Positions 1 to 64,000 of a stretch of DNA of 64,000 nt are shown here, piece after piece. The first letter of the stretch is position 1. Each line of letters starts with the position of its first letter. The stretch is from positions 2,560,001-2,624,000 of the forward strand of contig OZ244207.1 of NCBI GenBank assembly GCA_965216875.1, written 5' to 3'. The translations under genes were made by a program, and so were the position numbers. The notes beneath the pieces are model-generated. The model was not told where the DNA came from. It ran no database searches and saw only the letters and a program-made list of their open reading frames with translations. This DNA is from Rubripirellula sp. Lineage in GTDB: Bacteria > Planctomycetota > Planctomycetia > Pirellulales > Pirellulaceae.

Positions 1-222
1 GTTGACGCCAGCGCCCCGCCGTTCTTGATCTTTCATGGCAGCGCCGATGGTGTCGTGCCGCCCAACCAAAGTGAGTTGTTGCATGCCGCGTTGGGCAAGG
101 CTGGCGTCAAGAGCGAGCTACACATCCTTGAGGGTGCTGGCCATGGAGGTCGCGCGTTCGCCGCCCCCGCGGTCCTGCGAAAGCAACATGATTTTTTGAA
201 GGAAGCGTTCCGTTCGGATTGA
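1..222 (+). CDS. Alpha/beta hydrolase (esterase/BD-FAE-like), C-terminal part; runs off the window start
   Basis: Frame is open from base 1. PPFLIFHGSADGVVP...EGAGHG contains the catalytic Asp and His motifs of alpha/beta hydrolases. Confidence 0.8.
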   Translation, partial: VDASAPPFLIFHGSADGVVPPNQSELLHAALGKAGVKSELHILEGAGHGGRAFAAPAVLRKQHDFLKEAFRSD

Positions 223-316
223 GTGGAACGCGCCGCTTGTGGATCTCGATCGCGTGCTGCCTACGAGCTTCCCGCATGAGTGCGTCGACTTTTCAGGCAA
301 ACATGATCCATTTCGA

Positions 317-3300
317 TCACCCCAGATGCAGCGCAACTCTTGCCAGTCGAAGCCAACTGGTACCGACCGCATCCATATTCATGTCATAGCCCTTCGTTGG
401 AATATAGGCTCGCGTGCGGTCAACGATGCGAATCGGAATCGAACTGTGTTTGGCAAGTTGGTCGACACGACGTCGATCGCTGTAGTGCAGAACGATGAAC
501 CGGGCGTCCGCTGTGATGGCTGCAATCTGCCACGCGGCAGCATCCAATCGCAACTCGGCAAGCTCGAGCATCCGTTTTGCGGGTTCGGGAACCGGTCCAA
601 ATCGGTCCCGCAGCTCTTCCTGAACTGCTTTGATTTCGTCGCCGCTGTTGATCTTTGCAATCCGTCGGTACAGGTCGATCTTGTGCCTGAGGTCCGGTAC
701 GTACGATTCGGGCAAGTACGCTTCGATCGGCAAGTCGATATCGACATCGGCTGACAATTTGGGTGGCAGGTTTTGAACCTGACGAACCGCCTCTTCAAGC
801 AACTGGCAATACATTTCGTAGCCAACCGCAGCGATATGTCCACTCTGCTGACTACCGAGCAAATTGCCGGCACCGCGGATTTCGAGATCGCGCATCGAGA
901 TCGCGAATCCGGCACCCATCTGGCTGAATTCTTCGATCGCCCTGAGACGCTTCGATGCCTCAGGCGACAAGTGTTTGTGTTGAGCGATCATCAGGTAACA
1001 GTGAGCCTGGTGCTTGTACCGCCCAACGCGGCCTCGCAATTGATGCAAGTCACTCAAGCCATAGCGATCCGCGTCGTCGATCAAAATCGTGTTGGCGTTC
1101 GGAATGTCGAGGCCACTTTCAACAATTGTCGTCGCCAACAACAAGTCGAACTTGTGCTCGATAAAATCGACCATGACTTGCTCGAGTTCGCCTTCGCCCA
1201 TCTGGCCGTGACCGATCCCAATCCGCACTTCGGGAACGATGCTGCGAATCGTGTCGGCGACCTCATGCATGTCGCCGATGCGGTTGTGGACAAAAAAGAT
1301 TTGGCCGCCGCGGTTGAGTTCGCGCACAATCGCGCTGCGGATCACTTGCTCGTCCCAGCGAACGACTTTGGTTTCGACGGCGCGTCGTTCGGCAGGTGGC
1401 GTCTCGAGGTTGCTGATATCACGAACACCGACCAGTGCCATGTGCAGCGTTCGAGGAATCGGCGTCGCTGACAAGGTCAACACATCGACGTTGCTGTGTA
1501 ACGTCTTGAGACGCTCTTTGACGGCGACCCCGAAACGTTGTTCTTCGTCGATGATCACCAAGCCGAGGTTACTGAAGTCGACATCCTTGCTTGCCAGACG
1601 ATGAGTCCCGACGACGATGTCGACTTTGCCGCGTTTGAGATCCTTGACCGCTTCCCGTTGCTCGGCGGCGGTACAGAAGCGGCTGAGTTTTGCGATCTCG
1701 ACCGGAAACTCGGCCATCCGCGTTCGAAAATTGTGATAGTGCTGTTCGGCGAGCACCGTGGTCGGCACAAGCACGGCGACTTGAAACCCGCTGGTCACCG
1801 CTTTGAAAGCCGCTCGCATGGCGACTTCGGTTTTGCCGAAGCCAACGTCACCGCAAATCAACCGGTCGGTCGGCTTGGAAGATTCCATGTCGACCTTGCA
1901 GGCATCGATCGCCGTGACTTGGTCCGGCGTCTCGACGTAGGGGAAACTCGCGTCAAACTGTCGTTGCCACTCGTTGTCGCGGTCGAACGTGATGCCGCGT
2001 CGCGTCGAACGCTCGGCTTGCATCTCGAGCAACTCGCAGGCCATGTCGGTGACAGCACTCTCGGCCGCCTTTCGCTGCTTGACCCACGCTTGTCCGCCGA
2101 TCTTGGCGAGTCGGGGGCGTGTCTTGGTTCCACCCACATAACGCTGGACCAATCCGATCCGCGATGCCGGCACATAAACCTTGGTCCCCCCATCAAACTC
2201 AAGGGTCAAGTGTTCAATGTGCTGGCCATTCTTTTCGATATGTTGCAAGCCGCGGTACAGTGCGATGCCGTGGGAAAGATGCACCACCAAGTCGCCCGGT
2301 TCGAGCTGCATCAGGTTGCCAATCGGCTTCCCTTTGGCTCGCGAGCGACCGCGCCGCACCGGACTGCGGTGGAACAGTTCGGCGCCGGTCAGCACCAAGA
2401 CTTCGGCAGATGCCAACCGAAAGCCACCGCTCAGTTCGGCAACCTCGAGGTGCAACCGACCATGTTTCGCAGCTTCGGTGTCGATCAACAGCTCCGACAA
2501 CCGCTCACTGTCGGCCGCGGTATCGCCAACCAAGATGACTTCGTGACCCGCCGCAACGCTATCGATTCGCGTTCGTGTTTCGTCAAGAGATGATGCAAAG
2601 GCGTCCGCGGTGCTGGTTTGCAAGTCGACGATTTCGCCCTTTGCCCCTTCCGCAAGCGTGGTCGCCGTGACGACGCGATGACCATTGAAACTGGCCATCA
2701 ATTCTTCGAACGAAAGAAACCGATCGCTGCCGGACATGCGTTTGAGCAATGCGTCAGCCGATTGCTTGCAGTCATGTGGGTCGACAAAGACGACAATCGT
2801 GTCTTCGGGCAGGTAGTCGGTGATTGGTCCGAGTGCGGCGTCACGAACCGGTTGCGCGTCGCCATCGCCAAGATCGGCCACTTGTTGGTCAAGCGAGATG
2901 GCGGCGATCTCGACATGCTCAAGCGATTCGATACTCCGTTGACTGCCAAGATCGAACCGTCGGATCGATTCGATTTCGTCGCCAAACCATTCGATGCGGA
3001 TCGGATTGGGCTGGTCTGACGAATAGATGTCGAGCAGACCGCCACGCGTGGCGAATTCGCCTGGAAGTTGAACCGCAGTCGTTGCAACAAAACCCGCTTC
3101 GGCAAGCCAGCGGCGAATCGATTCGGGGTCGATCTCGTCGCCAACGCGAATACTACGCGTCGATTCCGAAAGTTTTTCAGGCGTCGGCACGACTTGCAGC
3201 GCACCGCCGATGTAAGCGGTCACCAACAGCGGCTCTGGCGATTCGCTGTCACGCTGCATCAACTGCTGAAGAACCTGCAGTCGCTCGGCATAGTCGTCGT

Positions 3301-3610
3301 CGCGAACAGCCGCCTGAGTGCCGTCACCGGCCGAGAGGGGCAGCGGGATCGATTGCGACAATCCAAACGCCATTGCGTCGCCAGCCACGATGTCCGCATC
3401 GGCGGCCTGCGGCAAAATCATCAAGACATGCGGGGCGTGCCTGGCAACGGCGGCAGCAAAGACACCGCGAACTGCCCCCCAAACACCAGAAAACGCGAGT
3501 CGATCGCCTGGATCGTGCTCTCGTAGGCGCGCACCGACACCGGCCGATTCGTCCAGCAGACGTGGGACTTCGGTGAGCGTTTTGTCGGTTCGAGTGGTGG
3601 TACTTGCCAA
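317..3610 (-). CDS. mfd: Transcription-repair coupling factor Mfd
   Basis: 1097 aa. UvrB-like N-terminus (GEFATRGGLLDIY), RID (GDLVVHLSHGIA), SF2 motifs GDVGFGKTE, DEEQRFG, SATPIPRT, QLRGRVGR, and C-terminal TRCF domain. Confidence 0.97.
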   Translation of the reverse strand: MASTTTRTDKTLTEVPRLLDESAGVGARLREHDPGDRLAFSGVWGAVRGVFAAAVARHAPHVLMILPQAADADIVAGDAMAFGLSQSIPLPLSAGDGTQAAVRDDDYAERLQVLQQLMQRDSESPEPLLVTAYIGGALQVVPTPEKLSESTRSIRVGDEIDPESIRRWLAEAGFVATTAVQLPGEFATRGGLLDIYSSDQPNPIRIEWFGDEIESIRRFDLGSQRSIESLEHVEIAAISLDQQVADLGDGDAQPVRDAALGPITDYLPEDTIVVFVDPHDCKQSADALLKRMSGSDRFLSFEELMASFNGHRVVTATTLAEGAKGEIVDLQTSTADAFASSLDETRTRIDSVAAGHEVILVGDTAADSERLSELLIDTEAAKHGRLHLEVAELSGGFRLASAEVLVLTGAELFHRSPVRRGRSRAKGKPIGNLMQLEPGDLVVHLSHGIALYRGLQHIEKNGQHIEHLTLEFDGGTKVYVPASRIGLVQRYVGGTKTRPRLAKIGGQAWVKQRKAAESAVTDMACELLEMQAERSTRRGITFDRDNEWQRQFDASFPYVETPDQVTAIDACKVDMESSKPTDRLICGDVGFGKTEVAMRAAFKAVTSGFQVAVLVPTTVLAEQHYHNFRTRMAEFPVEIAKLSRFCTAAEQREAVKDLKRGKVDIVVGTHRLASKDVDFSNLGLVIIDEEQRFGVAVKERLKTLHSNVDVLTLSATPIPRTLHMALVGVRDISNLETPPAERRAVETKVVRWDEQVIRSAIVRELNRGGQIFFVHNRIGDMHEVADTIRSIVPEVRIGIGHGQMGEGELEQVMVDFIEHKFDLLLATTIVESGLDIPNANTILIDDADRYGLSDLHQLRGRVGRYKHQAHCYLMIAQHKHLSPEASKRLRAIEEFSQMGAGFAISMRDLEIRGAGNLLGSQQSGHIAAVGYEMYCQLLEEAVRQVQNLPPKLSADVDIDLPIEAYLPESYVPDLRHKIDLYRRIAKINSGDEIKAVQEELRDRFGPVPEPAKRMLELAELRLDAAAWQIAAITADARFIVLHYSDRRRVDQLAKHSSIPIRIVDRTRAYIPTKGYDMNMDAVGTSWLRLARVALHLG

Positions 3611-3774
3611 ATCAATGCTGACCGGCGGTGGTACGAATCAGCAAAAAACGTATCGTGATGTCCCGCCAATGGAAACACCACCTTGGCAAAGTTTATGATG
3701 GGCCGCCTAATCACGACCACTTGTAACCCACCTCACACCTCGCTTACCAACCTCAACCACGTCACAAGAACAAC

Positions 3775-4815
3775 ATGAGCATCGGAATCGGAATCGTCGG
3801 CTGCGGCATGATCGCTAATTTTCACGCCAAAGCGATCAAGGACGCCCAAGGAGCCGCATTGGTGGGATGCACCAGCCGCAATCCAGAGGGTGCCGCTGAG
3901 TTTGCCAAAACACACGGCTGCAAGAGCTTCGCGAGCCTCGAGGAAATGTTGGCCGACCCCGAAATTGACGCGATCACCATTTGTTCGCCGAGTGGCGCAC
4001 ACCTTGATCCCGCACTCGCGGCAGCCAAGGCGGGTAAGCACGTGATGGTCGAAAAACCTCTCGAAATCACCACCCAACGGTGTGACCAAATCATCAAGGC
4101 TTGCGAAGAAGCGGGCGTAAAACTGGCCGTCACCTTCCAGAGCCGATTCCATGAATCGAGCCAACTGATGAAAAAAGCAGTCGACGATGGCCGCTTTGGC
4201 ACCGTCACCATGGGCGATGCTTACGTCAAGTGGTATCGCAGCCAAGAGTATTACGACAGCGGCGCGTGGCGCGGCACGTGGTCCCTCGACGGCGGCGGGG
4301 CGCTGATGAACCAAGCGATCCACTCCGTCGATTTGTTGCTTTGGTTGATGGGACCGGTCGATCAAATCAGTGCCATGACCGCCACGATGACACACGAGCG
4401 CATCGAAGTCGAAGATGTCGCCGTCGCCAACCTCAAGTTCAAATCGGGCGCTCTCGGCGTGATCGAAGCAACGACGACGGCCTACCCCGGAGCGCTTAAG
4501 CGGATCGAAGTCAGCGGAGCCAAAGGAACGGCGGTCCTCGAAGAAGAAGACATCCACACCTGGCAATTCGAAGACGAAACCGACGAAGACGCTGCCATAC
4601 GCGAGAGGATGGCAGGAAAGACCGACACCGGTGGTGGTGCGGCCGATCCGGCCGCGATTGGTCACCACGGCCACACGATGGTCTTTGAAGACTTTGTCCA
4701 AGCAATCAACAACGACACGCAACCGCTGATCAATGGCCATGAAGGTCGCCGCAGTGTTGAGGTGATCTGCGCGATCTACGAAAGTGCCAAGACGGGAACA
4801 ATCATCCAGTTGTAG
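3775..4815 (+). CDS. Gfo/Idh/MocA family oxidoreductase
   Basis: GIVGCGMIA Rossmann motif, HVMVEKP, GGGALMNQAIH. Confidence 0.92.
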   Translation: MSIGIGIVGCGMIANFHAKAIKDAQGAALVGCTSRNPEGAAEFAKTHGCKSFASLEEMLADPEIDAITICSPSGAHLDPALAAAKAGKHVMVEKPLEITTQRCDQIIKACEEAGVKLAVTFQSRFHESSQLMKKAVDDGRFGTVTMGDAYVKWYRSQEYYDSGAWRGTWSLDGGGALMNQAIHSVDLLLWLMGPVDQISAMTATMTHERIEVEDVAVANLKFKSGALGVIEATTTAYPGALKRIEVSGAKGTAVLEEEDIHTWQFEDETDEDAAIRERMAGKTDTGGGAADPAAIGHHGHTMVFEDFVQAINNDTQPLINGHEGRRSVEVICAIYESAKTGTIIQL

Positions 4816-4830
4816 TTGGCAGATTGGTTG

Positions 4831-4882
4831 TGGTGCGTGCAAGCACAGCACCCTACATGTAGCGTGTGTGCTTGCACGCACG
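4831..4882. repeat. Inverted pair of GTAG-tagged REP-like palindromes, family C (GTAG(G/C)GTG..TGCTTGCACGCAC)
   Basis: Copies at 4831-4856 (minus) and 4859-4882 (plus), between convergent genes. Third copy at 34271-34295. Confidence 0.8.
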
Positions 4883-4902
4883 ACAAGTCTATCTGGCGAT
4901 CG

Positions 4903-5514
4903 TTACCACAGCGTCTTGTTGGCGCGCTGCGGCCACTCGTCATCGTAAGCTTGGCCACCGACTCGATCCCCCGATAGATTCGCGAGGATCTGCCCGGCCG
5001 TTGGTAGTGTTGCGGGGTCGATGTGCTTGTCTGAGTTCCACAAATCACTCCGGACAATCGCGCGAGCACACTGGAAATAGACTTCGTCGACCTTGGCGAC
5101 GATCACACACCGCGGACCTTTACCGTCGACTTCATAGGACGCCAATAATTCCTCATCGACGCTGAGTGTTGCCTTCGCGTTGACGCGCAGCGTGTTTCCG
5201 CATCCTGGCAAAAAGAACAGCAGCGCGATCCGCGGATCACGAACAATGTTCCTTAGCGAATCAACGCGATTGTTGCCGCGCCGATCAGGCAGGTGCAACG
5301 TTTTGTCGTCGACAACACGCACGAATCCTGCAAAGTCACCTCGTGGCGAACAATCGAGTCCTTCCGGCCCGCAAGTCGCCAAGGCGAGGAAAGGGGACGC
5401 ATCGATGTACGTCCGATAGTCGTCGGTAACATGTGCGGTAACCTTAACCGTCGACGTCTCGCCCGGCGCTCCGTAGATCTGTTCAAGTTGTTCAATCGAG
5501 TCAATCGTTGGCAT
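4903..5514 (-). CDS. Pyridoxamine 5'-phosphate oxidase-like FMN-binding protein (MSMEG_1061 type)
   Basis: DCSPRGD..GFV, LPDRRGNNRVDSLRNI, YFQCARAIVRS. Confidence 0.88.
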   Translation of the reverse strand: MPTIDSIEQLEQIYGAPGETSTVKVTAHVTDDYRTYIDASPFLALATCGPEGLDCSPRGDFAGFVRVVDDKTLHLPDRRGNNRVDSLRNIVRDPRIALLFFLPGCGNTLRVNAKATLSVDEELLASYEVDGKGPRCVIVAKVDEVYFQCARAIVRSDLWNSDKHIDPATLPTAGQILANLSGDRVGGQAYDDEWPQRANKTLW

Positions 5515-5663
5515 AGCTTACGTGTTGCATCGTTGGGCAAAGTGGGTCCGCTATCGAACACCGAGACCAAACATTCTACGCGGGTTCGCACTCAAAACAG
5601 CCGCTATCGTCGACGAATGTTTAGCGGCACGATCAATGCCCCTAAACGCGCCCAATGCACTCA

Positions 5664-5861
5664 GCGTAGGCCGGATCAAGGAGCGACAGCGACGCGGATC
5701 CGGCATCTTCACTCTTCGCAGCCACCTCCGCCAGAAGCTGAATTCCATCGCCACCCCGTATCTAAAACGCACCACGCTCTGGCGAGCGTAACTACCAACG
5801 CACACGGCGTAGGCCGGATCAAGGAGCGACAGCGACGCGGATCCGGCATCTTCACTCTTCG
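5664..5861. repeat. Composite REP-like array: family A (GTAGGCCGGATCAAGGAGCGACAGCGACGCGGATCCGGC) twice, flanking a reverse family B element (GTAG(C/T)TACGCTCGCCAGA(G/A)CGTGGT)
   Basis: Identical ~55-bp direct repeats at 5664-5718 and 5807-5861. B element at 5771-5795 on the minus strand. Confidence 0.88.
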
Positions 5862-5876
5862 TCACGTGTCGCGTTA

Positions 5877-6521
5877 CTAGCCGAGCTCGCCCAACTGCTG
5901 GCGCAGCCTTCGCAGCACTCTGCTTTTGGCCTGCCGAACGGAAGCTGCCGAAATGCCTAGCTCCTCGGCAATCTGAGCTGTGGGCTGGCCAAGCACCGTC
6001 GCTCGCCAAAACGCATCCCAGGTCGTCGATCGAAACTCGACCCGGACCATTGCCATGGCTCGGTGCAGCAGCGCCGCCGTTTCACTGGCTTCACTGGGGG
6101 CCTCATCGGGCAAGAGCGGATCGGCCACTTCGGCAAGGTAGCGCATTGCCGTGGAACCACCGCGACCATCGGTTTCCGCACTGGCCGCGCGAAAGTGGTC
6201 TCGAATCTTGTTCTTCGTGATCATCCAAACCCAACCGCGAAATCCGGCCGTTTCGTGGCGATATTCAAAACGATCGATCGATCGATGAATCGCTAAGAAC
6301 ACGTCCTGCAACACATCAGGGATTCGATGCTCAGGGACCTGACATTGCAAACACCACGACCGAGCAAGCGGTGCATAAAGATCCACGAGCCGCTGCCACG
6401 CGTCATCGCTACCGCCGCGCAGCTCACACAACAGACTTTCGCTTGATCCATGTTCCTGAGCGTTTGCGGTCGATTCCAACGTGTTTTTCTCGGTTTGAGG
6501 CGTGCACACAGTATGCACCAT
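5877..6521 (-). CDS. ECF sigma-70 factor (planctomycete kinase-associated type); true start may be TTG at 6479
   Basis: Region 2 (AWQRLVDLYAPL...DVLQDVF...FRGWVWMITKNKIRD) and region 4 (IAEELGISAASVRQAKSRVLRRLR). Confidence 0.92.
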   Translation of the reverse strand: MVHTVCTPQTEKNTLESTANAQEHGSSESLLCELRGGSDDAWQRLVDLYAPLARSWCLQCQVPEHRIPDVLQDVFLAIHRSIDRFEYRHETAGFRGWVWMITKNKIRDHFRAASAETDGRGGSTAMRYLAEVADPLLPDEAPSEASETAALLHRAMAMVRVEFRSTTWDAFWRATVLGQPTAQIAEELGISAASVRQAKSRVLRRLRQQLGELG

Positions 6522-6526
6522 TTTTT

Positions 6527-6551
6527 TGTCACACGTCGCCGTTGTTACGTC
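6527..6551 (+). promoter_or_regulatory. Candidate ECF-type promoter (TGTCACA-N14-CGTC) upstream of the kinase
   Basis: Motif lies in the ECF/kinase divergent spacer and resembles TGTCACA/CGTC ECF promoters. Spacing is shorter than the ECF41 consensus. Confidence 0.3.
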
Positions 6552-6621
6552 TGGCGAGAATTAGACCCGCCCTGCGACAACCCCTTTTCCTCCGAACGTC
6601 CATTACCGTCGAGAGACAGGC

Positions 6622-9600
6622 ATGATTTGCTTGACCCGAGAAGAGATCGCCGACTATGTCCAAGGCAGATTGCCCGAACCCGAATCCGAATCGGCCGAAA
6701 GCCACTTGGAAAACTGCCCCAAATGCCAGCAGACCGCCGAGCAGCTGGACGCCCACAGCGACTCACTCTTGCGCCACTTAAAGGTCGCGCCCGAACCAGC
6801 CCCCAGCAGCGACACCTGGCGCGCCTGCCTGGCAAACCTCCGCGACCTGCCAAGCCAAGGTGATGCCGTCCAAGAGCCCGCCCCGTCGATGGACGAAGTC
6901 CTGCGGCCAACCGAGGTGTATCACTATCGACTCGAGCAGCCCCTTGGCCGGGGCGGAATGGGAGTGGTCTATCGCAGTTGGCACCCGCAACTGCATCGCC
7001 CGGTCGCGATCAAAATTCTGAACGCATCACGTTCGGCCGACGAAGCGTCCATCGCGCGGTTCCAACGTGAAATGCGCGCCGCAGGCGGCCTCGATCATCC
7101 AGGCATCGTTCGTGCTGTCGATGCCGGCTATTGGAAAGGGACCTACTATCTCGTGATGGAGCTAATCGATGGCGTCGATCTCTCACGATTAGCTCGCCAT
7201 CTCGGCCCACTTGATGTCCGCGATGCTTGCGAGATCATCGCGCTGGCTGCCGATGCAGTCGAGTTCGCCCATCAACACCAAATCATCCATCGCGACCTCA
7301 AGCCTTCTAACCTCATGCTTGCCACCGATGGCAGTGTCAGAGTGCTCGACTTTGGATTGGCACGCTTTCAATCGAGCGGCTTCGGCGCCGACGCAACCAC
7401 CGCCGGCCGATTGGTTGGAACGCTCGACTACTTGTCGCCCGAACAAGCTTCTGGTGACGGCCAGCTCGACGCACGCAGCGATCTCTACGCACTCGGTGCA
7501 ACTCTCTTTCGATTGCTCGCTGGACGCCCACCCCATGGTTCAAGCAAGAACCGACCGGTCCTTCAACATCTTCAAACGGTCGCAACCTGCGAACCGCCAC
7601 GGCTAACCGAGATCCGTTCCGACCTTCCCGAAGAATTAGTCGAACTGGTTGCAAACATGCTCGCAACCGATCCCGACGCGCGTCCGAAAACCGCTGCCGA
7701 AGTGGCGAAATCACTTCGAGCGTTTTCCAACGACGCCGATCTTGCCAAGCTCGCAACCGAAACAATCGCGAATGCGCCGACCGGTGCCCCAACTCCCTTT
7801 CCCTCCGACGTTGTTTCGGAGGTCAATCCTCCATCTGCCCCCGCAAAAGCACCGCCGGGCTCCAAACGCGGGCTGTTGGTTGCCTGCGCGAGTCTCTTCG
7901 TTGGGCTTGCGATCGGCTTGGGCGCGATCACGCTGTTCCTGAAAACGGGCGAGGCAACCGTCGAAATCGAATCGGACATCGATGACGTCTCACTTGAGCT
8001 GATTCGGGATGGAAAGGTTGCCCAATCCGTCGAACTAAAGACAGGAACCAACACGTCGGTCGTTCGCGTCGGCAAATATGAACTCAAAATCGGTGCCGGC
8101 AGCGACCGAGTACGTTTGGATCAAGAGTCCTTCGAACTCATGCGAGGCGATCACCGCATCGTTCGCGTGACGATGGATCCATTGAACGAACCAGCGTCGC
8201 CCCCCCTTATTCCCGACGCAAAGGCGGTTGCCCTCGATTCAGCTGCGACCGTTGCCGCTTACCTTGAGCAATCACAAAAGACGCTCGACGCATTGCTGGA
8301 GCAGTTTCCTCCTGATCATCCGACCGTCGTCTCAGAAAAACGCAAGTTGGAATCAGCGCAAAACGAACTGATGCAGATTGTCCTGGGTCAGGAACCGGAC
8401 GAAGAGACAAGTCGAGGGCGCACCTACAAGGAATGGACCAACATTGTTCTCCGCGAAACGGACCCTCGCACGATTGTCGACGCGATCGGCTCCCTGGCAT
8501 CGCTAAGCAAACCTTCGCGGCATGACCAAACCATCGAAACGCTGATCAAAATCGCGGCGTCCAACGAACAACGAACCGAAAAGCTTATCGAGTCCTACAT
8601 CGCCACCGTCGCTCCCGATGCGAACTCGTACATTTGGGGACAGCTCTTTCCTGCACCGTCGAATGAATGGGCACTGGTAACCGATGCGATCATCGATGCG
8701 ATCGAAGGCTTGCCGTACGAAACGCAACAAGCGGCCTATGCCAAAGCGGCCTTTGGCAACGACGCGACCGCGAAGCGTTTGCTCCTCATGCTCGCGATCC
8801 GCAACGTCAGCCTCGAAAAGCAACGTTACCTTCCGCATGTTCAGCGACTTTGTGACAGCGAACAACCCGATGACGTTGCGGCGCTGGCACACTTTGCTTC
8901 ACTTCACGCCTATGAACAACCTGTCGGCGACCAGCAAGTCGTCGCGATACAGAGCGACAACATGATGCTTAAGAAAGTTGTTGCTGCGACCATGTTAAAA
9001 ACATCGCGAATCGGCAGTGGCGCCGAACTCGGTCGAGCCTGCGCCGAATTAGAATTCGCGGGAGCGCACATGGGATACCTGATCGGGAACTTGGTTCAAC
9101 TCTCTGTCTCCGATCCCAACGCATTTGATGGTTCGTCAGAAGCGGTCTTGCTCGAAGTGATGGCCAGCGAAACCATTCGCAGATGGGAAGACGCTGAAGA
9201 TGATGCCGATGCGATCAAGGTTGGCGGCATTAGCCCTACCGGCATCAACTATGTGCAGATGATCGCGACAGCCGATCTTCTTGAATCCGAAACGGTTGCA
9301 CGTGCGAGTAAGTTTTTGCACCAACATTTAAACAGGCAACTCAATAAACGCGCATCCCTTCCCAACCCCGAAGCATTCGGCGACGATTCGCCTTGGCTTC
9401 TCTACACAGTCAAGACGCTCGCAGCACTTGACGGCAAGCTCCCCGCGCAGCTCGAGGCCCAACGGATCGATCTGAAATCGAAGCAGGGACAGGCGTTTGC
9501 GAGCTGGTCGGAAAAACTACGCAGTGGAGATGCCGACGCGTCCGACAAAACATCCATTTGGATCGTTCAATTCCCCCTTGAAGCGTTCGAGGTGATCGCA

Positions 9601-10554
9601 GAGGCCTCTGGCGAAAAGCTCAAGACCGATGCTCCAAGACAATTCTTATTGGCGATGCGAGGTTCACGAACACGCATTCGCATGCTCGACGCGGTCGACC
9701 TCGGACTGGCCATTCCGCTTCTCGCCCACATTGCTTCTCGGGCTGACAGTGCCCCTTCCGATCCCGAACGAGCCAACCCGCTTGAATCAGCCGGTCGGGT
9801 CGGCGCGTACCTCTTCGAAAACGCGATGGACCGTGGGATCGACCAATTGTCCGTCGAGCTGCCCGTCAAACAATTTTCGAGCCAACTTCTTGCCATCGCC
9901 GAAAACGACAGTTTCTACCCAGCGCGCGGTATGGCGCTTCGATTGGCTCAAACGGGAGGATCCAGCAACGCTGAAATCGTTGAAGTCGTACGCAAACGTT
10001 TCCTCAGCACCGACGTCGATCCTGAGACGCCATTGAAATGGTCCGACTCGCACGAGTTCGCCTGGATGGTTGACTGCCTCGCCGAAGCGAACCCGTCAAA
10101 CCTTACCGCAGAAGAACTCTCCGCGCTCAGCACGCTTACGCTTAACGCAGAATTCCCACCGGTCGGGGGCAAAGATATCGAAAGAACCTACCTCGCAATG
10201 CTCAAGCTGCACCACGAAGGGAACAATATCGACTCGTCAGTGATCATGGCCGCCTTGGGCCAGCGAACAGGAAAGTCGCGACCGCGATGGCCATCCACCA
10301 GCGTCCGTTCGCGTCAAGCGAGCTCAGGCCCAACCGCACTCGCCGTCATTTCATCAGGCGTTCCCGTTCCCGTCGTGGCCGCAGCGCTAGAGGCGATCAT
10401 CCAGAACCCGCCGAGAAGCGAGCCGCTTCGTGACCTTTTGATCTCGAAGCAAAAGCGAATGGTGAGTCTGAACTTCACCGATTTCGAAGTTTCAGAAACG
10501 CTGATTCGTGCGATCAATCGAATCGAACGCGAACTAGCCCGAAGCAAGCCGTAG
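6622..10554 (+). CDS. Membrane-anchored Ser/Thr protein kinase with N-terminal zinc anti-sigma (ZAS/zf-HC2) motif and long extracytoplasmic C-terminus
   Basis: HLENCPKC (HxxxCxxC), [38 protein letters not shown], and TM helix [22 protein letters not shown]. Confidence 0.93.
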
Positions 10555-10638
10555 GCCGGATCAAGTAGCGACAGCGACGCAGATCCGGCAGCTCCATTTC
10601 ACATAGCTAAGCGACCACGTTCTGGCGAGCGTAGCTAC
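10551..10638. repeat. REP family A (10551-10589, +) plus family B (10614-10638, -) heterodimer
   Basis: GTAGGCCGGATCAAGTAGCGACAGCGACGCAGATCCGGC followed by ACCACGTTCTGGCGAGCGTAGCTAC. Same arrangement as 5666-5795. Confidence 0.85.
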
Positions 10639-10657
10639 GGGTGGATCATCTCAGCAC

Positions 10658-11410
10658 CTAGCTCGCGCCGTTGAAAATCATGATGCACGAAACGAGCACC
10701 AGCGACGCGGCGACGATACGTTTGAATCGTTGGCCCTTGATGTAGCGGCTCGCCCACGCGCCAAGTTGAACGCCCACGATCGCAAACGGAGCGGCGAGGA
10801 GTGATTGTGTCACCATTTCGCCAGTCACAAGCTCGTCATCCAGAAACATCACGACCGCCTTGTAACAGGCGATGACGAGCAAACATTGAGTCACGAATGC
10901 TTTGAACTGAGCCTGAGACCAATCTTGTTTGAGAGCGAAAGCGGCAACCGGTGGTCCAGCGATGCTGACGGCGCCGGCAAGAAAACCACTCGCTGCTCCG
11001 GCAGCAAAACAAGACAACTTCGAAGTCGATTCCTGTTTCGCGTCCGCCGTCTTGCGAAGACTCAACAAAACCATGGCCAAGATCGCGACGCCCGTTCCAC
11101 GCACCAAGAGGTCGAGTGGAGCGTGCAAAAAGGCCCACAGACCGGGTGGCAGGAAGAGCAGCGCACCCAACATCGACAACCGTAGCGATGGCCACTGGAT
11201 GCCTTCGCGGTACGCCCATGCAGCCATGATCAACATCGGAACACTCGAAAGACTGATCACGACATGCGCCGCCTTGATGTCCAACAGGAAAGGCATCACC
11301 GAGAGAGCAACGATACCAAACCCGAAGCCGATGGCGCTGTGCACGAAGCCAGCGGCAAACGCAACGACGGCGATTCCAGCGAGTGTGGTGAGGGTTTCGC
11401 CGTCAAGCAC
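10658..11410 (-). CDS. TauE/SafE family sulfite exporter-like membrane protein
   Basis: 250 aa, about 8 TM. AGFVHSAIGFGFG and SGFLAGAVSIAGPP repeats. GTG start overlaps the MFS stop by 1 nt. Confidence 0.88.
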   Translation of the reverse strand: MLDGETLTTLAGIAVVAFAAGFVHSAIGFGFGIVALSVMPFLLDIKAAHVVISLSSVPMLIMAAWAYREGIQWPSLRLSMLGALLFLPPGLWAFLHAPLDLLVRGTGVAILAMVLLSLRKTADAKQESTSKLSCFAAGAASGFLAGAVSIAGPPVAAFALKQDWSQAQFKAFVTQCLLVIACYKAVVMFLDDELVTGEMVTQSLLAAPFAIVGVQLGAWASRYIKGQRFKRIVAASLVLVSCIMIFNGAS

Positions 11411-12801
11411 TACTCAGGCAGCTCCGCGCCACGCGTTTCTTTCGCAAACAGGACGACGATCACACCGAGCAGGAAGAGCCAGCTCAGCAGCGACGCCGCT
11501 TCTTCGAGCGAGTAGCCAAGCCCGCCATCTGCTTCAGGCCGCTGCATCCAACCGGTCAACAGCAACATCGGAAACGTGACCAATCGGCCCATATTGAAAC
11601 AGAAACCAGCGCCCGTTCCTCGCAAACGCGTGGGATACAACTCGGGAAAGTAAACGGCGTACCCAGCATGCATCCCCAGTGTCAGGAAACCAAAGATCGG
11701 CAGCGTGATCCAAATCAAAGCGAGCGACGCCCCGCCGCCAACGATGTACTTGAAAAAAACGAGGGCAACAATCAACGCTCCCAGGTGATAGAAGACGAAG
11801 GCGCCTTTTCTTCCCAACCGATTCGAAATCCATCCGAACAGCAGCAGCCCAATCCCGCCGCCGGTCGTGTTGACGAACATACTCAGCATCTCGGCCCGTT
11901 TAATGTCGCCCGCTTTCTCCTTGAACACCACTTCCTTTTCTTCGTCTGTCGCATCAACCCCGAGCCCCGCTTCGGCCAAGACTTCGGCCCGTTTCTTCGA
12001 CATCAACGCGTTCTTGCCGTAGATGTGCGCGCCCCAAAACGTGGCCAAACCGATCGTCGCAAGCGAAACACCCACGAGCGTGTTGCGGAGATTCTGTGAG
12101 TTGAAGAGCTCGATGATGCTGCCCGTCTTCTCCTGCGGATTCTCCGCCGCCCGTTCCTTCGCTTTGACCCATTGCTCGGGTTCATGAAGTTTCCAGCGAA
12201 TCCAAACAGTAAGCAGCGCCGGGACAACACCGATCAAGAAACCGAGCCGCCACGTGTTTTCGCCCCACGGGCTCGCTGCAATCACAAAGAAACCGACCAA
12301 CGTTGCCAGGTAAGTCCCAAACACACTTGATGCGTGAAAGATGGATCCCATCACCGCGCGAGACCGTTGCGGCATCACCTCGGCAACCATCGCCGACGCG
12401 ACCGCCCATTCACCGCCAACGCCCATGGCGACAAAGAATCGAAGCACAACCATGTGCCACGCTTCGCCCGCAAACGCGGTGACGCAAGTGAACAACGAGT
12501 AAAACAAGATCGTGATGATCATTGTCTTGGAGCGCCCAATCCGGTCACTTAGCATGCCAAAAAAGACACCACCAATGGCACCGCCCAGCAAGAACGATCC
12601 GAGTGCGACGTTATTCCAAAAACGAACGATTCCATCCTCGGCATCGCCGAGCAATTGCGGCATCGCATCACGCATGGACGCGACAAAGATCTGGCCTTCG
12701 AAAACATCAAAGACCCAGCCGAGCGATGCGATCAGAAGCACCAGCCATTGGTACTTGCTGATCCCTTCATTCCATTTCAGAGGTTGCGAATCGTTGCTCA
12801 C
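11410..12801 (-). CDS. MFS transporter (sugar/organic-acid-like)
   Basis: LGWVFDVFE, SDRIGRSKT motif A, GVGGEWAVA, PELYPTRLRGTG. Confidence 0.92.
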   Translation of the reverse strand: MSNDSQPLKWNEGISKYQWLVLLIASLGWVFDVFEGQIFVASMRDAMPQLLGDAEDGIVRFWNNVALGSFLLGGAIGGVFFGMLSDRIGRSKTMIITILFYSLFTCVTAFAGEAWHMVVLRFFVAMGVGGEWAVASAMVAEVMPQRSRAVMGSIFHASSVFGTYLATLVGFFVIAASPWGENTWRLGFLIGVVPALLTVWIRWKLHEPEQWVKAKERAAENPQEKTGSIIELFNSQNLRNTLVGVSLATIGLATFWGAHIYGKNALMSKKRAEVLAEAGLGVDATDEEKEVVFKEKAGDIKRAEMLSMFVNTTGGGIGLLLFGWISNRLGRKGAFVFYHLGALIVALVFFKYIVGGGASLALIWITLPIFGFLTLGMHAGYAVYFPELYPTRLRGTGAGFCFNMGRLVTFPMLLLTGWMQRPEADGGLGYSLEEAASLLSWLFLLGVIVVLFAKETRGAELPE

Positions 12802-12877
12802 GGGACAAGTTTTGCCAGGTAGGAGTGGGTGGTTGGGAGGGCGTCGCTCGCGGCAGCGAACTGAGACAGGTTAACCG

Positions 12878-13903
12878 CTACGGCGACGGCGTGAAGGATT
12901 GCATCTGCATTTCTGCCAGAGAAGCGACCACCTTCCGCTGGCCGCTGAACGGGCGCCGCGCATGCATCGCAATGGTGTTGTCGACGATTGCAACGTCTCC
13001 AGGTTGCCACTGCAAATCAAACGCAATCTCCTCGGCAAGCGTCACAGCAACGCCCACCGCATCGGCATCGAGAGGCGAACCGTCGCCGTGGCAAATCGAC
13101 TTTGAGGGATCATTTCGCGAGTCTTTCCAACCACAAAACGCGGCAATGAGCTGGTTGAAAAAGACTTTGCGTCCCGGCTGAACTTCGACCACAGCGGGCA
13201 AGGGCGGGGTGGTCGCACGCAAACATCCATCCTCTTGCCACTGCCACGTGTATCCAAGTTCGCCCAAGCGTGCCTCGGCTTCTTCTCTGGTCGTCACACC
13301 GAGCGTGCTTTTCCAGCTGCGCCCCATCCCCGATTTTGCATCATCGCTATCGGGCATCACGTTGCTGTAGCAGAGACCAAGTCGCTCACACTTTGCAGCA
13401 AATTCAGGATTCGCTTCGACGAGTTTCTCGAACAGAACGTCGGAACGACAAAGCGGCGTCGCACCACCGGTCTCGGGCGCGACTTCACACGAGAACATGA
13501 TCCACTTCGGGAACAGGGGCGTTTGAGCCATCTCGTGATGAAAGAAAATTTGAACGTTCGCCGGAGCCTCGTTCGCTGAAAAAACGCGTTCCGTCCGATT
13601 CACGCGAACCGCATTGGACAGCGACTTCTTGTAAGGAAAATTTGCCAGCTGCAGAGCCTGGATGATCCGATCGAACCCCTCAGCGCCATCAACCGGAAAG
13701 TCACGCAACAAAATCGCCCCATGCTCGGTCGCATGTGCCAATAGAAGCTCGCGTTTCGCTTCCACCCAGCCTGCAGCGTCGTCAATCGAGATTGAATCAT
13801 CGCGGTTGACCATCACGTACGGAAAGACGCTGCCGCCGTATCGCTGCTGGCCATCAACCGCAACCGTCTCGATCGCCAATGAATCTATGTCGCTAGTGGT
13901 CAT
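12878..13903 (-). CDS. Fe(II)/2-oxoglutarate-dependent dioxygenase, TauD/TfdA (clavaminate synthase-like) family
   Basis: HGAILLRDF, FFHHEMAQ (HxE), GGATP, DNTIAMHARRPF (distal His and Arg). ATG at 13903 lies just after the AKR stop. Confidence 0.9.
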   Translation of the reverse strand: MTTSDIDSLAIETVAVDGQQRYGGSVFPYVMVNRDDSISIDDAAGWVEAKRELLLAHATEHGAILLRDFPVDGAEGFDRIIQALQLANFPYKKSLSNAVRVNRTERVFSANEAPANVQIFFHHEMAQTPLFPKWIMFSCEVAPETGGATPLCRSDVLFEKLVEANPEFAAKCERLGLCYSNVMPDSDDAKSGMGRSWKSTLGVTTREEAEARLGELGYTWQWQEDGCLRATTPPLPAVVEVQPGRKVFFNQLIAAFCGWKDSRNDPSKSICHGDGSPLDADAVGVAVTLAEEIAFDLQWQPGDVAIVDNTIAMHARRPFSGQRKVVASLAEMQMQSFTPSP

Positions 13904-13913
13904 GCCGAGCCGC

Positions 13914-14891
13914 CTACTCGTAAATGGGAAAGAAAGTGTTGAACGCCGCTTCGCAAAAGTCACCGGGATCGTTGAAACGACGATTTCGATTGAGCGCCGA
14001 GATCGATTGCATCTGTTGATCGGTCAATGCAAAGTCAAAGATGGCAAGGTTCTCTTTGAGTCGTTCAGTGCTTGTCGTCTTAGGAACAATGGAAGTCCCA
14101 CGCTGAACGCCCCAACGCAAAAGGACCTGAGCCGCAGTTCGACCGTGGGCCGACGCGATTTCGTTGATCACCGGATGCTGCATCAACGACTCGTTCTGCT
14201 GAGCCATGTTCAATTGAAAGTAGGATTGCGCTCCTAGCGGCGAAAACGCCGTCACCGCGATCGAAGACTCGCGACAAAACCGAACCAGCTTTTCCTGAGT
14301 CAGATAAGGATGCATCTCGACTTGCAACACGGACGGAGCAATGTCCGCCTGATTAATCAGATCTCGCAACAGCGAACACCCAAAGTTGCAAACTCCGATT
14401 TCCTTTACCAAGCCGGCGCGAACCAACTCTTCCATCGCTTGCCATGTCTCGATGATCGGAACACGATCGGGAACCATCACCGGATTGTCCGCATCCGGGT
14501 CGGTAAACCAGCCCGGCGGGTAGCGTTGTTCGAAAGGAACGAACTGCGATGCAATCGGAAAATGCATCAGGTAAAGATCAAGGTAATCGAGCTGGAGATC
14601 GGCCAGCGTCTTTTCGAGTGCAGGACGCACATGCTCGGCACGATGGTAGGTGTTCCAAAGTTTCGAAGTGATCCATAAATCATCTCGGGACACTTTGCCC
14701 GAATGGATTGCGGCCGAGAGCCCGGCGCCCGCTTCGGTTTCGTTGCCATAATCACAGGCGCTGTCGAAATGGCGATACCCACAATCGATGGCGTCTTGAA
14801 CGACCTGGGTCACTTTTTCGTTTTCGATCTTCCAAAGGCCAAGGCCAACCGAAGGAAGCTGGCGACCACTGGAGAGTGTGAGAGAATCCAT
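13914..14891 (-). CDS. Aldo/keto reductase (xylose/aldose reductase-like)
   Basis: VGLGLWK, GYRHFDSACDYGNE (Asp/Tyr), ITSKLWN (Lys), LYLMHFP (His), VPKT. Start MDSLTLSSG at 14891. Confidence 0.93.
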   Translation of the reverse strand: MDSLTLSSGRQLPSVGLGLWKIENEKVTQVVQDAIDCGYRHFDSACDYGNETEAGAGLSAAIHSGKVSRDDLWITSKLWNTYHRAEHVRPALEKTLADLQLDYLDLYLMHFPIASQFVPFEQRYPPGWFTDPDADNPVMVPDRVPIIETWQAMEELVRAGLVKEIGVCNFGCSLLRDLINQADIAPSVLQVEMHPYLTQEKLVRFCRESSIAVTAFSPLGAQSYFQLNMAQQNESLMQHPVINEIASAHGRTAAQVLLRWGVQRGTSIVPKTTSTERLKENLAIFDFALTDQQMQSISALNRNRRFNDPGDFCEAAFNTFFPIYE

Positions 14892-14970
14892 TGTCTCGTC
14901 TTGCTGAGGGGTGGGTGGAAGGTGTAGCTGTGGTGGGATTTTAGCGGACCGGATTCTAGCGAACTCGACC

Positions 14971-16113
14971 CTAGCGTTCAGGCGTCTCGGGTTGCCATGA
15001 CTGGACGGCGCCGCCGGCGGCACCAAGGGCCCCGACGTCCTCTTGCAGGGTCGACGCGACAACCTCGGCAGGCTGTCCAAGGTGTTCGGGCGAAAGTGAT
15101 TGAAAGGTGCTTCGCAGTGGTTCAAGGAACTGAGTTTCAAGCGTTGCCAGGGGCCCAGCAACGATCACGCGTTTTGGACGCAACAACATCGACGCCTGTG
15201 CCACAACGCTGCCAACCGCCGCGGACGCTTCGCGAAGCAATCGACAAACGAGAGCATCCGACTGTTGCGCAGCCAGTAACAACTGCCGAGTGCTCACCGT
15301 CCCGTGACGCACTTTGGCGATCGATTCCTTTCCATTGGAAATCGCATCCGCGACTCGGTCGCAGATCGCTCGTGTCGAAGCGGCCTCCTCAAGCGTCGAC
15401 TTTCGCACCGGCCAACAACCGATTTCGCCCGCCGTGTTTCCCGTTCCCCGGTAGAGCTTGCCGCCAACAAAGACGCCCGAGCCGATGCCGCTGCGGATGC
15501 CCAAACAAAGAAAATCTTCAACGTCACGGCCTTGGCCAAACCAGCGTTCGGCCAGCGCGATCGCGCGGATGTTGTTTTCCAAAAACACAGGAACACCAAA
15601 CCGCTCGCTTACCGAATCGACCACCGGTACATCATCCCAGTCGCGAATGAAACGGTAGTTTCGCGCGGTACCGCCTGCCAAATCAATGACGCCCGGGACG
15701 GCAACGCCGATCCCGAGTAAAGGTCGCGAGCGGCGGCGGACGGCAGCGATCAGGCTGCGAATATGACCGAGCACGTCCGCCGACGTCGCGTTCTTTCGGA
15801 GCGTTTGGCTTGCGCTATGGAGCGGTTGCTGTGCAAAATCGACTGAAATCGCGCGGACCTGCTCGGCGTCCAAATCCACGCCAATGAACTGGCCAGCCTC
15901 GGGATTGAGTTCCAACAGCGTTCGCGGCCTTCCCGATCCAGCCTTCGCTTGCGCCCCCTCTCGCAAATACCCGCCACGCACCAATCGATCGACGTGAATG
16001 CCGATCGTCGATGGTGCAATCTGCAAACGCCTGGCAAGGTCGACGCGCGAAATGCCATCGCACAATCGAATCTGATGGATCACTGATGATTCAACAGCCA
16101 GCTTCACGTTCAC
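14971..16113 (-). CDS. ROK family transcriptional repressor (NagC/XylR-like)
   Basis: N-terminal wHTH (ISRVDLARRLQIAPSTI...GRP), then ROK domain (GVDL, GIGVAVPG, LENNIRAIALAE, GIGSG, AGEIG). Start is approximate. Confidence 0.9.
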   Translation of the reverse strand: MNVKLAVESSVIHQIRLCDGISRVDLARRLQIAPSTIGIHVDRLVRGGYLREGAQAKAGSGRPRTLLELNPEAGQFIGVDLDAEQVRAISVDFAQQPLHSASQTLRKNATSADVLGHIRSLIAAVRRRSRPLLGIGVAVPGVIDLAGGTARNYRFIRDWDDVPVVDSVSERFGVPVFLENNIRAIALAERWFGQGRDVEDFLCLGIRSGIGSGVFVGGKLYRGTGNTAGEIGCWPVRKSTLEEAASTRAICDRVADAISNGKESIAKVRHGTVSTRQLLLAAQQSDALVCRLLREASAAVGSVVAQASMLLRPKRVIVAGPLATLETQFLEPLRSTFQSLSPEHLGQPAEVVASTLQEDVGALGAAGGAVQSWQPETPER

Positions 16114-16146
16114 CAAGCCGCTTGAGGGAGAAACTCGTTGCCCACT

Positions 16147-16175
16147 ATCTTTATTTCGATTTCGAAATATGTCAA
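16147..16175 (-). promoter_or_regulatory. Sigma70-type promoter (perfect TTGACA at 16175-16170) with palindromic operator TATTTCGA-TT-TCGAAATA (16152-16169) in the spacer
   Basis: Perfect 8-bp inverted arms in an AT-rich patch between the divergent ROK and Gfo/Idh/MocA genes. The -10 element is weak (TAAAGAT). Confidence 0.7.
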
Positions 16176-16240
16176 GATGGCGAGACGTTTTTTGTGGTCT
16201 CGTGTAGGCTTTGCCGTTTTGCACAATGAGGGTCAAAGGG

Positions 16241-17287
16241 ATGAGCGACGCGCCATTGCGATTTGGTTTGGTTGGTTTCGGTGCTTGGGGCGGCCATCAC
16301 GCCAACGCGATCACGGTCACGGAAGGAGCCGAGTTGGTTGCGATCTCGGCCCAGAGCGAATCGTCACGAACCCGCGCGCAGGAAACCTATCCCGACGCGG
16401 ACGTCTATGCCGACTTTCGTGAATTGGTCGCACGCGAGGACTTGGATTTTGTGGATGTGGTGGTGCCAAGTCATCTGCATCACGAAGTTGCGATGGCGGT
16501 CTTGGCCAGCGGCAAAAACCTGATGCTCGAAAAACCGATGGGCGTCACTCTTGGGGAGTGTGACGACATGATCCGGTTGGCACGAGAAAAGAACGCCTTG
16601 TTCGCGGTGGGCCACGAGCTTCGACTTTCGTCGATGTGGGGCAAGGCCAAAGCAATGATTGACGAAGGCTTTATCGGCACACCCCTTTATGCTCTCGTCG
16701 AGCTTTCGCGGAATCCCTATCGGCAGGGCGCTGACGGGTGGCGTTACGACATCGACCGTGTCGGCAGCTGGATCTTGGAAGAACCGATTCACTTCTTCGA
16801 TTTGGCACGCTGGTATTTGTCAGCCTCAGGCGATCCGACCTCGATTTACGCGACCGCGAACTCACGGCAGCCAGATCACCCGGAATTGCACGATAACTTC
16901 AGCGCGATCATGCATTTCGAAAAAGGAGCTTACGCCGTCGTTTCGCAAACGCTGGCCGCCTTCGAACACCACCAAACGATCAAGGTGACTGGAACGACCG
17001 GTGCTCTTTGGGCATCGTGGAGCGGTGCGATGGACCGCACGCGACATCCCACCTTTTCACTGCGCGCCTTTGACGGCGACCAAGTCACCACTGTCCCGAT
17101 CGACAAGCCCACCGGCGAATTGTTCGAGCTGGAGGACCAGATCGCTCAGCTGGTTGCCGCGGTGCGTCGCGGCGAACCCCTTCACTGCAGCGGCGAAGAC
17201 GGTCGCTGGTCGGTTGCCATGTGCCTGGCAGCCGAAGATTCAGTCAGGTCGGGTGCAACGGTCGCGATGAGCGAGTATCTTGCTTAG
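16241..17287 (+). CDS. Gfo/Idh/MocA family sugar dehydrogenase
   Basis: GLVGFGAWG, LMLEKPM, GSWILEEPIHFFD. ATG at 16241. Confidence 0.9.
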   Translation: MSDAPLRFGLVGFGAWGGHHANAITVTEGAELVAISAQSESSRTRAQETYPDADVYADFRELVAREDLDFVDVVVPSHLHHEVAMAVLASGKNLMLEKPMGVTLGECDDMIRLAREKNALFAVGHELRLSSMWGKAKAMIDEGFIGTPLYALVELSRNPYRQGADGWRYDIDRVGSWILEEPIHFFDLARWYLSASGDPTSIYATANSRQPDHPELHDNFSAIMHFEKGAYAVVSQTLAAFEHHQTIKVTGTTGALWASWSGAMDRTRHPTFSLRAFDGDQVTTVPIDKPTGELFELEDQIAQLVAAVRRGEPLHCSGEDGRWSVAMCLAAEDSVRSGATVAMSEYLA

Positions 17288-17327
17288 GACCTTTCGCATC
17301 CCCAAAATCGTTTCGTCCAAGAATTTC

Positions 17328-17434
17328 GTAGGGGACGAAGCCACGGGTCCATCAGCACCATCATCCCGAGACTCCCGGCTCCTTCAAACCAACACGGATC
17401 TTGCCTGGCAAGAACTCGTAGCCTAGCCCACGAC
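17328..17434. repeat. Degenerate inverted pair of REP family D
   Basis: GTAGGGGACGAAGCCACGGGTCC (17328-17350) and reverse GTCGTGGGCTAGGCTACGAGTTC (17412-17434). Each has about 4 mismatches to the copies at 51736-51856. Confidence 0.6.
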
Positions 17435-17464
17435 ATCCTTTCCCTCCCTCGTTGCGACGCCCCC

Positions 17465-18385
17465 ATGAGACCGTTCCTCGCCCTCCTGATCCTGTTCGGT
17501 GTTTCCGCAAACCTCGTTGCAGAGCCGATCGCCAAAAAGAAACTCATCCTCGTCGCTGGCAAACCGTCTCACCCGCCGCGAATGCATGAATTCAACGCGG
17601 GCGTCCAATTACTTACCAAGTGCCTCGCCGAAAACGAGGCGGTCGAGACCACCTTCGTTTTGAATGGTTGGCCAAAGGACGAAGCGATTTTCAATGATGC
17701 CGATGCGGTCGTCTTTTTCATGGACGGAGGCAAGCGACATGAAGTGGTCCAAGAGGACGGTCGACGTCTCAAACTGCTCGACCAATGGGCGAAAAAGGGC
17801 GTTGGCTTGGGTTTCATGCACTATGGCGTCGAAGTGTTGGCCGATCAAGCTGGCTCTGAAATGAAACGCTGGATCGGCGGTCACTACGAGCACATGCACT
17901 CCTGCAATCCGATTTGGGAACCGAACTTCGCGGTGCTGCCAGACCATGAAATCACTCGGGGCGTCAAACCCTTCCAAATCAAAGACGAGTGGTACTTCAA
18001 CATGCGGTTTATTGGCGACTCGGCGGGCAACCAAGTGGACAACTTTGACAACGACATGAAGTTCGTTCCGATCCTGTTGGCAGTTCCTTCCCAGAAAGTT
18101 CGCAACGGCCCGTACGTGTACCCGAAAGGTCCCTACGCACACATTCAGGCATCCAAAGGTCGCGCCGAGGCGGTGATGTGGACGGTCGAACGTGCCGATG
18201 GCGGTCGCGGACTCGGTTTCACTGGCGGACATTTCCACGACAACTGGGGCAACGATGACTATCGCAAAGTGGTCCTCAACGGTCTGGTCTGGTTGACCGG
18301 CGCCAACGTTCCCGATGGCGGCGTCGCATCGAACGTCGATCAAGCGGATCTCGACGCCAACCTCGACAAAAAGAACCGTCGCTAG
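17465..18385 (+). CDS. Secreted ThuA-like (class I glutamine amidotransferase-like) domain protein
   Basis: Signal peptide, LVAGKPSHPPRMHEFNAG, DEWYFNMRF, GFTGGHFHDNW. Confidence 0.85.
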   Translation: MRPFLALLILFGVSANLVAEPIAKKKLILVAGKPSHPPRMHEFNAGVQLLTKCLAENEAVETTFVLNGWPKDEAIFNDADAVVFFMDGGKRHEVVQEDGRRLKLLDQWAKKGVGLGFMHYGVEVLADQAGSEMKRWIGGHYEHMHSCNPIWEPNFAVLPDHEITRGVKPFQIKDEWYFNMRFIGDSAGNQVDNFDNDMKFVPILLAVPSQKVRNGPYVYPKGPYAHIQASKGRAEAVMWTVERADGGRGLGFTGGHFHDNWGNDDYRKVVLNGLVWLTGANVPDGGVASNVDQADLDANLDKKNRR

Positions 18386-18399
18386 GGCGTTGCGTCACC

Positions 18400-18533
18400 G
18401 TAGGCCGGGTCAAAGAGCGATGCCGATCCGGCACTTCCATTCTTGGTGCATTTTTTGTCGCCTTTCGCTCCGCGAAAGCAGCGCCCGAAAACGCGCCGTC
18501 TGCAGCAAGATTCCGGCTAAAGCTCGGTACTAC
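18400..18533. repeat. Mosaic of three different palindromic repeat types
   Basis: Family A variant at 18400-18433; GTCGCCTTTCGCTCCGCGAAAGC hairpin at 18457-18479; reverse GTAGTACCGAGCTTTAGCCGG at 18513-18533. Lies between convergent genes. Confidence 0.65.
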
Positions 18534-18547
18534 GAACGCCAATTCCG

Positions 18548-18913
18548 CTACGGCTTGCGGAGGATCTTTTCCATCTTGCGTCCTTTGGCAAGCTCGTCAA
18601 CGAGTTTATCGAGGCAGCGGACTTTCTTCGTCAGCGGCGTTGTGATTTCTTCGATCCGATAGCCGCAAATGGAACCTGTGATCAAACTTGCGTTCGGGTT
18701 GAGCGTGGCCTCGGCAAAGAACGCCTCGAAGGTCACCTCCGCATCACGCAAACGCTGTAGATCGTCTGGCCGAAACCCAGTCAACCACTCAATGACTTCG
18801 TGCAGTTCCTCAATGCTCCGCCCTTTCTTTTCCATCTTGGTAACGTAGTGAGGGTAAACTGAAGCAAAGGTCATCTCCGCGATCCGTTGGTCATGTTCTT
18901 TCGTTGTCGTCAT
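18548..18913 (-). CDS. DUF2200 family protein
   Basis: [19 protein letters not shown]...VIEWLTG...[13 protein letters not shown]...[11 protein letters not shown]. Confidence 0.9.
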
Positions 18914-18961
18914 GAATCTTCCAAATGCAAGCGGAGTTTGGCCACTGTCTTGCCGTTACCT

Positions 18962-20998
18962 CTAAGGCGTCACCAACAGCACAGGCTTTCCGGGAACGCG
19001 GGCGTTGCCAAACAAGGCGATCGGCCTGAGGCGGATCGGGCCATCGCCATATTTCTTGCGATCCACCTTCAGCGTTCCGCGATTGCCCTCGAGCGTGCCC
19101 ACGATTTCATCATGATGTGCAAGGAGAATCTTGTCTGCATCAGCCATGACCGAAAGCGAAACTTCTGATTCACCCGAAGCGACCGTTGCAATGGGAATTC
19201 GCTCGGTCTCGCCGATGGTGACCAGCTGAGCGAACGAAACGCGAGGCTCAGTCGAATCGAATCCAACCAACGAAGTACGAATCGCAAGCTCGCCGCTGAA
19301 GGCCAACTGTTCGCCCTCTTTTTGGCGGAAGTTGATCTCCACGCGTTTCGTCGCTGCGGAACGATGCACAAGTTTGCCTTCGATAAAGGTTTCAACAAAC
19401 CTTAGGTCCGATGTTTCTCGTTCTGGCTTTTGCCCCTCTATCAGATCCGTTCGAAACTTACCCGCCTCGACGTCCAATTCCGTTCGTGCGCGAAGGCTTG
19501 GCGCACGCGCAAAGGGTTGGGCAAGTGGGTCACCGACCATCAGCAATTGGTATGGCGACGTGATGGAGAGGTAATACGCCTCGATCGCTGTCGCACCCGA
19601 TGCGTAAAAGCCGTACATGATCGGCATCGGAAACTTTGGCTGCAGCGAATAGGGCTCTTCAACCGGTCCCGAAGCCATCGCCGCCCCCGCGTGCAAGAGG
19701 TCCGTTAACTTGGCTTGACTGCTGGTTCCAAAATGGCCGTTAAGGCTGGTCAAGTTGTCGGCGATCGCTCCAGGAACAAACGACCAATCCCTCGGCTCGA
19801 GCCTTGGATTGGCGCTACCGAGCATGAGCCCAACGCAACGACCGGTCCGATTGGGGACATCGGCGTGGATCAGTTCAGCCTTTTGTTCGAGATCGGCGAG
19901 CCAGAGCAGCGCATCACCCACCAACGGGAACCTTGTCGTTGTTCGAACGTCATTGGTGCGAGTGAACCAAAAGTGCGCGTCGGGAAACGTGCGATCGCCT
20001 CGTTTGGCACGGGCCAACACGTCCACCGCTTGATCCACGGTGCTTCCCCGCTCATGAACGACAGCGAGCATGCATGAGAGCATGTAGGGGACGCCTTCGC
20101 CGATTCCCTCGATTGCGTACCCATTGCCAGTCCAACCACGTGTGGCCGAAAACCCAACGGGCAGCTGCGCGATCATTGGCGCATCGGTAAGCCCGCGTAG
20201 AAGCACGCCGTACTCGGGGTTCGACTTCAGTTCCGAAAGCGACTCGGTTTCGGCCAAGTAGGTCGCTGATGACCAACCAGCTCGAACCCCCGCCTTGATC
20301 CACTCCATGGCTCGATCAGCATCCGCCCGTTTCATTTCGGCTTCCGCAGCCTTGATCGCCAGCGGTGCGAGCGGGTATTTCTTGAACAGTGTTTCAAACC
20401 CGTTGAGAGCGTCGGAAGGCTCGTCCTTTGCCAGCGCGTCGAGCGCGTCTTGATAGAGCGTGCGATTGTCACCCTGAAACGGATTGCTGAAATCGCGTTC
20501 GAATTTCCCTCTCGCATAGAGGTTCGAAATCCAATCAAGGTACTGGGCATTGTCGGCCAGAACGAAGCGATACAGGTAAGTTAGCCCGTTGATTGATGCG
20601 ACGGGCCTTTGATACTTGATCTGATTTGGGTCCGTCAGCTGTTTGGTGTGCTCAGAAACATCGACCGAGGTCGGGAAGTCGGCCGAATACGCGATCACTC
20701 GCGCATGACGCCCCAGTCCCCGCGAATTGATCGCTGCAAAAACGGGCTTCAGGATCTTCTCTTTGAAATCACTCAGCCCAATGCGGAGCTCACCTGTCGC
20801 AATGTCATCCAGCACCACCACGTTGGTCGAGGGGATTTGCCGGATTTCGACATAGTGGTTGGCAACCGTTCGGGAGATGTGTGAATCGCCATTGACGACA
20901 ACAATCACGTTTTCGCCACTGAGTCCAGCACATGCCGCGGTCGGCACCATGCTCGCGACCAGGCAAGCGGCAATCCATCGGCAAAGGGCTGTGATCAT
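18962..20998 (-). CDS. Secreted TIGR03790-like protein with helical (TPR-like) insert
   Basis: Signal peptide, ENVIVVVN..S..VANHY...R.IP, FVPGAIADNLTS, GPVEEPY, PYQLLMVGDPL. Confidence 0.65.
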   Translation of the reverse strand: MITALCRWIAACLVASMVPTAACAGLSGENVIVVVNGDSHISRTVANHYVEIRQIPSTNVVVLDDIATGELRIGLSDFKEKILKPVFAAINSRGLGRHARVIAYSADFPTSVDVSEHTKQLTDPNQIKYQRPVASINGLTYLYRFVLADNAQYLDWISNLYARGKFERDFSNPFQGDNRTLYQDALDALAKDEPSDALNGFETLFKKYPLAPLAIKAAEAEMKRADADRAMEWIKAGVRAGWSSATYLAETESLSELKSNPEYGVLLRGLTDAPMIAQLPVGFSATRGWTGNGYAIEGIGEGVPYMLSCMLAVVHERGSTVDQAVDVLARAKRGDRTFPDAHFWFTRTNDVRTTTRFPLVGDALLWLADLEQKAELIHADVPNRTGRCVGLMLGSANPRLEPRDWSFVPGAIADNLTSLNGHFGTSSQAKLTDLLHAGAAMASGPVEEPYSLQPKFPMPIMYGFYASGATAIEAYYLSITSPYQLLMVGDPLAQPFARAPSLRARTELDVEAGKFRTDLIEGQKPERETSDLRFVETFIEGKLVHRSAATKRVEINFRQKEGEQLAFSGELAIRTSLVGFDSTEPRVSFAQLVTIGETERIPIATVASGESEVSLSVMADADKILLAHHDEIVGTLEGNRGTLKVDRKKYGDGPIRLRPIALFGNARVPGKPVLLVTP

Positions 20999-21128
20999 CT
21001 CGATATCGCGGTCGCCACGGGGGTTCGTTTGACAGGAATCGACGGCGTCTACGCACTCGCTGTCGAATCCGCTAGGGTGCTGTCAGATCGATGCAACTAC
21101 CAATCCTCTGGCCAATTCTAGTCATTCT

Positions 21129-21794
21129 TTGCCTGACCCACCGCCCAAGCCGCTGATCAACCCGACGTTCTTGTTTCGGTTCGAAGTCCCATTGCGTCGC
21201 AACGCGTGCAAATGGACGGCCAAGGGGTTGAAGCTTCCCGAGGAGTGTCAGGTGCGATCGTTCGCCGTGCTGAGCGGCGGGCGACCCTTTGCAGACCTGC
21301 GGATGGCCTGGAATCCGGACGGAATCGGCCTGCAACTGTCAGTAAAAAACAAACGCAAATCGCTTTGGTGCCGCGACACGCGGCCAGAGGCAAGCGATGG
21401 GCTGAAGCTGTTCATCGACACGCGATGCAGCCCCAACATTCACCGAGCCACCCAGTTTTGTCATCAGTTCATGTGGATGCCAACGGGCGCAGGTTCGCGT
21501 CGGGACCAGCCATTTGCCGACTTGATTCCGATCGAACGAGCTGGCGGACACCCCAAACCGATTGGCGGAAACGTCCTCAAAATTGCGGCCACACCAAGGC
21601 ATGACGGGTACGAGATGTCGGGCTTCATCCCCGCCGCGGCATTGACTGGCTTTGATCCGACCGACCAACCACGAATCGGACTGTTTTACGTCGTTGCCGA
21701 CCAGGAGTTTGGTTGGCAGATGATGGCCCTCGATGGCGATTACCCATTTGCGGTCGACCCCAGCATGTGGGGTGAAGCTGTCTTGGAGCCGTGA
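21129..21794 (+). CDS. Conserved planctomycete protein, DOMON/CBM9-like fold
   Basis: 221 aa ORF with ADLRMAWN..G, DGLKLFIDTR, HRATQFCHQF and DPSMWG. Confidence 0.6.
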   Translation: MPDPPPKPLINPTFLFRFEVPLRRNACKWTAKGLKLPEECQVRSFAVLSGGRPFADLRMAWNPDGIGLQLSVKNKRKSLWCRDTRPEASDGLKLFIDTRCSPNIHRATQFCHQFMWMPTGAGSRRDQPFADLIPIERAGGHPKPIGGNVLKIAATPRHDGYEMSGFIPAAALTGFDPTDQPRIGLFYVVADQEFGWQMMALDGDYPFAVDPSMWGEAVLEP

Positions 21795-21982
21795 GCAACG
21801 CGACAAAAGCGGGGCGGTTTTCTTGCCCAAATTCGCTCATTTGGCCCGGGCAGGCCGTTACGGAATGGGGTTCGATTTATAGAATTTCGGTAAGTTGTCA
21901 TCGCTGGATGATCGATACAACCCCTACAGCCCCACCACGACCCCTGCTTTGCGGTGCAACTTGAGGCACCGGCGATTCTCAT

Positions 21983-23869
21983 ATGACGGCCCAAACCACT
22001 TCGAAAAACGTCCAGTCGGTCTCAGGAATTACGGTTCGACTCGCGGGCGACTCTGGGGACGGCATGCAATTGCTCGGCACCCAGCTGACCAACACCAGCG
22101 CGCTTGCCGGCAACGACGTCGCCACGTTTCCTGACTTTCCAGCCGAAATTCGAGCTCCGCGCGGCACCCGTGCCGGCGTCTCGGGCTTTCAGGTCCAATT
22201 CGCCAGCGAAGAAATCTTCACGCCGGGCGATATCCTCGATGCGCTGGTGGTGATGAACCCTGCCGCGATGGTCACCAACCTTGGTGATTTGCGCAAGGGA
22301 GGCATTTTGATCGCCAACGAGGACGGCTTTAACGACAAAGAATTCAAGCTGGCCAAGGTCGAGAGCAACCCGCTTGAAGACGAAGTCCTCGAGTCGACCT
22401 ACCGCGTGGTCAAAGTCCCGATGACTCGATTGACCCGCGATGCGGTGGCCGAGTTCGGATTGGGCTCGAAGATCGCCGATCGCTGCAAGAACTTCTTTGC
22501 CATGGGAATGGTCTATTGGCTGTTCGGCCGTTCCCTCGACCCAACCCTTCGCTTCATCAACCAGAAGTTCGGCAAGAAACCCGAGGTCGCTGCGGCAAAC
22601 GAAGCAGCCCTCCGCGCCGGATGGGCCTACGGTGAAACGACCGAAGAGTTTGGCGAGAGCTACCAGGTGACCGCGGCCCAACTCGAGCCTGGCACCTACC
22701 GCAACATCATGGGCAACCAGGCACTTGCCTGGGGACTGATCGCAGCATCCAAACTGAGCGACAAGGATCTCTTTTACGGGACCTACCCGATCACGCCTGC
22801 CAGCGACATCCTGCACGAACTGACCAAGTACAAGAACTTTGGCGTTCGCACCTTCCAAGCCGAAGACGAAATCGCGGCGGTCTGTGCGACGATCGGTGCA
22901 GCGTTCGGCGGAACGATGGGCGTCACGGCCAGCAGCGGACCTGGCATCGCGCTCAAAGGCGAGGGCATGGGTCTGGCGATGATGCTCGAGCTTCCGATGA
23001 TCGTCATCAATGTCCAACGTGGTGGTCCCAGTACCGGCTTACCGACCAAGACCGAACAGAGCGATTTGCTTCAAGGCATGTTTGGCCGCAACGGTGAAGC
23101 GCCGATGCCGGTGCTTGCACCTCGTTCGCCTGGCGATTGCTTTGACATGGCCATCGAAGCTTGGCGAATCGCAACCGAGTGCATGGTTCCGGTCATGCTG
23201 CTTTCGGACGGCTACATCGCAAACGGAAGCGAGCCATGGCGAATCCCGCAAATGGACGAACTGAGTAAGATCGAGGTCAAGCACCCTGAAGGGACAGATC
23301 CCGACGAACCGTTCATGCCGTACGCACGCGACGAAAACCTCGCGCGACCTTGGGCGATCCCTGGCACACCTGGGCTGATGCACCGAGTCGGTGGCCTCGA
23401 AAAAGAAGACGGATCGGGTAACGTTTCCTACGACCCCGACAACCACCAGCACATGACCAACACACGTGCTGACAAGGTTGCCAAGATCGCCGACCGAATT
23501 CCCGAGCAGGACATCTTCGGCGATTCCAGCGGCGACGTCCTGGTCGTTTCTTGGGGCGGTACCTATGGTGCCTGCCACACGGCGGTTCGGCGCTGTCGCG
23601 AAGCAGGGCACAGCGTTTCGCACGCCCACATTCGCTACCTCAATCCCTTCCCCAAGAACCTAGGCGAAATGCTCCGCTCGTTCGACAAAGTCGTCGTGCC
23701 CGAGTTGAACACGGGACAATTGCGAATGCTGCTGCGATCCGAATTCCTGGTCGATTGCATCGGCTTCAACAAAGTCCAAGGCAAACCCTTCCGCGTGACC
23801 GAACTGGTCGAAGCGATTGAATCGCACGTTAAGCCAGCGACCGTCAAGCAAACCAGCAAAGCAGGCTGA
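21983..23869 (+). CDS. korA: 2-oxoacid:ferredoxin oxidoreductase alpha subunit (fused gamma-alpha)
   Basis: AGDSGDGMQL, YPITPAS, QAEDEIAA, QRGGPSTGLPTKTEQSD. Confidence 0.93.
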   Translation: MTAQTTSKNVQSVSGITVRLAGDSGDGMQLLGTQLTNTSALAGNDVATFPDFPAEIRAPRGTRAGVSGFQVQFASEEIFTPGDILDALVVMNPAAMVTNLGDLRKGGILIANEDGFNDKEFKLAKVESNPLEDEVLESTYRVVKVPMTRLTRDAVAEFGLGSKIADRCKNFFAMGMVYWLFGRSLDPTLRFINQKFGKKPEVAAANEAALRAGWAYGETTEEFGESYQVTAAQLEPGTYRNIMGNQALAWGLIAASKLSDKDLFYGTYPITPASDILHELTKYKNFGVRTFQAEDEIAAVCATIGAAFGGTMGVTASSGPGIALKGEGMGLAMMLELPMIVINVQRGGPSTGLPTKTEQSDLLQGMFGRNGEAPMPVLAPRSPGDCFDMAIEAWRIATECMVPVMLLSDGYIANGSEPWRIPQMDELSKIEVKHPEGTDPDEPFMPYARDENLARPWAIPGTPGLMHRVGGLEKEDGSGNVSYDPDNHQHMTNTRADKVAKIADRIPEQDIFGDSSGDVLVVSWGGTYGACHTAVRRCREAGHSVSHAHIRYLNPFPKNLGEMLRSFDKVVVPELNTGQLRMLLRSEFLVDCIGFNKVQGKPFRVTELVEAIESHVKPATVKQTSKAG

Positions 23870-23956
23870 GCCTGATCGCAAACCAATTCACGCCGCTCAC
23901 GACGTGAATGCAAGCCACCAACACACCTCTACTTCCCAAGACTCGCGCTCAATCCG

Positions 23957-24967
23957 ATGACTCTGCCCGTCCTGAAAGCTGCTGACTTCGCCTCTGACCA
24001 AGACGTCCGTTGGTGCCCCGGTTGCGGTGACTATTCGATCCTCGCTCAGATGAAGAAGGTGCTGCCCGATCTCGGCGTCCCACGCGAAAAGATCGTTTTC
24101 ATCAGCGGCATCGGCTGCAGCAGCCGCTTCCCGTACTACATGAACACTTACGGGATGCACAGCATTCACGGCCGTGCACCTGCGTTTGCGACCGGCCTCA
24201 AGTCGACGCGTCCCGACCTGATGGTTTGGGTGATCACCGGCGATGGCGACTCGCTGTCAATTGGCGGCAACCACTTCATCCACGCTTTGCGGCGTAACCT
24301 GGACATCAACATCGTCCTGTTCAACAACCGCATCTACGGTTTGACCAAAGGCCAATACAGCCCAACCAGCCGCGAAGGACAAGTGACCAAGAGCACGCCG
24401 ATGGGATCGATCGACCATCCGCTCAGCCCGCTGTCGGTCGCGCTCGCCGCGGAGGCCACCTTTGTTGCGCGCAGCATCGACGGCCATGTCAAACACTTGG
24501 GCGAAACACTCAAGCGAGCCGCCGATCACAAAGGCGCGTCACTCGTCGAGGTCTATCAAAACTGCAATGTCTTCAACGACGGCGCGATGGCCTACGCCCA
24601 AGATCGTAAGCAGCGTCCGGAGAACGTGGTCGAACTTGAACACGGCAAGCCGCTGATTTTCGGAACCAACAAAGACAAAGGCATCCGCTTGGTTGGCACT
24701 CGGCTTGAAGTCGTCAATACTGCGGATGTCCCCGCCGACGACCTGTTGATTCATGACGAGAAGGAGCCGAATCCTTCGATCCACATGATGATGGCTCGCA
24801 TGTCCCATCCTGAAATGCCCGAACCGATCGGCGTCCTGCGGGCGGTCGAAGGCGTCGCAACCTACGACGACCAAATCAACGCGCAAGTCGAACAGGCCAC
24901 CGAAGCCAAAGGTGAGGGAGACCTGCAAGCGTTGTTCAGTGCTGGCGACACCTGGGACGTCGCGTAG
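23957..24967 (+). CDS. korB: 2-oxoacid:ferredoxin oxidoreductase beta subunit
   Basis: WCPGCGD, SGIGCSSR, TPP motif GDGDSLSIGGNH...NNRIYGLTKGQ. Confidence 0.94.
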   Translation: MTLPVLKAADFASDQDVRWCPGCGDYSILAQMKKVLPDLGVPREKIVFISGIGCSSRFPYYMNTYGMHSIHGRAPAFATGLKSTRPDLMVWVITGDGDSLSIGGNHFIHALRRNLDINIVLFNNRIYGLTKGQYSPTSREGQVTKSTPMGSIDHPLSPLSVALAAEATFVARSIDGHVKHLGETLKRAADHKGASLVEVYQNCNVFNDGAMAYAQDRKQRPENVVELEHGKPLIFGTNKDKGIRLVGTRLEVVNTADVPADDLLIHDEKEPNPSIHMMMARMSHPEMPEPIGVLRAVEGVATYDDQINAQVEQATEAKGEGDLQALFSAGDTWDVA

Positions 24968-25009
24968 CGTTGTTGCCCTGCTCGTAGCACCAAGCGTTGG
25001 CCGGAAAAA

Positions 25010-27517
25010 CTACGCAAGGGCGACTTTCCCACGTTTCTTGCGCCAGACGCTGGCCGCGAACACCAAGATCGCAATCCATCCGATGCCGCAAACCGGAAGC
25101 GCCCAACGCACCCATTTCGGCTCATACCGGAATCGCAGTTCCCAATCTCCTGGCGGAACAACGACGCCCTGTTTCAAGTAGTCGACCGCAAAAACCTCGG
25201 TTGGCTGCCAAGCCTCGGATTCGCCCCTGGTTCGATAGCTTGCGATCCAGTTCCCATCTTGGAACACCGTTCGCTCGACAAGCATCGGGCGCGCCGAGCC
25301 CACCTCGATCACGCAGGATTCGGCGCGCGACTCGGTCACCTCAAAGCCCATCGACTCGTCGTCACTTTCGATCGGTTTGGGAGCGTCCGCAGGAAGGTTC
25401 GGCAGCAATTCGCCACCACCCACGCGACGCAAGAGCTCTCCCATTCCCGACTCACCAACGAGTTCACGGTTGCTCCACAGCAGATGAACGCGTACCGGTT
25501 CGGGAATGTCGACTTGATGGCTTTTTGCATCAACCAGGACCCTCGTCTTACCATCGATGTCGACGCGTTGACTCTTGTCTGTTGTATGCAACACGCGATC
25601 GACCCCAAGCCAGCGACGAACGTTGTGCCAATAGCGATCGATCTCGTGTTGAGGTCGACCACGCGTCACCGCCGCACTTTGTCGCCAAAACCATTGCATC
25701 GGACGACTTTGGATCGATGTCATGTTGTTGAGTACCCGTTGACGCTGCTCAAGGTGCCAGCGTCCAAACCACACGCCGCGAACACTCGCTTCGACATCAG
25801 CAAGTCGATCATCCGAACGGGTTTCTCGCCAGTCTTTCGGCCATCCACCCTGCGATTGGGTCCGCATCCAAAGCGACGACTCCGAACCAGGCTCGACTTT
25901 GATCGCGTCGACGAGTGCGATTTCAGATTGGGTTGGCACGCGATAAACCAACCGCCGTGCGGAAAGGGCAAGGTCAAGCAAGACGACGCCAAGCAGCAGA
26001 AGCTGGAGCGTCCGTAATGCGGCCGAGCCATGGAAACGACGTATCACAAGTAGCATCAGCGAGATCGCAATCGACGATTGCACCAGCGAAAGTGCAACCT
26101 CGCGGAACCCACCTGCAACATCAAGCGGTCCCCAAAAACGATCGTAAGGAACGGCGCTGACCCTGCCCAAAACGCCATCGGTTCGCATCGCAAACACCGC
26201 AGCCAAGCACGCAGCTGCCGAAAGTGAAAGCAGCAAAACGAGGTTCACCGATCGGAACAATCGGAGGTCGCGGCGGAGCCCCCGATCGAGCCAGGTTGCC
26301 GTCGTGACCGCACCACCCAACGCAACAAAGGGCAACCATTTGGTGGGATAGCGAAAGGCTTCGTAGCCTGGCAGAAACTGATTCAAGAACCAGTAGGGAC
26401 CTCCCACCGCGCTGTCCGCGCCGTCAAGGACTCCGACGGTATTTTGAAGCAACCAAACCAAGCCAAAATGGCCAAACGAAGCGAGCAGTCCGAAGGCGGC
26501 GATGCCCAGCCACAGATCAACACGGTCTCGACGAATTCGAATGAACCGCACCAACATGACTGCGGCAACCAAAACGCTCATGTAGATGGTCGGTGTCCAC
26601 ATCCGTCCGTCACCAGGCACGAGCCCGCTGATGCGGCGACTCTCTGGCAACAGGCTACCCGAAGCGTTTGGTGTCAAGAGTTCGGCGGCGTGCCAGGGCG
26701 GTAACGAGAACTGATAGGCTTCGTGCCGACGGCTATCCACGCGCGGCGGGCCAAAACGCACTCCCACATCCTTGCCGACTCGATCGCTCTGCCGACTCCA
26801 ATCGATCGACGCACAAACCTGAGGCAAGGACAGAACCATCGCGATGACCGGAACACTAAGGAGCACGAGCAACTGACGGCCGGTTTCGGGTTGCCGCTTG
26901 CAACAGCGGATCAGCCATGCGCCGAAGACGACCAACATCGCGTGCAGTGCGATTTGGGGGTCGCCACCGAGCACCATCATCGCCATCGCCAAACTTGGCC
27001 ACAAAACGCGAACCGACGGCGTGAGCATTCGCGTGCACAAAAGAGGTCCAAGCACCAACGGCAACCAAGCGGCCCCCACCAGAAAAGGCGGGTTCGTGTA
27101 AAGAAACAGGACCGAGCCTGAAAGCGGATAGATGGCTGCCGAAAAGTTGGCCGCAAGTTTTGACGCACCGGCCAGACGCGCGCAGTGCCTGGCTGAAGCT
27201 GCGGCAAGCACAAGGTGAATGGCCACGTACAACGCCATCGCCGAGCCGGCCGACATTGGCATCATGTAGACAAGGATCCGTAGCGGATAAAAGAACGCCG
27301 TGGTTGATTCGCCAACCAACGGAACGCCGGTTTGATCAAGCGGGTTCCAAAGTGGCAACCACTGCTGCGACGCACGATCGGCAATGTAATCGTACAGCGG
27401 AGTGTAGAAATGACTGACGTCCCGGAACGCCAATCGTTCAATCCCCAGAATACTGCCGGCAAACAGAAAGCCGATGACAACCGGGGCCGCCAGGACGCTT
27501 GTGCGAGAGAAATGCAT
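25010..27517 (-). CDS. YfhO-like polytopic membrane protein (GT-C-type glycosyltransferase candidate)
   Basis: PLWNP...G.P...FYPL N-terminus, FRYPTKW, C-terminal GVVVPPGDWELRFRYEP plus TM. Confidence 0.7.
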   Translation of the reverse strand: MHFSRTSVLAAPVVIGFLFAGSILGIERLAFRDVSHFYTPLYDYIADRASQQWLPLWNPLDQTGVPLVGESTTAFFYPLRILVYMMPMSAGSAMALYVAIHLVLAAASARHCARLAGASKLAANFSAAIYPLSGSVLFLYTNPPFLVGAAWLPLVLGPLLCTRMLTPSVRVLWPSLAMAMMVLGGDPQIALHAMLVVFGAWLIRCCKRQPETGRQLLVLLSVPVIAMVLSLPQVCASIDWSRQSDRVGKDVGVRFGPPRVDSRRHEAYQFSLPPWHAAELLTPNASGSLLPESRRISGLVPGDGRMWTPTIYMSVLVAAVMLVRFIRIRRDRVDLWLGIAAFGLLASFGHFGLVWLLQNTVGVLDGADSAVGGPYWFLNQFLPGYEAFRYPTKWLPFVALGGAVTTATWLDRGLRRDLRLFRSVNLVLLLSLSAAACLAAVFAMRTDGVLGRVSAVPYDRFWGPLDVAGGFREVALSLVQSSIAISLMLLVIRRFHGSAALRTLQLLLLGVVLLDLALSARRLVYRVPTQSEIALVDAIKVEPGSESSLWMRTQSQGGWPKDWRETRSDDRLADVEASVRGVWFGRWHLEQRQRVLNNMTSIQSRPMQWFWRQSAAVTRGRPQHEIDRYWHNVRRWLGVDRVLHTTDKSQRVDIDGKTRVLVDAKSHQVDIPEPVRVHLLWSNRELVGESGMGELLRRVGGGELLPNLPADAPKPIESDDESMGFEVTESRAESCVIEVGSARPMLVERTVFQDGNWIASYRTRGESEAWQPTEVFAVDYLKQGVVVPPGDWELRFRYEPKWVRWALPVCGIGWIAILVFAASVWRKKRGKVALA

Positions 27518-27556
27518 GGCGAACGGCGTGGAGCAAAAAGAGACGACGTAGAAGGA

Positions 27557-27991
27557 CTAGCGAGGGGCGGTGACGACTCCCGCTTGAGACTGCAGCCGCA
27601 GGGCATCGGCCCGCTGCATCACGGCGTCGGTTGGCTCCATGGTTTTGGGCACGAGTTCCACATCGATGATCCGCTCGTCACGAATCTCGCCAGGCCAAAG
27701 GGTCTCGGCGACAAAGTCGATACCGGGGTATTGGTACCAGGGAGGATTGATCCGGCGGCGAATGGTTTCCGTTCGATAGCCTTCCTTCTCGATCCGAATC
27801 TCGCGAGTCCCATAGTAAACGAAACTTGACGCAGCGGGAGTCGTACCGATGACTTGATTGTCGATCGACACCACCGCTCCAGGTGGGTTGGTTCGAACCG
27901 TCATCCGCCGACGCACGCACCCAACCGAACTGAGCAACATCGTTGCGATCAGCAGCAGGAACGGAGATCGGAATCGGCGACAAAAACTCAC
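27557..27991 (-). CDS. PEGA domain lipoprotein
   Basis: Lipobox-like LSSVGC, then VRTNPPGAVVSID...IGTTP...IEKEGY. GTG start at 27991 after GGGAG. Confidence 0.8.
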   Translation of the reverse strand: MSFCRRFRSPFLLLIATMLLSSVGCVRRRMTVRTNPPGAVVSIDNQVIGTTPAASSFVYYGTREIRIEKEGYRTETIRRRINPPWYQYPGIDFVAETLWPGEIRDERIIDVELVPKTMEPTDAVMQRADALRLQSQAGVVTAPR

Positions 27992-28140
27992 GCGGGGTGG
28001 CTCCCGTGGTCTGGCGAGGAATTCGAATTCAGGCGTTCTGGATGAAGTAACAAGCCGCCGCCCGCCGTCGCCAGACCGTTTTGCCACCTTTCGAGTTTCA
28101 CGCCCAATCGCGCCGAAGGGCGAGACAACAAACGGTGAAA

Positions 28141-28181
28141 ATGCCGGATCAGCGTCGCTGTCGCTCCTTGATCCGGCCTAC
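28141..28181 (-). repeat. REP family A copy (reverse orientation)
   Basis: TGCCGGATCAGCGTCGCTGTCGCTCCTTGATCCGGCCTAC, just downstream of the oleC-like stop. Confidence 0.85.
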
Positions 28182-28201
28182 CGCGATCACCGCGTGACGA
28201 A

Positions 28202-29929
28202 TCACGACGTCTGGTTCAGCTCGGCGGTGAGCTGTTCGCGAAAGATCTTGCTGTTGTGGCGAATGTCGACCGGAAGCGGTGTGTCGCGTATCACCACTTC
28301 TTCGATGCACCGAGTCAGTGGATTGCGAGATGCGAGTTCCAACAACTCTTCTCGCAGCTGTTGCCGCTCGCCTTCCGTGTTTGGTCGTTTTTCTTCAAAA
28401 GGCTGGACGATCACGACCGGAATCTGGTTTGGCCGCTCACCTCGAGGGACAAGTGCCGAGCGGTAGACCGACGGGTGATTGTTGAAAATCGCTTCGCACG
28501 GAACGGTGAACAAGGTTCGCTTGCCCATTTCGACGCGATGCGCTTTGCGGCCGCAAAACCAAAACCGATCGCGTTGATCCAGATAGCCGACATCACCCAT
28601 ACGATGCCAAACTCGCTCGCCATCTGCGACCTTGTGCATCGGGTTTTGGTCTTCGCGAACGACATACTTGCGAGTCACCATCGGACCGGTGACCATCAAT
28701 TCGCCAATCTTGCCCCGGGCCACTTCTTTGGTCTGACTGATGTCGGTGATTGGTCCATCTTCGATTTCAATCACGCGCCAAACAACATCATCAAACCGCG
28801 TTCCCACGCAGGTCCCCTTGCCTTTTCCGGATGCAGGCCCCGTTTCGGCGATAATCTCGCGTGATTCGATCGAAGCGATCGGCAATGCCTCGGTCGCTCC
28901 ATAGGGTGTCACGATCATCGCGTCCTCGGCAACGCGCGTCCGCAAGCTTTCAAGCGTCACCGCCGGCACAGGCGCTCCCGCAGAGAGCACACGCTCGAGG
29001 GTCGGAAAGGGTGGCGTATCCGATTTCCAATGCTTGTCACACCAACGAACGACCGTGTTCCAAAGCGCCGGTGAACCGAACGCTTGATCAATCTCCCACT
29101 GCTGCGCCGCTTCAATCAAACGTTGCGGGTTCACATCCGCCGGTCGCGTCGGATCCATATCTGGAATGATCGTCGTGACCCCCATCACCGCATCGAACAA
29201 TCCGAACAACGGAAAGCAAGCGAGGTCACGACTACCACGATGAATGTCGTACCGCTCGCGAATGCGATCGATTTGCGCGTGAAAGGTTTGATGAGTGTAC
29301 AGCACGCCTTTGGGCGGCCCGGTGCTGCCAGTGGTGAAGATCACCGCCGCATCATCGCTCCGCTGGACTTCCGGAAACTCAACATTCGATTGAGCCCCCA
29401 GCTGTTGAAGTTGCGAAAGCGTCTTCCCACCCCAAAACCAACGGCGACCAACAGTGACATTCCACTTTGCGTTTGGAAACCGTTTCCGAAGCACCGTTCG
29501 AATCGCTTGCGCTTTAGGAATCCCAACAAAACCATCTGGCTTGGCGTCCGAAATGCACTTCACCAAGTGCTTGCGTCCCATGCCTGGGTCGACCAAGACC
29601 GCGACAACGCCCGCTTTCAGCAACGCAAAGACGATTTCGATGAAGCCTGCACCAAAAGGAACAAGCATCACGAGCCGCATTCCGGGCTTCACGCCCCACT
29701 GCAACAAACCCTTGGCAATTTCGTCACTGCGCTGATCCAAACTGCCAAAGGTCGTCAGCGAATAGCTGCGAGCGCCATCAAGCTGTGGCGGCCCATCAGG
29801 CTGTGCAATCGCAACCGCACCTGGTGCCAGCGCGGTCACGACACGCAATCGTTGGGCAACGTTGCCGTCGGAAACAACAGAGCCAGCCTTCGAAATGCCG
29901 CCGCCCGCTGCAGGTGCCGGATCGCTCAT
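28202..29929 (-). CDS. AMP-dependent synthetase, OleC (olefin beta-lactone synthetase)-like
   Basis: VLVDPGMG, FTTGSTGPPKGV, FPLFGLF, IPDMDPTRPA, TPYGATEALP, WHRMGD, PVDIRHNSKIFRE (OleC-type C-terminus). Confidence 0.85.
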   Translation of the reverse strand: MSDPAPAAGGGISKAGSVVSDGNVAQRLRVVTALAPGAVAIAQPDGPPQLDGARSYSLTTFGSLDQRSDEIAKGLLQWGVKPGMRLVMLVPFGAGFIEIVFALLKAGVVAVLVDPGMGRKHLVKCISDAKPDGFVGIPKAQAIRTVLRKRFPNAKWNVTVGRRWFWGGKTLSQLQQLGAQSNVEFPEVQRSDDAAVIFTTGSTGPPKGVLYTHQTFHAQIDRIRERYDIHRGSRDLACFPLFGLFDAVMGVTTIIPDMDPTRPADVNPQRLIEAAQQWEIDQAFGSPALWNTVVRWCDKHWKSDTPPFPTLERVLSAGAPVPAVTLESLRTRVAEDAMIVTPYGATEALPIASIESREIIAETGPASGKGKGTCVGTRFDDVVWRVIEIEDGPITDISQTKEVARGKIGELMVTGPMVTRKYVVREDQNPMHKVADGERVWHRMGDVGYLDQRDRFWFCGRKAHRVEMGKRTLFTVPCEAIFNNHPSVYRSALVPRGERPNQIPVVIVQPFEEKRPNTEGERQQLREELLELASRNPLTRCIEEVVIRDTPLPVDIRHNSKIFREQLTAELNQTS

Positions 29930-30885
29930 GAGCAACTCACTTGGCTGTTTGAATCTGGACTGTTCGATTCAGGGCTATTTGATTGGCGGACATCCAAACC
30001 AGCGCGTTGAAACAGCAGGCGGATGATTTCGTCAGCGATCGACTGGTCGCAAGCACGCTGGGCTCCTTTCCAACCGGGAATCGCATTCACTTCGAGGACG
30101 CGGTAGCCGCCATCTTCGGTGTGAAGGAAGTCGACCGAAGCAAAATCGAGTCCGATCTGTTCGAGAATTCGTTTGGCCATCGCAACCTGTTCGTCCGTCG
30201 GCACGACCTCTTTTGCGGTGCCGCCACTGATCACGTTCGTCCGAAAGTCGTTTGCATTGCTCCTCTCAACCGCGATCACACGATCGCCAATCACCAGCAG
30301 CCGAGTGTCGATACCACCGGGGGCAATGAATTCTTGCAGGTAGACAACCGCACCGACCTGTTCAAGCGTCGAAAAGGTGTACCAAGCGAGTTCGCGATCG
30401 GTCACTCGCATGACTCCGCGTCCTTCGCCCCCGAAAATGGGTTTGACAACAACATCGCCGCCCAGCGATTCGAACGCCGTCATCGCATCGGCTCGAGATT
30501 GGACAACGATCGTTCTTGGAACGGGATAGCCAAGCTTCGAGACGCGAGCGAGGGTCGCGTATTTGTCGATTGCAATCTCCAAAGCCGCCGGCTGATTGAC
30601 AATCGGTGTGCCACGCAGTGCGTGCAGGGTCGCTAACCGAAACGTGATCTGTTCGAGCGAACCGGCCGGCATCGTTCGCGTGAGGATTGCGTCAAAATGG
30701 TCGAGCGGCCCCGCCTCGCAAACGATTCCCGACTCGACGTCGCGGCCACACGAAAACACTTCCCCCTTGATCGACTCGTAAGTCGCGTAGGCGAGCTCAC
30801 TGCCAGCGGCTTCGGCTGCAGCGCGAAGTTGGTTCGAATGCCAACCTTCGCCACCACCGAGAACGAGGAATCGCGGTTGACTCAT
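29926..30885 (-). CDS. RimK-family ATP-grasp ligase (methanopterin-pathway Orf5/MptN-like glutamate ligase)
   Basis: GSLEQITFRL, DKYAT, VVKPIFGGEGRG, FRTNV, LEVNAIPGW. ATGA overlap with mch. Confidence 0.85.
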   Translation of the reverse strand: MSQPRFLVLGGGEGWHSNQLRAAAEAAGSELAYATYESIKGEVFSCGRDVESGIVCEAGPLDHFDAILTRTMPAGSLEQITFRLATLHALRGTPIVNQPAALEIAIDKYATLARVSKLGYPVPRTIVVQSRADAMTAFESLGGDVVVKPIFGGEGRGVMRVTDRELAWYTFSTLEQVGAVVYLQEFIAPGGIDTRLLVIGDRVIAVERSNANDFRTNVISGGTAKEVVPTDEQVAMAKRILEQIGLDFASVDFLHTEDGGYRVLEVNAIPGWKGAQRACDQSIADEIIRLLFQRAGLDVRQSNSPESNSPDSNSQVSCS

Positions 30886-31829
30886 GACAGGAACGATTGC
30901 CGCAGGACTTCCGTCTCGATACTGCCGTTGTGCCAAGTCTTGCCCGACCGCAAATTGTGAATGATCACGACAGCGGGGCTGAACAACAGCGGATCGACTT
31001 TGTAAAAGTCATAGTCATATTGTTTGAAGATCTTTGCAAACGGTTGACCATGATCCGAGGACGACGAACTCGGAGCCTGACTTGCAACGGCATCGATTGC
31101 ATCATCTTCACAATCGACCCACAGCGTCACGGTCGCTCCATAAAGCATCGCGTCGTTCGTGCGACCGATCCCACCGACCATGTCGCCTGGTTTTGCCGGC
31201 GGTGGCAGAGGAGCCGAGCCGGTTGCCGTGACAATCGACTTGACGTCAAACTTCAACTCATGAAGTTTATGCATCGCCGTTTCGACGCTTCGCGCGACGA
31301 CTTGCAGACTTCCTGCAATCGAAGTGCTCGGTGCGACCGCAATCGAGATTTGGTCTGTCGCGACTTTGCAATGTTCGCCGATCAATGCGATCGCCGACTC
31401 ACTTGGCAACTTGTCTGATTCGAGAACGCCGACGACATGACCGGACTGTTCGCAAAGCCCGAGCTCTTCGAGCGTTTCCTCGCGACCGCGCACAGCCCGC
31501 ATCGGACCACTTCCCATCGCGAAAAAGTCATCCGTTTGAACTGGCCAGCCGGCATATTGTGACGCCAAGCAAGCTCGTAGCGGATCGTCTGTAACCACAT
31601 GCACCAAGTTGCTTGCCGCAAGTTCATCAAACGATGCTGGCACAACTGACACTTGGCCGCGATCAGCCAAACACAATCGGGCGAGCATCAGTCCGGCGCC
31701 GATTGAACCGGGCGTCTTGATGCCAACATCCGCGATCGTCGCGCCGCCGACCGTCGACACCGTTGCCCCAAGTGACTCGGCGCGGCCGACCAATTCTTCG
31801 AATGTTCTTCGTGCAAGTTCGTTTAGCAT
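30882..31829 (-). CDS. mch: Methenyltetrahydromethanopterin cyclohydrolase
   Basis: ACLASQYAGW, AMGSGPMRA, QVVARSVETAMHKL, GRTNDAMLYG, DFYKVDPLLFSPA. Confidence 0.95.
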   Translation of the reverse strand: MLNELARRTFEELVGRAESLGATVSTVGGATIADVGIKTPGSIGAGLMLARLCLADRGQVSVVPASFDELAASNLVHVVTDDPLRACLASQYAGWPVQTDDFFAMGSGPMRAVRGREETLEELGLCEQSGHVVGVLESDKLPSESAIALIGEHCKVATDQISIAVAPSTSIAGSLQVVARSVETAMHKLHELKFDVKSIVTATGSAPLPPPAKPGDMVGGIGRTNDAMLYGATVTLWVDCEDDAIDAVASQAPSSSSSDHGQPFAKIFKQYDYDFYKVDPLLFSPAVVIIHNLRSGKTWHNGSIETEVLRQSFLS

Positions 31830-32037
31830 GCGAAAAATGTCGTAAATACTGTCGTCGCTGGCAACCGGGGCAGCATTTTGACCTTTCAGGCGTTCCAGAT
31901 TGCCATTCGAGCCGCGACCTTTGGCGGTGCAACGCGGTTCGCAGTGTCCCTCCCCCTGCCCAAAAAGGGTCCGATCGGTCATCCTAGCGGGGTCGTTTCC
32001 CGTTCTTCACTCGACCCAATGCGGCGACGGACCATCG

Positions 32038-32622
32038 ATGGCCCTTTCGATCATTCATTACCCCCATCCCACCCTTCGATACAAAAGCAAGCCAATTCGG
32101 CGCGTTGATGCGGAATTGCGTGAAATCGCTGCCGAGATGCTCGAACTGATGTACGAAGCCGATGGCGTGGGACTTGCCGCGAACCAGGTCGACCTTCCAC
32201 TGCGTCTCTTTGTAGCCAACCCCTCTGGCACTCGCGGTGAGGGCGAGGAGTTGGTGCTGCTGAACCCCGAATTGCAACGCCCGCGGGGCAGTGACGTGGC
32301 ACAGGAAGGTTGTTTGAGCTTGCCCGAGCTTTATGGCATGGTCAAACGGCCCAAAGTCGTCCGGCTCAGCGCCTATGACTTGCAGGGCAATCCGATCGAA
32401 TGCGATGTTGACGGATTCCTCGCACGTGTACTGCAACACGAGAACGACCACTTGGACGGCGTCCTGTTTTTCGATCGACTCGGCGAGGACGACAGGGATG
32501 AATTGGACGACAAACTCAACGAACTGGAAGTCGATTTTCGTGCCAAGCAGGAATCGGGCACCCTTCCAAGCAACGACGAACTCTTGGCCCGCTTGGAAAA
32601 GTGGACCAGCAAGTATGCGTAG
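32038..32622 (+). CDS. def: Peptide deformylase
   Basis: GVGLAANQV, EGCLS, QHENDHLDG. Confidence 0.96.
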   Translation: MALSIIHYPHPTLRYKSKPIRRVDAELREIAAEMLELMYEADGVGLAANQVDLPLRLFVANPSGTRGEGEELVLLNPELQRPRGSDVAQEGCLSLPELYGMVKRPKVVRLSAYDLQGNPIECDVDGFLARVLQHENDHLDGVLFFDRLGEDDRDELDDKLNELEVDFRAKQESGTLPSNDELLARLEKWTSKYA

Positions 32623-32700
32623 CTGGAGTCCTCGAAGATGTCGCCGTCTTCCGACTCGAATTCTCCGTCGACACCCTCAAGGCCGATAGACCGCACCGCC

Positions 32701-33681
32701 ATGGGAGACGAAACCACCAACGCTCTAAGAATCATCTTGATGGGAACAGGTCCCTTTGCCGTTCCCTCCTTCGAAGCCATCCGCGAAGCTGGCCACGACA
32801 TCTTGCTCGTCGTCACTCGCCCAATCCCGCCCACGAAAAGCCGCAAAGGGGCGCCGCCGGCGCCCGTGCGTGATTGGGCAACCGAACACGGATTACCCCT
32901 GATTGATCCGCCAAGCATCAATGAAGGCGAGGTCATCCAACAGTTGTTCTCGCAGAATGCCGACTTGATGGTTGTTTGCGACTACGGCCAAATCCTCAAA
33001 CCGGATGCGCTCTCGGCGTCACGACTGGGCGGCATCAATCTGCACGGGTCTTTGCTGCCAGCCTACCGAGGCGCGGCACCTGTCCAACGGTCGCTCCTAA
33101 GTGGTGATGCAGTCACCGGCGTTTCGGTCATTCATATGACGCCTCGACTCGACGGCGGCCCCGTGTTGACGACGCGCGAAACGGATATCCAAGCGGACGA
33201 AACCGCAGGCGAACTTGAAGAGCGTCTTTCGGCCATCGGAGTCGGCGCAACGATGGAAGCGGTCGCAATACTCGACGAGTGGGATGGTGATGATGACCTT
33301 ATCGGGCAACCGCAGGATGCGTCCAAGGTCAGCAAAGCGCCGCGATTGAGTAAGGCGGAAGCCGAAATCGACTGGTCACGTTCGGCCAAGGAAATCGATT
33401 GCCACGTTCGCGGCATGCAACCATGGCCGATCGCGTTTACTCACGTTCAGATCAATGAAAAGAAACCGCCAGTTCGTTTGGCTGTCAAGAAAGTTCGCGT
33501 GACCACCGGCGCCGTCGGTGGAGCTCAACCGGGCGAACTCGTCGAAGGCGAAGGGCTGCTGATCGCCTCGGGAGACATGGTCATCGAAATCGAACGTCTT
33601 CAGCCGGCAGGCAAACGTGAAATGTCTGGCGAAGAATTCCTGCGCGGACATCAGCTCACACCTGGCTTGGTTTTGAAATAG
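32701..33681 (+). CDS. fmt: Methionyl-tRNA formyltransferase (start 32701 or 32638)
   Basis: IILMGTGPFA, INLHGSLLPAYRGAAPV, LDGGP, LQPAGKREM. Follows def. Confidence 0.95.
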   Translation: MGDETTNALRIILMGTGPFAVPSFEAIREAGHDILLVVTRPIPPTKSRKGAPPAPVRDWATEHGLPLIDPPSINEGEVIQQLFSQNADLMVVCDYGQILKPDALSASRLGGINLHGSLLPAYRGAAPVQRSLLSGDAVTGVSVIHMTPRLDGGPVLTTRETDIQADETAGELEERLSAIGVGATMEAVAILDEWDGDDDLIGQPQDASKVSKAPRLSKAEAEIDWSRSAKEIDCHVRGMQPWPIAFTHVQINEKKPPVRLAVKKVRVTTGAVGGAQPGELVEGEGLLIASGDMVIEIERLQPAGKREMSGEEFLRGHQLTPGLVLK

Positions 33682-33694
33682 CAAAACGCGATCG

Positions 33695-34180
33695 ATGAGC
33701 GACGAGTCCACCAACGACGCAGCGACCCTTCGCGAGTTGCTCTTGCAACAGAAACGAAAGATCGCAATCGCCGAAAGCCTGACCGGCGGCAATCTGCAGG
33801 CGTTGCTGACGAGCGTCAGTGGCGCGTCGGACGTTTTCGAAGGCGGGACCACGGCCTACAACCTGACTCAAAAGACGGCGATACTCGGCGTCGATCGTGA
33901 CCACGCAGCAAGCGTCAATTGCGTTTCCGAGCAGGTTGCCAAGGAAATGGCCCTTGGGGTGGCCGAACAATTTCAAGTCGACACGTCGGCTGCGACCACG
34001 GGTTATGCCGAACCGTGGCCTGACGCGCACATTGACACTCCTTTTGCATTCTTCGCCATCAGCATCGATCGCGAAATCTCAACCGGGCGAATCGAGTGCC
34101 CCGGCCTCAACCGGCAACAAGTCCAACATGCCGTCGCACACGCCGTCGTGAAAAAGTTGATCGAACGGCTCTCGGCCTGA
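33695..34180 (+). CDS. pncC: CinA C-terminal / PncC nicotinamide-nucleotide amidohydrolase
   Basis: AESLTGG, SGASDVF.GG..AY...K, VSEQVAKEMA, TTGYA.P. Confidence 0.85.
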   Translation: MSDESTNDAATLRELLLQQKRKIAIAESLTGGNLQALLTSVSGASDVFEGGTTAYNLTQKTAILGVDRDHAASVNCVSEQVAKEMALGVAEQFQVDTSAATTGYAEPWPDAHIDTPFAFFAISIDREISTGRIECPGLNRQQVQHAVAHAVVKKLIERLSA

Positions 34181-34187
34181 TACGCAT

Positions 34188-34295
34188 TCGTGCACGTGCT
34201 CGTGCTCGTGCTCGACTGCTTCACTCGATCTGCAACCAACGACTTGGACCGCCGACCAATTCCAGAAGTTTGGTGCGTGCAAGCACACACCCTAC
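34188..34295. repeat. (GTGCTC)n-like hexamer run plus REP family C copy
   Basis: GTGCACGTGCTCGTGCTCGTGCTCG at about 34190-34214 and TGGTGCGTGCAAGCACACACCCTAC at 34271-34295. Confidence 0.7.
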
Positions 34296-34310
34296 TGTTC
34301 ATCCGGAGGC

Positions 34311-35453
34311 TCACTCGTGCTCAAACAGAACACAAATGGCGGATGGTGCGTGGACAACACTTCGGTTGTACGTCAACTCACCGGTCTGCTGATCAACGGC
34401 AAACGAGGCGAGGGTGTGCGAGTTCTGGCCACCGGCGAGCAACCACTTGCCAGACGGGTCGAGGTTGAAATTCCGCGGGGTCGCCCCTCTCACATGCTCA
34501 ACCTCAATCACCGACAATTCGCCAGTTTGCTGATCGACCTTGAACGCCGTGATCGTATCGTGACCTCGGTTGGCCGAATAAACGAACTTGCCGCTTGGAT
34601 GAACGCGAATCTCCGAGGCACTCTTGAATTGTTCTTTGGCCAGTTCTGATTTCGGCACGGTGTCAATCGTTTGCTTCGCGGTCATCTCGCCCGTCTTCGC
34701 GTTGTAGTCAAACACGGTCACACTCAGTGACAGCTCGTTCAAGACATAAACCCAGCGGCCGCTGGTGTGAAACTTCATATGTCGCGGGCCGCCACCCGGT
34801 GGGACCGATGCGAACCCATGAGGCTTGATTTCTGCGGTGTCGGTATCGACTTTGTAGATCACGACCTTGTCCATTCCAAGATCGGGCACAAATGCAAAAC
34901 GCCGGTCAGGCGAGAAGCCGGCCCAGTGCGCGTGTGGTTTGTCTTGTCGACCAGGGACAACCGACGAACCACCTTCGTGTTTGATCAATCCCGTTTGCTT
35001 GTCGAGCGATCCATCGGCATTGAGAGAGAATGCGGCCGTCGATCCACCTCCGTATTGAGCCGTCAACAAAGTCTTTCCGGAAGCGTCAACGGCAACGTGC
35101 GCTGCACCGCCATCGCCGATCGGAAGCGAATTGACGTAGCGGAGCGTTGCGTCTTTCCCCTTACCTTCGATCGAATAACAGACAACCGAAGGAACGCCTT
35201 CGTAGGATGCAACGGCGTAAAGGTGCCCGCCCTTGGGATGCATTGCCAAGAACCCCGGTCCGCCGACTTCGGCTGCGAGCGTGGGCGTCGAGAGCTTGCC
35301 CGTCTTTGTGTCGAGCGTGCAATGATAAATCCCCTTGCTCGGCTTGGACCGGCTGGTACCAATCCAAACGTCAAGCGACTCCGCGACAGCAACGTGTGGC
35401 ACAGTCATCGACGCAACGACAGCAAGACAAAGTAAACCGGTACAACGCAACAC
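34311..35453 (-). CDS. Secreted lactonase family protein (6-phosphogluconolactonase-like beta-propeller)
   Basis: PHAHWAGFSPD, PDLGMDKV, GGPRHM, SANRGHD, PRNFNLDPSG. GTG start at 35453 after GGAG, with signal peptide. Confidence 0.9.
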   Translation of the reverse strand: MLRCTGLLCLAVVASMTVPHVAVAESLDVWIGTSRSKPSKGIYHCTLDTKTGKLSTPTLAAEVGGPGFLAMHPKGGHLYAVASYEGVPSVVCYSIEGKGKDATLRYVNSLPIGDGGAAHVAVDASGKTLLTAQYGGGSTAAFSLNADGSLDKQTGLIKHEGGSSVVPGRQDKPHAHWAGFSPDRRFAFVPDLGMDKVVIYKVDTDTAEIKPHGFASVPPGGGPRHMKFHTSGRWVYVLNELSLSVTVFDYNAKTGEMTAKQTIDTVPKSELAKEQFKSASEIRVHPSGKFVYSANRGHDTITAFKVDQQTGELSVIEVEHVRGATPRNFNLDPSGKWLLAGGQNSHTLASFAVDQQTGELTYNRSVVHAPSAICVLFEHE

Positions 35454-35625
35454 GTCTCTTCTCCGCTCGAGTAGCTCATGGTGGGAAATGGCCCCATGGC
35501 GGGAAATGATCTGGGCCAAAGCGTTGCCGTTTCGCAATTGGCTAAATGCGATGACACCGCGAGTTGTTTGGGACCGGCACAATCATGGTCAATCGGCCGG
35601 TCCCATTGCAACCATTCACAACGGA

Positions 35626-35871
35626 TCAAACGTCTAAATTTGCCGGCTCACCAGCGTCCCGTTGGGCTCCGAGGTAGATCCCGAGCCCGAGCACACTGAC
35701 CAAGACAGCAAACAGAACCAATGTCGAAAGCAGATCGGACGGCGTAAGAACGATTGCAAAGAGACTGCAAGTCATCAGTGCAACCGTCACCAGACGCAGC
35801 CGAAAGGCGATTGCAACAGAAAGCGAAATGACGCCGAGAAACAAGAGTTCAAGCGGACTGATACCAAACAT
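35626..35871 (-). CDS. Small membrane protein (81 aa, about 3 TM)
   Basis: ATG preceded by GGAGA. Strongly hydrophobic and fills the gap between nadA and the lactonase gene. Confidence 0.7.
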   Translation of the reverse strand: MFGISPLELLFLGVISLSVAIAFRLRLVTVALMTCSLFAIVLTPSDLLSTLVLFAVLVSVLGLGIYLGAQRDAGEPANLDV

Positions 35872-36038
35872 GGCAAAGGTCTCCCAAAGAGTGGGGGTAG
35901 GAACGTGTCACCTTCGCCGAAAGCACTCCGTCAAACTAAAGGCGTCACGGAAGTGAAGCGATTTTCGATTGCTTCGAGTGTCGCAGGCCTCGAGGTCCAA
36001 GTCAAGATTTCGCCGACAAACGCCGCTAGTTCATTCTG

Positions 36039-37202
36039 CTACTTCACAGCCAGCATCCGCTCGAGCGCGATCAGACTCCATTCTGCTGTCTCATCATCAA
36101 CCGAAATCTCATTGACGACTTGTCCATCGCGCAAGTTCTCGAGCACCCAGCAGAGATGTGCCAAGTCGATCCGGTACATCGTTGCGCACATGCATACAAC
36201 CGGACTGAGGAAGTGGATTTCTTGTTCCGGATGCTCGGCTTTGAGCCGATTGACCAAATGCAACTCGGTACCGATTGCCCACTTGGTGCCCGCCGGACTC
36301 TTCTCGACCGTGTCGATGATCTTGCCCGTGCTTCCAGACACATCGGCGATGTCATTGACTTCGCGAGGACATTCGGGATGCACCAGAATCTTGATGCCCG
36401 GATGTTGGCTGCGAAACTGCTCGACATGTTCGGGCCGGAACATCTGATGAACGCTGCAGTGCCCCTTCCAAAGGATGACCTTGCTCTTTTCGAGCGCCGC
36501 TTCGGTGTTCCCACCAAGCTCGAGTGCGTAGGGATCCCACACAGGCATTTCGTCTTCTTCAATTCCCATCGTGAGCGCCGTGTTGCGTCCAAGATGTTGG
36601 TCGGGAAAGAAGAACACGCGCTGGCCTCGCTCGAAGGCCCACTCAAGCACAGCACCCGCGTTGCTGCTGGTGCAAACGATGCCGCCATGCTTACCGCAAA
36701 AGGCTTTCAAACTGGCTGCGCTATTGATGTACGTGACCGGTATGACCTGTTCGGTATCGATCACTTCGGACATATCTTCCCAAGCCGCTTCGACCTGTGC
36801 GATCGCAGCCATGTCGGCCATCGAACAACCAGCGGCCATGTCGGGCAAGATCACCGTCACTTCGCGACCATCGCGTGCTTCGAGCTTCTCCGGACGGTTG
36901 GCCAGAATGTCGGCAGTTTCGGCCATGAAATGGACGCCGCAAAAAACGATCGTCTCACACTCTTGGCTGGCGGCTGCCATCTCACTGAGCTTGTAGCTGT
37001 CGCCCCGTAGGTCCGAGTGGGCGATCACCTCATCCTGCTGGTAGTGGTGCCCGAGAATGAGCAACTTGTCGCCGAAGTGTTCTTTGACGGCTTCGATCCG
37101 AGATTGCAATTCGGCAGCTTCAAGCGATTTGTAGGGCGCCAGTGGGTGCAGCGCATCCGCTTCACCCTCGAATGTTGCGTTTTGAGTAGCCAACCGAGCC
37201 AT
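36039..37202 (-). CDS. nadA: Quinolinate synthase NadA
   Basis: GHHYQ, FCGVHFMAETA, AGCSMAD, YINS, GHCSVH, HPEC, CMCATM. Confidence 0.96.
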   Translation of the reverse strand: MARLATQNATFEGEADALHPLAPYKSLEAAELQSRIEAVKEHFGDKLLILGHHYQQDEVIAHSDLRGDSYKLSEMAAASQECETIVFCGVHFMAETADILANRPEKLEARDGREVTVILPDMAAGCSMADMAAIAQVEAAWEDMSEVIDTEQVIPVTYINSAASLKAFCGKHGGIVCTSSNAGAVLEWAFERGQRVFFFPDQHLGRNTALTMGIEEDEMPVWDPYALELGGNTEAALEKSKVILWKGHCSVHQMFRPEHVEQFRSQHPGIKILVHPECPREVNDIADVSGSTGKIIDTVEKSPAGTKWAIGTELHLVNRLKAEHPEQEIHFLSPVVCMCATMYRIDLAHLCWVLENLRDGQVVNEISVDDETAEWSLIALERMLAVK

Positions 37203-37265
37203 CCTCAACCAAGTTCAAAATCGAGCCAAAAACCGGCCGCACGAGGCCGTCTTTCTCAACCCGCA

Positions 37266-38519
37266 TTATAGGCATTTGCCCGAATTGTTCGAGAGGCTCT
37301 TAGCCGATGCCAGATTCCCCACAACCGCGACAGGCCATGGAAGATTCCCCGGAAGTGTTTGCAGATCACTGGCGGCGCTCACAAAAACGCGCACGTCGTC
37401 CGCCGCCAAGGAGGTCAGGTCAACGTCGCCATCGGCGCGCCACTCTCGCTCTTGTTCCCACTTGCCATCGCGCCCGCGGGGATGGAAACGAAACTGATCT
37501 TCAACGGGAATCGCTTCAAGCTCGGAAGGCTCACCATAAATCACTGGCCGGATTCCTAGCCGCGCTGCCGCCTCCCTGCGAATCGCGATCCCGTAGGGTT
37601 CGTAATCCCAACGACGAAGGTGACTTCGATAGCACCGTCGCTCCAACAAACCACGTAGTGGCATCTCAGAAAAGCAGACCACTCGATGCGTCCTTCGTGT
37701 CGTTGCGTTGCCAGCCCTCAAGCACTTTTGACTGAGAATCCGCGCCAAGGTGTCAACCGCGTTTCGATTCACGACCGATCCGTCTCCGAAGAGCAAATGA
37801 TCCATAAAGGACTCCATCGATTGGTCGACCCAATGCCCAGGGTTTGCGCGTGTGCAGTGCACGAGCCAACCTGATTGCGCCATCCAGCTATCGCCACAGC
37901 ATCTTGGCAACGCGGACGAGCGTGACGCAGAGTTGGGGGCAACCTCGGGCCGCGCCCAGCGTCCAATCGCTCCATGTTCGATCAGTCGCTTTGCTGCACA
38001 ACCTGCTTGCGAAGTAACGGCGACCTGAACGCTGCCAGCCAACTGAAACTCAAGCCGCTTCAACAAAACCTCTTCGATCTTGCCACCCGTCCGGGCGTAG
38101 ATCGCTTCGACTTGATCAGAAACGAAAGCAATCACCGCATCGCGACTAAGCGTCTCCGACTTCGACGGGGACGACCGAGCCGAGGTTAAAGAGAGATTGA
38201 TCCGATCAACGTCCAGCAAAAGATAGTTCGTCTTGAGTTTTTCGCAGCCGTGAACGGCGAGTGTTTCAATGGCCGATCCGACGGCAATCAACGCCGTTGC
38301 CTGCTGTTGGCGACAGCGTTGAATCGCGGAAACGAGAAAACGTGCCACAGCGCGTTTTCGAATCACATCGCTTCCGAGCCGGCTGGAAGTGATCCCAACC
38401 AATCGGGACGTGTGCTCGACGCAACTCGAAAGCACGTTGGGATCAAGGTCGGGAAAGAACCGCCCGATTCTTTCAGCCCGCAATTGGGCGCCTGACGGTG
38501 CGCGCGGATTGGCTGTCAT
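37266..38519 (-). CDS. Uncharacterised protein: SLOG/DprA-like N-terminus plus AbiGi/ADP-ribosyltransferase-like C-terminus
   Basis: Long ORF filling the gap. C-terminal motifs HCTR, LARIL, VCFSEMPL, YGIAI, PVIY, EREWR. Start is approximate. Confidence 0.7.
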   Translation of the reverse strand: MTANPRAPSGAQLRAERIGRFFPDLDPNVLSSCVEHTSRLVGITSSRLGSDVIRKRAVARFLVSAIQRCRQQQATALIAVGSAIETLAVHGCEKLKTNYLLLDVDRINLSLTSARSSPSKSETLSRDAVIAFVSDQVEAIYARTGGKIEEVLLKRLEFQLAGSVQVAVTSQAGCAAKRLIEHGAIGRWARPEVAPNSASRSSALPRCCGDSWMAQSGWLVHCTRANPGHWVDQSMESFMDHLLFGDGSVVNRNAVDTLARILSQKCLRAGNATTRRTHRVVCFSEMPLRGLLERRCYRSHLRRWDYEPYGIAIRREAAARLGIRPVIYGEPSELEAIPVEDQFRFHPRGRDGKWEQEREWRADGDVDLTSLAADDVRVFVSAASDLQTLPGNLPWPVAVVGNLASAKSLSNNSGKCL

Positions 38520-38827
38520 TTGTTGCCCCCACCAAATCGCCGTTTCCCCATTCAAGCAGGTCAAACGGCTGCCCCTCAGCCATTTCGCCATCCAGCGGGA
38601 ATCGCCTACCGAAAGCCATTTTAGGGGCAGCAGACGACTCCGAACATGCGGAAAAACCGGCATGACGCCTGAGATTATCCCCGGGCATCCCGGTTCCTGG
38701 GGGTTTTCTGCCCGATATCGCGTCGTGGGTGGCGTCACCGCAACCCACACTTGCCCGTGGGATGACAACGGGCCCCGAATCGCTAGATTGAAGGCTCACA
38801 ATCATCACCACCTGAACAAAGGGAACC

Positions 38828-39562
38828 ATGCCGACCCACCAAGCCGCAACCTGGGCCAACGTCACGGCAGAACAAATAGGTAATGAAGCCGTGAACCAAG
38901 CGGACTCGCATCTGATGGCGGTTGAACTTCACGACGCGCCGATCCAACCCGACCAGGAATGGGCAAACGCCTTGACCCATGGCGTGGCGGCGATCGGTTC
39001 GCTGGTGATCGGCGCTTACATGGTTTTGGTTGCAGCTGCCTATGGTGACGGAATGGCGATCGCCTGCGCCGTCTATATGGCTTCAGTCTTCGGCACGTTT
39101 TTCTGCTCGACCCTTTCGCACGTCTTTACCGAGCAACCAACGCTCAACACGATGCGCGCTTGGGACCAGGCGATGATCTACTCGATGATCTCGGGAACCT
39201 ACACCCCGATCATCTACGTGTACGGTCCGCCAGAGATCAAGTTTCCTTTGTTGGCAATCATTTGGATCGCCGCTGCAGCCGGCTTCATTCACAAAGTTGC
39301 GCTGCGACACCGTATCAACTCGATTGGCACCGTATCCTATCTTCTTCTCGGCTGGCTCCCAGCGATGCCCTTGATCGGTCGCGTCCCTAGCGAAGTCACG
39401 ATGACCATGCTTGCTGGCGGAGTGGTATACACGCTCGGCGTGATCGCACTTATCAATGACCGCAAGATGAAATACATGCACGCGGTCTGGCACCTGTCGG
39501 TGATGCTTGCGGCGTTGCTGCACTTTCTTGGCATCCTTCGTTACGTCGTCCAAGCAAGCTAG
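38828..39562 (+). CDS. Hemolysin III / PAQR family membrane protein (start may be 38891 or later)
   Basis: EWANALTHG, STLSH, DQAMIY..ISGTYTP, HAVWHL. Confidence 0.92.
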   Translation: MPTHQAATWANVTAEQIGNEAVNQADSHLMAVELHDAPIQPDQEWANALTHGVAAIGSLVIGAYMVLVAAAYGDGMAIACAVYMASVFGTFFCSTLSHVFTEQPTLNTMRAWDQAMIYSMISGTYTPIIYVYGPPEIKFPLLAIIWIAAAAGFIHKVALRHRINSIGTVSYLLLGWLPAMPLIGRVPSEVTMTMLAGGVVYTLGVIALINDRKMKYMHAVWHLSVMLAALLHFLGILRYVVQAS

Positions 39563-39620
39563 TGCTGCGGATTACAATCATGGTGTCACCAGAGCAACTT
39601 CTTGCGCAGTTTGGGCAGTA

Positions 39621-39716
39621 CCCGTGAGCCGCTGGCCGTCAGGCCTCGGGCCCTTGCCGACGCGCAGCGAGTGTGAAGGCGAGTAAGGTCCGGCCGCTTA
39701 CGCGATCGCGGCTCAA
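39621..39716. repeat. Inverted pair of TGAGCCGC-headed palindromic elements
   Basis: GTGAGCCGCTGGCCGTCAGGCC (+) and TGAGCCGCGATCGCGTAAGCGGCCGG (-). Confidence 0.45.
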
Positions 39717-39922
39717 ATGCAGTCCCATCCTCGCCGTCGGACGCCAGCGGCCAGTCGTCTTTTTTTCAGTGCGTTCGGACTGCGTGTGCTATGGTGTGAC
39801 CTTCGCCAAGTCACCAAGCAGGAAGGTTTGATCGAACCCGACGCTTCTGCCCCGCACATCTTGGCTTCCCCCAGACGGGCCTCGGCAACCGGCCCTTTCC
39901 ACAGCCACCACGCCAACAGAAC

Positions 39923-41578
39923 ATGACCGGCGAAACAGAAAGCGCATCATCGGCTTCGTCTGACGAGCGCCTTTCAGTGGTCGAAAAGATCGGATACGGG
40001 TTCGGCGACATGGCGTCGAACCTGTATTGGCGGCTACAACAAACGTTCTTGCTGTTTTTCTACACCGACGTCTTTGGCATTTCGCCCAAAGCGACGGGAA
40101 CGATGGTCTTGGTGACCCGAATTTGGGACGCCATCAACGACCCCTTTATCGGCTATCTCTCGGATCGCACGCGGACTCGCTGGGGCCGGTTTCGCCCCTA
40201 TTTGCTGTGGATGTGCGTCCCGCTCGCGATCACCGGGGTCCTCGTCTTTTGTGCGCCCGACCTAAGCCCCACCGGCAAGCTCGTGTATGCGTACGTGACC
40301 TACACCCTGATGATGCTCGCCTACTCCGCAATCAACATCCCCTACGGCGCGCTGATGGGGGTGATCAGCCCCAATTCGCTCGAACGGACCAGCGTGTCCA
40401 CCTACCGCTTCGTGTTTGCATTTCTTGGTGGCGTTTTTGTCCAGTACTTTACCCTGCACCTGGTCGAGATCTTTGGCCGTGAGGAGAGTGAAACGCTTGG
40501 CCCCGGCGTGATTGAAACCGACCACGCCAAAGGCTACTTCTGGACCGTGGTCCTGTTTTCAAGCATCGCGACGATCATGTTCTTGTTGACGTTCTTTTCG
40601 ACCAAAGAACGCGTCGACCTCGATTCCGACCAAGACTCCAACTTCGAAGCCGACTGGTACTTCATCCGAAGCAGCTGGAAGCTGCACCAGCTGATGCTTG
40701 TCGGAATCGTTTCGGTCGCATTGATGGCCACGGCCCTGGACCGCCATGCCGCGTTTTGGATCCTTGGCGCCTATTTCGTTTCGTCCATCGTTTCCTTTAG
40801 CGTTTCGGCGCTCACGCGAGCGTTTCGCAGGAAAGAGATTGGGCGTTCTGTTCTGCGTGATGACGTTGAACACCTGCTTCGAAACCGCCCCTGGATCGTG
40901 CTGTCGGTGTTTGGCCTTTTTCACTTGTCTGGATACGCCGTGCACAGCAGCACGCTGATCTATTACTTCAAGTACTTTGTGGCCGACGAGACCCCCATCT
41001 CCTCTTTCATGGCAGCCAAGACGATCGCCGGGATGGCGGGAATGTTGCTGACCAAACCGCTCACCGCAAAGTTTGGCAAGAAGCGGTTGATGATCACACT
41101 CACAATCCTCACCACACTCTGCACGCTCTGCTTTCTTTTCGTAAAGCCGGATCAAGTGCGTTTGATGTTCGGCATTCATATGCTCAGTGGATTTGTTGGC
41201 GGTCCCGTCTGCGTCATCCTGTGGGCGATGTATGCCGATGTCGCCGACTACTCCCAATGGGAGCATGGACGGCGCACGACCGGCTTGATCTTCGCGGCAG
41301 CTTCTTTCTCGCAAAAACTGGGGGCAGCCGTCGGCGTCGCGTTGACCGGTTTCTTGCTGGACTACTTCATGTACATCCCGCCGGTCGACGGCGAGATGCA
41401 GCCGCAATCGGAATTCACCATCGATGGCCTGAGATGGATGTTCAGCCTCATCCCCATCGGCTTCTTCATCATCGCGATCGCCGCGCTGGCCCTTTATCCG
41501 CTTGATGAGCCTACGCTCAAGCACATCCAGGATGAGCTACGTGAGCGGAAACAGGCCGAACGTCTCAAACGCTGCTGA
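39923..41578 (+). CDS. Glycoside-pentoside-hexuronide (GPH):cation symporter, with enlarged central region
   Basis: EKIGYGFGD, FYTDVFG, DAINDP.IG..SDRTRTRWGRFRPYLL, NIPYGAL, ADVADY. Confidence 0.92.
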   Translation: MTGETESASSASSDERLSVVEKIGYGFGDMASNLYWRLQQTFLLFFYTDVFGISPKATGTMVLVTRIWDAINDPFIGYLSDRTRTRWGRFRPYLLWMCVPLAITGVLVFCAPDLSPTGKLVYAYVTYTLMMLAYSAINIPYGALMGVISPNSLERTSVSTYRFVFAFLGGVFVQYFTLHLVEIFGREESETLGPGVIETDHAKGYFWTVVLFSSIATIMFLLTFFSTKERVDLDSDQDSNFEADWYFIRSSWKLHQLMLVGIVSVALMATALDRHAAFWILGAYFVSSIVSFSVSALTRAFRRKEIGRSVLRDDVEHLLRNRPWIVLSVFGLFHLSGYAVHSSTLIYYFKYFVADETPISSFMAAKTIAGMAGMLLTKPLTAKFGKKRLMITLTILTTLCTLCFLFVKPDQVRLMFGIHMLSGFVGGPVCVILWAMYADVADYSQWEHGRRTTGLIFAAASFSQKLGAAVGVALTGFLLDYFMYIPPVDGEMQPQSEFTIDGLRWMFSLIPIGFFIIAIAALALYPLDEPTLKHIQDELRERKQAERLKRC

Positions 41579-41722
41579 TCAGCGAAGCGGCCACTGCCGT
41601 CATCGGCACTGCTGATTCCCGCGCGAGCGGATGTCGACGACGGCCATGCGTTTGGCTGAATGTTTTCAGCAGATTTTCAGGTACGGGTGAGCCCAATGTC
41701 TGTTCAGGATGTACGTGGCTCC

Positions 41723-41736
41723 TGAAACCGCTTTCA
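41723..41736. promoter_or_regulatory. LacI-type operator O2 (TGAAACCGCTTTCA)
   Basis: Exact reverse complement of the operator at 41911-41924. Confidence 0.7.
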
Positions 41737-41904
41737 GACAAACGGTCTGAAAAACACCCCTCTACAGCATGATACAAACGGCATTTCGAGCCACCCGCAT
41801 TGGTGGAAACACCACCAATAGACGGGGTTTCGTGCGATCCCCGCCCAAGAAACCCGCCTGCACCACCCGCCTGAGACTGTTTCCTGTGAATTTTTCGTGA
41901 ATCG

Positions 41905-41933
41905 TTGACGTGAAAGCGGTTTCACGATAACGT
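41905..41933 (+). promoter_or_regulatory. Sigma70 promoter TTGACG-N17-TAACGT with LacI-type operator O1 (CGTGAAAGCGGTTTCACG) in the spacer
   Basis: CG-centred palindrome typical of LacI/GalR sites, directly upstream of the LacI gene. Confidence 0.75.
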
Positions 41934-42006
41934 GAGCACAGACGTCGTTAATTGCTACCTAACGCGCCAACCTCTTCCAGAGCTTCCTTTTCACAAAATC
42001 CCTCCC

Positions 42007-42999
42007 TTGATCACCATCCGCGACATAGCGAAACGCGCCAATGTTTCCAGCGCTACGGTTTCGCGCGTGCTCAACAACAGCTCGCCGGTGAACGAGGAAA
42101 AACGGGCTGCCGTGCTCGAGGCGATGGAGGAGCTCAATTTCCAGCCCAACCTGGTCGCACGTGGGCTGGCCAGTGGTGAGTCGATGACGATCGGCGTCGC
42201 AGTGCAGATGTCGGGTTCCACCTTTTACAACTTGGTCACCGATGGAATCAGCATCAGCCTCGATGAGCTCGGTTACTCACCCATCTTTTCGAACCGCAAA
42301 CACAAACCGGGGATGGGCCTTGCCGCTGTCCGCAACTTGATCGGTCGACGTATCGACGGCTTGATCCTGGTGGGCGGCGAACTCCCCGAAAACGAACTCA
42401 AGCAAATACGCGATACCGTCCCGACCATCGTTGTGGGTCGAGACATTTCCGGTAATCCCGACGAGACCATTTGCGTCGACAACTTTGAGCCAGCGTACGA
42501 GCTGACCAAAGTGTTGATCGAAGCGGGGCATGAGCGAATCGCTCACATCAGTGGTGACCAAGGGCACTTTGATGGCCGGCAAAGATTCCAAGCTTACAAA
42601 CAAGCTCTCAAAGATTTTGGTGTCAAGTTCCGCTCAGAGCTGGTCTATGAAGGTGACTTCTCGGCGCAATCCGGAATCGTAGGGGTGAGTTCGTTGCTTG
42701 CGCGCGGCGTGAACTTCAGCGCCGTGTTTGCCGGTAACGACCTTTGCGCTTACGGCGCTCGCTTGGCACTTTATCAAAAAGGAATACGAGTACCTGAGGA
42801 TGTTTCGATCGTTGGATTTGATGACCAACCCGAATCCTCTTACATGACACCGCCGCTGACGACAGTCCGCCAGCCTGCCAAGGAGATGGGCACAGCTGCT
42901 GGCAAGGCGATCGTTTCATTGGTTCGAGGCAAGCAGGTAAAGATACCGAAGCTTGCCGCAAAGGTTGTTTTCCGCGACTCGATCAGTCGCCGGATTTAG
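42007..42999 (+). CDS. LacI/GalR family transcriptional regulator
   Basis: TIRDIAKRANVSSATVSRVLN, FQPNLVARGL hinge, VSIVGFDD, PLTTVRQP. Confidence 0.95.
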   Translation: MITIRDIAKRANVSSATVSRVLNNSSPVNEEKRAAVLEAMEELNFQPNLVARGLASGESMTIGVAVQMSGSTFYNLVTDGISISLDELGYSPIFSNRKHKPGMGLAAVRNLIGRRIDGLILVGGELPENELKQIRDTVPTIVVGRDISGNPDETICVDNFEPAYELTKVLIEAGHERIAHISGDQGHFDGRQRFQAYKQALKDFGVKFRSELVYEGDFSAQSGIVGVSSLLARGVNFSAVFAGNDLCAYGARLALYQKGIRVPEDVSIVGFDDQPESSYMTPPLTTVRQPAKEMGTAAGKAIVSLVRGKQVKIPKLAAKVVFRDSISRRI

Positions 43000-43077
43000 T
43001 TGTTTCGCGTTTATCCCCAATAGGGGTTTTTCAATTCGTTTTGTTTTCCCACAGATTCTCTTTAGAGGGATCATCAA

Positions 43078-44280
43078 ATGATTCGTAATCGGTTCCAGCG
43101 TCAGGCGTTCACGCTTGTCGAGCTTTTGGTCGTTATCGCGATCATTGGCGTCCTTGTCGGCCTACTGTTGCCGGCAGTCCAAGCTGCTCGCGAAGCAGCA
43201 CGTCGTATGAGTTGCAGTAACAACTTCAAGCAAATCGGCTTGGCACTTCACAACTATCACAGTGCATACAAGAATTTGCCGACACAACGTGGTGGTACTT
43301 GGGACAACCAAACCACCTGGCCACCGTTGATTCGGACCAACCACAACAACTTCCAGTTGAGCATGCTGGTTGGCATCACTCCCTTCATGGAGCAACAAGC
43401 TCTATGGGAAACGATTTTTAATCCGCTTGATGATCCGGATGACAACCCCGTTGATGTCTGGCCTTCGATGGGCCCAACGGTCGACAACAACGACCAATAC
43501 ACACCTTGGGTCACCCAGATCCCAACGTTGCGCTGCCCCAGCGACCCGGGCAACGGACTTCCTGGTTACGGCCGTACCAACTACGGTGCCTGCATCGGTG
43601 ACACCTACTACTCGCCATGGGGTGACAACCTCTGGTGGGACCACACGCAAACCTTCTATGACATCGGCTGGCCTGACATCAAGAAGTGCCAACGTGGTGT
43701 GTTCACCGGCCGCAAGGAAACTCGCTTCCGCGACATCCTTGATGGTTTGAGCAACACGATCATGGCCGGCGAATTCATCACCTACCTCGGTGACCGTGAC
43801 GCTCGTGCTTCGACCATCCAAGCGGGTGTTGTCGATGATCCAACCGCCTGCCGTGTTTCACTCGACCCAGAACGTCCAAACTTCTGGGATCCATCGGTCA
43901 CCACCCACCAACAAGACGCCAGCGGAACGGGTGTCCGGGCTGGTCGTGGTTACCAATGGGCAAACGGTTTCGCTGTTCACAGCGAAGTCTACACCGTTTT
44001 GCCACCTAACAGCGAAATGTGTGCTGACCTGCCATCGGATCAATGGATGGGTGCTTTGACCGACCGCATCAACGCGACCGTGTCGAGCCAACACCAAGGT
44101 GGTGCTCACGTGCTTATGTCCGACGGTGCTGTCAAATTCATCACCGACTCGATCGAAGCAGGCGATAGCACTGCTGCTCAAATCAACCCATGGATGAATG
44201 GTGGTCAGCAAAGCTTCTACGGCCTCTGGGGTGCACTCGGCACCAAGGGCATGAAGGAAGTGATCGAGGAAGAACTCTAG
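43078..44280 (+). CDS. DUF1559 family prepilin-like protein (SBP_bac_10)
   Basis: [50 protein letters not shown], and [12 protein letters not shown] (H-X9-DG). Confidence 0.95.
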
Positions 44281-44303
44281 AAATCGATTTGAAGGATTTT
44301 CCA

Positions 44304-44564
44304 ATGAAGAAGAAGTTCTTTACGGCAATGGGCCTCGTCAGCTGCTCCGTCCTCTTCGGATGCTCTGACAACGAAGCCTATGTCGTAGGATCAGACGAAG
44401 AGTACGCCGAGATTCGGACTTCGAAAGAAGAAGCCGATGCAATGGCGGCCAAGTACGCCAAGGGCGGCGGCGACGCTGCTCCTTCGCGCAACGACATTCA
44501 AGACATGGCAAAGCAGGCCAAGGCGAGTGCCGAAGCCGCTCGCGCTGCTGCCGCGTCGAACTAG
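44304..44564 (+). CDS. Small lipoprotein, DUF1559 partner
   Basis: AAGGA SD; MKKK...VLFGC lipobox; Ala-rich tail. Confidence 0.8.
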   Translation: MKKKFFTAMGLVSCSVLFGCSDNEAYVVGSDEEYAEIRTSKEEADAMAAKYAKGGGDAAPSRNDIQDMAKQAKASAEAARAAAASN

Positions 44565-44605
44565 TCCCGGTCTGATCCGCACCTAACCGTGCATGAAGTT
44601 GGTTG

Positions 44606-44647
44606 AAAGGCTGTCTAGGTGTCGCACCTGGGCAGCCTTTCTTTTTT
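44606..44647 (+). terminator. Rho-independent terminator
   Basis: AAAGGCTGTCTAGGTG-TCG-CACCTGGGCAGCCTTT hairpin followed by CTTTTTT. Confidence 0.85.
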
Positions 44648-44720
44648 GGGGTTTCAACCTTCTTTCGGCGCCAAGTGCGTCGCTCGCGGCGTCTGGTTTT
44701 TGGTTGGGCCGCAGTGCGGT

Positions 44721-44775
44721 CGAATACGAGCACCGCTTTGCTGAGCACGAGCACGAGCACAAGTACAAGTACAAG
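44721..44775. repeat. Hexamer-based repeat (GAGCAC/AAGTAC)n
   Basis: CGAATACGAGCACCGCTTTGCTGAGCACGAGCACGAGCACAAGTACAAGTACAAG. Related to the run at about 34190 on the other strand. Confidence 0.6.
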
Positions 44776-44923
44776 CGAAAGCATGGATCACTCGCCAACC
44801 TTTGGCATTCTCGCTCCGTGCACCCTGCGCCCTCGGTGGCTTCCTTGAAACCCCGAAAGCCCACAGACGCTGACGCAATCCCCAACTCAATGATGAATAG
44901 GCCCTCGCATCAATGATGCGAGC

Positions 44924-46048
44924 CTAGCTGCGACGACCGCGCCAACCAACTTGCCGCCCCGTGACTTTCATCGCTAACGCTAGCCATTGCAGCAACACAA
45001 AGACGGCAACCGCTGGCGCGTGCAGCACCACACCAACCCAAGGTTGCTTGTAGTCTCTCGCCGCCAACGCTCGCGGCAGGTGTCCTGCAACAACCGCCGA
45101 TAGGGAAAGACCGACCACCCAAGGCTTCGCAACTGACACGCCGACCGCCAACATCAAAATCGGCAACACGCTGCCACCAAGAAGCAGGATGCTGAAGGGA
45201 ACAATCAACTTGGGAGCTGCGATCCCCTCGGTCGCGTTTTTCAAGACGCCCACAAAAACCTCGCCTGCGTTGCTGTACATGCGGCACAACGCCAAGTCGG
45301 TTCCATCGACAACATCAGCCATCATGTCCTTCTCTCGGTAGGCACGCGGCAACTTCACACCGTCATGTCGACTCGACTTGATTGCCGCGTGCGTGCCAGC
45401 TCGCAGGTAGTCTTCCTGGGACGTCATAAAAAGCTGACCGCATCCCGCTGCGTACGCGGGCGATGAGAACTGCCGCATGCGCTGCATCGGCAAGTAGCCG
45501 AGCAGAATGTAGTGCATCATCGGAATGATCAACTTTTCCCAAAAGGTCTCGGTGACCTGGCGCGGAAACGCACTCAACAGTTCGATGTTTCGTTCGTCTT
45601 GATATTGGACGAGTTGCGAAATCGCCTTTGGCTCAAGTCGCACATCGGCATCGATAAAGACAAGCCGCTCATGGCGAGCCGCCTTGGCAAGTTGAAAACA
45701 AGCATGTTGCTTTCCGTTCCAACCTTCGGGCAACGGTTCGCTACTGAGAAGCCGCAGTCGCGGATCATCAGCCGCAAGCGACTCGACCAAACGCCGCGTG
45801 TCATCGGTGCTGTGATCATCAAGCACGACAACTTCGCACACAACGTCTTCACTGGCCAGCGCTGCCGAAACGCTTTGCACGATCCCCAACTCTTCATTTC
45901 GGGCCGGCACGAGAATCGAGACCTCGACGTTTGCAGCTTCCTTCGGGTCGTCTAACACGATTTGAAACAGCGGACGGTTTGCCAAAAAGGTTGCGGCTGG
46001 CAGCAACGAAAGCAGCAGTGCCGCGATGAGCAGTCCCCACACGATCAT
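44924..46048 (-). CDS. GT2 glycosyltransferase, CrtQ-like (diapocarotenoate glycosyltransferase)
   Basis: VPARNEE, DDHSTD, GWNGKQHAC, FIDADVRL, CRMY. Lies in the carotenoid cluster. Confidence 0.85.
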   Translation of the reverse strand: MIVWGLLIAALLLSLLPAATFLANRPLFQIVLDDPKEAANVEVSILVPARNEELGIVQSVSAALASEDVVCEVVVLDDHSTDDTRRLVESLAADDPRLRLLSSEPLPEGWNGKQHACFQLAKAARHERLVFIDADVRLEPKAISQLVQYQDERNIELLSAFPRQVTETFWEKLIIPMMHYILLGYLPMQRMRQFSSPAYAAGCGQLFMTSQEDYLRAGTHAAIKSSRHDGVKLPRAYREKDMMADVVDGTDLALCRMYSNAGEVFVGVLKNATEGIAAPKLIVPFSILLLGGSVLPILMLAVGVSVAKPWVVGLSLSAVVAGHLPRALAARDYKQPWVGVVLHAPAVAVFVLLQWLALAMKVTGRQVGWRGRRS

Positions 46049-46854
46049 TGCTTTGAGTCGTCTCCAAATTGATCGCCATGACGAGATCGAAACCGTTTCC
46101 CGGTAAACAACGACTTGGCGGCCCGAAACGTGTCGTAGAACATTCCCGCGCCCGCCTTTCCACCCACCAGCATCTCAAGGTCTTGCGCACCACGCCCGAT
46201 CGCAATCTCGGCGAGACAGTGTTGCGTCTGGCGAAGCCCCCAAGTCAACGCTTGATTCCATTGTTGCTTGTCTTGCAATTCGCCTGAATCAAGCGAGATT
46301 GGATCGCCCAATCGCGCAAGACAAACGGGCAAGCGTTCATCCCAAAACACGTACTCGAGAGCCAACGGCATCGCGACGCCACGCTCCGCCTTATGGCAGA
46401 GGTGCGCCAGTCCCGGCATCAATTCAGCCGAATGATCACGAGCGTCGCAGAATCGTCCTTCAGGTGTGATCCAAATCGCCGTCCCGGGATGAGCAAGAAT
46501 TGCTTTGCTTTGCTTCAAAAACGCTGCCGCCCCTTCCCCGGAGTCCATTTTGACGCCATAGAAGCCAAGCTTTTCAAAGACGCGGTATTGGGCGAGCGCG
46601 TCGGCATCGATCGGCGCAAAAAACTGACGCGGCGCAAAAAGTCGACCGTTTAAATAGTGCGCAACCAAAGGGTCCCACCACGACGGATGATTCCCATAAA
46701 CGACCAAAGGCGTGTCATCAGAAAGGGTCTTGTCGGGCCGGCTACGAACATCAACCGCGATCGCGTGAAAATGTCGGGCAAAAAAGCGCGGCAGGAATCG
46801 ATGAAAACCATTCTGGATCCAGCTTGAAACGGCAGGAACGGATTCGGTTGACAT
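46045..46854 (-). CDS. Lysophospholipid acyltransferase (PlsC-like) family protein
   Basis: NHPSWWD (HxxxxD) and ITPEGR. ATG at 46854. Confidence 0.88.
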   Translation of the reverse strand: MSTESVPAVSSWIQNGFHRFLPRFFARHFHAIAVDVRSRPDKTLSDDTPLVVYGNHPSWWDPLVAHYLNGRLFAPRQFFAPIDADALAQYRVFEKLGFYGVKMDSGEGAAAFLKQSKAILAHPGTAIWITPEGRFCDARDHSAELMPGLAHLCHKAERGVAMPLALEYVFWDERLPVCLARLGDPISLDSGELQDKQQWNQALTWGLRQTQHCLAEIAIGRGAQDLEMLVGGKAGAGMFYDTFRAAKSLFTGKRFRSRHGDQFGDDSKQ

Positions 46855-46981
46855 CAGGCCAATCGGAGCAAGGGCGTGGAGTTCATCAAAGCGTCGAACT
46901 TGACACGCCCGCAACGCCCAAGCAAGTAGGGAGAGGGGAAGAAGGGACGCGACAAATTGAGATGTCCGAGCGGCTCGACAA

Positions 46982-48565
46982 CTAGAGTCGCCCCGCTTCG
47001 GCATCGACGTCAAGCGAGTCAGCGGCGATCCAACCGCTCATCAGGACCATCGGCATACCGGGCCCAGGATGCGCCGCGCCGCCGGCAAGGTAGAGCCCGC
47101 GAAGATCCTTTCGTCGATTGCCCGGCTTGAACGCCCCGACAAATTTACCATGGCTGGCCAACCCATAGATTGCGCCGTTCAAGACTCGGTACCGATTGTG
47201 AATTCCTTCAGGCGTGAGTGATGATTCATAGACGATCGAGTCTCGGATCCCCTCCATGCCCGCCGTCGATTCCAATTTGTCGAGGATCACTTCTCGATAC
47301 TTGGGCAACATTTCGTTCCAGTCGTGCCCGTCGCGCAAGTAAGGCGTGTGCACCAGTATATAGAGCGCTTCGCATCCGTCGGGGGCGACCTGGGGCTCCG
47401 AAATGCTCGGCGCACAAACGTAGGCACTCGGGTCGGGTGCGGGCTCGCCCCGGTCATAGATGTATTTGAACTCTTCGTGCGGATCGCGTGAAAAGACAAA
47501 GTTGTGGTGCAGCAACTGCTCGTACTTGCGGTTCAAACCAAGGTAGAGCACAACGCCGCTACAGGCTGGCTCGAAACGATTCTTGCTTTCGAACTTCGCC
47601 GCCTCGGATGTCCCGCCGAGCAACTCGCGATAGGTACGGATGGCGTCGCAGTTACTCACGATTGCATCGCAATCGACCGTTTCGCCCGACGCTAGCTCCG
47701 CGCCTCTGACTCGCTTCGACTCGGATCGAATGCCAACGACGTCCGTCCCCGTTCGAATCTCCACACCAAGTTCACCCGCCAAGCGACTGAGGGCTTCGGG
47801 GACCGCGCGCGTTCCACCCATCGGATACCAAATGCCTTCGTCGGTTTGCATATGAGCAATCCCGCAAAGCACTGCTGGCGACGCATAGGGTGACGAACCA
47901 ACATACTGGGTGAAGTGATCCATCATCTGAGCAACGCGATGGTCGGGCACGTGCGAACGGACGACCGAAGCAACGCTCCGCCCCATCCGAAGTGAAAGCA
48001 CATCTTTGAGGACGGCAGGTGAAAAAGCACCGCCAACCTCCATCGTGTCGGCCAGGCCTCCGACACTGCGCCAGAAGAAAAAGCGGTCCGATACCTCATG
48101 AAGCTGTTTGCTCATTTTGAGGAAGCGCGCGTAGCCGTCGCCACTCTTGGACGAACCGGTGAACTGGTCGATCGCTTGACGCATCGCGTCGGTGTTGGCG
48201 ACCAAATCGAGCACATCTCCGTCACCGCTCGACGTGCTGTCCGGCTCGAAAAAGCAACGCCACTGGGGATCAAGCGGAATCATCTCCAGATAGTCTTCAA
48301 GCCGTCGCCCCGCCTCAGCGAAAACGCGTTTGAGCACACTCGGAAGTGTCAAAATGGTCGGCCCCATGTCGAAGCGATAACCCTCGGCTTGATGAACCGC
48401 CGCCTTGCCGCCAACCCAGTCATTCTTTTCGAGCAACGTGACTTGGTGCCCACGCGCCGCAAGAACACAGGCTGATGATAGTCCCGCGAGCCCGCCACCA
48501 ACCACAACCACCTTCTGTGGTTTTGTCGTCGTTTTGCGTCCTACTTCAGATAACTCTTGGATCAT
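46982..48565 (-). CDS. crtI: Phytoene desaturase family flavoprotein (CrtI/CrtN/CrtP-like)
   Basis: VVGGGLAGL, GYRFDMGPTILT, WYPMGG, GAIYG, GGAAHPGPGMPMVLMSG. Confidence 0.88.
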   Translation of the reverse strand: MIQELSEVGRKTTTKPQKVVVVGGGLAGLSSACVLAARGHQVTLLEKNDWVGGKAAVHQAEGYRFDMGPTILTLPSVLKRVFAEAGRRLEDYLEMIPLDPQWRCFFEPDSTSSGDGDVLDLVANTDAMRQAIDQFTGSSKSGDGYARFLKMSKQLHEVSDRFFFWRSVGGLADTMEVGGAFSPAVLKDVLSLRMGRSVASVVRSHVPDHRVAQMMDHFTQYVGSSPYASPAVLCGIAHMQTDEGIWYPMGGTRAVPEALSRLAGELGVEIRTGTDVVGIRSESKRVRGAELASGETVDCDAIVSNCDAIRTYRELLGGTSEAAKFESKNRFEPACSGVVLYLGLNRKYEQLLHHNFVFSRDPHEEFKYIYDRGEPAPDPSAYVCAPSISEPQVAPDGCEALYILVHTPYLRDGHDWNEMLPKYREVILDKLESTAGMEGIRDSIVYESSLTPEGIHNRYRVLNGAIYGLASHGKFVGAFKPGNRRKDLRGLYLAGGAAHPGPGMPMVLMSGWIAADSLDVDAEAGRL

Positions 48566-50019
48566 CTCGTTCCCTCGCGGTCTTGGTCGACGGATTGTCG
48601 ATTCTTTGAACCTTGCATCAATTGTCTCAAACCACCGAAGCGGCTTGACCAGTTCCCACCATGTGTTAGTTGTAGCGCGGCCTTCAAGGTTTGGCGATCA
48701 CCCGTGTTGCGAGGTTCCAGATGAGGCAACCATTTGCCGCGGCGAACGGTCGTCACCTTCGGACGTGTCATCGCAAGCAGTCCTTCCTTTCCACGCGTCA
48801 CGCCGAAACCGCTCCGACCACAACCACCAAAGGGCAATCGCGGATCAACGGTTGGCACGATCATATCGTTGATGGTCACGCACCCAACATCCATTCCCCG
48901 AGCGAGCCCTTGGGCTTCGCCTTGCGATGCAAAAATTGAGACGCCGAGGCGATAGTTGCATTGATTGACAATGTCCGCGGCCTGCTCGAGTCGAGCGATC
49001 CTGATCATCGAAACCACGGGGGCGAAGATGTCTGAATTAGCGATCGACATGTCTGCCTTGACCTGATCCAAAACGACCGGCTTTATCGCTGCGTCACTGC
49101 GAATCGCATCTGGATCGATCACACCGACAACCGCAACCGCACCTTGGTCTCGCGCCACGTTCAACTGGTCGATCACGCCGGGAATTGCCGAAGGGTGAAT
49201 CGGCAGAGTCGATGTGTCGGACAATCGTTTCGACAGCCGCGAAATCAGTTCGTCGGCAACGCGGTCGGTTGCGACGATTCGCCGTGGGCCGATGCAAGTA
49301 GCGCCACTGTTGATGGTGAGCCCAAAGACGATTGCATCGCAAGCCCGTTCAATGTCAGCGGTGTCAGCCACAACCACTGCGTCACAGCCACTGAGTTCCA
49401 TGACGGTTGGCGTCAACGTCTTCGCCGTTTGTGCGGCAACCTTCGATCCCGTTTCGGCCGATCCGGTGAGCACAACGAGGTCGATTCCTTGATCAATGGC
49501 GTCGATCGCCGACTGCGGTGACGGGTCAAGTTGGCAAAGCGAACTTGTTGGCACGCCGCTGTTGTGCAAACAAGCAATCCACGACGCGGTGACTTGTTCG
49601 GTTCCGGGCGCGGGTTTGACGAGCACTTGGTTTCCGGCCGCTAGTGCTTGTGCGGTTTGAATCCCCGGCAGCAAGATCGGATAATTCCAAGTGCCAATGA
49701 CGAGCACCGTGCCGTGGGCAACTCGCTCGACTCGAGCTCGGTGCCCCCACATCCACAGGGGGCGACCTAACCAGCCAACCTCGCGTGGCGCAAGGACCTT
49801 CGAACCTTGCTGGCGAATGTATCGAAGCGCATCGCAGAACGGAAACAATTCACTTGTGAGTGTCTCGACGTCATCTTTCCGCTGCGGCGACCGCGAGATC
49901 TCAAGAAACTCATCAGTCCTGGCAACCACGCCCGCCGCGGCTGCCGCAACGCGTCGACAACGCTCCCGAATCGGCACGTCAGACCAGCCGTGATCTCTGT
50001 GAAATGCGGTACCTGACAA
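48562..50019 (-). CDS. Aldehyde dehydrogenase (AldH/CrtNc-like in context)
   Basis: IGTWNYP, AAGN..LVKP, LTGS, MELSG, SGATCI (catalytic Cys), PFGG..SG.G. ATGA overlap with the desaturase. Confidence 0.88.
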   Translation of the reverse strand: MSGTAFHRDHGWSDVPIRERCRRVAAAAAGVVARTDEFLEISRSPQRKDDVETLTSELFPFCDALRYIRQQGSKVLAPREVGWLGRPLWMWGHRARVERVAHGTVLVIGTWNYPILLPGIQTAQALAAGNQVLVKPAPGTEQVTASWIACLHNSGVPTSSLCQLDPSPQSAIDAIDQGIDLVVLTGSAETGSKVAAQTAKTLTPTVMELSGCDAVVVADTADIERACDAIVFGLTINSGATCIGPRRIVATDRVADELISRLSKRLSDTSTLPIHPSAIPGVIDQLNVARDQGAVAVVGVIDPDAIRSDAAIKPVVLDQVKADMSIANSDIFAPVVSMIRIARLEQAADIVNQCNYRLGVSIFASQGEAQGLARGMDVGCVTINDMIVPTVDPRLPFGGCGRSGFGVTRGKEGLLAMTRPKVTTVRRGKWLPHLEPRNTGDRQTLKAALQLTHGGNWSSRFGGLRQLMQGSKNRQSVDQDREGTR

Positions 50020-50420
50020 TGCAAAATCCCTCGTGCTGGCTCGTCATGCAGGAAGCCAATGGCTCGATCAACGCTCCTCAAACCGACCACCCGGGACGTC
50101 GGCAAGAGACGCGAGATTCGCGACTGCGACGGCAAACGTCACGCGCCGGTGAACGCTCGATCGAACGACCTCCGAGTCGATTTGAACACGTCGTTGGGGT
50201 CACTGTACAGCAGCGGTCAAAAAACTGCACAATGCGTAGCGGACAAGTAAACTATGACGGGCTAGGTGATCGAGGCCCGTCGCTTTACAATGGACCTGCA
50301 TCGCGAACGCTCGATTCGGCGTCTCGATTGCCGAAATTCGCGTATATTGGAACGTGGGTGCTCGAAAGCTTCCCGCGTTGATTCCTTCCACGCTTTCCTA
50401 CCTATTTTCGCGTTCTTGAG

Positions 50421-51719
50421 TTGTCGCCGGTGGCGGACGATTGGAATTCAGGTGTTGTTTTCTCGGAACTGACTGACGTCGGTATGCGCCGAGCCAACAA
50501 CCAGGACTCAATGGCTTCGTTGCCAGCCAAATCGGCCGATCGTTTCCAGCATCGCGGGCATCTTTTTGTTGTTGCCGACGGAATGGGGGCACACGCTGCA
50601 GGTGAACTCGCCAGCCGGATGGCGACTGAAACCATCGCGATGCACTATTTCCGCGCCTCGGAAGTCGAAGCCATCGATGCGCTGCGTTCTGCGGTGATCG
50701 AATCGAACGCCGAAATCCATCGCCGAGGCCAGCAGAATCCCGAATTTCACAACATGGGAACGACAGCCAGCTCGTTGGCCTTGATTCCCGATGGTGCCGT
50801 CGTTGCCCATGTCGGCGACTCGCGCGTCTATCGACTGCGCGGCGGAACGCTCGAACAGCTGACCTTTGACCATTCCCTCGTTTGGGAAATGGAAGCGAGC
50901 GGACAGGTGCATCCCGAAAGCGCGTTGGGGCAATCGATTCCGCGCAACGTCATCACGCGATCGCTTGGTCCCAATGCCGAAGTTCAAGTCGATGTCGAAG
51001 GCCCGTTTCCTGTTCAAAAAGGGGACGTGTTCCTTTTGTGCAGTGACGGACTGACCGGTTTGGTCGAAGACACCGAGATTGGCACGCTCATGGATTGCTT
51101 GCCGGAAGAGCTTGCCACTCGCGTGTTGGTCGACCTGGCCAATCTTCGTGGCGGCCCGGACAACACAACCGTGATCATTGTTCGTGTCGCGGATGAACTG
51201 GATTCGCATTCCGCTCGATCCTCTAAGCGAGGCGGCGACAAAGGTGGCAACACCTTCCTGTACCTCTTGGCAACCGCGATCGTCTGTGCATTGGTGGCCG
51301 TGTTGCTGGGCGTGATCGGGGAAATTGGCCCCATGATCGTCGCCTTCATCATGGGATTGATCGCGACCGGTTTCGCGATCGCTCATCAAGTCAATGCTTC
51401 ACGCCACCAACATCAAAACCCCCTTCCAAAGGTTTCGGGAGGCAATGGCCCTTACCGATCCTACAACGCCACCGCTTCAAGTGAGCTCTACCAACGACTT
51501 GGCGAAACCGTCCAGGAGTTGCGCGCGGCAGCGACCGACCGAAATTGGATGATGGACTGGAAGCGAATTGATGGTTTTCAGAAGAAAGGCCAAGAGGCAC
51601 TCAAACGCCGCGATGCGAAAAAAGCAATTCGCTATCAAGCCGAGGCCATCATTGAAACGATGAACCAGCTTCGCGAGCAAAACAATCGGGCCGCCAACGA
51701 AACGGCAATCGACCACTAA
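50421..51719 (+). CDS. PP2C/PPM family Ser/Thr phosphatase with two TM helices and a C-terminal extension
   Basis: TDVGMRRANNQD, VADGMG, MGTT, HVGDSR, LCSDGL, GGPDNTT. Confidence 0.93.
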   Translation: MSPVADDWNSGVVFSELTDVGMRRANNQDSMASLPAKSADRFQHRGHLFVVADGMGAHAAGELASRMATETIAMHYFRASEVEAIDALRSAVIESNAEIHRRGQQNPEFHNMGTTASSLALIPDGAVVAHVGDSRVYRLRGGTLEQLTFDHSLVWEMEASGQVHPESALGQSIPRNVITRSLGPNAEVQVDVEGPFPVQKGDVFLLCSDGLTGLVEDTEIGTLMDCLPEELATRVLVDLANLRGGPDNTTVIIVRVADELDSHSARSSKRGGDKGGNTFLYLLATAIVCALVAVLLGVIGEIGPMIVAFIMGLIATGFAIAHQVNASRHQHQNPLPKVSGGNGPYRSYNATASSELYQRLGETVQELRAAATDRNWMMDWKRIDGFQKKGQEALKRRDAKKAIRYQAEAIIETMNQLREQNNRAANETAIDH

Positions 51720-51726
51720 CGACGCG

Positions 51727-51863
51727 CCTATCTTCGTAGTGGACGAGGCTACGAGTCCTCCCTTCCGCACATCTTCCTATCTTCGTAGTGGACGAGGCAA
51801 CGAGTCCTCCCTTCCGCACATCTTCCTATCTTCGTAGTGGACGAGGCAACGAGTCCTCCCTTC
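51727..51863 (+). repeat. 49-bp tandem repeat (about 2.8 copies), each carrying REP family D (GTAGTGGACGAGGC(T/A)ACGAGTCC)
   Basis: GTAG heads at 51736, 51785 and 51834. Units are identical except at one position. Confidence 0.9.
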
Positions 51864-52097
51864 TTTCTGCACCTGAGCCGAGATCCCCTAAACGGCCAGC
51901 TTTGAACGCGATGCCACTTGGCAAACGGCCCCAGACCTCACAGCCAGCGGCCCACTGGAACTGCGAATTCACCGGCGATTCAGCGTCAAAACCGCGGTTG
52001 CTAGCATCGTCAATTCCTCTACCGCCCAAGGTGTGTGGTTTGCTACAGACGGCAGCAGAATTAGAGAGTTGTCCTGACGCCGTGTTTCTGCCCCATC

Positions 52098-53294
52098 ATG
52101 CCCACCCGCCTGACCCGTTACATCCTGATTGAGATCCTTAAGATCTTTGTCGTCGCGCTCGTTGCGTTGACGCTCTTGATCCTGATGATTGGGATTGGTC
52201 GAGAGTTGTTGCGGCGGGGGTTGGGGCCGGTCGCGGTGGTTCAGCTGTTGCCTTACGTGCTGCCCATCTCGTTGCAGTTTGCGTTTCCAGCGACGGCGTT
52301 ATTCTCGGTTTGTTGTGTCTATGGCCGCATGGCCGCGGACGGTGAAGTCGCGACGGTCAAAGCGTCCGGCGTTTCGCCTCTAAAACTCCTCCAACCTGCA
52401 ATCGTGTTTGCAGCGCTCTTGAGCCCTGCGGCAGTTGCGGTTTCGGACCTCGCTGTCTCATGGGGCCGGCCCGGCGTCAACCGTGTGGTGCTACGATCAA
52501 TCGAAGACATCGCCTACAGATGGTTGCAGAACGAACATTCCTATACTTCGGATCATGGCTTTTCGATCCATGTCAGCGAGGTGGTCGGTGAGCGATTGAT
52601 CAGTCCTGTGGTAGCGATCCACAACGGCGGCAAGAACGGACCGATCAAGCTTTCGGCAACCGAGGGGCAGCTGCGATTTGACGAAGAGACCGAAACGCTC
52701 ATCTTGATGGTGGTCGACAGCAAGGTCGAAGTGGGACACCTGCTTCATAGCACTTGGCCTGGCGAGGCGGAGTTTCCGATCCCCCTTTCAGGAGCGATGG
52801 GTGATCGCGATGTTCAGCACATGAGCCCAAGTGAGCTTCCGCTGCGGCTGATTCGCAGCGAGCGGCTTCGGCAAGACACGCGGACGCATGCTGCCGTCGG
52901 CCAAATGGCGGCCAACACCGGCTTTGCCATCTTGTCGTCACGAAAAGAAGCCATCGCCGGGCCGACCGGTCAAGCGATTGAGCACCACCTCAAGCACAGT
53001 CGCAAGCGATTGAACCGCCTTCACACCGAACCTTGGCGGCGGTGGGCCGAGGGGTTCAGTTGCTTCTTCTTTGTGCTCGTCGGAGCGCCGCTGGCAATGA
53101 TTGCCAAGACAAGCGACTATTGGACGACGTTCGGTCTTTGCTTTCTCCCGACGCTGCTGCTGTACTATCCGCTTTTCATTTTCGGCCTCGAGCAGGCGAA
53201 AGATGGCGTGGTCCCACCCTACGGTGTTTGGCTGGGCAACGGCATCCTGGCAATGATTGGGGTGGTTCTCATCGCCCGGGTTAGACGCTACTAG
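52098..53294 (+). CDS. LptF/LptG family permease
   Basis: RLTRYIL.E, LP..L..A.P, YGRMAADGE...KASGVS, C-terminal TMs. Confidence 0.88.
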   Translation: MPTRLTRYILIEILKIFVVALVALTLLILMIGIGRELLRRGLGPVAVVQLLPYVLPISLQFAFPATALFSVCCVYGRMAADGEVATVKASGVSPLKLLQPAIVFAALLSPAAVAVSDLAVSWGRPGVNRVVLRSIEDIAYRWLQNEHSYTSDHGFSIHVSEVVGERLISPVVAIHNGGKNGPIKLSATEGQLRFDEETETLILMVVDSKVEVGHLLHSTWPGEAEFPIPLSGAMGDRDVQHMSPSELPLRLIRSERLRQDTRTHAAVGQMAANTGFAILSSRKEAIAGPTGQAIEHHLKHSRKRLNRLHTEPWRRWAEGFSCFFFVLVGAPLAMIAKTSDYWTTFGLCFLPTLLLYYPLFIFGLEQAKDGVVPPYGVWLGNGILAMIGVVLIARVRRY

Positions 53295-53667
53295 GCGGAT
53301 CGTGGGCGGTCTATCGCCGCTGGAATAATCGCGCCAATGTGCCCGTCGATGGTGCTCGCTCCGGTGCCTGGATTCCGATTCATCTACGTCAGGGCTTGAA
53401 ATCCCCTCATCACGACTAAACTAACCGTCGAACGACTTTGCTAGACCACCTCAGCGGGGGTCGCGTCAAACCCTGTATTTTCTGCGTTTTCCACGCTGCA
53501 GCCGGTACCAACTGACATCACGCAAGCGTTCTCGTGGCGGACCAATGCGGTCCCTCACGCGTTTCTTGAGAGTGCGGCTGAAATTGTTTTTTCGGTGGCA
53601 GCTTTCCCATACTGTTCAAACGACTACCCCTGCGTTCTCAGGCTTGAATGCAGGACAGGAGCCCTCG

Positions 53668-54996
53668 ATGGTTGCCAATCGCGATGCATTTTTGTCGGCC
53701 GTCCAACAACGCGAGTGCACGATCGGCGTGATCGGCCTGGGCTATGTTGGCTTGCCTCTGATCGACGCCTTTACCAACGCAGGCTTTCGATGCCTTGGCT
53801 TTGACGTCGACAGCCAAAAGGTGGATGCCTTGAAGGCGGGCAAGAGCTACATCAAGCACATTGACGACGAAAAGATCGCCGCGTGGCACGACAAAGGCCT
53901 GTTTGACGCCACCGACGACATGAAGCGTCTCAGTGAACCCGACGCTTTGCTCATTTGCGTCCCAACCCCATTGGACGACGCGCGTGACCCCGACCTGAAG
54001 TACGTCGAAGGGACCTGCGAAAAGATTGGTGCGGTGATTCGTGCGGGACAATTGGTTGTACTGGAAAGTACGACCTACCCAACGACCACTCGCGACGTAA
54101 TGATTCCACTGCTCGAGCAAAACGGCCTGAAGGCCGGAGACGACTTCTTTGTCGCCTACAGTCCCGAACGCGAAGATCCAGGCAACCCAGACTTTAGCGC
54201 CGCTGGCATCCCTAAGGTGGTCGGTGCCATCAACGACGACAGCCTTCAATGTGCAAGCGAACTTTACAAGTCAGCCGTTGCGGGTGTGATCCCGGTTAGC
54301 AGCTGCGAGGTCGCTGAAGCCTGTAAGGTGCTTGAGAACATTTACCGCGCCGTCAACATCGCACTGGTCAACGAACTCAAGACGATCTTTGACTCGATGG
54401 ACATTGATGTCTGGGAAGTCATCAATGCGGCAAAGACCAAGCCGTTCGGTTTCCAGGCCTTCTATCCCGGTCCTGGTCTTGGCGGCCACTGTATTCCCAT
54501 CGACCCCTTCTATCTTTCGTGGCTGGCACGAAAGCAGGGGATGAACGCACGATTCATCGAACTCGCTGGCGAAGTCAATCGCGCGATGCCGGAATACGTC
54601 GTCAGTCGAACATCGCAGTTCCTCAATGAAGCCAGCAAACCGATTCGCGGCAGCAAGATTTGTATGCTTGGCGTCGCTTACAAGAAAGACGTTGATGATC
54701 CTCGCGAAAGCCCGTCGTTCGAATTGATGGAACTGTTGCTGGAACTGGGCGCCGATTTGACCTACAGCGACCCGCACGTGCCATCGTTGCCGAGCATGCG
54801 ACACTATGATCTTCCAGCAATGGAAAGCCAGGAACTGACCCCCGAGTTCTTGGCGTCGCAAGATGCTGTGTTGATCGCGACCGACCACACGGCGTTCGAC
54901 TACGATGGCATCGTGAAAAACGCTTCCCTCGTTGTGGACACGCGCAACGCAACAGCAAACGTCACCCAAGGACGCGAGAAAATTCGCAAGACGTGA
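53668..54996 (+). CDS. Nucleotide-sugar dehydrogenase (UDP-GlcNAc/ManNAc 6-dehydrogenase, WbpA/WecC-like)
   Basis: GLGYVGLP, ICVPTP, LESTTYP, YSPEREDPGN, GGHCIPIDP, AYKKDVDDPRESP. ATG at 53668 after AGGAG. Confidence 0.93.
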   Translation: MVANRDAFLSAVQQRECTIGVIGLGYVGLPLIDAFTNAGFRCLGFDVDSQKVDALKAGKSYIKHIDDEKIAAWHDKGLFDATDDMKRLSEPDALLICVPTPLDDARDPDLKYVEGTCEKIGAVIRAGQLVVLESTTYPTTTRDVMIPLLEQNGLKAGDDFFVAYSPEREDPGNPDFSAAGIPKVVGAINDDSLQCASELYKSAVAGVIPVSSCEVAEACKVLENIYRAVNIALVNELKTIFDSMDIDVWEVINAAKTKPFGFQAFYPGPGLGGHCIPIDPFYLSWLARKQGMNARFIELAGEVNRAMPEYVVSRTSQFLNEASKPIRGSKICMLGVAYKKDVDDPRESPSFELMELLLELGADLTYSDPHVPSLPSMRHYDLPAMESQELTPEFLASQDAVLIATDHTAFDYDGIVKNASLVVDTRNATANVTQGREKIRKT

Positions 54997-56114
54997 GTGG
55001 CGATCGCCTTGAAGTTCTTGCCGTCGAACCTTTTTTCGGCGGCAGCCACCGAGCCTTTCTCGAGGCGGTTTGTCGCCAAAGCCGCCATCGCTGGACGCTT
55101 CTCACCAGCAAGCCGCTGCATTGGAAATGGCGCTATCGTGTTGCGCCGTGGGAGCTCGCAAAAGCTGCCGCGGACATCGAAAGACCCGATGTCGTTTTTT
55201 GCAGCAGCATGTTGGATCTGCCAGCGTGGCGCGGCCACAGCCGCAAAGTCGATGTCATGCACGCGCCCACGGTCACGTACTTCCACGAAAGCCAGTGGTC
55301 GTACCCTCTCCATCCCAGCGCAAAACCCGATCACCAATATGGCTATGCGAACCTGATCACCGCACTTGAATCCGATGAGTGTTGGTTCAATTCGCACTAC
55401 CACCGTGATGATTTTCTTCGCGAGTCAAAGTCGTTCGTGAAACGCATGCCTGATTCTCAGGAACTCTTTGACTTTGACGCACTCGCCAAGCGAAGCCGAG
55501 TGATCTATCCCGGATTCGATCCGCCCGAGATCCAGCGTCCTGTGACTGCCTCCACCGAGCCCACAGGAGAGGAACGTCCATTACGAATCGGTTGGGTTTC
55601 TCGCTGGGAACACGACAAACAGCCCGATCAATTCCTCGAGCTACTCAAACGGATTCACCAAGACGGCATCGAATACGAACTGATCCTTTGCGGTGCACGC
55701 CCCCGTGTGATGCCCCAGGAACATCAGCAGATCGTCGACTTGGCAGGCCCGAGACTCGTTGCCGATGCCTATGCGGCAACACGAAAGGAGTACTGGAATC
55801 GGCTCGGTCAAATGGACGTGGTGGTTTCCACAGCGGCACATGAGTTTTACGGAATCGCTGTGTGCGAAGCGATTTGGGCCGGTGCAGTGGCGATCCTACC
55901 GAACCGACTGAGCTATCCCGAACTTGTCTCTCAAGAGTGCTTGTATGAAAGCCTTGATCATGGAGCCGAGATAATCTCAGCGCTGAGAAACCGACAGCAA
56001 AGAGAGCAAATCCAAGCGGACCAACGAGATCGAATGCGAGCGCATATGTGCAGCCACACGGTCAAGCAGATCGACGATCAATTGGTAGCCGTTTCCAGGC
56101 AAAACCGAAAATGA
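54993..56114 (+). CDS. DUF3524-containing GT4-like glycosyltransferase (GTDC1/QTMAN-like)
   Basis: EPFFGGSH, HWKWR, YFHESQ..YP, FNS.YH, RWEHDK, HEFYGIAV.EA, PNRLSYPE. GTGA overlap with the upstream gene. Confidence 0.85.
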   Translation: MSGDRLEVLAVEPFFGGSHRAFLEAVCRQSRHRWTLLTSKPLHWKWRYRVAPWELAKAAADIERPDVVFCSSMLDLPAWRGHSRKVDVMHAPTVTYFHESQWSYPLHPSAKPDHQYGYANLITALESDECWFNSHYHRDDFLRESKSFVKRMPDSQELFDFDALAKRSRVIYPGFDPPEIQRPVTASTEPTGEERPLRIGWVSRWEHDKQPDQFLELLKRIHQDGIEYELILCGARPRVMPQEHQQIVDLAGPRLVADAYAATRKEYWNRLGQMDVVVSTAAHEFYGIAVCEAIWAGAVAILPNRLSYPELVSQECLYESLDHGAEIISALRNRQQREQIQADQRDRMRAHMCSHTVKQIDDQLVAVSRQNRK

Positions 56115-56207
56115 AGCTTCTGTTTAGGGCCAGAAATCACCATTCCACTACGGTGATGCGAGTGTTCAAATGCATGCAGAAAGCTTCGCATCTGTTCGCC
56201 GAAAACG

Positions 56208-57032
56208 ATGAGCAAGAACCTACTCCGACGTACCAAAAACGCTTGCGGTCGATTTTACTGGTGGTTCTTTTACAAGAATGCTCTCGCGGGCAGAGTCGTC
56301 GAACTTCTGGGCAATCGAGGTCGTGTTGCGGGCATGACCTTTGACCTCGACAACCCGTACATTGCAACGTTTCTCAAGAGCCGTTTTCTTTTTCGAACGT
56401 ACGAAGATGGCGCCGAAGAACTGATTTCTCGTCACCTCAACTCAGCTCTTCCTGTGATTGAGTTTGGAGGCTGCATCGGCGTCATCTCCTGCCTGACCAA
56501 CCGAGCGCTCAACGACCCCAAGCAACATATTGTCGTCGAAGCACAACCGTTTCTCATTAAGACGCTTGAAACAAACCGCGACCAAAACCAATGCCAATTT
56601 AAGGTCACTCACGCTGCATTGGCCTATGGCTCAGACTCCGTCGACTTCTGGATCAATCCCAACTACTTCATTGGCAACAGCACCACGCCGAGGAACGGCG
56701 GCCAAACTGTACAGGTACCTTCCGTGTCGCTCAAGAAACTCATGGACGAGAGTGGCTTCGACAGAATCACCTTGATCGTTGACGTCGAAGGGGCCGAAAC
56801 GGAGTTGGTGGACTACGAACTTGAATTGATGTCCCAGGTCGTCGACACCCTCATCATTGAACTTCATCCCGCCGAATGGGGCGCAGGGCGCGAAGCGATA
56901 GAGAAGCTAAAAAACCAATTGAGTCACGCCGGTTTCACCGAAGTGGCTCGCGTAAAGACAGATTTCGTTTACCACAACACGGCGTTCAGCCGACCTGACG
57001 CATTTGACGGATATCCCCGGACGGATCCTTAG
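56208..57032 (+). CDS. FkbM family SAM-dependent methyltransferase
   Basis: VIEFGGCIG, VEA.P, VDVEGAE, IIELH. Confidence 0.85.
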   Translation: MSKNLLRRTKNACGRFYWWFFYKNALAGRVVELLGNRGRVAGMTFDLDNPYIATFLKSRFLFRTYEDGAEELISRHLNSALPVIEFGGCIGVISCLTNRALNDPKQHIVVEAQPFLIKTLETNRDQNQCQFKVTHAALAYGSDSVDFWINPNYFIGNSTTPRNGGQTVQVPSVSLKKLMDESGFDRITLIVDVEGAETELVDYELELMSQVVDTLIIELHPAEWGAGREAIEKLKNQLSHAGFTEVARVKTDFVYHNTAFSRPDAFDGYPRTDP

Positions 57033-57191
57033 CACCAGTTTGAGAAGCAATCGCCGCAACATCGAACTAATCGCGTGCGGTTCCCAAGTCGCTGCGATGG
57101 GATGAATCTCAAGAAAGCTGAGCCGCCGACAACGCCGCGTTCGAAACCAATAGGGATCCGTTAGCTTATCCTTCCTCCCAACCAAGCGATC

Positions 57192-58145
57192 GTGATGTCT
57201 GTTAGCAAAACCGCTGCGCTGGCCCTTCTCCTCGCGCTCACCGCTTCCGTACCCGCCCAGGCCGATTGGTTCGGCAAACGCTTTTGTAACCTTGGCGCCG
57301 GTGGCGGCACCCATTGCGACACGCCTCTTTGTGACGGCGGTTGCGACGGCGCAAACTGTGATCGATATACAGGTCGCGCCTTCTTGTTTGGTTGGCCTTG
57401 TTCAACCGCCCAAAATCTGAGGATCAACCTTTCGGAACCGCTGTCGACCGATCGACCCGATTTCACCGAAGCGAGTCGCACCGTTGGTCTCGGCGTCACC
57501 CAGCTTGAAATGGGCTACACCTACACGACGGATGACGAAGGTGGTCGGACCAACCAACACACCTACCCCGAGCTTCTGGTTCGGCATGGGATCTTTCGTG
57601 ATTGGCTAGAACTCCGGCTCGCCTACACCGCCAACTCGTTCGATACGCCGGTCACGAGCGGAACGGGCAGCGAAGACTTGTACCTCGGCCTCAAGATTGG
57701 CCTCACGCCACAATACGGCTATTTGCCGGAAATGGCACTCATTCCTCAGATGACCGTCCCAAGCGGAAGTCGTGATCTCACCAGCGACAAAGTCCTTGGT
57801 GGATTGAATTGGATCTATGCCTGGGAAGTTTGCGACTGGCTTAGCATCGCTGGAAGCACACAGTTCAATCGCACGTTGGACGAATCGACCGGCAAAGAGT
57901 ACACCCAATGGGCACGGTCGGCCGTTGCAGGTTTTGCCTTGACTGACACGATCGGAGCGTACACCGAGTACTTTGGCTTTTACCCGCATCGTGCCGACGA
58001 TGATCCCGTCGAGCATTACCTCAACGGTGGATTCACGAAGCTCTTTGGCAACAACGTCCAATGGGACGTTCGCGCGGGAATGGGACTCACGCGTGACTCG
58101 GACGACTTCTTCGTGGGAACCGGTTTGACCGTTCGGTTCCTCTAG
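57192..58145 (+). CDS. Outer-membrane beta-barrel 'transporter' (Phenol_MetA_deg-like)
   Basis: Signal peptide, Cys-rich linker, TDRPDFTEAS..V..G..QLE.GY, aromatic C-terminus. Confidence 0.82.
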   Translation: MMSVSKTAALALLLALTASVPAQADWFGKRFCNLGAGGGTHCDTPLCDGGCDGANCDRYTGRAFLFGWPCSTAQNLRINLSEPLSTDRPDFTEASRTVGLGVTQLEMGYTYTTDDEGGRTNQHTYPELLVRHGIFRDWLELRLAYTANSFDTPVTSGTGSEDLYLGLKIGLTPQYGYLPEMALIPQMTVPSGSRDLTSDKVLGGLNWIYAWEVCDWLSIAGSTQFNRTLDESTGKEYTQWARSAVAGFALTDTIGAYTEYFGFYPHRADDDPVEHYLNGGFTKLFGNNVQWDVRAGMGLTRDSDDFFVGTGLTVRFL

Positions 58146-58154
58146 GAGCCATTC

Positions 58155-58574
58155 CTATTCCGAGTAGACGAAGTTGATGGGCGCGTCGATGTCGGGGTGC
58201 AAACTTTGGTGCACCGGACATTTCCGCGCCGCAGCCTCGAGCCGCTTTCTCATGTCGGCATCTTCAATCGCGCCGGGTAAGAGGGTGACCGTCGTCGGCA
58301 GTCGACCGATCCGACGAATGGGATCGGTCACCATCTCTTTACTGACATGAACTTTGGTGCCTTTGAGATCAAGACCATGCCGCTCGGCGACGAGCGCCAA
58401 AATGGTCATTACACAGGTTCCGAGTGCGGTTGCGACCAAATCGGTGGGCGAAAACGACTTGCCTTGCCCACCGTTATCAACTGGCGGATCGGTAAACAAT
58501 TCAATGCCACTTGGTCCGTGCTTGGCATCCACGCGCAAGTCGCCAGCATAAACCGCATCAATCTCAACAGCCAT
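58155..58574 (-). CDS. OsmC/Ohr family protein
   Basis: TDPPVDNGGQG.SFSPTDL.A.ALGTC...KCPVH. Confidence 0.93.
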   Translation of the reverse strand: MAVEIDAVYAGDLRVDAKHGPSGIELFTDPPVDNGGQGKSFSPTDLVATALGTCVMTILALVAERHGLDLKGTKVHVSKEMVTDPIRRIGRLPTTVTLLPGAIEDADMRKRLEAAARKCPVHQSLHPDIDAPINFVYSE

Positions 58575-58606
58575 CGTTCAACATCCCTATCTTACTTCTT
58601 CAATGA

Positions 58607-59401
58607 TCACTTCTTGCGGTTCTGGCGTGATTCAAACGCTGCCTGAACTTTCTGCAAGAACTCGGTGATCTGGTCGTGTACATCCGAAGTGGTCGAAACG
58701 ACAAGGATATCTTCAAACGCCGATGCCGTGCTAGGACCACCCGAGACGTCCCATGTATCGGGAACGACGCTTCGAATCATGACATCGACCAAGCGGTCCC
58801 CTTTTCCATCGAGATAGTCCGGCAGAGCGTAAGCCTTCAAGATCAGGTTTTGCTCCGAAGCTTCGATTGTCGTAATCTGCATCACCTCGTCCTTGACCAT
58901 GTAGGTCAAGTCGAGTTCTCGAAGCATCAACCGCAGCAAGCTACGAAGGGTGACTCCTTTCAGGTTGATGTTGACTGGGCTGTCCGCTGCGAGTCCAATT
59001 TCCTCAAGAGCTCGACGGTCAACCACCATCGGTATGTCGTGCTTTTCAGAAAGGAATTGGACCGCCTCCACGAGTGGCATATCGATTGCTTCGAGTCGGG
59101 TCGTCGCGCCCAGGGCCTCCTCAATACGCTTTTCGACACTCGAAGGTTTGCCCGTACCAACGACGACGGGCGTCACGGAACCCGCAGCGGCTGGCGGCTT
59201 GGCCGCCGCGCGGTTGATTGGTTTTGCAGCAGGAGCCCGATTTGCTGGTGGAGGCCCCGCGCCAAACGGATTCTGATTCGCAAAGGGGTCAGCCGGCGCG
59301 ACGTTTTGTGCGTGCACAGGAAACGAAAGCAATCCGGGCATTGCAAATGCCAAAGCCACGTAAAGAAGTCGAGTCGGCGATGTCCGCATGATCGATCTCA
59401 T
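58607..59401 (-). CDS. Secreted protein with STN-like and secretin-N-like domains, no secretin barrel
   Basis: Signal peptide, Pro/Ala linker, PL.EA...L...HDIP.VVD..AL...TLRS.LRLML..LDLTY.V.DEV..ITT, then PDTW...G...LVV......HDQI..L. Start is approximate. Confidence 0.7.
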   Translation of the reverse strand: MRSIMRTSPTRLLYVALAFAMPGLLSFPVHAQNVAPADPFANQNPFGAGPPPANRAPAAKPINRAAAKPPAAAGSVTPVVVGTGKPSSVEKRIEEALGATTRLEAIDMPLVEAVQFLSEKHDIPMVVDRRALEEIGLAADSPVNINLKGVTLRSLLRLMLRELDLTYMVKDEVMQITTIEASEQNLILKAYALPDYLDGKGDRLVDVMIRSVVPDTWDVSGGPSTASAFEDILVVSTTSDVHDQITEFLQKVQAAFESRQNRKK

Positions 59402-59615
59402 TGAGCGAGAGGAGACTTGACGGCGGCGCGCGGAATTGCGCCGGACGAGACTTTCATCGTTACAGTTGCAGAACCGCCGTGCAAGTCGCTGATCCGGCGA
59501 ACGCGCCGAAATCAAGCCAGCAACAAATGCCGACCTTTTTCGAAAAAGCACGTGATGTGCCGCGGCTTGCGGCAATTGATTGTATGTACGCCAAAATGCA
59601 GGCAGCATGCGGCAC

Positions 59616-60149
59616 ATGGAAGACGAGCCCTCGGACCAACCTCGAATGAACCCAAGCGTCGTCCTGATCGAGAATCGTCGCTGGCTTTGGATCGTGGTCT
59701 ATTCGAGACTCCGCGATGCGACCGCCACCGAGGACGTGCTGCAAGAGGTGTCGGTGGCTGCCGTGCGGTGCGCAAAGGACTTTGCCGAGTCCGAGGCCAA
59801 ACGATGGCTCTACCAAGTCGCCATTCGCCAAACCATCCTCCTCCGCCGCAACCAAACACGTCACGAATCGAAACTTCGTTCGCTGGGTGAAATGCGGCAA
59901 GTAACCGATCCGGCGGGCTATTTGGACTGGCTTTGTGATGGCGAACGCAACGAGCAACTTCACCAGGCCATGCGCTACCTCAAGGCATCCGATCGCCAAG
60001 TGCTGCTTTTGAAGTACTGCGAGGACTATTCCTGCGCCGAGATCGCGGTCCATTTCGGCGTTACGGAAACAACCATCCAATCTCGATTGCTACGTGCACG
60101 CAGAAGACTTCGTGCCGTACTGATCAATGAATACGAATTCGAGGAGTGA
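59616..60149 (+). CDS. ECF sigma-70 factor
   Basis: TEDVLQEV, WLYQVAIRQ, L...DRQVLLLKY.E.YS..EIA...G.....IQSRL.RARRRLR. Confidence 0.9.
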   Translation: MEDEPSDQPRMNPSVVLIENRRWLWIVVYSRLRDATATEDVLQEVSVAAVRCAKDFAESEAKRWLYQVAIRQTILLRRNQTRHESKLRSLGEMRQVTDPAGYLDWLCDGERNEQLHQAMRYLKASDRQVLLLKYCEDYSCAEIAVHFGVTETTIQSRLLRARRRLRAVLINEYEFEE

Positions 60150-60154
60150 TCCTG

Positions 60155-60856
60155 ATGAGCCAATCACAAAACCCGGGCGGCGGCTTCGACACGGATCAGT
60201 TGATCGAACTGATGGCCGAAGGCGAACTCTCGTCGCCACAGCGGAATGAGTTGTTTCGCCGACTGGACGAACAACCCCAGCGATGGCGCAACCTCGCGAT
60301 CGCTTTCGCCGAAACACAGGCCCTTCGTTCTACCCTGCGTCGTTCGCGCCAACTCACCCCAGATAAGCCCAAGACCGAAACGGTCATCACCCAAAAGACG
60401 CGTCGGCCGCGAGTTGCTCAAATCGCCCTCGCCCTTGCCGGCATGCTCGCGGCGTTCTGGCTCGGGTTGGTTGTGAGTGGCGAACGTCCCGCCAACAACT
60501 TTCCTTCCACCGAAACGCAGATCGTCCAAACTGACCCAAACATCGACATCGACACCGCCGCGGTCCCCGCATTGCCATTGGATGAAACCTCATCAGGTTC
60601 CATCGTCGGGTACGTGAAATGGGACGGCGATCACGGTGTTCGACTCTCGCCGGTATTCAATGGCGAAATCGACGCCCAATGGCTCGAAGCCAACCCGCCC
60701 TCGGTCGATCAAAACATGCAACGGCACATGTCCCGCGCCGGGTGGCAGCTCCGGCCGCAACGTCGCTTTGTATCCGTCAAGCTCAACGGTGGTGGCGACT
60801 ACACGATCCCGATGGATGAAGTGCGTTATCGCTTCGTCGGCCGTCAAGTCTTTTGA
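60155..60856 (+). CDS. Putative single-pass anti-sigma factor
   Basis: GAGGAG SD; N-terminal ASD-like EGELS...R..L...LD..P..W; one TM helix; directly after the ECF gene. Confidence 0.72.
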   Translation: MSQSQNPGGGFDTDQLIELMAEGELSSPQRNELFRRLDEQPQRWRNLAIAFAETQALRSTLRRSRQLTPDKPKTETVITQKTRRPRVAQIALALAGMLAAFWLGLVVSGERPANNFPSTETQIVQTDPNIDIDTAAVPALPLDETSSGSIVGYVKWDGDHGVRLSPVFNGEIDAQWLEANPPSVDQNMQRHMSRAGWQLRPQRRFVSVKLNGGGDYTIPMDEVRYRFVGRQVF

Positions 60857-60894
60857 AGATCCGCTCACTTCACTTAGTCACAAGAGGCAGCTAA

Positions 60895-61851
60895 ATGCTC
60901 TGTATTCGTTTTCGCAACCGCTTGTTCAGCGCTCTGGCACTCATCGCCAGCGCCCCTTGGTGTGGTTCGATCCACGCCCAGGACTCTGATACCGATGATG
61001 TGATTCAGTTTTCACATTCCTTCGTTCCGATCGAGATCCCCAATGACCAGCCGGTCAATGTCAGTTGGCACCTCTCAGCGAACAACAGGTGTTCCTCCTG
61101 CCATCAAGCGGGCGCCAGTGACTTTGCGTTTTCAAACCGACTGTTGATTCCAAATTCACAAGATGGATTCGTGCTCGGCCAGTACCGCGTGTCGCTGTTG
61201 CAAGATCCGATCCTGCGATCTCACCTCCGTCTTGGTGAAAAGCCCGCGCTGCTGATTCTCAGCGAATCGGCCGAAGACGAAAAACAACTCAAACGCGGCG
61301 ACATTGTGCTGACAATCAACGAAGTCGATGTCGATGCGTTGGGTGAAATACAAGCGCAAGTGGACGCCGATCAATCGGGCGATATCGACATCCATATCGT
61401 CCGTGAGGGCGAAGAGCTCGAATTGACGATCAACGCCATTGAGATTGCGCGGCCGCCCAAGCCCTATCGCATCGGCGTCCAAGTCGAACCTCCCAGCGAT
61501 GCTCTTCGCAGCCAGTTGCGACTCTACAATAACGAGGGCCTCTTGGTCACCGCGGTCGTCGACGAATCGGCCGCAGCCCAAGCAGGGATCGAAGAACACG
61601 ACATCCTGTTGCGGATTGCCGACCAACGCCTCTCCGACCTCGACGGATTGCGACTCGCTGTCAACCAAAGCGAAGGAAGCGAAGTCGAAGTGCGACTGAT
61701 GCGAGCAGGCAAAGAAATGAGCGTCGACGTCACGCCGCAACAGCAAGCAGAGCCCGAGGGCGGTTCGATTGAGAACTGCCCCGCCGCCGGTCGCTGGTTT
61801 GAAACCAACGGAATCACCATCGACGTGCCGGCATTCGAACCAGCACAGTAG
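60895..61851 (+). CDS. Secreted tandem-PDZ protein with a CxxCH motif and no protease domain
   Basis: Signal peptide; CSSCH at 61090-61104; two PDZ units (LKRGDIVLTIN; GLLVTAVVDESAAAQAGIEEHDILL). Confidence 0.85.
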   Translation: MLCIRFRNRLFSALALIASAPWCGSIHAQDSDTDDVIQFSHSFVPIEIPNDQPVNVSWHLSANNRCSSCHQAGASDFAFSNRLLIPNSQDGFVLGQYRVSLLQDPILRSHLRLGEKPALLILSESAEDEKQLKRGDIVLTINEVDVDALGEIQAQVDADQSGDIDIHIVREGEELELTINAIEIARPPKPYRIGVQVEPPSDALRSQLRLYNNEGLLVTAVVDESAAAQAGIEEHDILLRIADQRLSDLDGLRLAVNQSEGSEVEVRLMRAGKEMSVDVTPQQQAEPEGGSIENCPAAGRWFETNGITIDVPAFEPAQ

Positions 61852-61865
61852 GCACCCCATGCCTT

Positions 61866-61924
61866 GTGTAGGTCATGCTGTGCATGACACGTTCACAATG
61901 TGTCATGCACAGCATGACCTACAC
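61866..61924. repeat. Perfect 25-bp inverted repeat made of two REP family E units (GTAGGTCATGCTGTGCATGAC)
   Basis: Arms at 61866-61890 and 61900-61924 with a 9-nt loop, between convergent genes. Confidence 0.9.
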
Positions 61925-61931
61925 TCTGACT

Positions 61932-63311
61932 CTATTTCCCGATACAGAATCGGCCGAAAACGCGATCGAGAATGTCGTCGGTATAGACTTCACCGGTCAC
62001 CTCACCGAGTGCAGAAACAGCGGCACGAATTTCACTGGCAACCAATTCATGCCCCATTTGTTGCTCAGTCAAATCGATCGCTCGCCCGATTGCCGCCTCG
62101 GCCTGCTGCAACGATCCACGACAGCGTGCCGCCGTACCCGTCGCGCTCCCCGTCTCCTCGCAGAAATGGTCGTCAATGACCTTTTCGATTTCCTTGCGCA
62201 AGCCTTCGATACCTTGATTCGTCTGCGCGCTTGTGTGAATCCATGAATCGTCCGGCGCCAACTCAGGTGCCAGGTCGATCTTCGTGGCAACGAAAAGGTC
62301 GATCGATCGCCTCTGAGAGAGTGCTTGTTTGTCGTTTACAGCTCGTTCTCGCGTAACCCGAGCCGCCTCCGACCAATCGTCCCGGCTCGCGTCAACGCAC
62401 CAGAGCCGAATATCTGCCCGCGCGGAAACCTCTTCCGCTTGCTGCTGGGAGAGCTCACCGATCGCACCGTGCGCCTCCTCAATCCCAGCGGTGTCACAAA
62501 GCAATACTCGATGGGTTCCAACCGCAACTTCGGCGGTCACAGCGTCTCGCGTCGTGCCTGCCACATCCGCAACGATCGCAATCTCACGGCTCGCGAGGGC
62601 ATTGAGCAGATGGCTCTTCCCTGCGTTCGGTTGCCCACGCAGCGCAATCAAGAGCACACCTTGGTCGGCCGATCGAAGCTGCAATTGGTCTCGCGTTTGC
62701 GAGACGTGTTTTTGCACCTCGGCCAATCGGTCGACAAGCTGCGCATCACTAATGAACTCGATATCTTCGTCAACGAAATCAAGCCCCGCCTCCACGTCGG
62801 CTAACAGGTCAAGCATCTCGCTGCGAGCGGCCTCGAGCGGCTTGGAAAGATTACCCGCAAGTTGCTCGAGTGCTTCATCGAGTGCGCCGCGCGTATCGGC
62901 CTCAATCACTCCAAGCACCGCCTCGGCCTGCGTCAAATCAAGCTGACCGGCAAGAAAGGCTCGCATCGTGAACTCACCGGGGCGAGCAGCGCGAGCTCCA
63001 CACTCGGTCACCTTTTCGACGATCGCATTCAAGAGTGGAACCGAGCCATCGGTATGGATTTCCGCCGAGGGCTGGCCGGTATAGCTTCGTTTGGTTGGCC
63101 ACAACAAAACGTCGGCATCGATTAGCCCGAGCGGCGCGCCAACATCGAGCTCCCCCGTCAATCGACGAGCATTGGTGGCGTCCACGTCGACATCGATCCC
63201 CATCGCATTCAGCAGCCCAACGCAACCTGAGCCGCTAATCCGGACGATCCCACGAGGTGCCGGCGCCGCTGGCGAAGCGATCGCCACAATGGTGTCGTCC
63301 AGATCAAACAT
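61932..63311 (-). CDS. mnmE: tRNA modification GTPase MnmE (TrmE)
   Basis: DTIVAIAS, SYTG, PGEFTMRAF, DLTQAEAV, GQPNAGKS, GTTRD, DTAG, FCIGK C-terminus. Confidence 0.96.
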   Translation of the reverse strand: MFDLDDTIVAIASPAAPAPRGIVRISGSGCVGLLNAMGIDVDVDATNARRLTGELDVGAPLGLIDADVLLWPTKRSYTGQPSAEIHTDGSVPLLNAIVEKVTECGARAARPGEFTMRAFLAGQLDLTQAEAVLGVIEADTRGALDEALEQLAGNLSKPLEAARSEMLDLLADVEAGLDFVDEDIEFISDAQLVDRLAEVQKHVSQTRDQLQLRSADQGVLLIALRGQPNAGKSHLLNALASREIAIVADVAGTTRDAVTAEVAVGTHRVLLCDTAGIEEAHGAIGELSQQQAEEVSARADIRLWCVDASRDDWSEAARVTRERAVNDKQALSQRRSIDLFVATKIDLAPELAPDDSWIHTSAQTNQGIEGLRKEIEKVIDDHFCEETGSATGTAARCRGSLQQAEAAIGRAIDLTEQQMGHELVASEIRAAVSALGEVTGEVYTDDILDRVFGRFCIGK

Positions 63312-63316
63312 GTGAC

Positions 63317-64000
63317 CTATTGAGCCAGCGAGATTCGGTCGATCTGAAGCGTGTTTTGAATCTCTTCCATCCGAGCAAGGACGTCGAGTGCGTCGGATGG
63401 CGAAATCAATTCTTCCAACAAGATCGCCGGTTCTTCGGGATAGTTTGGCGGGTAAACCAAGTTCACTGGAATGATCGAGCGGTCGACGCGTTTCAGATCG
63501 GTCGCGATCCGCGGTTCGCGAAGGGTGTCGTCGACCTTGACCAACTCAACATTCAACTCTTTCAACTTCTCAAGCACTTCTTCGTTCGAGAAGATTCGCT
63601 TCTTGTTTACTTGGCATGTTGGGCACCAATGAGCCGTGTAGTCGACCCACACCGGACGTTGCTGGTTTGCCAGGATGTGCTCCACTTTTCCAGGATTCCA
63701 CGCCTTCCATGCGAGGCCACCGGAGGTCTGCGACACCACCGGTGCACGCTCATTCGCCGCACCGTAGCACATCCAAGCGGCAACGACACAAATCAAAGCC
63801 GGCAGTGCATAGCCGCACGTTAGTCGCTTGAACCGCCGAATGTGCGGCATCGTCCAATTGCCGTAGTAATAGGCTGCAAGCCCGATCAAAACGAGGGCCA
63901 TTGCGAGCCATGAGAGACCAGATGCACCGGTTTGCCCACCGAATGATCGCATAAAGAATGCAACGACCGCGAACATCGCAAACGCCATCGTGACCTTAAA
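63317..64000 (-). CDS. dsbD: DsbD-like thiol:disulfide interchange protein, C-terminal TM and thioredoxin domain; runs off the window end
   Basis: Frame is open to base 64000. TM helices followed by PVWVDYTAHWCPTCQVNK. Confidence 0.8.
   Translation of the reverse strand, partial: FKVTMAFAMFAVVAFFMRSFGGQTGASGLSWLAMALVLIGLAAYYYGNWTMPHIRRFKRLTCGYALPALICVVAAWMCYGAANERAPVVSQTSGGLAWKAWNPGKVEHILANQQRPVWVDYTAHWCPTCQVNKKRIFSNEEVLEKLKELNVELVKVDDTLREPRIATDLKRVDRSIIPVNLVYPPNYPEEPAILLEELISPSDALDVLARMEEIQNTLQIDRISLAQ

What the first reader, a model, noticed from the sequence alone, without database searches (positions are those of the whole stretch)
10658..17287. Candidate uncharacterised oxygenolytic sulfo-sugar catabolic operon (ROK-AKR-Fe/2OG dioxygenase-MFS-TauE plus divergent dehydrogenase)
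Seen: five co-directional, closely spaced genes, with the TauE start overlapping the MFS stop and 10 nt between the AKR and the dioxygenase. A divergent Gfo/Idh/MocA gene shares the operator region. Established: TauD-type Fe/2OG enzymes release sulfite or sulfate and leave an aldehyde, TauE exports sulfite, and ROK repressors sense sugars. In oxygenolytic sulfoquinovose pathways (SmoC monooxygenase or SqoD dioxygenase), an NADPH-dependent reductase (AKR SmoB in the SmoC route) reduces the resulting 6-oxo-glucose. Inference: this locus has the same import, desulfonate, reduce, export logic. However, it uses an HxE clavaminate-synthase-like dioxygenase of unknown substrate and a xylose-reductase-like AKR, and no sulfoquinovosidase is in the window. 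It may be a new route for a sulfonated or sulfated sugar or polyol.
Basis: partly seen in the sequence, partly recalled or inferred. Interest (0 to 1): 0.8.

Follow-up and report, generated by a model that had tools for sequence, protein, structure and literature searches.

The report
Planctomycete sulfoquinovose-desulfonating gene cluster
These genes are predicted to let a planctomycete bacterium strip sulfite from the algal sulfur sugar sulfoquinovose by a route described so far in marine gammaproteobacteria, and they carry an unstudied enzyme that likely stands in for the missing step that frees the sugar.

Summary
The six genes are real and arranged as described. The dioxygenase is not of unknown kind: it is an Alteromonas-type sulfoquinovose (SQ) dioxygenase, SqoD. 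Its best solved relative is MaSqoD, it keeps the metal and SQ-binding side chains, it shares the active-site loop of the assayed A. macleodii enzyme, and it is 53% identical to an Alteromonas orthologue. The aldo-keto reductase is 58% identical to the reductase beside SqoD in Alteromonas-type loci and only 24% to SmoB. So the core is the known sulfo-SDO pathway, here in Planctomycetota (37 of 151 genomes of the host family), for which I found no report. The new piece is the divergent Gfo/Idh/MocA gene. It is not GH188, yet 41 of 43 family genomes with an SQ C-S oxygenase carry it (10 of 108 others), none of the 43 has a recognisable GH31 or GH188 sulfoquinovosidase, and it also sits with SmoC-like monooxygenases and in one sulfo-TK-like cluster. 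It likely acts upstream, freeing or forming SQ; action on 6-dehydroglucose is a serious rival. A ROK-linked operator palindrome lies between the arms. Verdict: new variant of a known pathway with a testable orphan enzyme.

The parts
10658..11410 (-). TauE/SafE family exporter, predicted sulfite export
   Evidence: PF01925 99.9 bits; single copy by tblastn; near the dioxygenase in 26 of 53 loci with enough flank; substrate inferred
11410..12801 (-). MFS transporter of the anion/H+ symporter type, predicted importer of SQ or an SQ glycoside
   Evidence: PF00083/PF07690; best NCBIfam models aromatic-acid and sialate symporters, below cut-off; orthologues lie beside SqoD (41 of 53), beside SmoC-like genes (L183, L193, L195, L220, L222) and beside the Gfo in loci with no oxygenase
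12878..13903 (-). Fe(II)/2-oxoglutarate SQ dioxygenase SqoD, Alteromonas subtype (341 aa)
   Evidence: best PDB hit 9YUT = MaSqoD, E 1.9e-74; H122/E124/H314, M125, Q127, W259, Y91, R100 match MaSqoD H115/E117/H308, M118, Q120, W253, Y85, R92; SLSNAVR loop shared with assayed AmSqoD; 53% to Alteromonas orthologue P0238
13914..14891 (-). xylose-reductase-like aldo-keto reductase, predicted 6-dehydroglucose reductase
   Evidence: best PDB hits fungal xylose reductases, E 1.5e-94; 58% to the AKR upstream of SqoD in Alteromonas-type locus L062; 24% to an SmoB orthologue; activity untested
14971..16113 (-). ROK family regulator with N-terminal HTH (start GTG at 16113 or 16107)
   Evidence: PF00480 130.7 bits; NagC/Mlc models below cut-off; in 11 of 61 loci
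16152..16169 (.). 18-bp palindrome, predicted ROK operator for both arms
   Evidence: only perfect match in the 8.26-Mb genome; a match with at most 2 mismatches in 15 of 18 loci with the ROK gene, 1 of 95 without, 0 of 80 gammaproteobacterial-type loci (pattern drawn from the window and L009, loci partly redundant)
16241..17287 (+). Gfo/Idh/MocA oxidoreductase of an unstudied family (P0006), not GH188; predicted to act on the imported sulfosugar
   Evidence: sequence, tree, fold; co-occurrence and context
17465..18385 (+). ThuA-like protein with a hydrophobic N-terminus, possible accessory lyase/hydratase; membership uncertain
   Evidence: PF06283 48 bits; follows the Gfo in only 5 of 61 loci; two paralogues elsewhere in the genome

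Best explanation
This is a conserved planctomycete gene cluster whose dioxygenase is predicted to cleave the C-S bond of sulfoquinovose (SQ), with the reductase likely turning the resulting 6-dehydroglucose into glucose, TauE likely exporting the sulfite, the MFS likely importing SQ or an SQ glycoside, and the divergent Gfo/Idh/MocA enzyme likely acting first to free or form SQ. Steps: (1) import by the MFS (inferred from context); (2) the Gfo oxidises or reduces C3 of the imported sulfosugar, most likely as part of glycoside cleavage through a 3-keto intermediate, alone or with a lyase/hydratase (inferred; about 55%); (3) SqoD uses O2 and 2-oxoglutarate to hydroxylate C6, releasing sulfite, 6-dehydroglucose, succinate and CO2 (shown for MaSqoD and AmSqoD, transferred by orthology; about 88%); (4) the AKR reduces the C6 aldehyde with NAD(P)H (inferred from position and from SQ induction of the Alteromonas gene; never assayed for this AKR type as far as I saw); (5) TauE exports sulfite (inferred); (6) the ROK protein represses both arms from the palindrome at 16152-16169 (site shown by conservation, binding inferred).
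For: Dioxygenase: MaSqoD is the best solved relative and TauD is not hit; SQ-binding Q120 and W253 and the triad are kept; the loop that differs from MaSqoD is the one AmSqoD has, and AmSqoD releases sulfite and 6-dehydroglucose from SQ. Context: the same AKR-dioxygenase pair follows a GH188 sulfoquinovosidase gene in L053 (AKR absent), L054, L055, L059 and GH188 is near the dioxygenase in 12 of 80 further loci; L062 has the A. macleodii order with a GH31 gene. The MFS and Gfo also go with monooxygenases 51% identical to the one in a Ruegeria smo-type cluster. Gfo upstream: in 41 of 43 family genomes with SqoD or SmoC-like genes against 10 of 108 others; no GH31 over cut-off and no canonical GH188 in those 43; one locus joins it, the MFS and the same operator to Fe-ADH, split transketolase, RpiB and TauE genes, the sulfo-TK gene set, in a genome without either oxygenase; it keeps the GH188 equivalents of K107, E189, H193 and sulfonate-binding R166 and adds invariant R161 and R168.
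Against: No enzyme of this cluster has been assayed. One pocket-lining position differs from both assayed enzymes (M193; I186 in MaSqoD, Q in AmSqoD), although L059 has M beside a GH188-type gene. At3g21360, of unknown function, scores almost as well as MaSqoD. The AKR is loosely tied: 26 of 43 oxygenase genomes have it, as do 24 of 108 others, and 15 of the 17 that lack it have the Gfo, which fits a downstream role for the Gfo. The Gfo lacks GH188 Y136, K172 and H321, and the R166-equivalent also occurs in inositol dehydrogenases. The sulfo-TK context is one locus in one 93%-complete genome; the other 9 Gfo-positive, oxygenase-negative family genomes showed no close transketolase of that type (best 35%). 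TauE is near the dioxygenase in only about half of the loci. Related genomes are not independent.
Confidence: 0.8

Rival explanations
1. The core is SQ desulfonation as above, but the Gfo acts downstream: it reduces 6-dehydroglucose to glucose or oxidises it to a uronate (D-glucuronate at C6, L-guluronate at C1; chemistry from my own knowledge). The cells would then use only free SQ.
For: SqoD and SmoC share this product. 17 of 43 oxygenase genomes lack the AKR orthologue and 15 of them have the Gfo. SmoC-like loci L183, L193, L195 have no adjacent AKR. The Gfo lacks the GH188 residues tied to glycoside cleavage. SQ clusters thought to import free SQ are on record.
Against: The sulfo-TK-like locus L187 makes no 6-dehydroglucose. 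The Gfo is often coupled to the importer away from any oxygenase (MFS within 3 kb in 9 of 19 such loci). 10 family genomes have it with no oxygenase found. AKR and Gfo coexist in 26 genomes, including this one. Many other AKRs could fill the gap.
Confidence: 0.3
2. The Gfo is an oxidoreductase that converts a different natural C6 sulfonate (an SQ epimer, alditol or amino-sulfosugar) into SQ or sulfofructose, so the cluster widens the substrate range rather than cleaving glycosides.
For: Only C3/C4-contacting residues of GH188 are kept. Three Gfo homologues lie next to NagA-, NagB- or PIG-L-like genes (L188, L184, L174), and the regulator is NagC-like. L187 has no SQ isomerase in the locus, though its genome has PF02952 hits elsewhere.
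Against: No such compound is named in the papers I read; those three neighbours differ from one another and may be chance; it leaves the lack of any sulfoquinovosidase unexplained.
Confidence: 0.15
3. The dioxygenase has shifted to another substrate, such as a sulfated sugar from algal polysaccharides or a short sulfonate.
For: Planctomycetes are known sulfated-polysaccharide degraders (own knowledge); sulfatase genes lie near some homologous loci; M193 differs from the assayed enzymes.
Against: Identity to the Alteromonas orthologue (53%) exceeds that between the two assayed SqoD enzymes (34%); MaSqoD rejects taurine, homotaurine, DHPS and cysteinolic acid; SmoC-like genes replace it beside the same MFS and Gfo.
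Confidence: 0.1

Closest known systems
sulfo-SDO (sulfo-ASDO) cluster of Alteromonas macleodii ATCC 27126, MASE_17990-18035 (PMC12780224)
   Same: Same SqoD subtype; same AKR type in the same position upstream of SqoD (inferred from L062; the MASE_18010 sequence itself was not seen); sulfur-export gene downstream.
   Different: MFS instead of TonB receptor and sodium symporter; TauE instead of YeiH and SorAB; ROK instead of GntR; no GH31 SqgH; has the orphan Gfo; other phylum.
sulfo-SDO cluster of Marinobacterium aestuarii / Marinomonas ushuaiensis (PMC10507154, PMC12951627)
   Same: SqoD fold, HxE triad, Q/W SQ contacts, overall chemistry.
   Different: Active-site loop two residues longer; reductase is not SquF/SmoB (24%); MFS instead of TRAP; no GH188.
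GH188 NAD+-dependent sulfoquinovosidases SqgA (PMC10755693)
   Same: Gfo/Idh/MocA fold; K107, R166, E189, H193 equivalents; occupies the same place beside SQ-catabolic genes of several pathway types; highest TM-score among the listed Foldseek rows (0.88 for 8QC5 against 0.85 for 2GLX).
   Different: About 25% identity; no Y136, K172 or H321; profile score no better than for inositol dehydrogenases (112 against 123 bits).
Stepwise non-Koshland glycoside cleavage clusters (BT2156-2160 / P2B11; bioRxiv 10.1101/2024.03.25.586180)
   Same: Gfo-type 3-dehydrogenases working with sugar-phosphate-isomerase-like or DUF1080 lyases; one such set cleaves sulfoquinovosides slowly. Genes of these kinds lie within 3 kb of 38 of 64 Gfo loci against 5% of random windows.
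   Different: No partner is constant; the Gfo is remote from BT2158/BT2159 and P2B11; the enrichment test is biased because queries came from these loci.
E. coli TauD and P. putida AtsK
   Same: Fe/2-oxoglutarate desulfonation or desulfation chemistry; Pfam PF02668.
   Different: No PDB sequence hit at E 0.001; MaSqoD and TauD share about 16% and bind sulfonate differently.

Membership tests
SqoD (SQ dioxygenase) | 2-His-1-Glu iron triad | tested here: met
   H122/E124/H314 align with MaSqoD H115/E117/H308 and sit one residue from AmSqoD H121/E123/H313
SqoD (SQ dioxygenase) | SQ-binding side chains Q120 and W253, plus M118, Y85, R92 | tested here: met
   Q127, W259, M125, Y91, R100
SqoD (SQ dioxygenase) | Active-site loop and pocket lining like an assayed member | tested here: met
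   loop matches AmSqoD by eye, not MaSqoD; M193 differs from both
SqoD (SQ dioxygenase) | Sulfite release from SQ | not testable with these tools
   needs an assay
sulfo-SDO pathway | Adjacent aldo-keto reductase, transporter and sulfur-export gene | tested here: met
sulfo-SDO pathway | GH31 or GH188 sulfoquinovosidase in the cluster (stated as general for the described families) | tested here: not met
   none in the genome (99.09% complete); none in 43 family genomes with an oxygenase
SquF/SmoB reductase | Orthology to SmoB (MaSquF is 52% identical) | tested here: not met
   24% to a protein that hits 7BBY/7BC1 at E 7e-122
Alteromonas-type sulfo-SDO reductase | Orthology and position upstream of SqoD | tested here: met
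   58% to L062:6029-6988; 64 of 80 loci
GH188 sulfoquinovosidase | Sulfonate site R166, L170, K172 | tested here: not met
   R157 kept; L170 to R161, K172 to G163
GH188 sulfoquinovosidase | Catalytic Y136 and H321 | tested here: not met
   L127 at Y136; no His motif at H321
GH188 sulfoquinovosidase | K107, E189, H193 contacts to C3/C4 | tested here: met
   K98, E180, H184 invariant in 83 family members
GH188 sulfoquinovosidase | Falls inside the GH188 clade | tested here: not met
   separate clade (94), sister to GH188 plus an intermediate group (98), join 92; quick tree, 37 rows, long outgroups
Stepwise 3-keto glycoside cleavage cluster | Fixed set of dehydrogenase, lyase and hydratase genes | tested here: inconclusive
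   partners enriched but variable; window has only a ThuA-like gene
TauD/AtsK | Sequence kinship and cationic sulfonate clamp | tested here: not met
   no hit; neutral site kept

The most novel reading that the evidence does not exclude
P0006 founds a third class of sulfoquinovose gateway enzyme: Planctomycetes release SQ from SQ-glycerol without GH31 or GH188, using this NAD-dependent Gfo/Idh/MocA protein (alone with its own invariant His243/His244, or as the C3 oxidoreductase of a stepwise route with ThuA, DUF1080 or TIM-barrel lyases), and feed it to dioxygenase, monooxygenase or transketolase pathways. A third of sampled Pirellulaceae-level genomes would be SQ-glycoside consumers that sulfoquinovosidase marker surveys cannot see.
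Probability: 0.4. Interest if true: 0.8.

Novelty: new variant of a known kind. Interest (0 to 1): 0.6.

Why it matters
SQ is made at about 10 billion tonnes a year (PMC12951627), and surveys of who degrades it lean on GH31 and GH188 genes. Two 2026 reviews and the 2025 marine survey do not mention Planctomycetes in their main text and one lists sulfo-SDO for gammaproteobacteria only. Here SqoD is in 37 of 151 genomes of the host family and 10 of 201 of the phylum, which would add algae-associated planctomycetes as SQ mineralisers. The orphan Gfo gives a single, cheap assay that could yield a new sulfoquinovosidase class or a new branch for 6-dehydroglucose. The reductase result shows that two unrelated AKR subfamilies probably serve this pathway under one name, and its likeness to fungal and plant reductases, with At3g21360 and plant GH188, points to candidates for the still undescribed eukaryotic SQ pathway.

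Full report
Observation. The window lies in one 8.26-Mb contig, 99.09% complete; the named records with the closest homologues are Pirellulaceae planctomycetes. Five genes run on the minus strand, ROK (14971-16113), AKR (13914-14891), dioxygenase (12878-13903), MFS (11410-12801) and TauE (10658-11410), and a Gfo/Idh/MocA gene (16241-17287) and a ThuA-like gene (17465-18385) run on the plus strand. The one-base TauE/MFS overlap and the 10-nt AKR/dioxygenase gap are as described. TauE, MFS, dioxygenase, AKR and ROK have one tblastn hit each in the genome, and the Gfo has no paralogue above about 30%. A nearly identical cluster is present in one algae metagenome run.

The dioxygenase is SqoD. Against PDB sequences its best hits are 9YUT (E 1.9e-74) and Arabidopsis At3g21360 (1.6e-70); TauD is absent. 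9YUT is cited in the structure paper on Marinobacterium aestuarii SqoD, and its chain reads as the MaSqoD sequence shown. That paper (PMC12951627, parts 1-3 of 4 read) names H115/E117/H308 as iron ligands and Q120, W253, M118 and a loop at 84-93 as the SQ site. The window protein has H122, E124, H314, Q127, W259, M125, Y91 and R100, but its loop is two residues longer. That loop (SLSNAVR) is the one in Alteromonas macleodii AmSqoD (supplement of PMC12780224), which is 58-fold more abundant on SQ, releases sulfite and 6-dehydroglucose, and is 34% identical to MaSqoD (passages). The window protein is 53% identical to an Alteromonas orthologue. The AmSqoD comparison is by eye. One pocket residue, M193, matches neither assayed enzyme.

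The reductase. Its best solved relatives are fungal xylose reductases. It is 24% identical to an SmoB orthologue from a Ruegeria cluster, so it is not SquF/SmoB, the reductase assayed by Ye et al. (PMC10507154, parts 1-3 of 6 read). It is 58% identical to the AKR directly upstream of SqoD in L062, a locus with the A. macleodii gene order including a GH31 gene, and such an AKR is present in 64 of 80 Alteromonas-type loci. The gene at that position in A. macleodii, labelled SquF, is 56-fold up on SQ; I did not see its sequence. Against a strict role: in the host family it is in 26 of 43 genomes with an SQ-type oxygenase and in 24 of 108 without.

Context. Of 61 loci around close homologues, 47 hold the MFS, 44 the AKR, 30 TauE, 11 the ROK; the 44 Gfo hits there include weak hits to other Gfo proteins, and 33 of 44 loci with enough flank hold a true orthologue. 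In L053, L054, L055 and L059 the dioxygenase follows a different Gfo; the L053 one hits GH188 structures at E 4e-104, and 12 of 80 further loci have it. So this SqoD subtype is tied to both known sulfoquinovosidase classes outside Planctomycetes. SqoD is in 10 of 201 phylum genomes and 37 of 151 family genomes. An 18-bp palindrome at 16152-16169 is the only perfect match in the genome and recurs in 15 of 18 loci with the ROK gene, 1 of 95 without and 0 of 80 gammaproteobacterial-type loci; some loci were fetched twice by different tools, so these are not independent. It marks both arms as one regulon and shows no further member in this genome at up to one mismatch.

The missing sulfoquinovosidase and the orphan Gfo. 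The genome has no GH31 (control positive in 6 of 14), no SqgH hit and no GH188 (best hit is P0006 itself at 26%). In the family sample, 43 genomes have SqoD or an SmoC-like monooxygenase (7 of 151; 51% identical to the monooxygenase of the Ruegeria cluster). None of the 43 has a GH31 match over the Pfam cut-off (two sub-cut-off hits) or a canonical GH188; 41 have P0006, as do 10 of the other 108. In the phylum sample 7 of 10 SqoD genomes have it. It is inside the operon in several lineages (L046, L051, L156), forms SmoC-Gfo-MFS units (L193, L195) or is divergent from SmoC-MFS (L183), and in L187 heads a run of ROK, Fe-ADH, split transketolase, RpiB and TauE genes with the MFS and the same operator on the other side. 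That is the sulfo-TK enzyme set (passages of PMC9594981 and PMC11659671), in which 6-dehydroglucose does not arise; it is a single case. By sequence P0006 is its own family. Against ArSqgA (PMC10755693, parts 1-2 of 4; PMC11465081, part 1 of 2) it keeps K107, E189, H193 and R166 equivalents and the following Trp, has invariant R161, R168, H243 and H244 in 83 members, and lacks Y136, K172 and H321. Its profile scores inositol-dehydrogenase-like structures slightly above GH188 (123 and 112 bits); the model (pLDDT 93.7) gives GH188 the highest TM-score by a small margin; a quick tree places it beside GH188 with modest support. Genes of the kinds used in stepwise 3-keto glycoside cleavage lie within 3 kb in 38 of 64 loci against 5% of random windows, but vary, and the test is biased; one such system cleaves sulfoquinovosides slowly (bioRxiv 10.1101/2024.03.25.586180, passages and section 12).

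Mechanism. [quoted passage not shown] I put the core at about 0.85. For the Gfo I put an upstream role at about 0.55 (glycoside cleavage about 0.4, conversion of another sulfosugar about 0.15), action on 6-dehydroglucose at about 0.3, and something else at about 0.15. The strongest point for the downstream rival is that 15 of the 17 oxygenase genomes without the AKR have the Gfo.

What is in print. Searches for sulfoquinovose with SqoD, GH188, Planctomyce-, Gfo/MocA, transketolase and At3g21360 (listings and abstract starts) showed no paper on SQ catabolism in Planctomycetes or on this Gfo family. 'Planctomyc' has no occurrence in the main text of PMC13436972, PMC12890257 or PMC12780224 (passages), in the five readable supplements of the last or in the one of the first. 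The GH188 list of PMC10755693 does include at least one planctomycete protein. Subscription papers were not searched. PMC12890257 states that no SQ pathway is characterised in eukaryotes.

Verdict. The cluster is a new variant of the known sulfo-SDO pathway in a phylum where I found no report of it, with different transporter, exporter and regulator, and with an orphan oxidoreductase at the place where a sulfoquinovosidase normally stands. Interest 0.6; the novel case has probability about 0.4 and would deserve 0.8.

Noticed in passing
PDB 1Y0Z alignment: Arabidopsis At3g21360 has the MaSqoD-type loop and the HxE, Gln and Trp residues of the SQ site. With plant GH188 and a eukaryote-type AKR in these clusters, it is a candidate plant SQ dioxygenase; Lee et al. 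note only structural likeness.
   Followed up: partly
L062:6029-6991: The reductase at the position labelled SquF in Alteromonas-type clusters is xylose-reductase-like (58% to P0004), so it is probably not an orthologue of SquF/SmoB.
   Followed up: partly
L187:3651-14876 (G743): Sulfo-TK-like cluster in a planctomycete: MFS, second Gfo and DUF1080 on one arm; P0006 homologue, ROK, Fe-ADH, split transketolase, RpiB, TauE on the other; same operator; no isomerase in the locus.
   Followed up: partly
L183, L193, L195, L206, L220-L222: SmoC-like monooxygenases in 7 of 151 family genomes, most beside the same MFS; L206 has both SqoD and SmoC and a different AKR (37% to the SmoB orthologue) in the SqoD operon.
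   Followed up: partly
L218:1489-2538, L219:1489-2541, L213:12636-13862: An intermediate Gfo group between P0006 and GH188; in L219 it follows a threonine-synthase-like gene (PRK08197 type), and the same gene type follows the P0006 orthologue in L213.
   Followed up: partly
L188:9157-10311, L184:3736-5415, L174:8115-8984: P0006 homologues next to NagA-, NagB- or PIG-L-like genes; possible link to an N-acetylated sulfosugar, or chance.
   Followed up: no
window 10543-10640 and 18395-18500: Short REP-like repeats flank the cluster on both sides; many unrelated contigs pile on them.
   Followed up: no
window 5877-10554: ECF sigma factor-like gene followed by a 1310-aa Ser/Thr kinase-like gene (read from translation; family names recalled), convergent with the cluster.
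   Followed up: no
L021:6897-9020: In a verrucomicrobial record the dioxygenase (66%) stands without MFS, AKR or Gfo, directly after a gene that reads like cysteine synthase (recalled, not scanned); possible use for sulfur assimilation.
   Followed up: no
window about 3770-4810: Another Gfo/Idh/MocA-like gene, 27% to P0006, 6 kb from the cluster.
   Followed up: no
window 21983-24967: Two genes that read as 2-oxoacid:ferredoxin oxidoreductase subunits (recalled from translation) lie 4 kb beyond the cluster; no conserved link seen.
   Followed up: no
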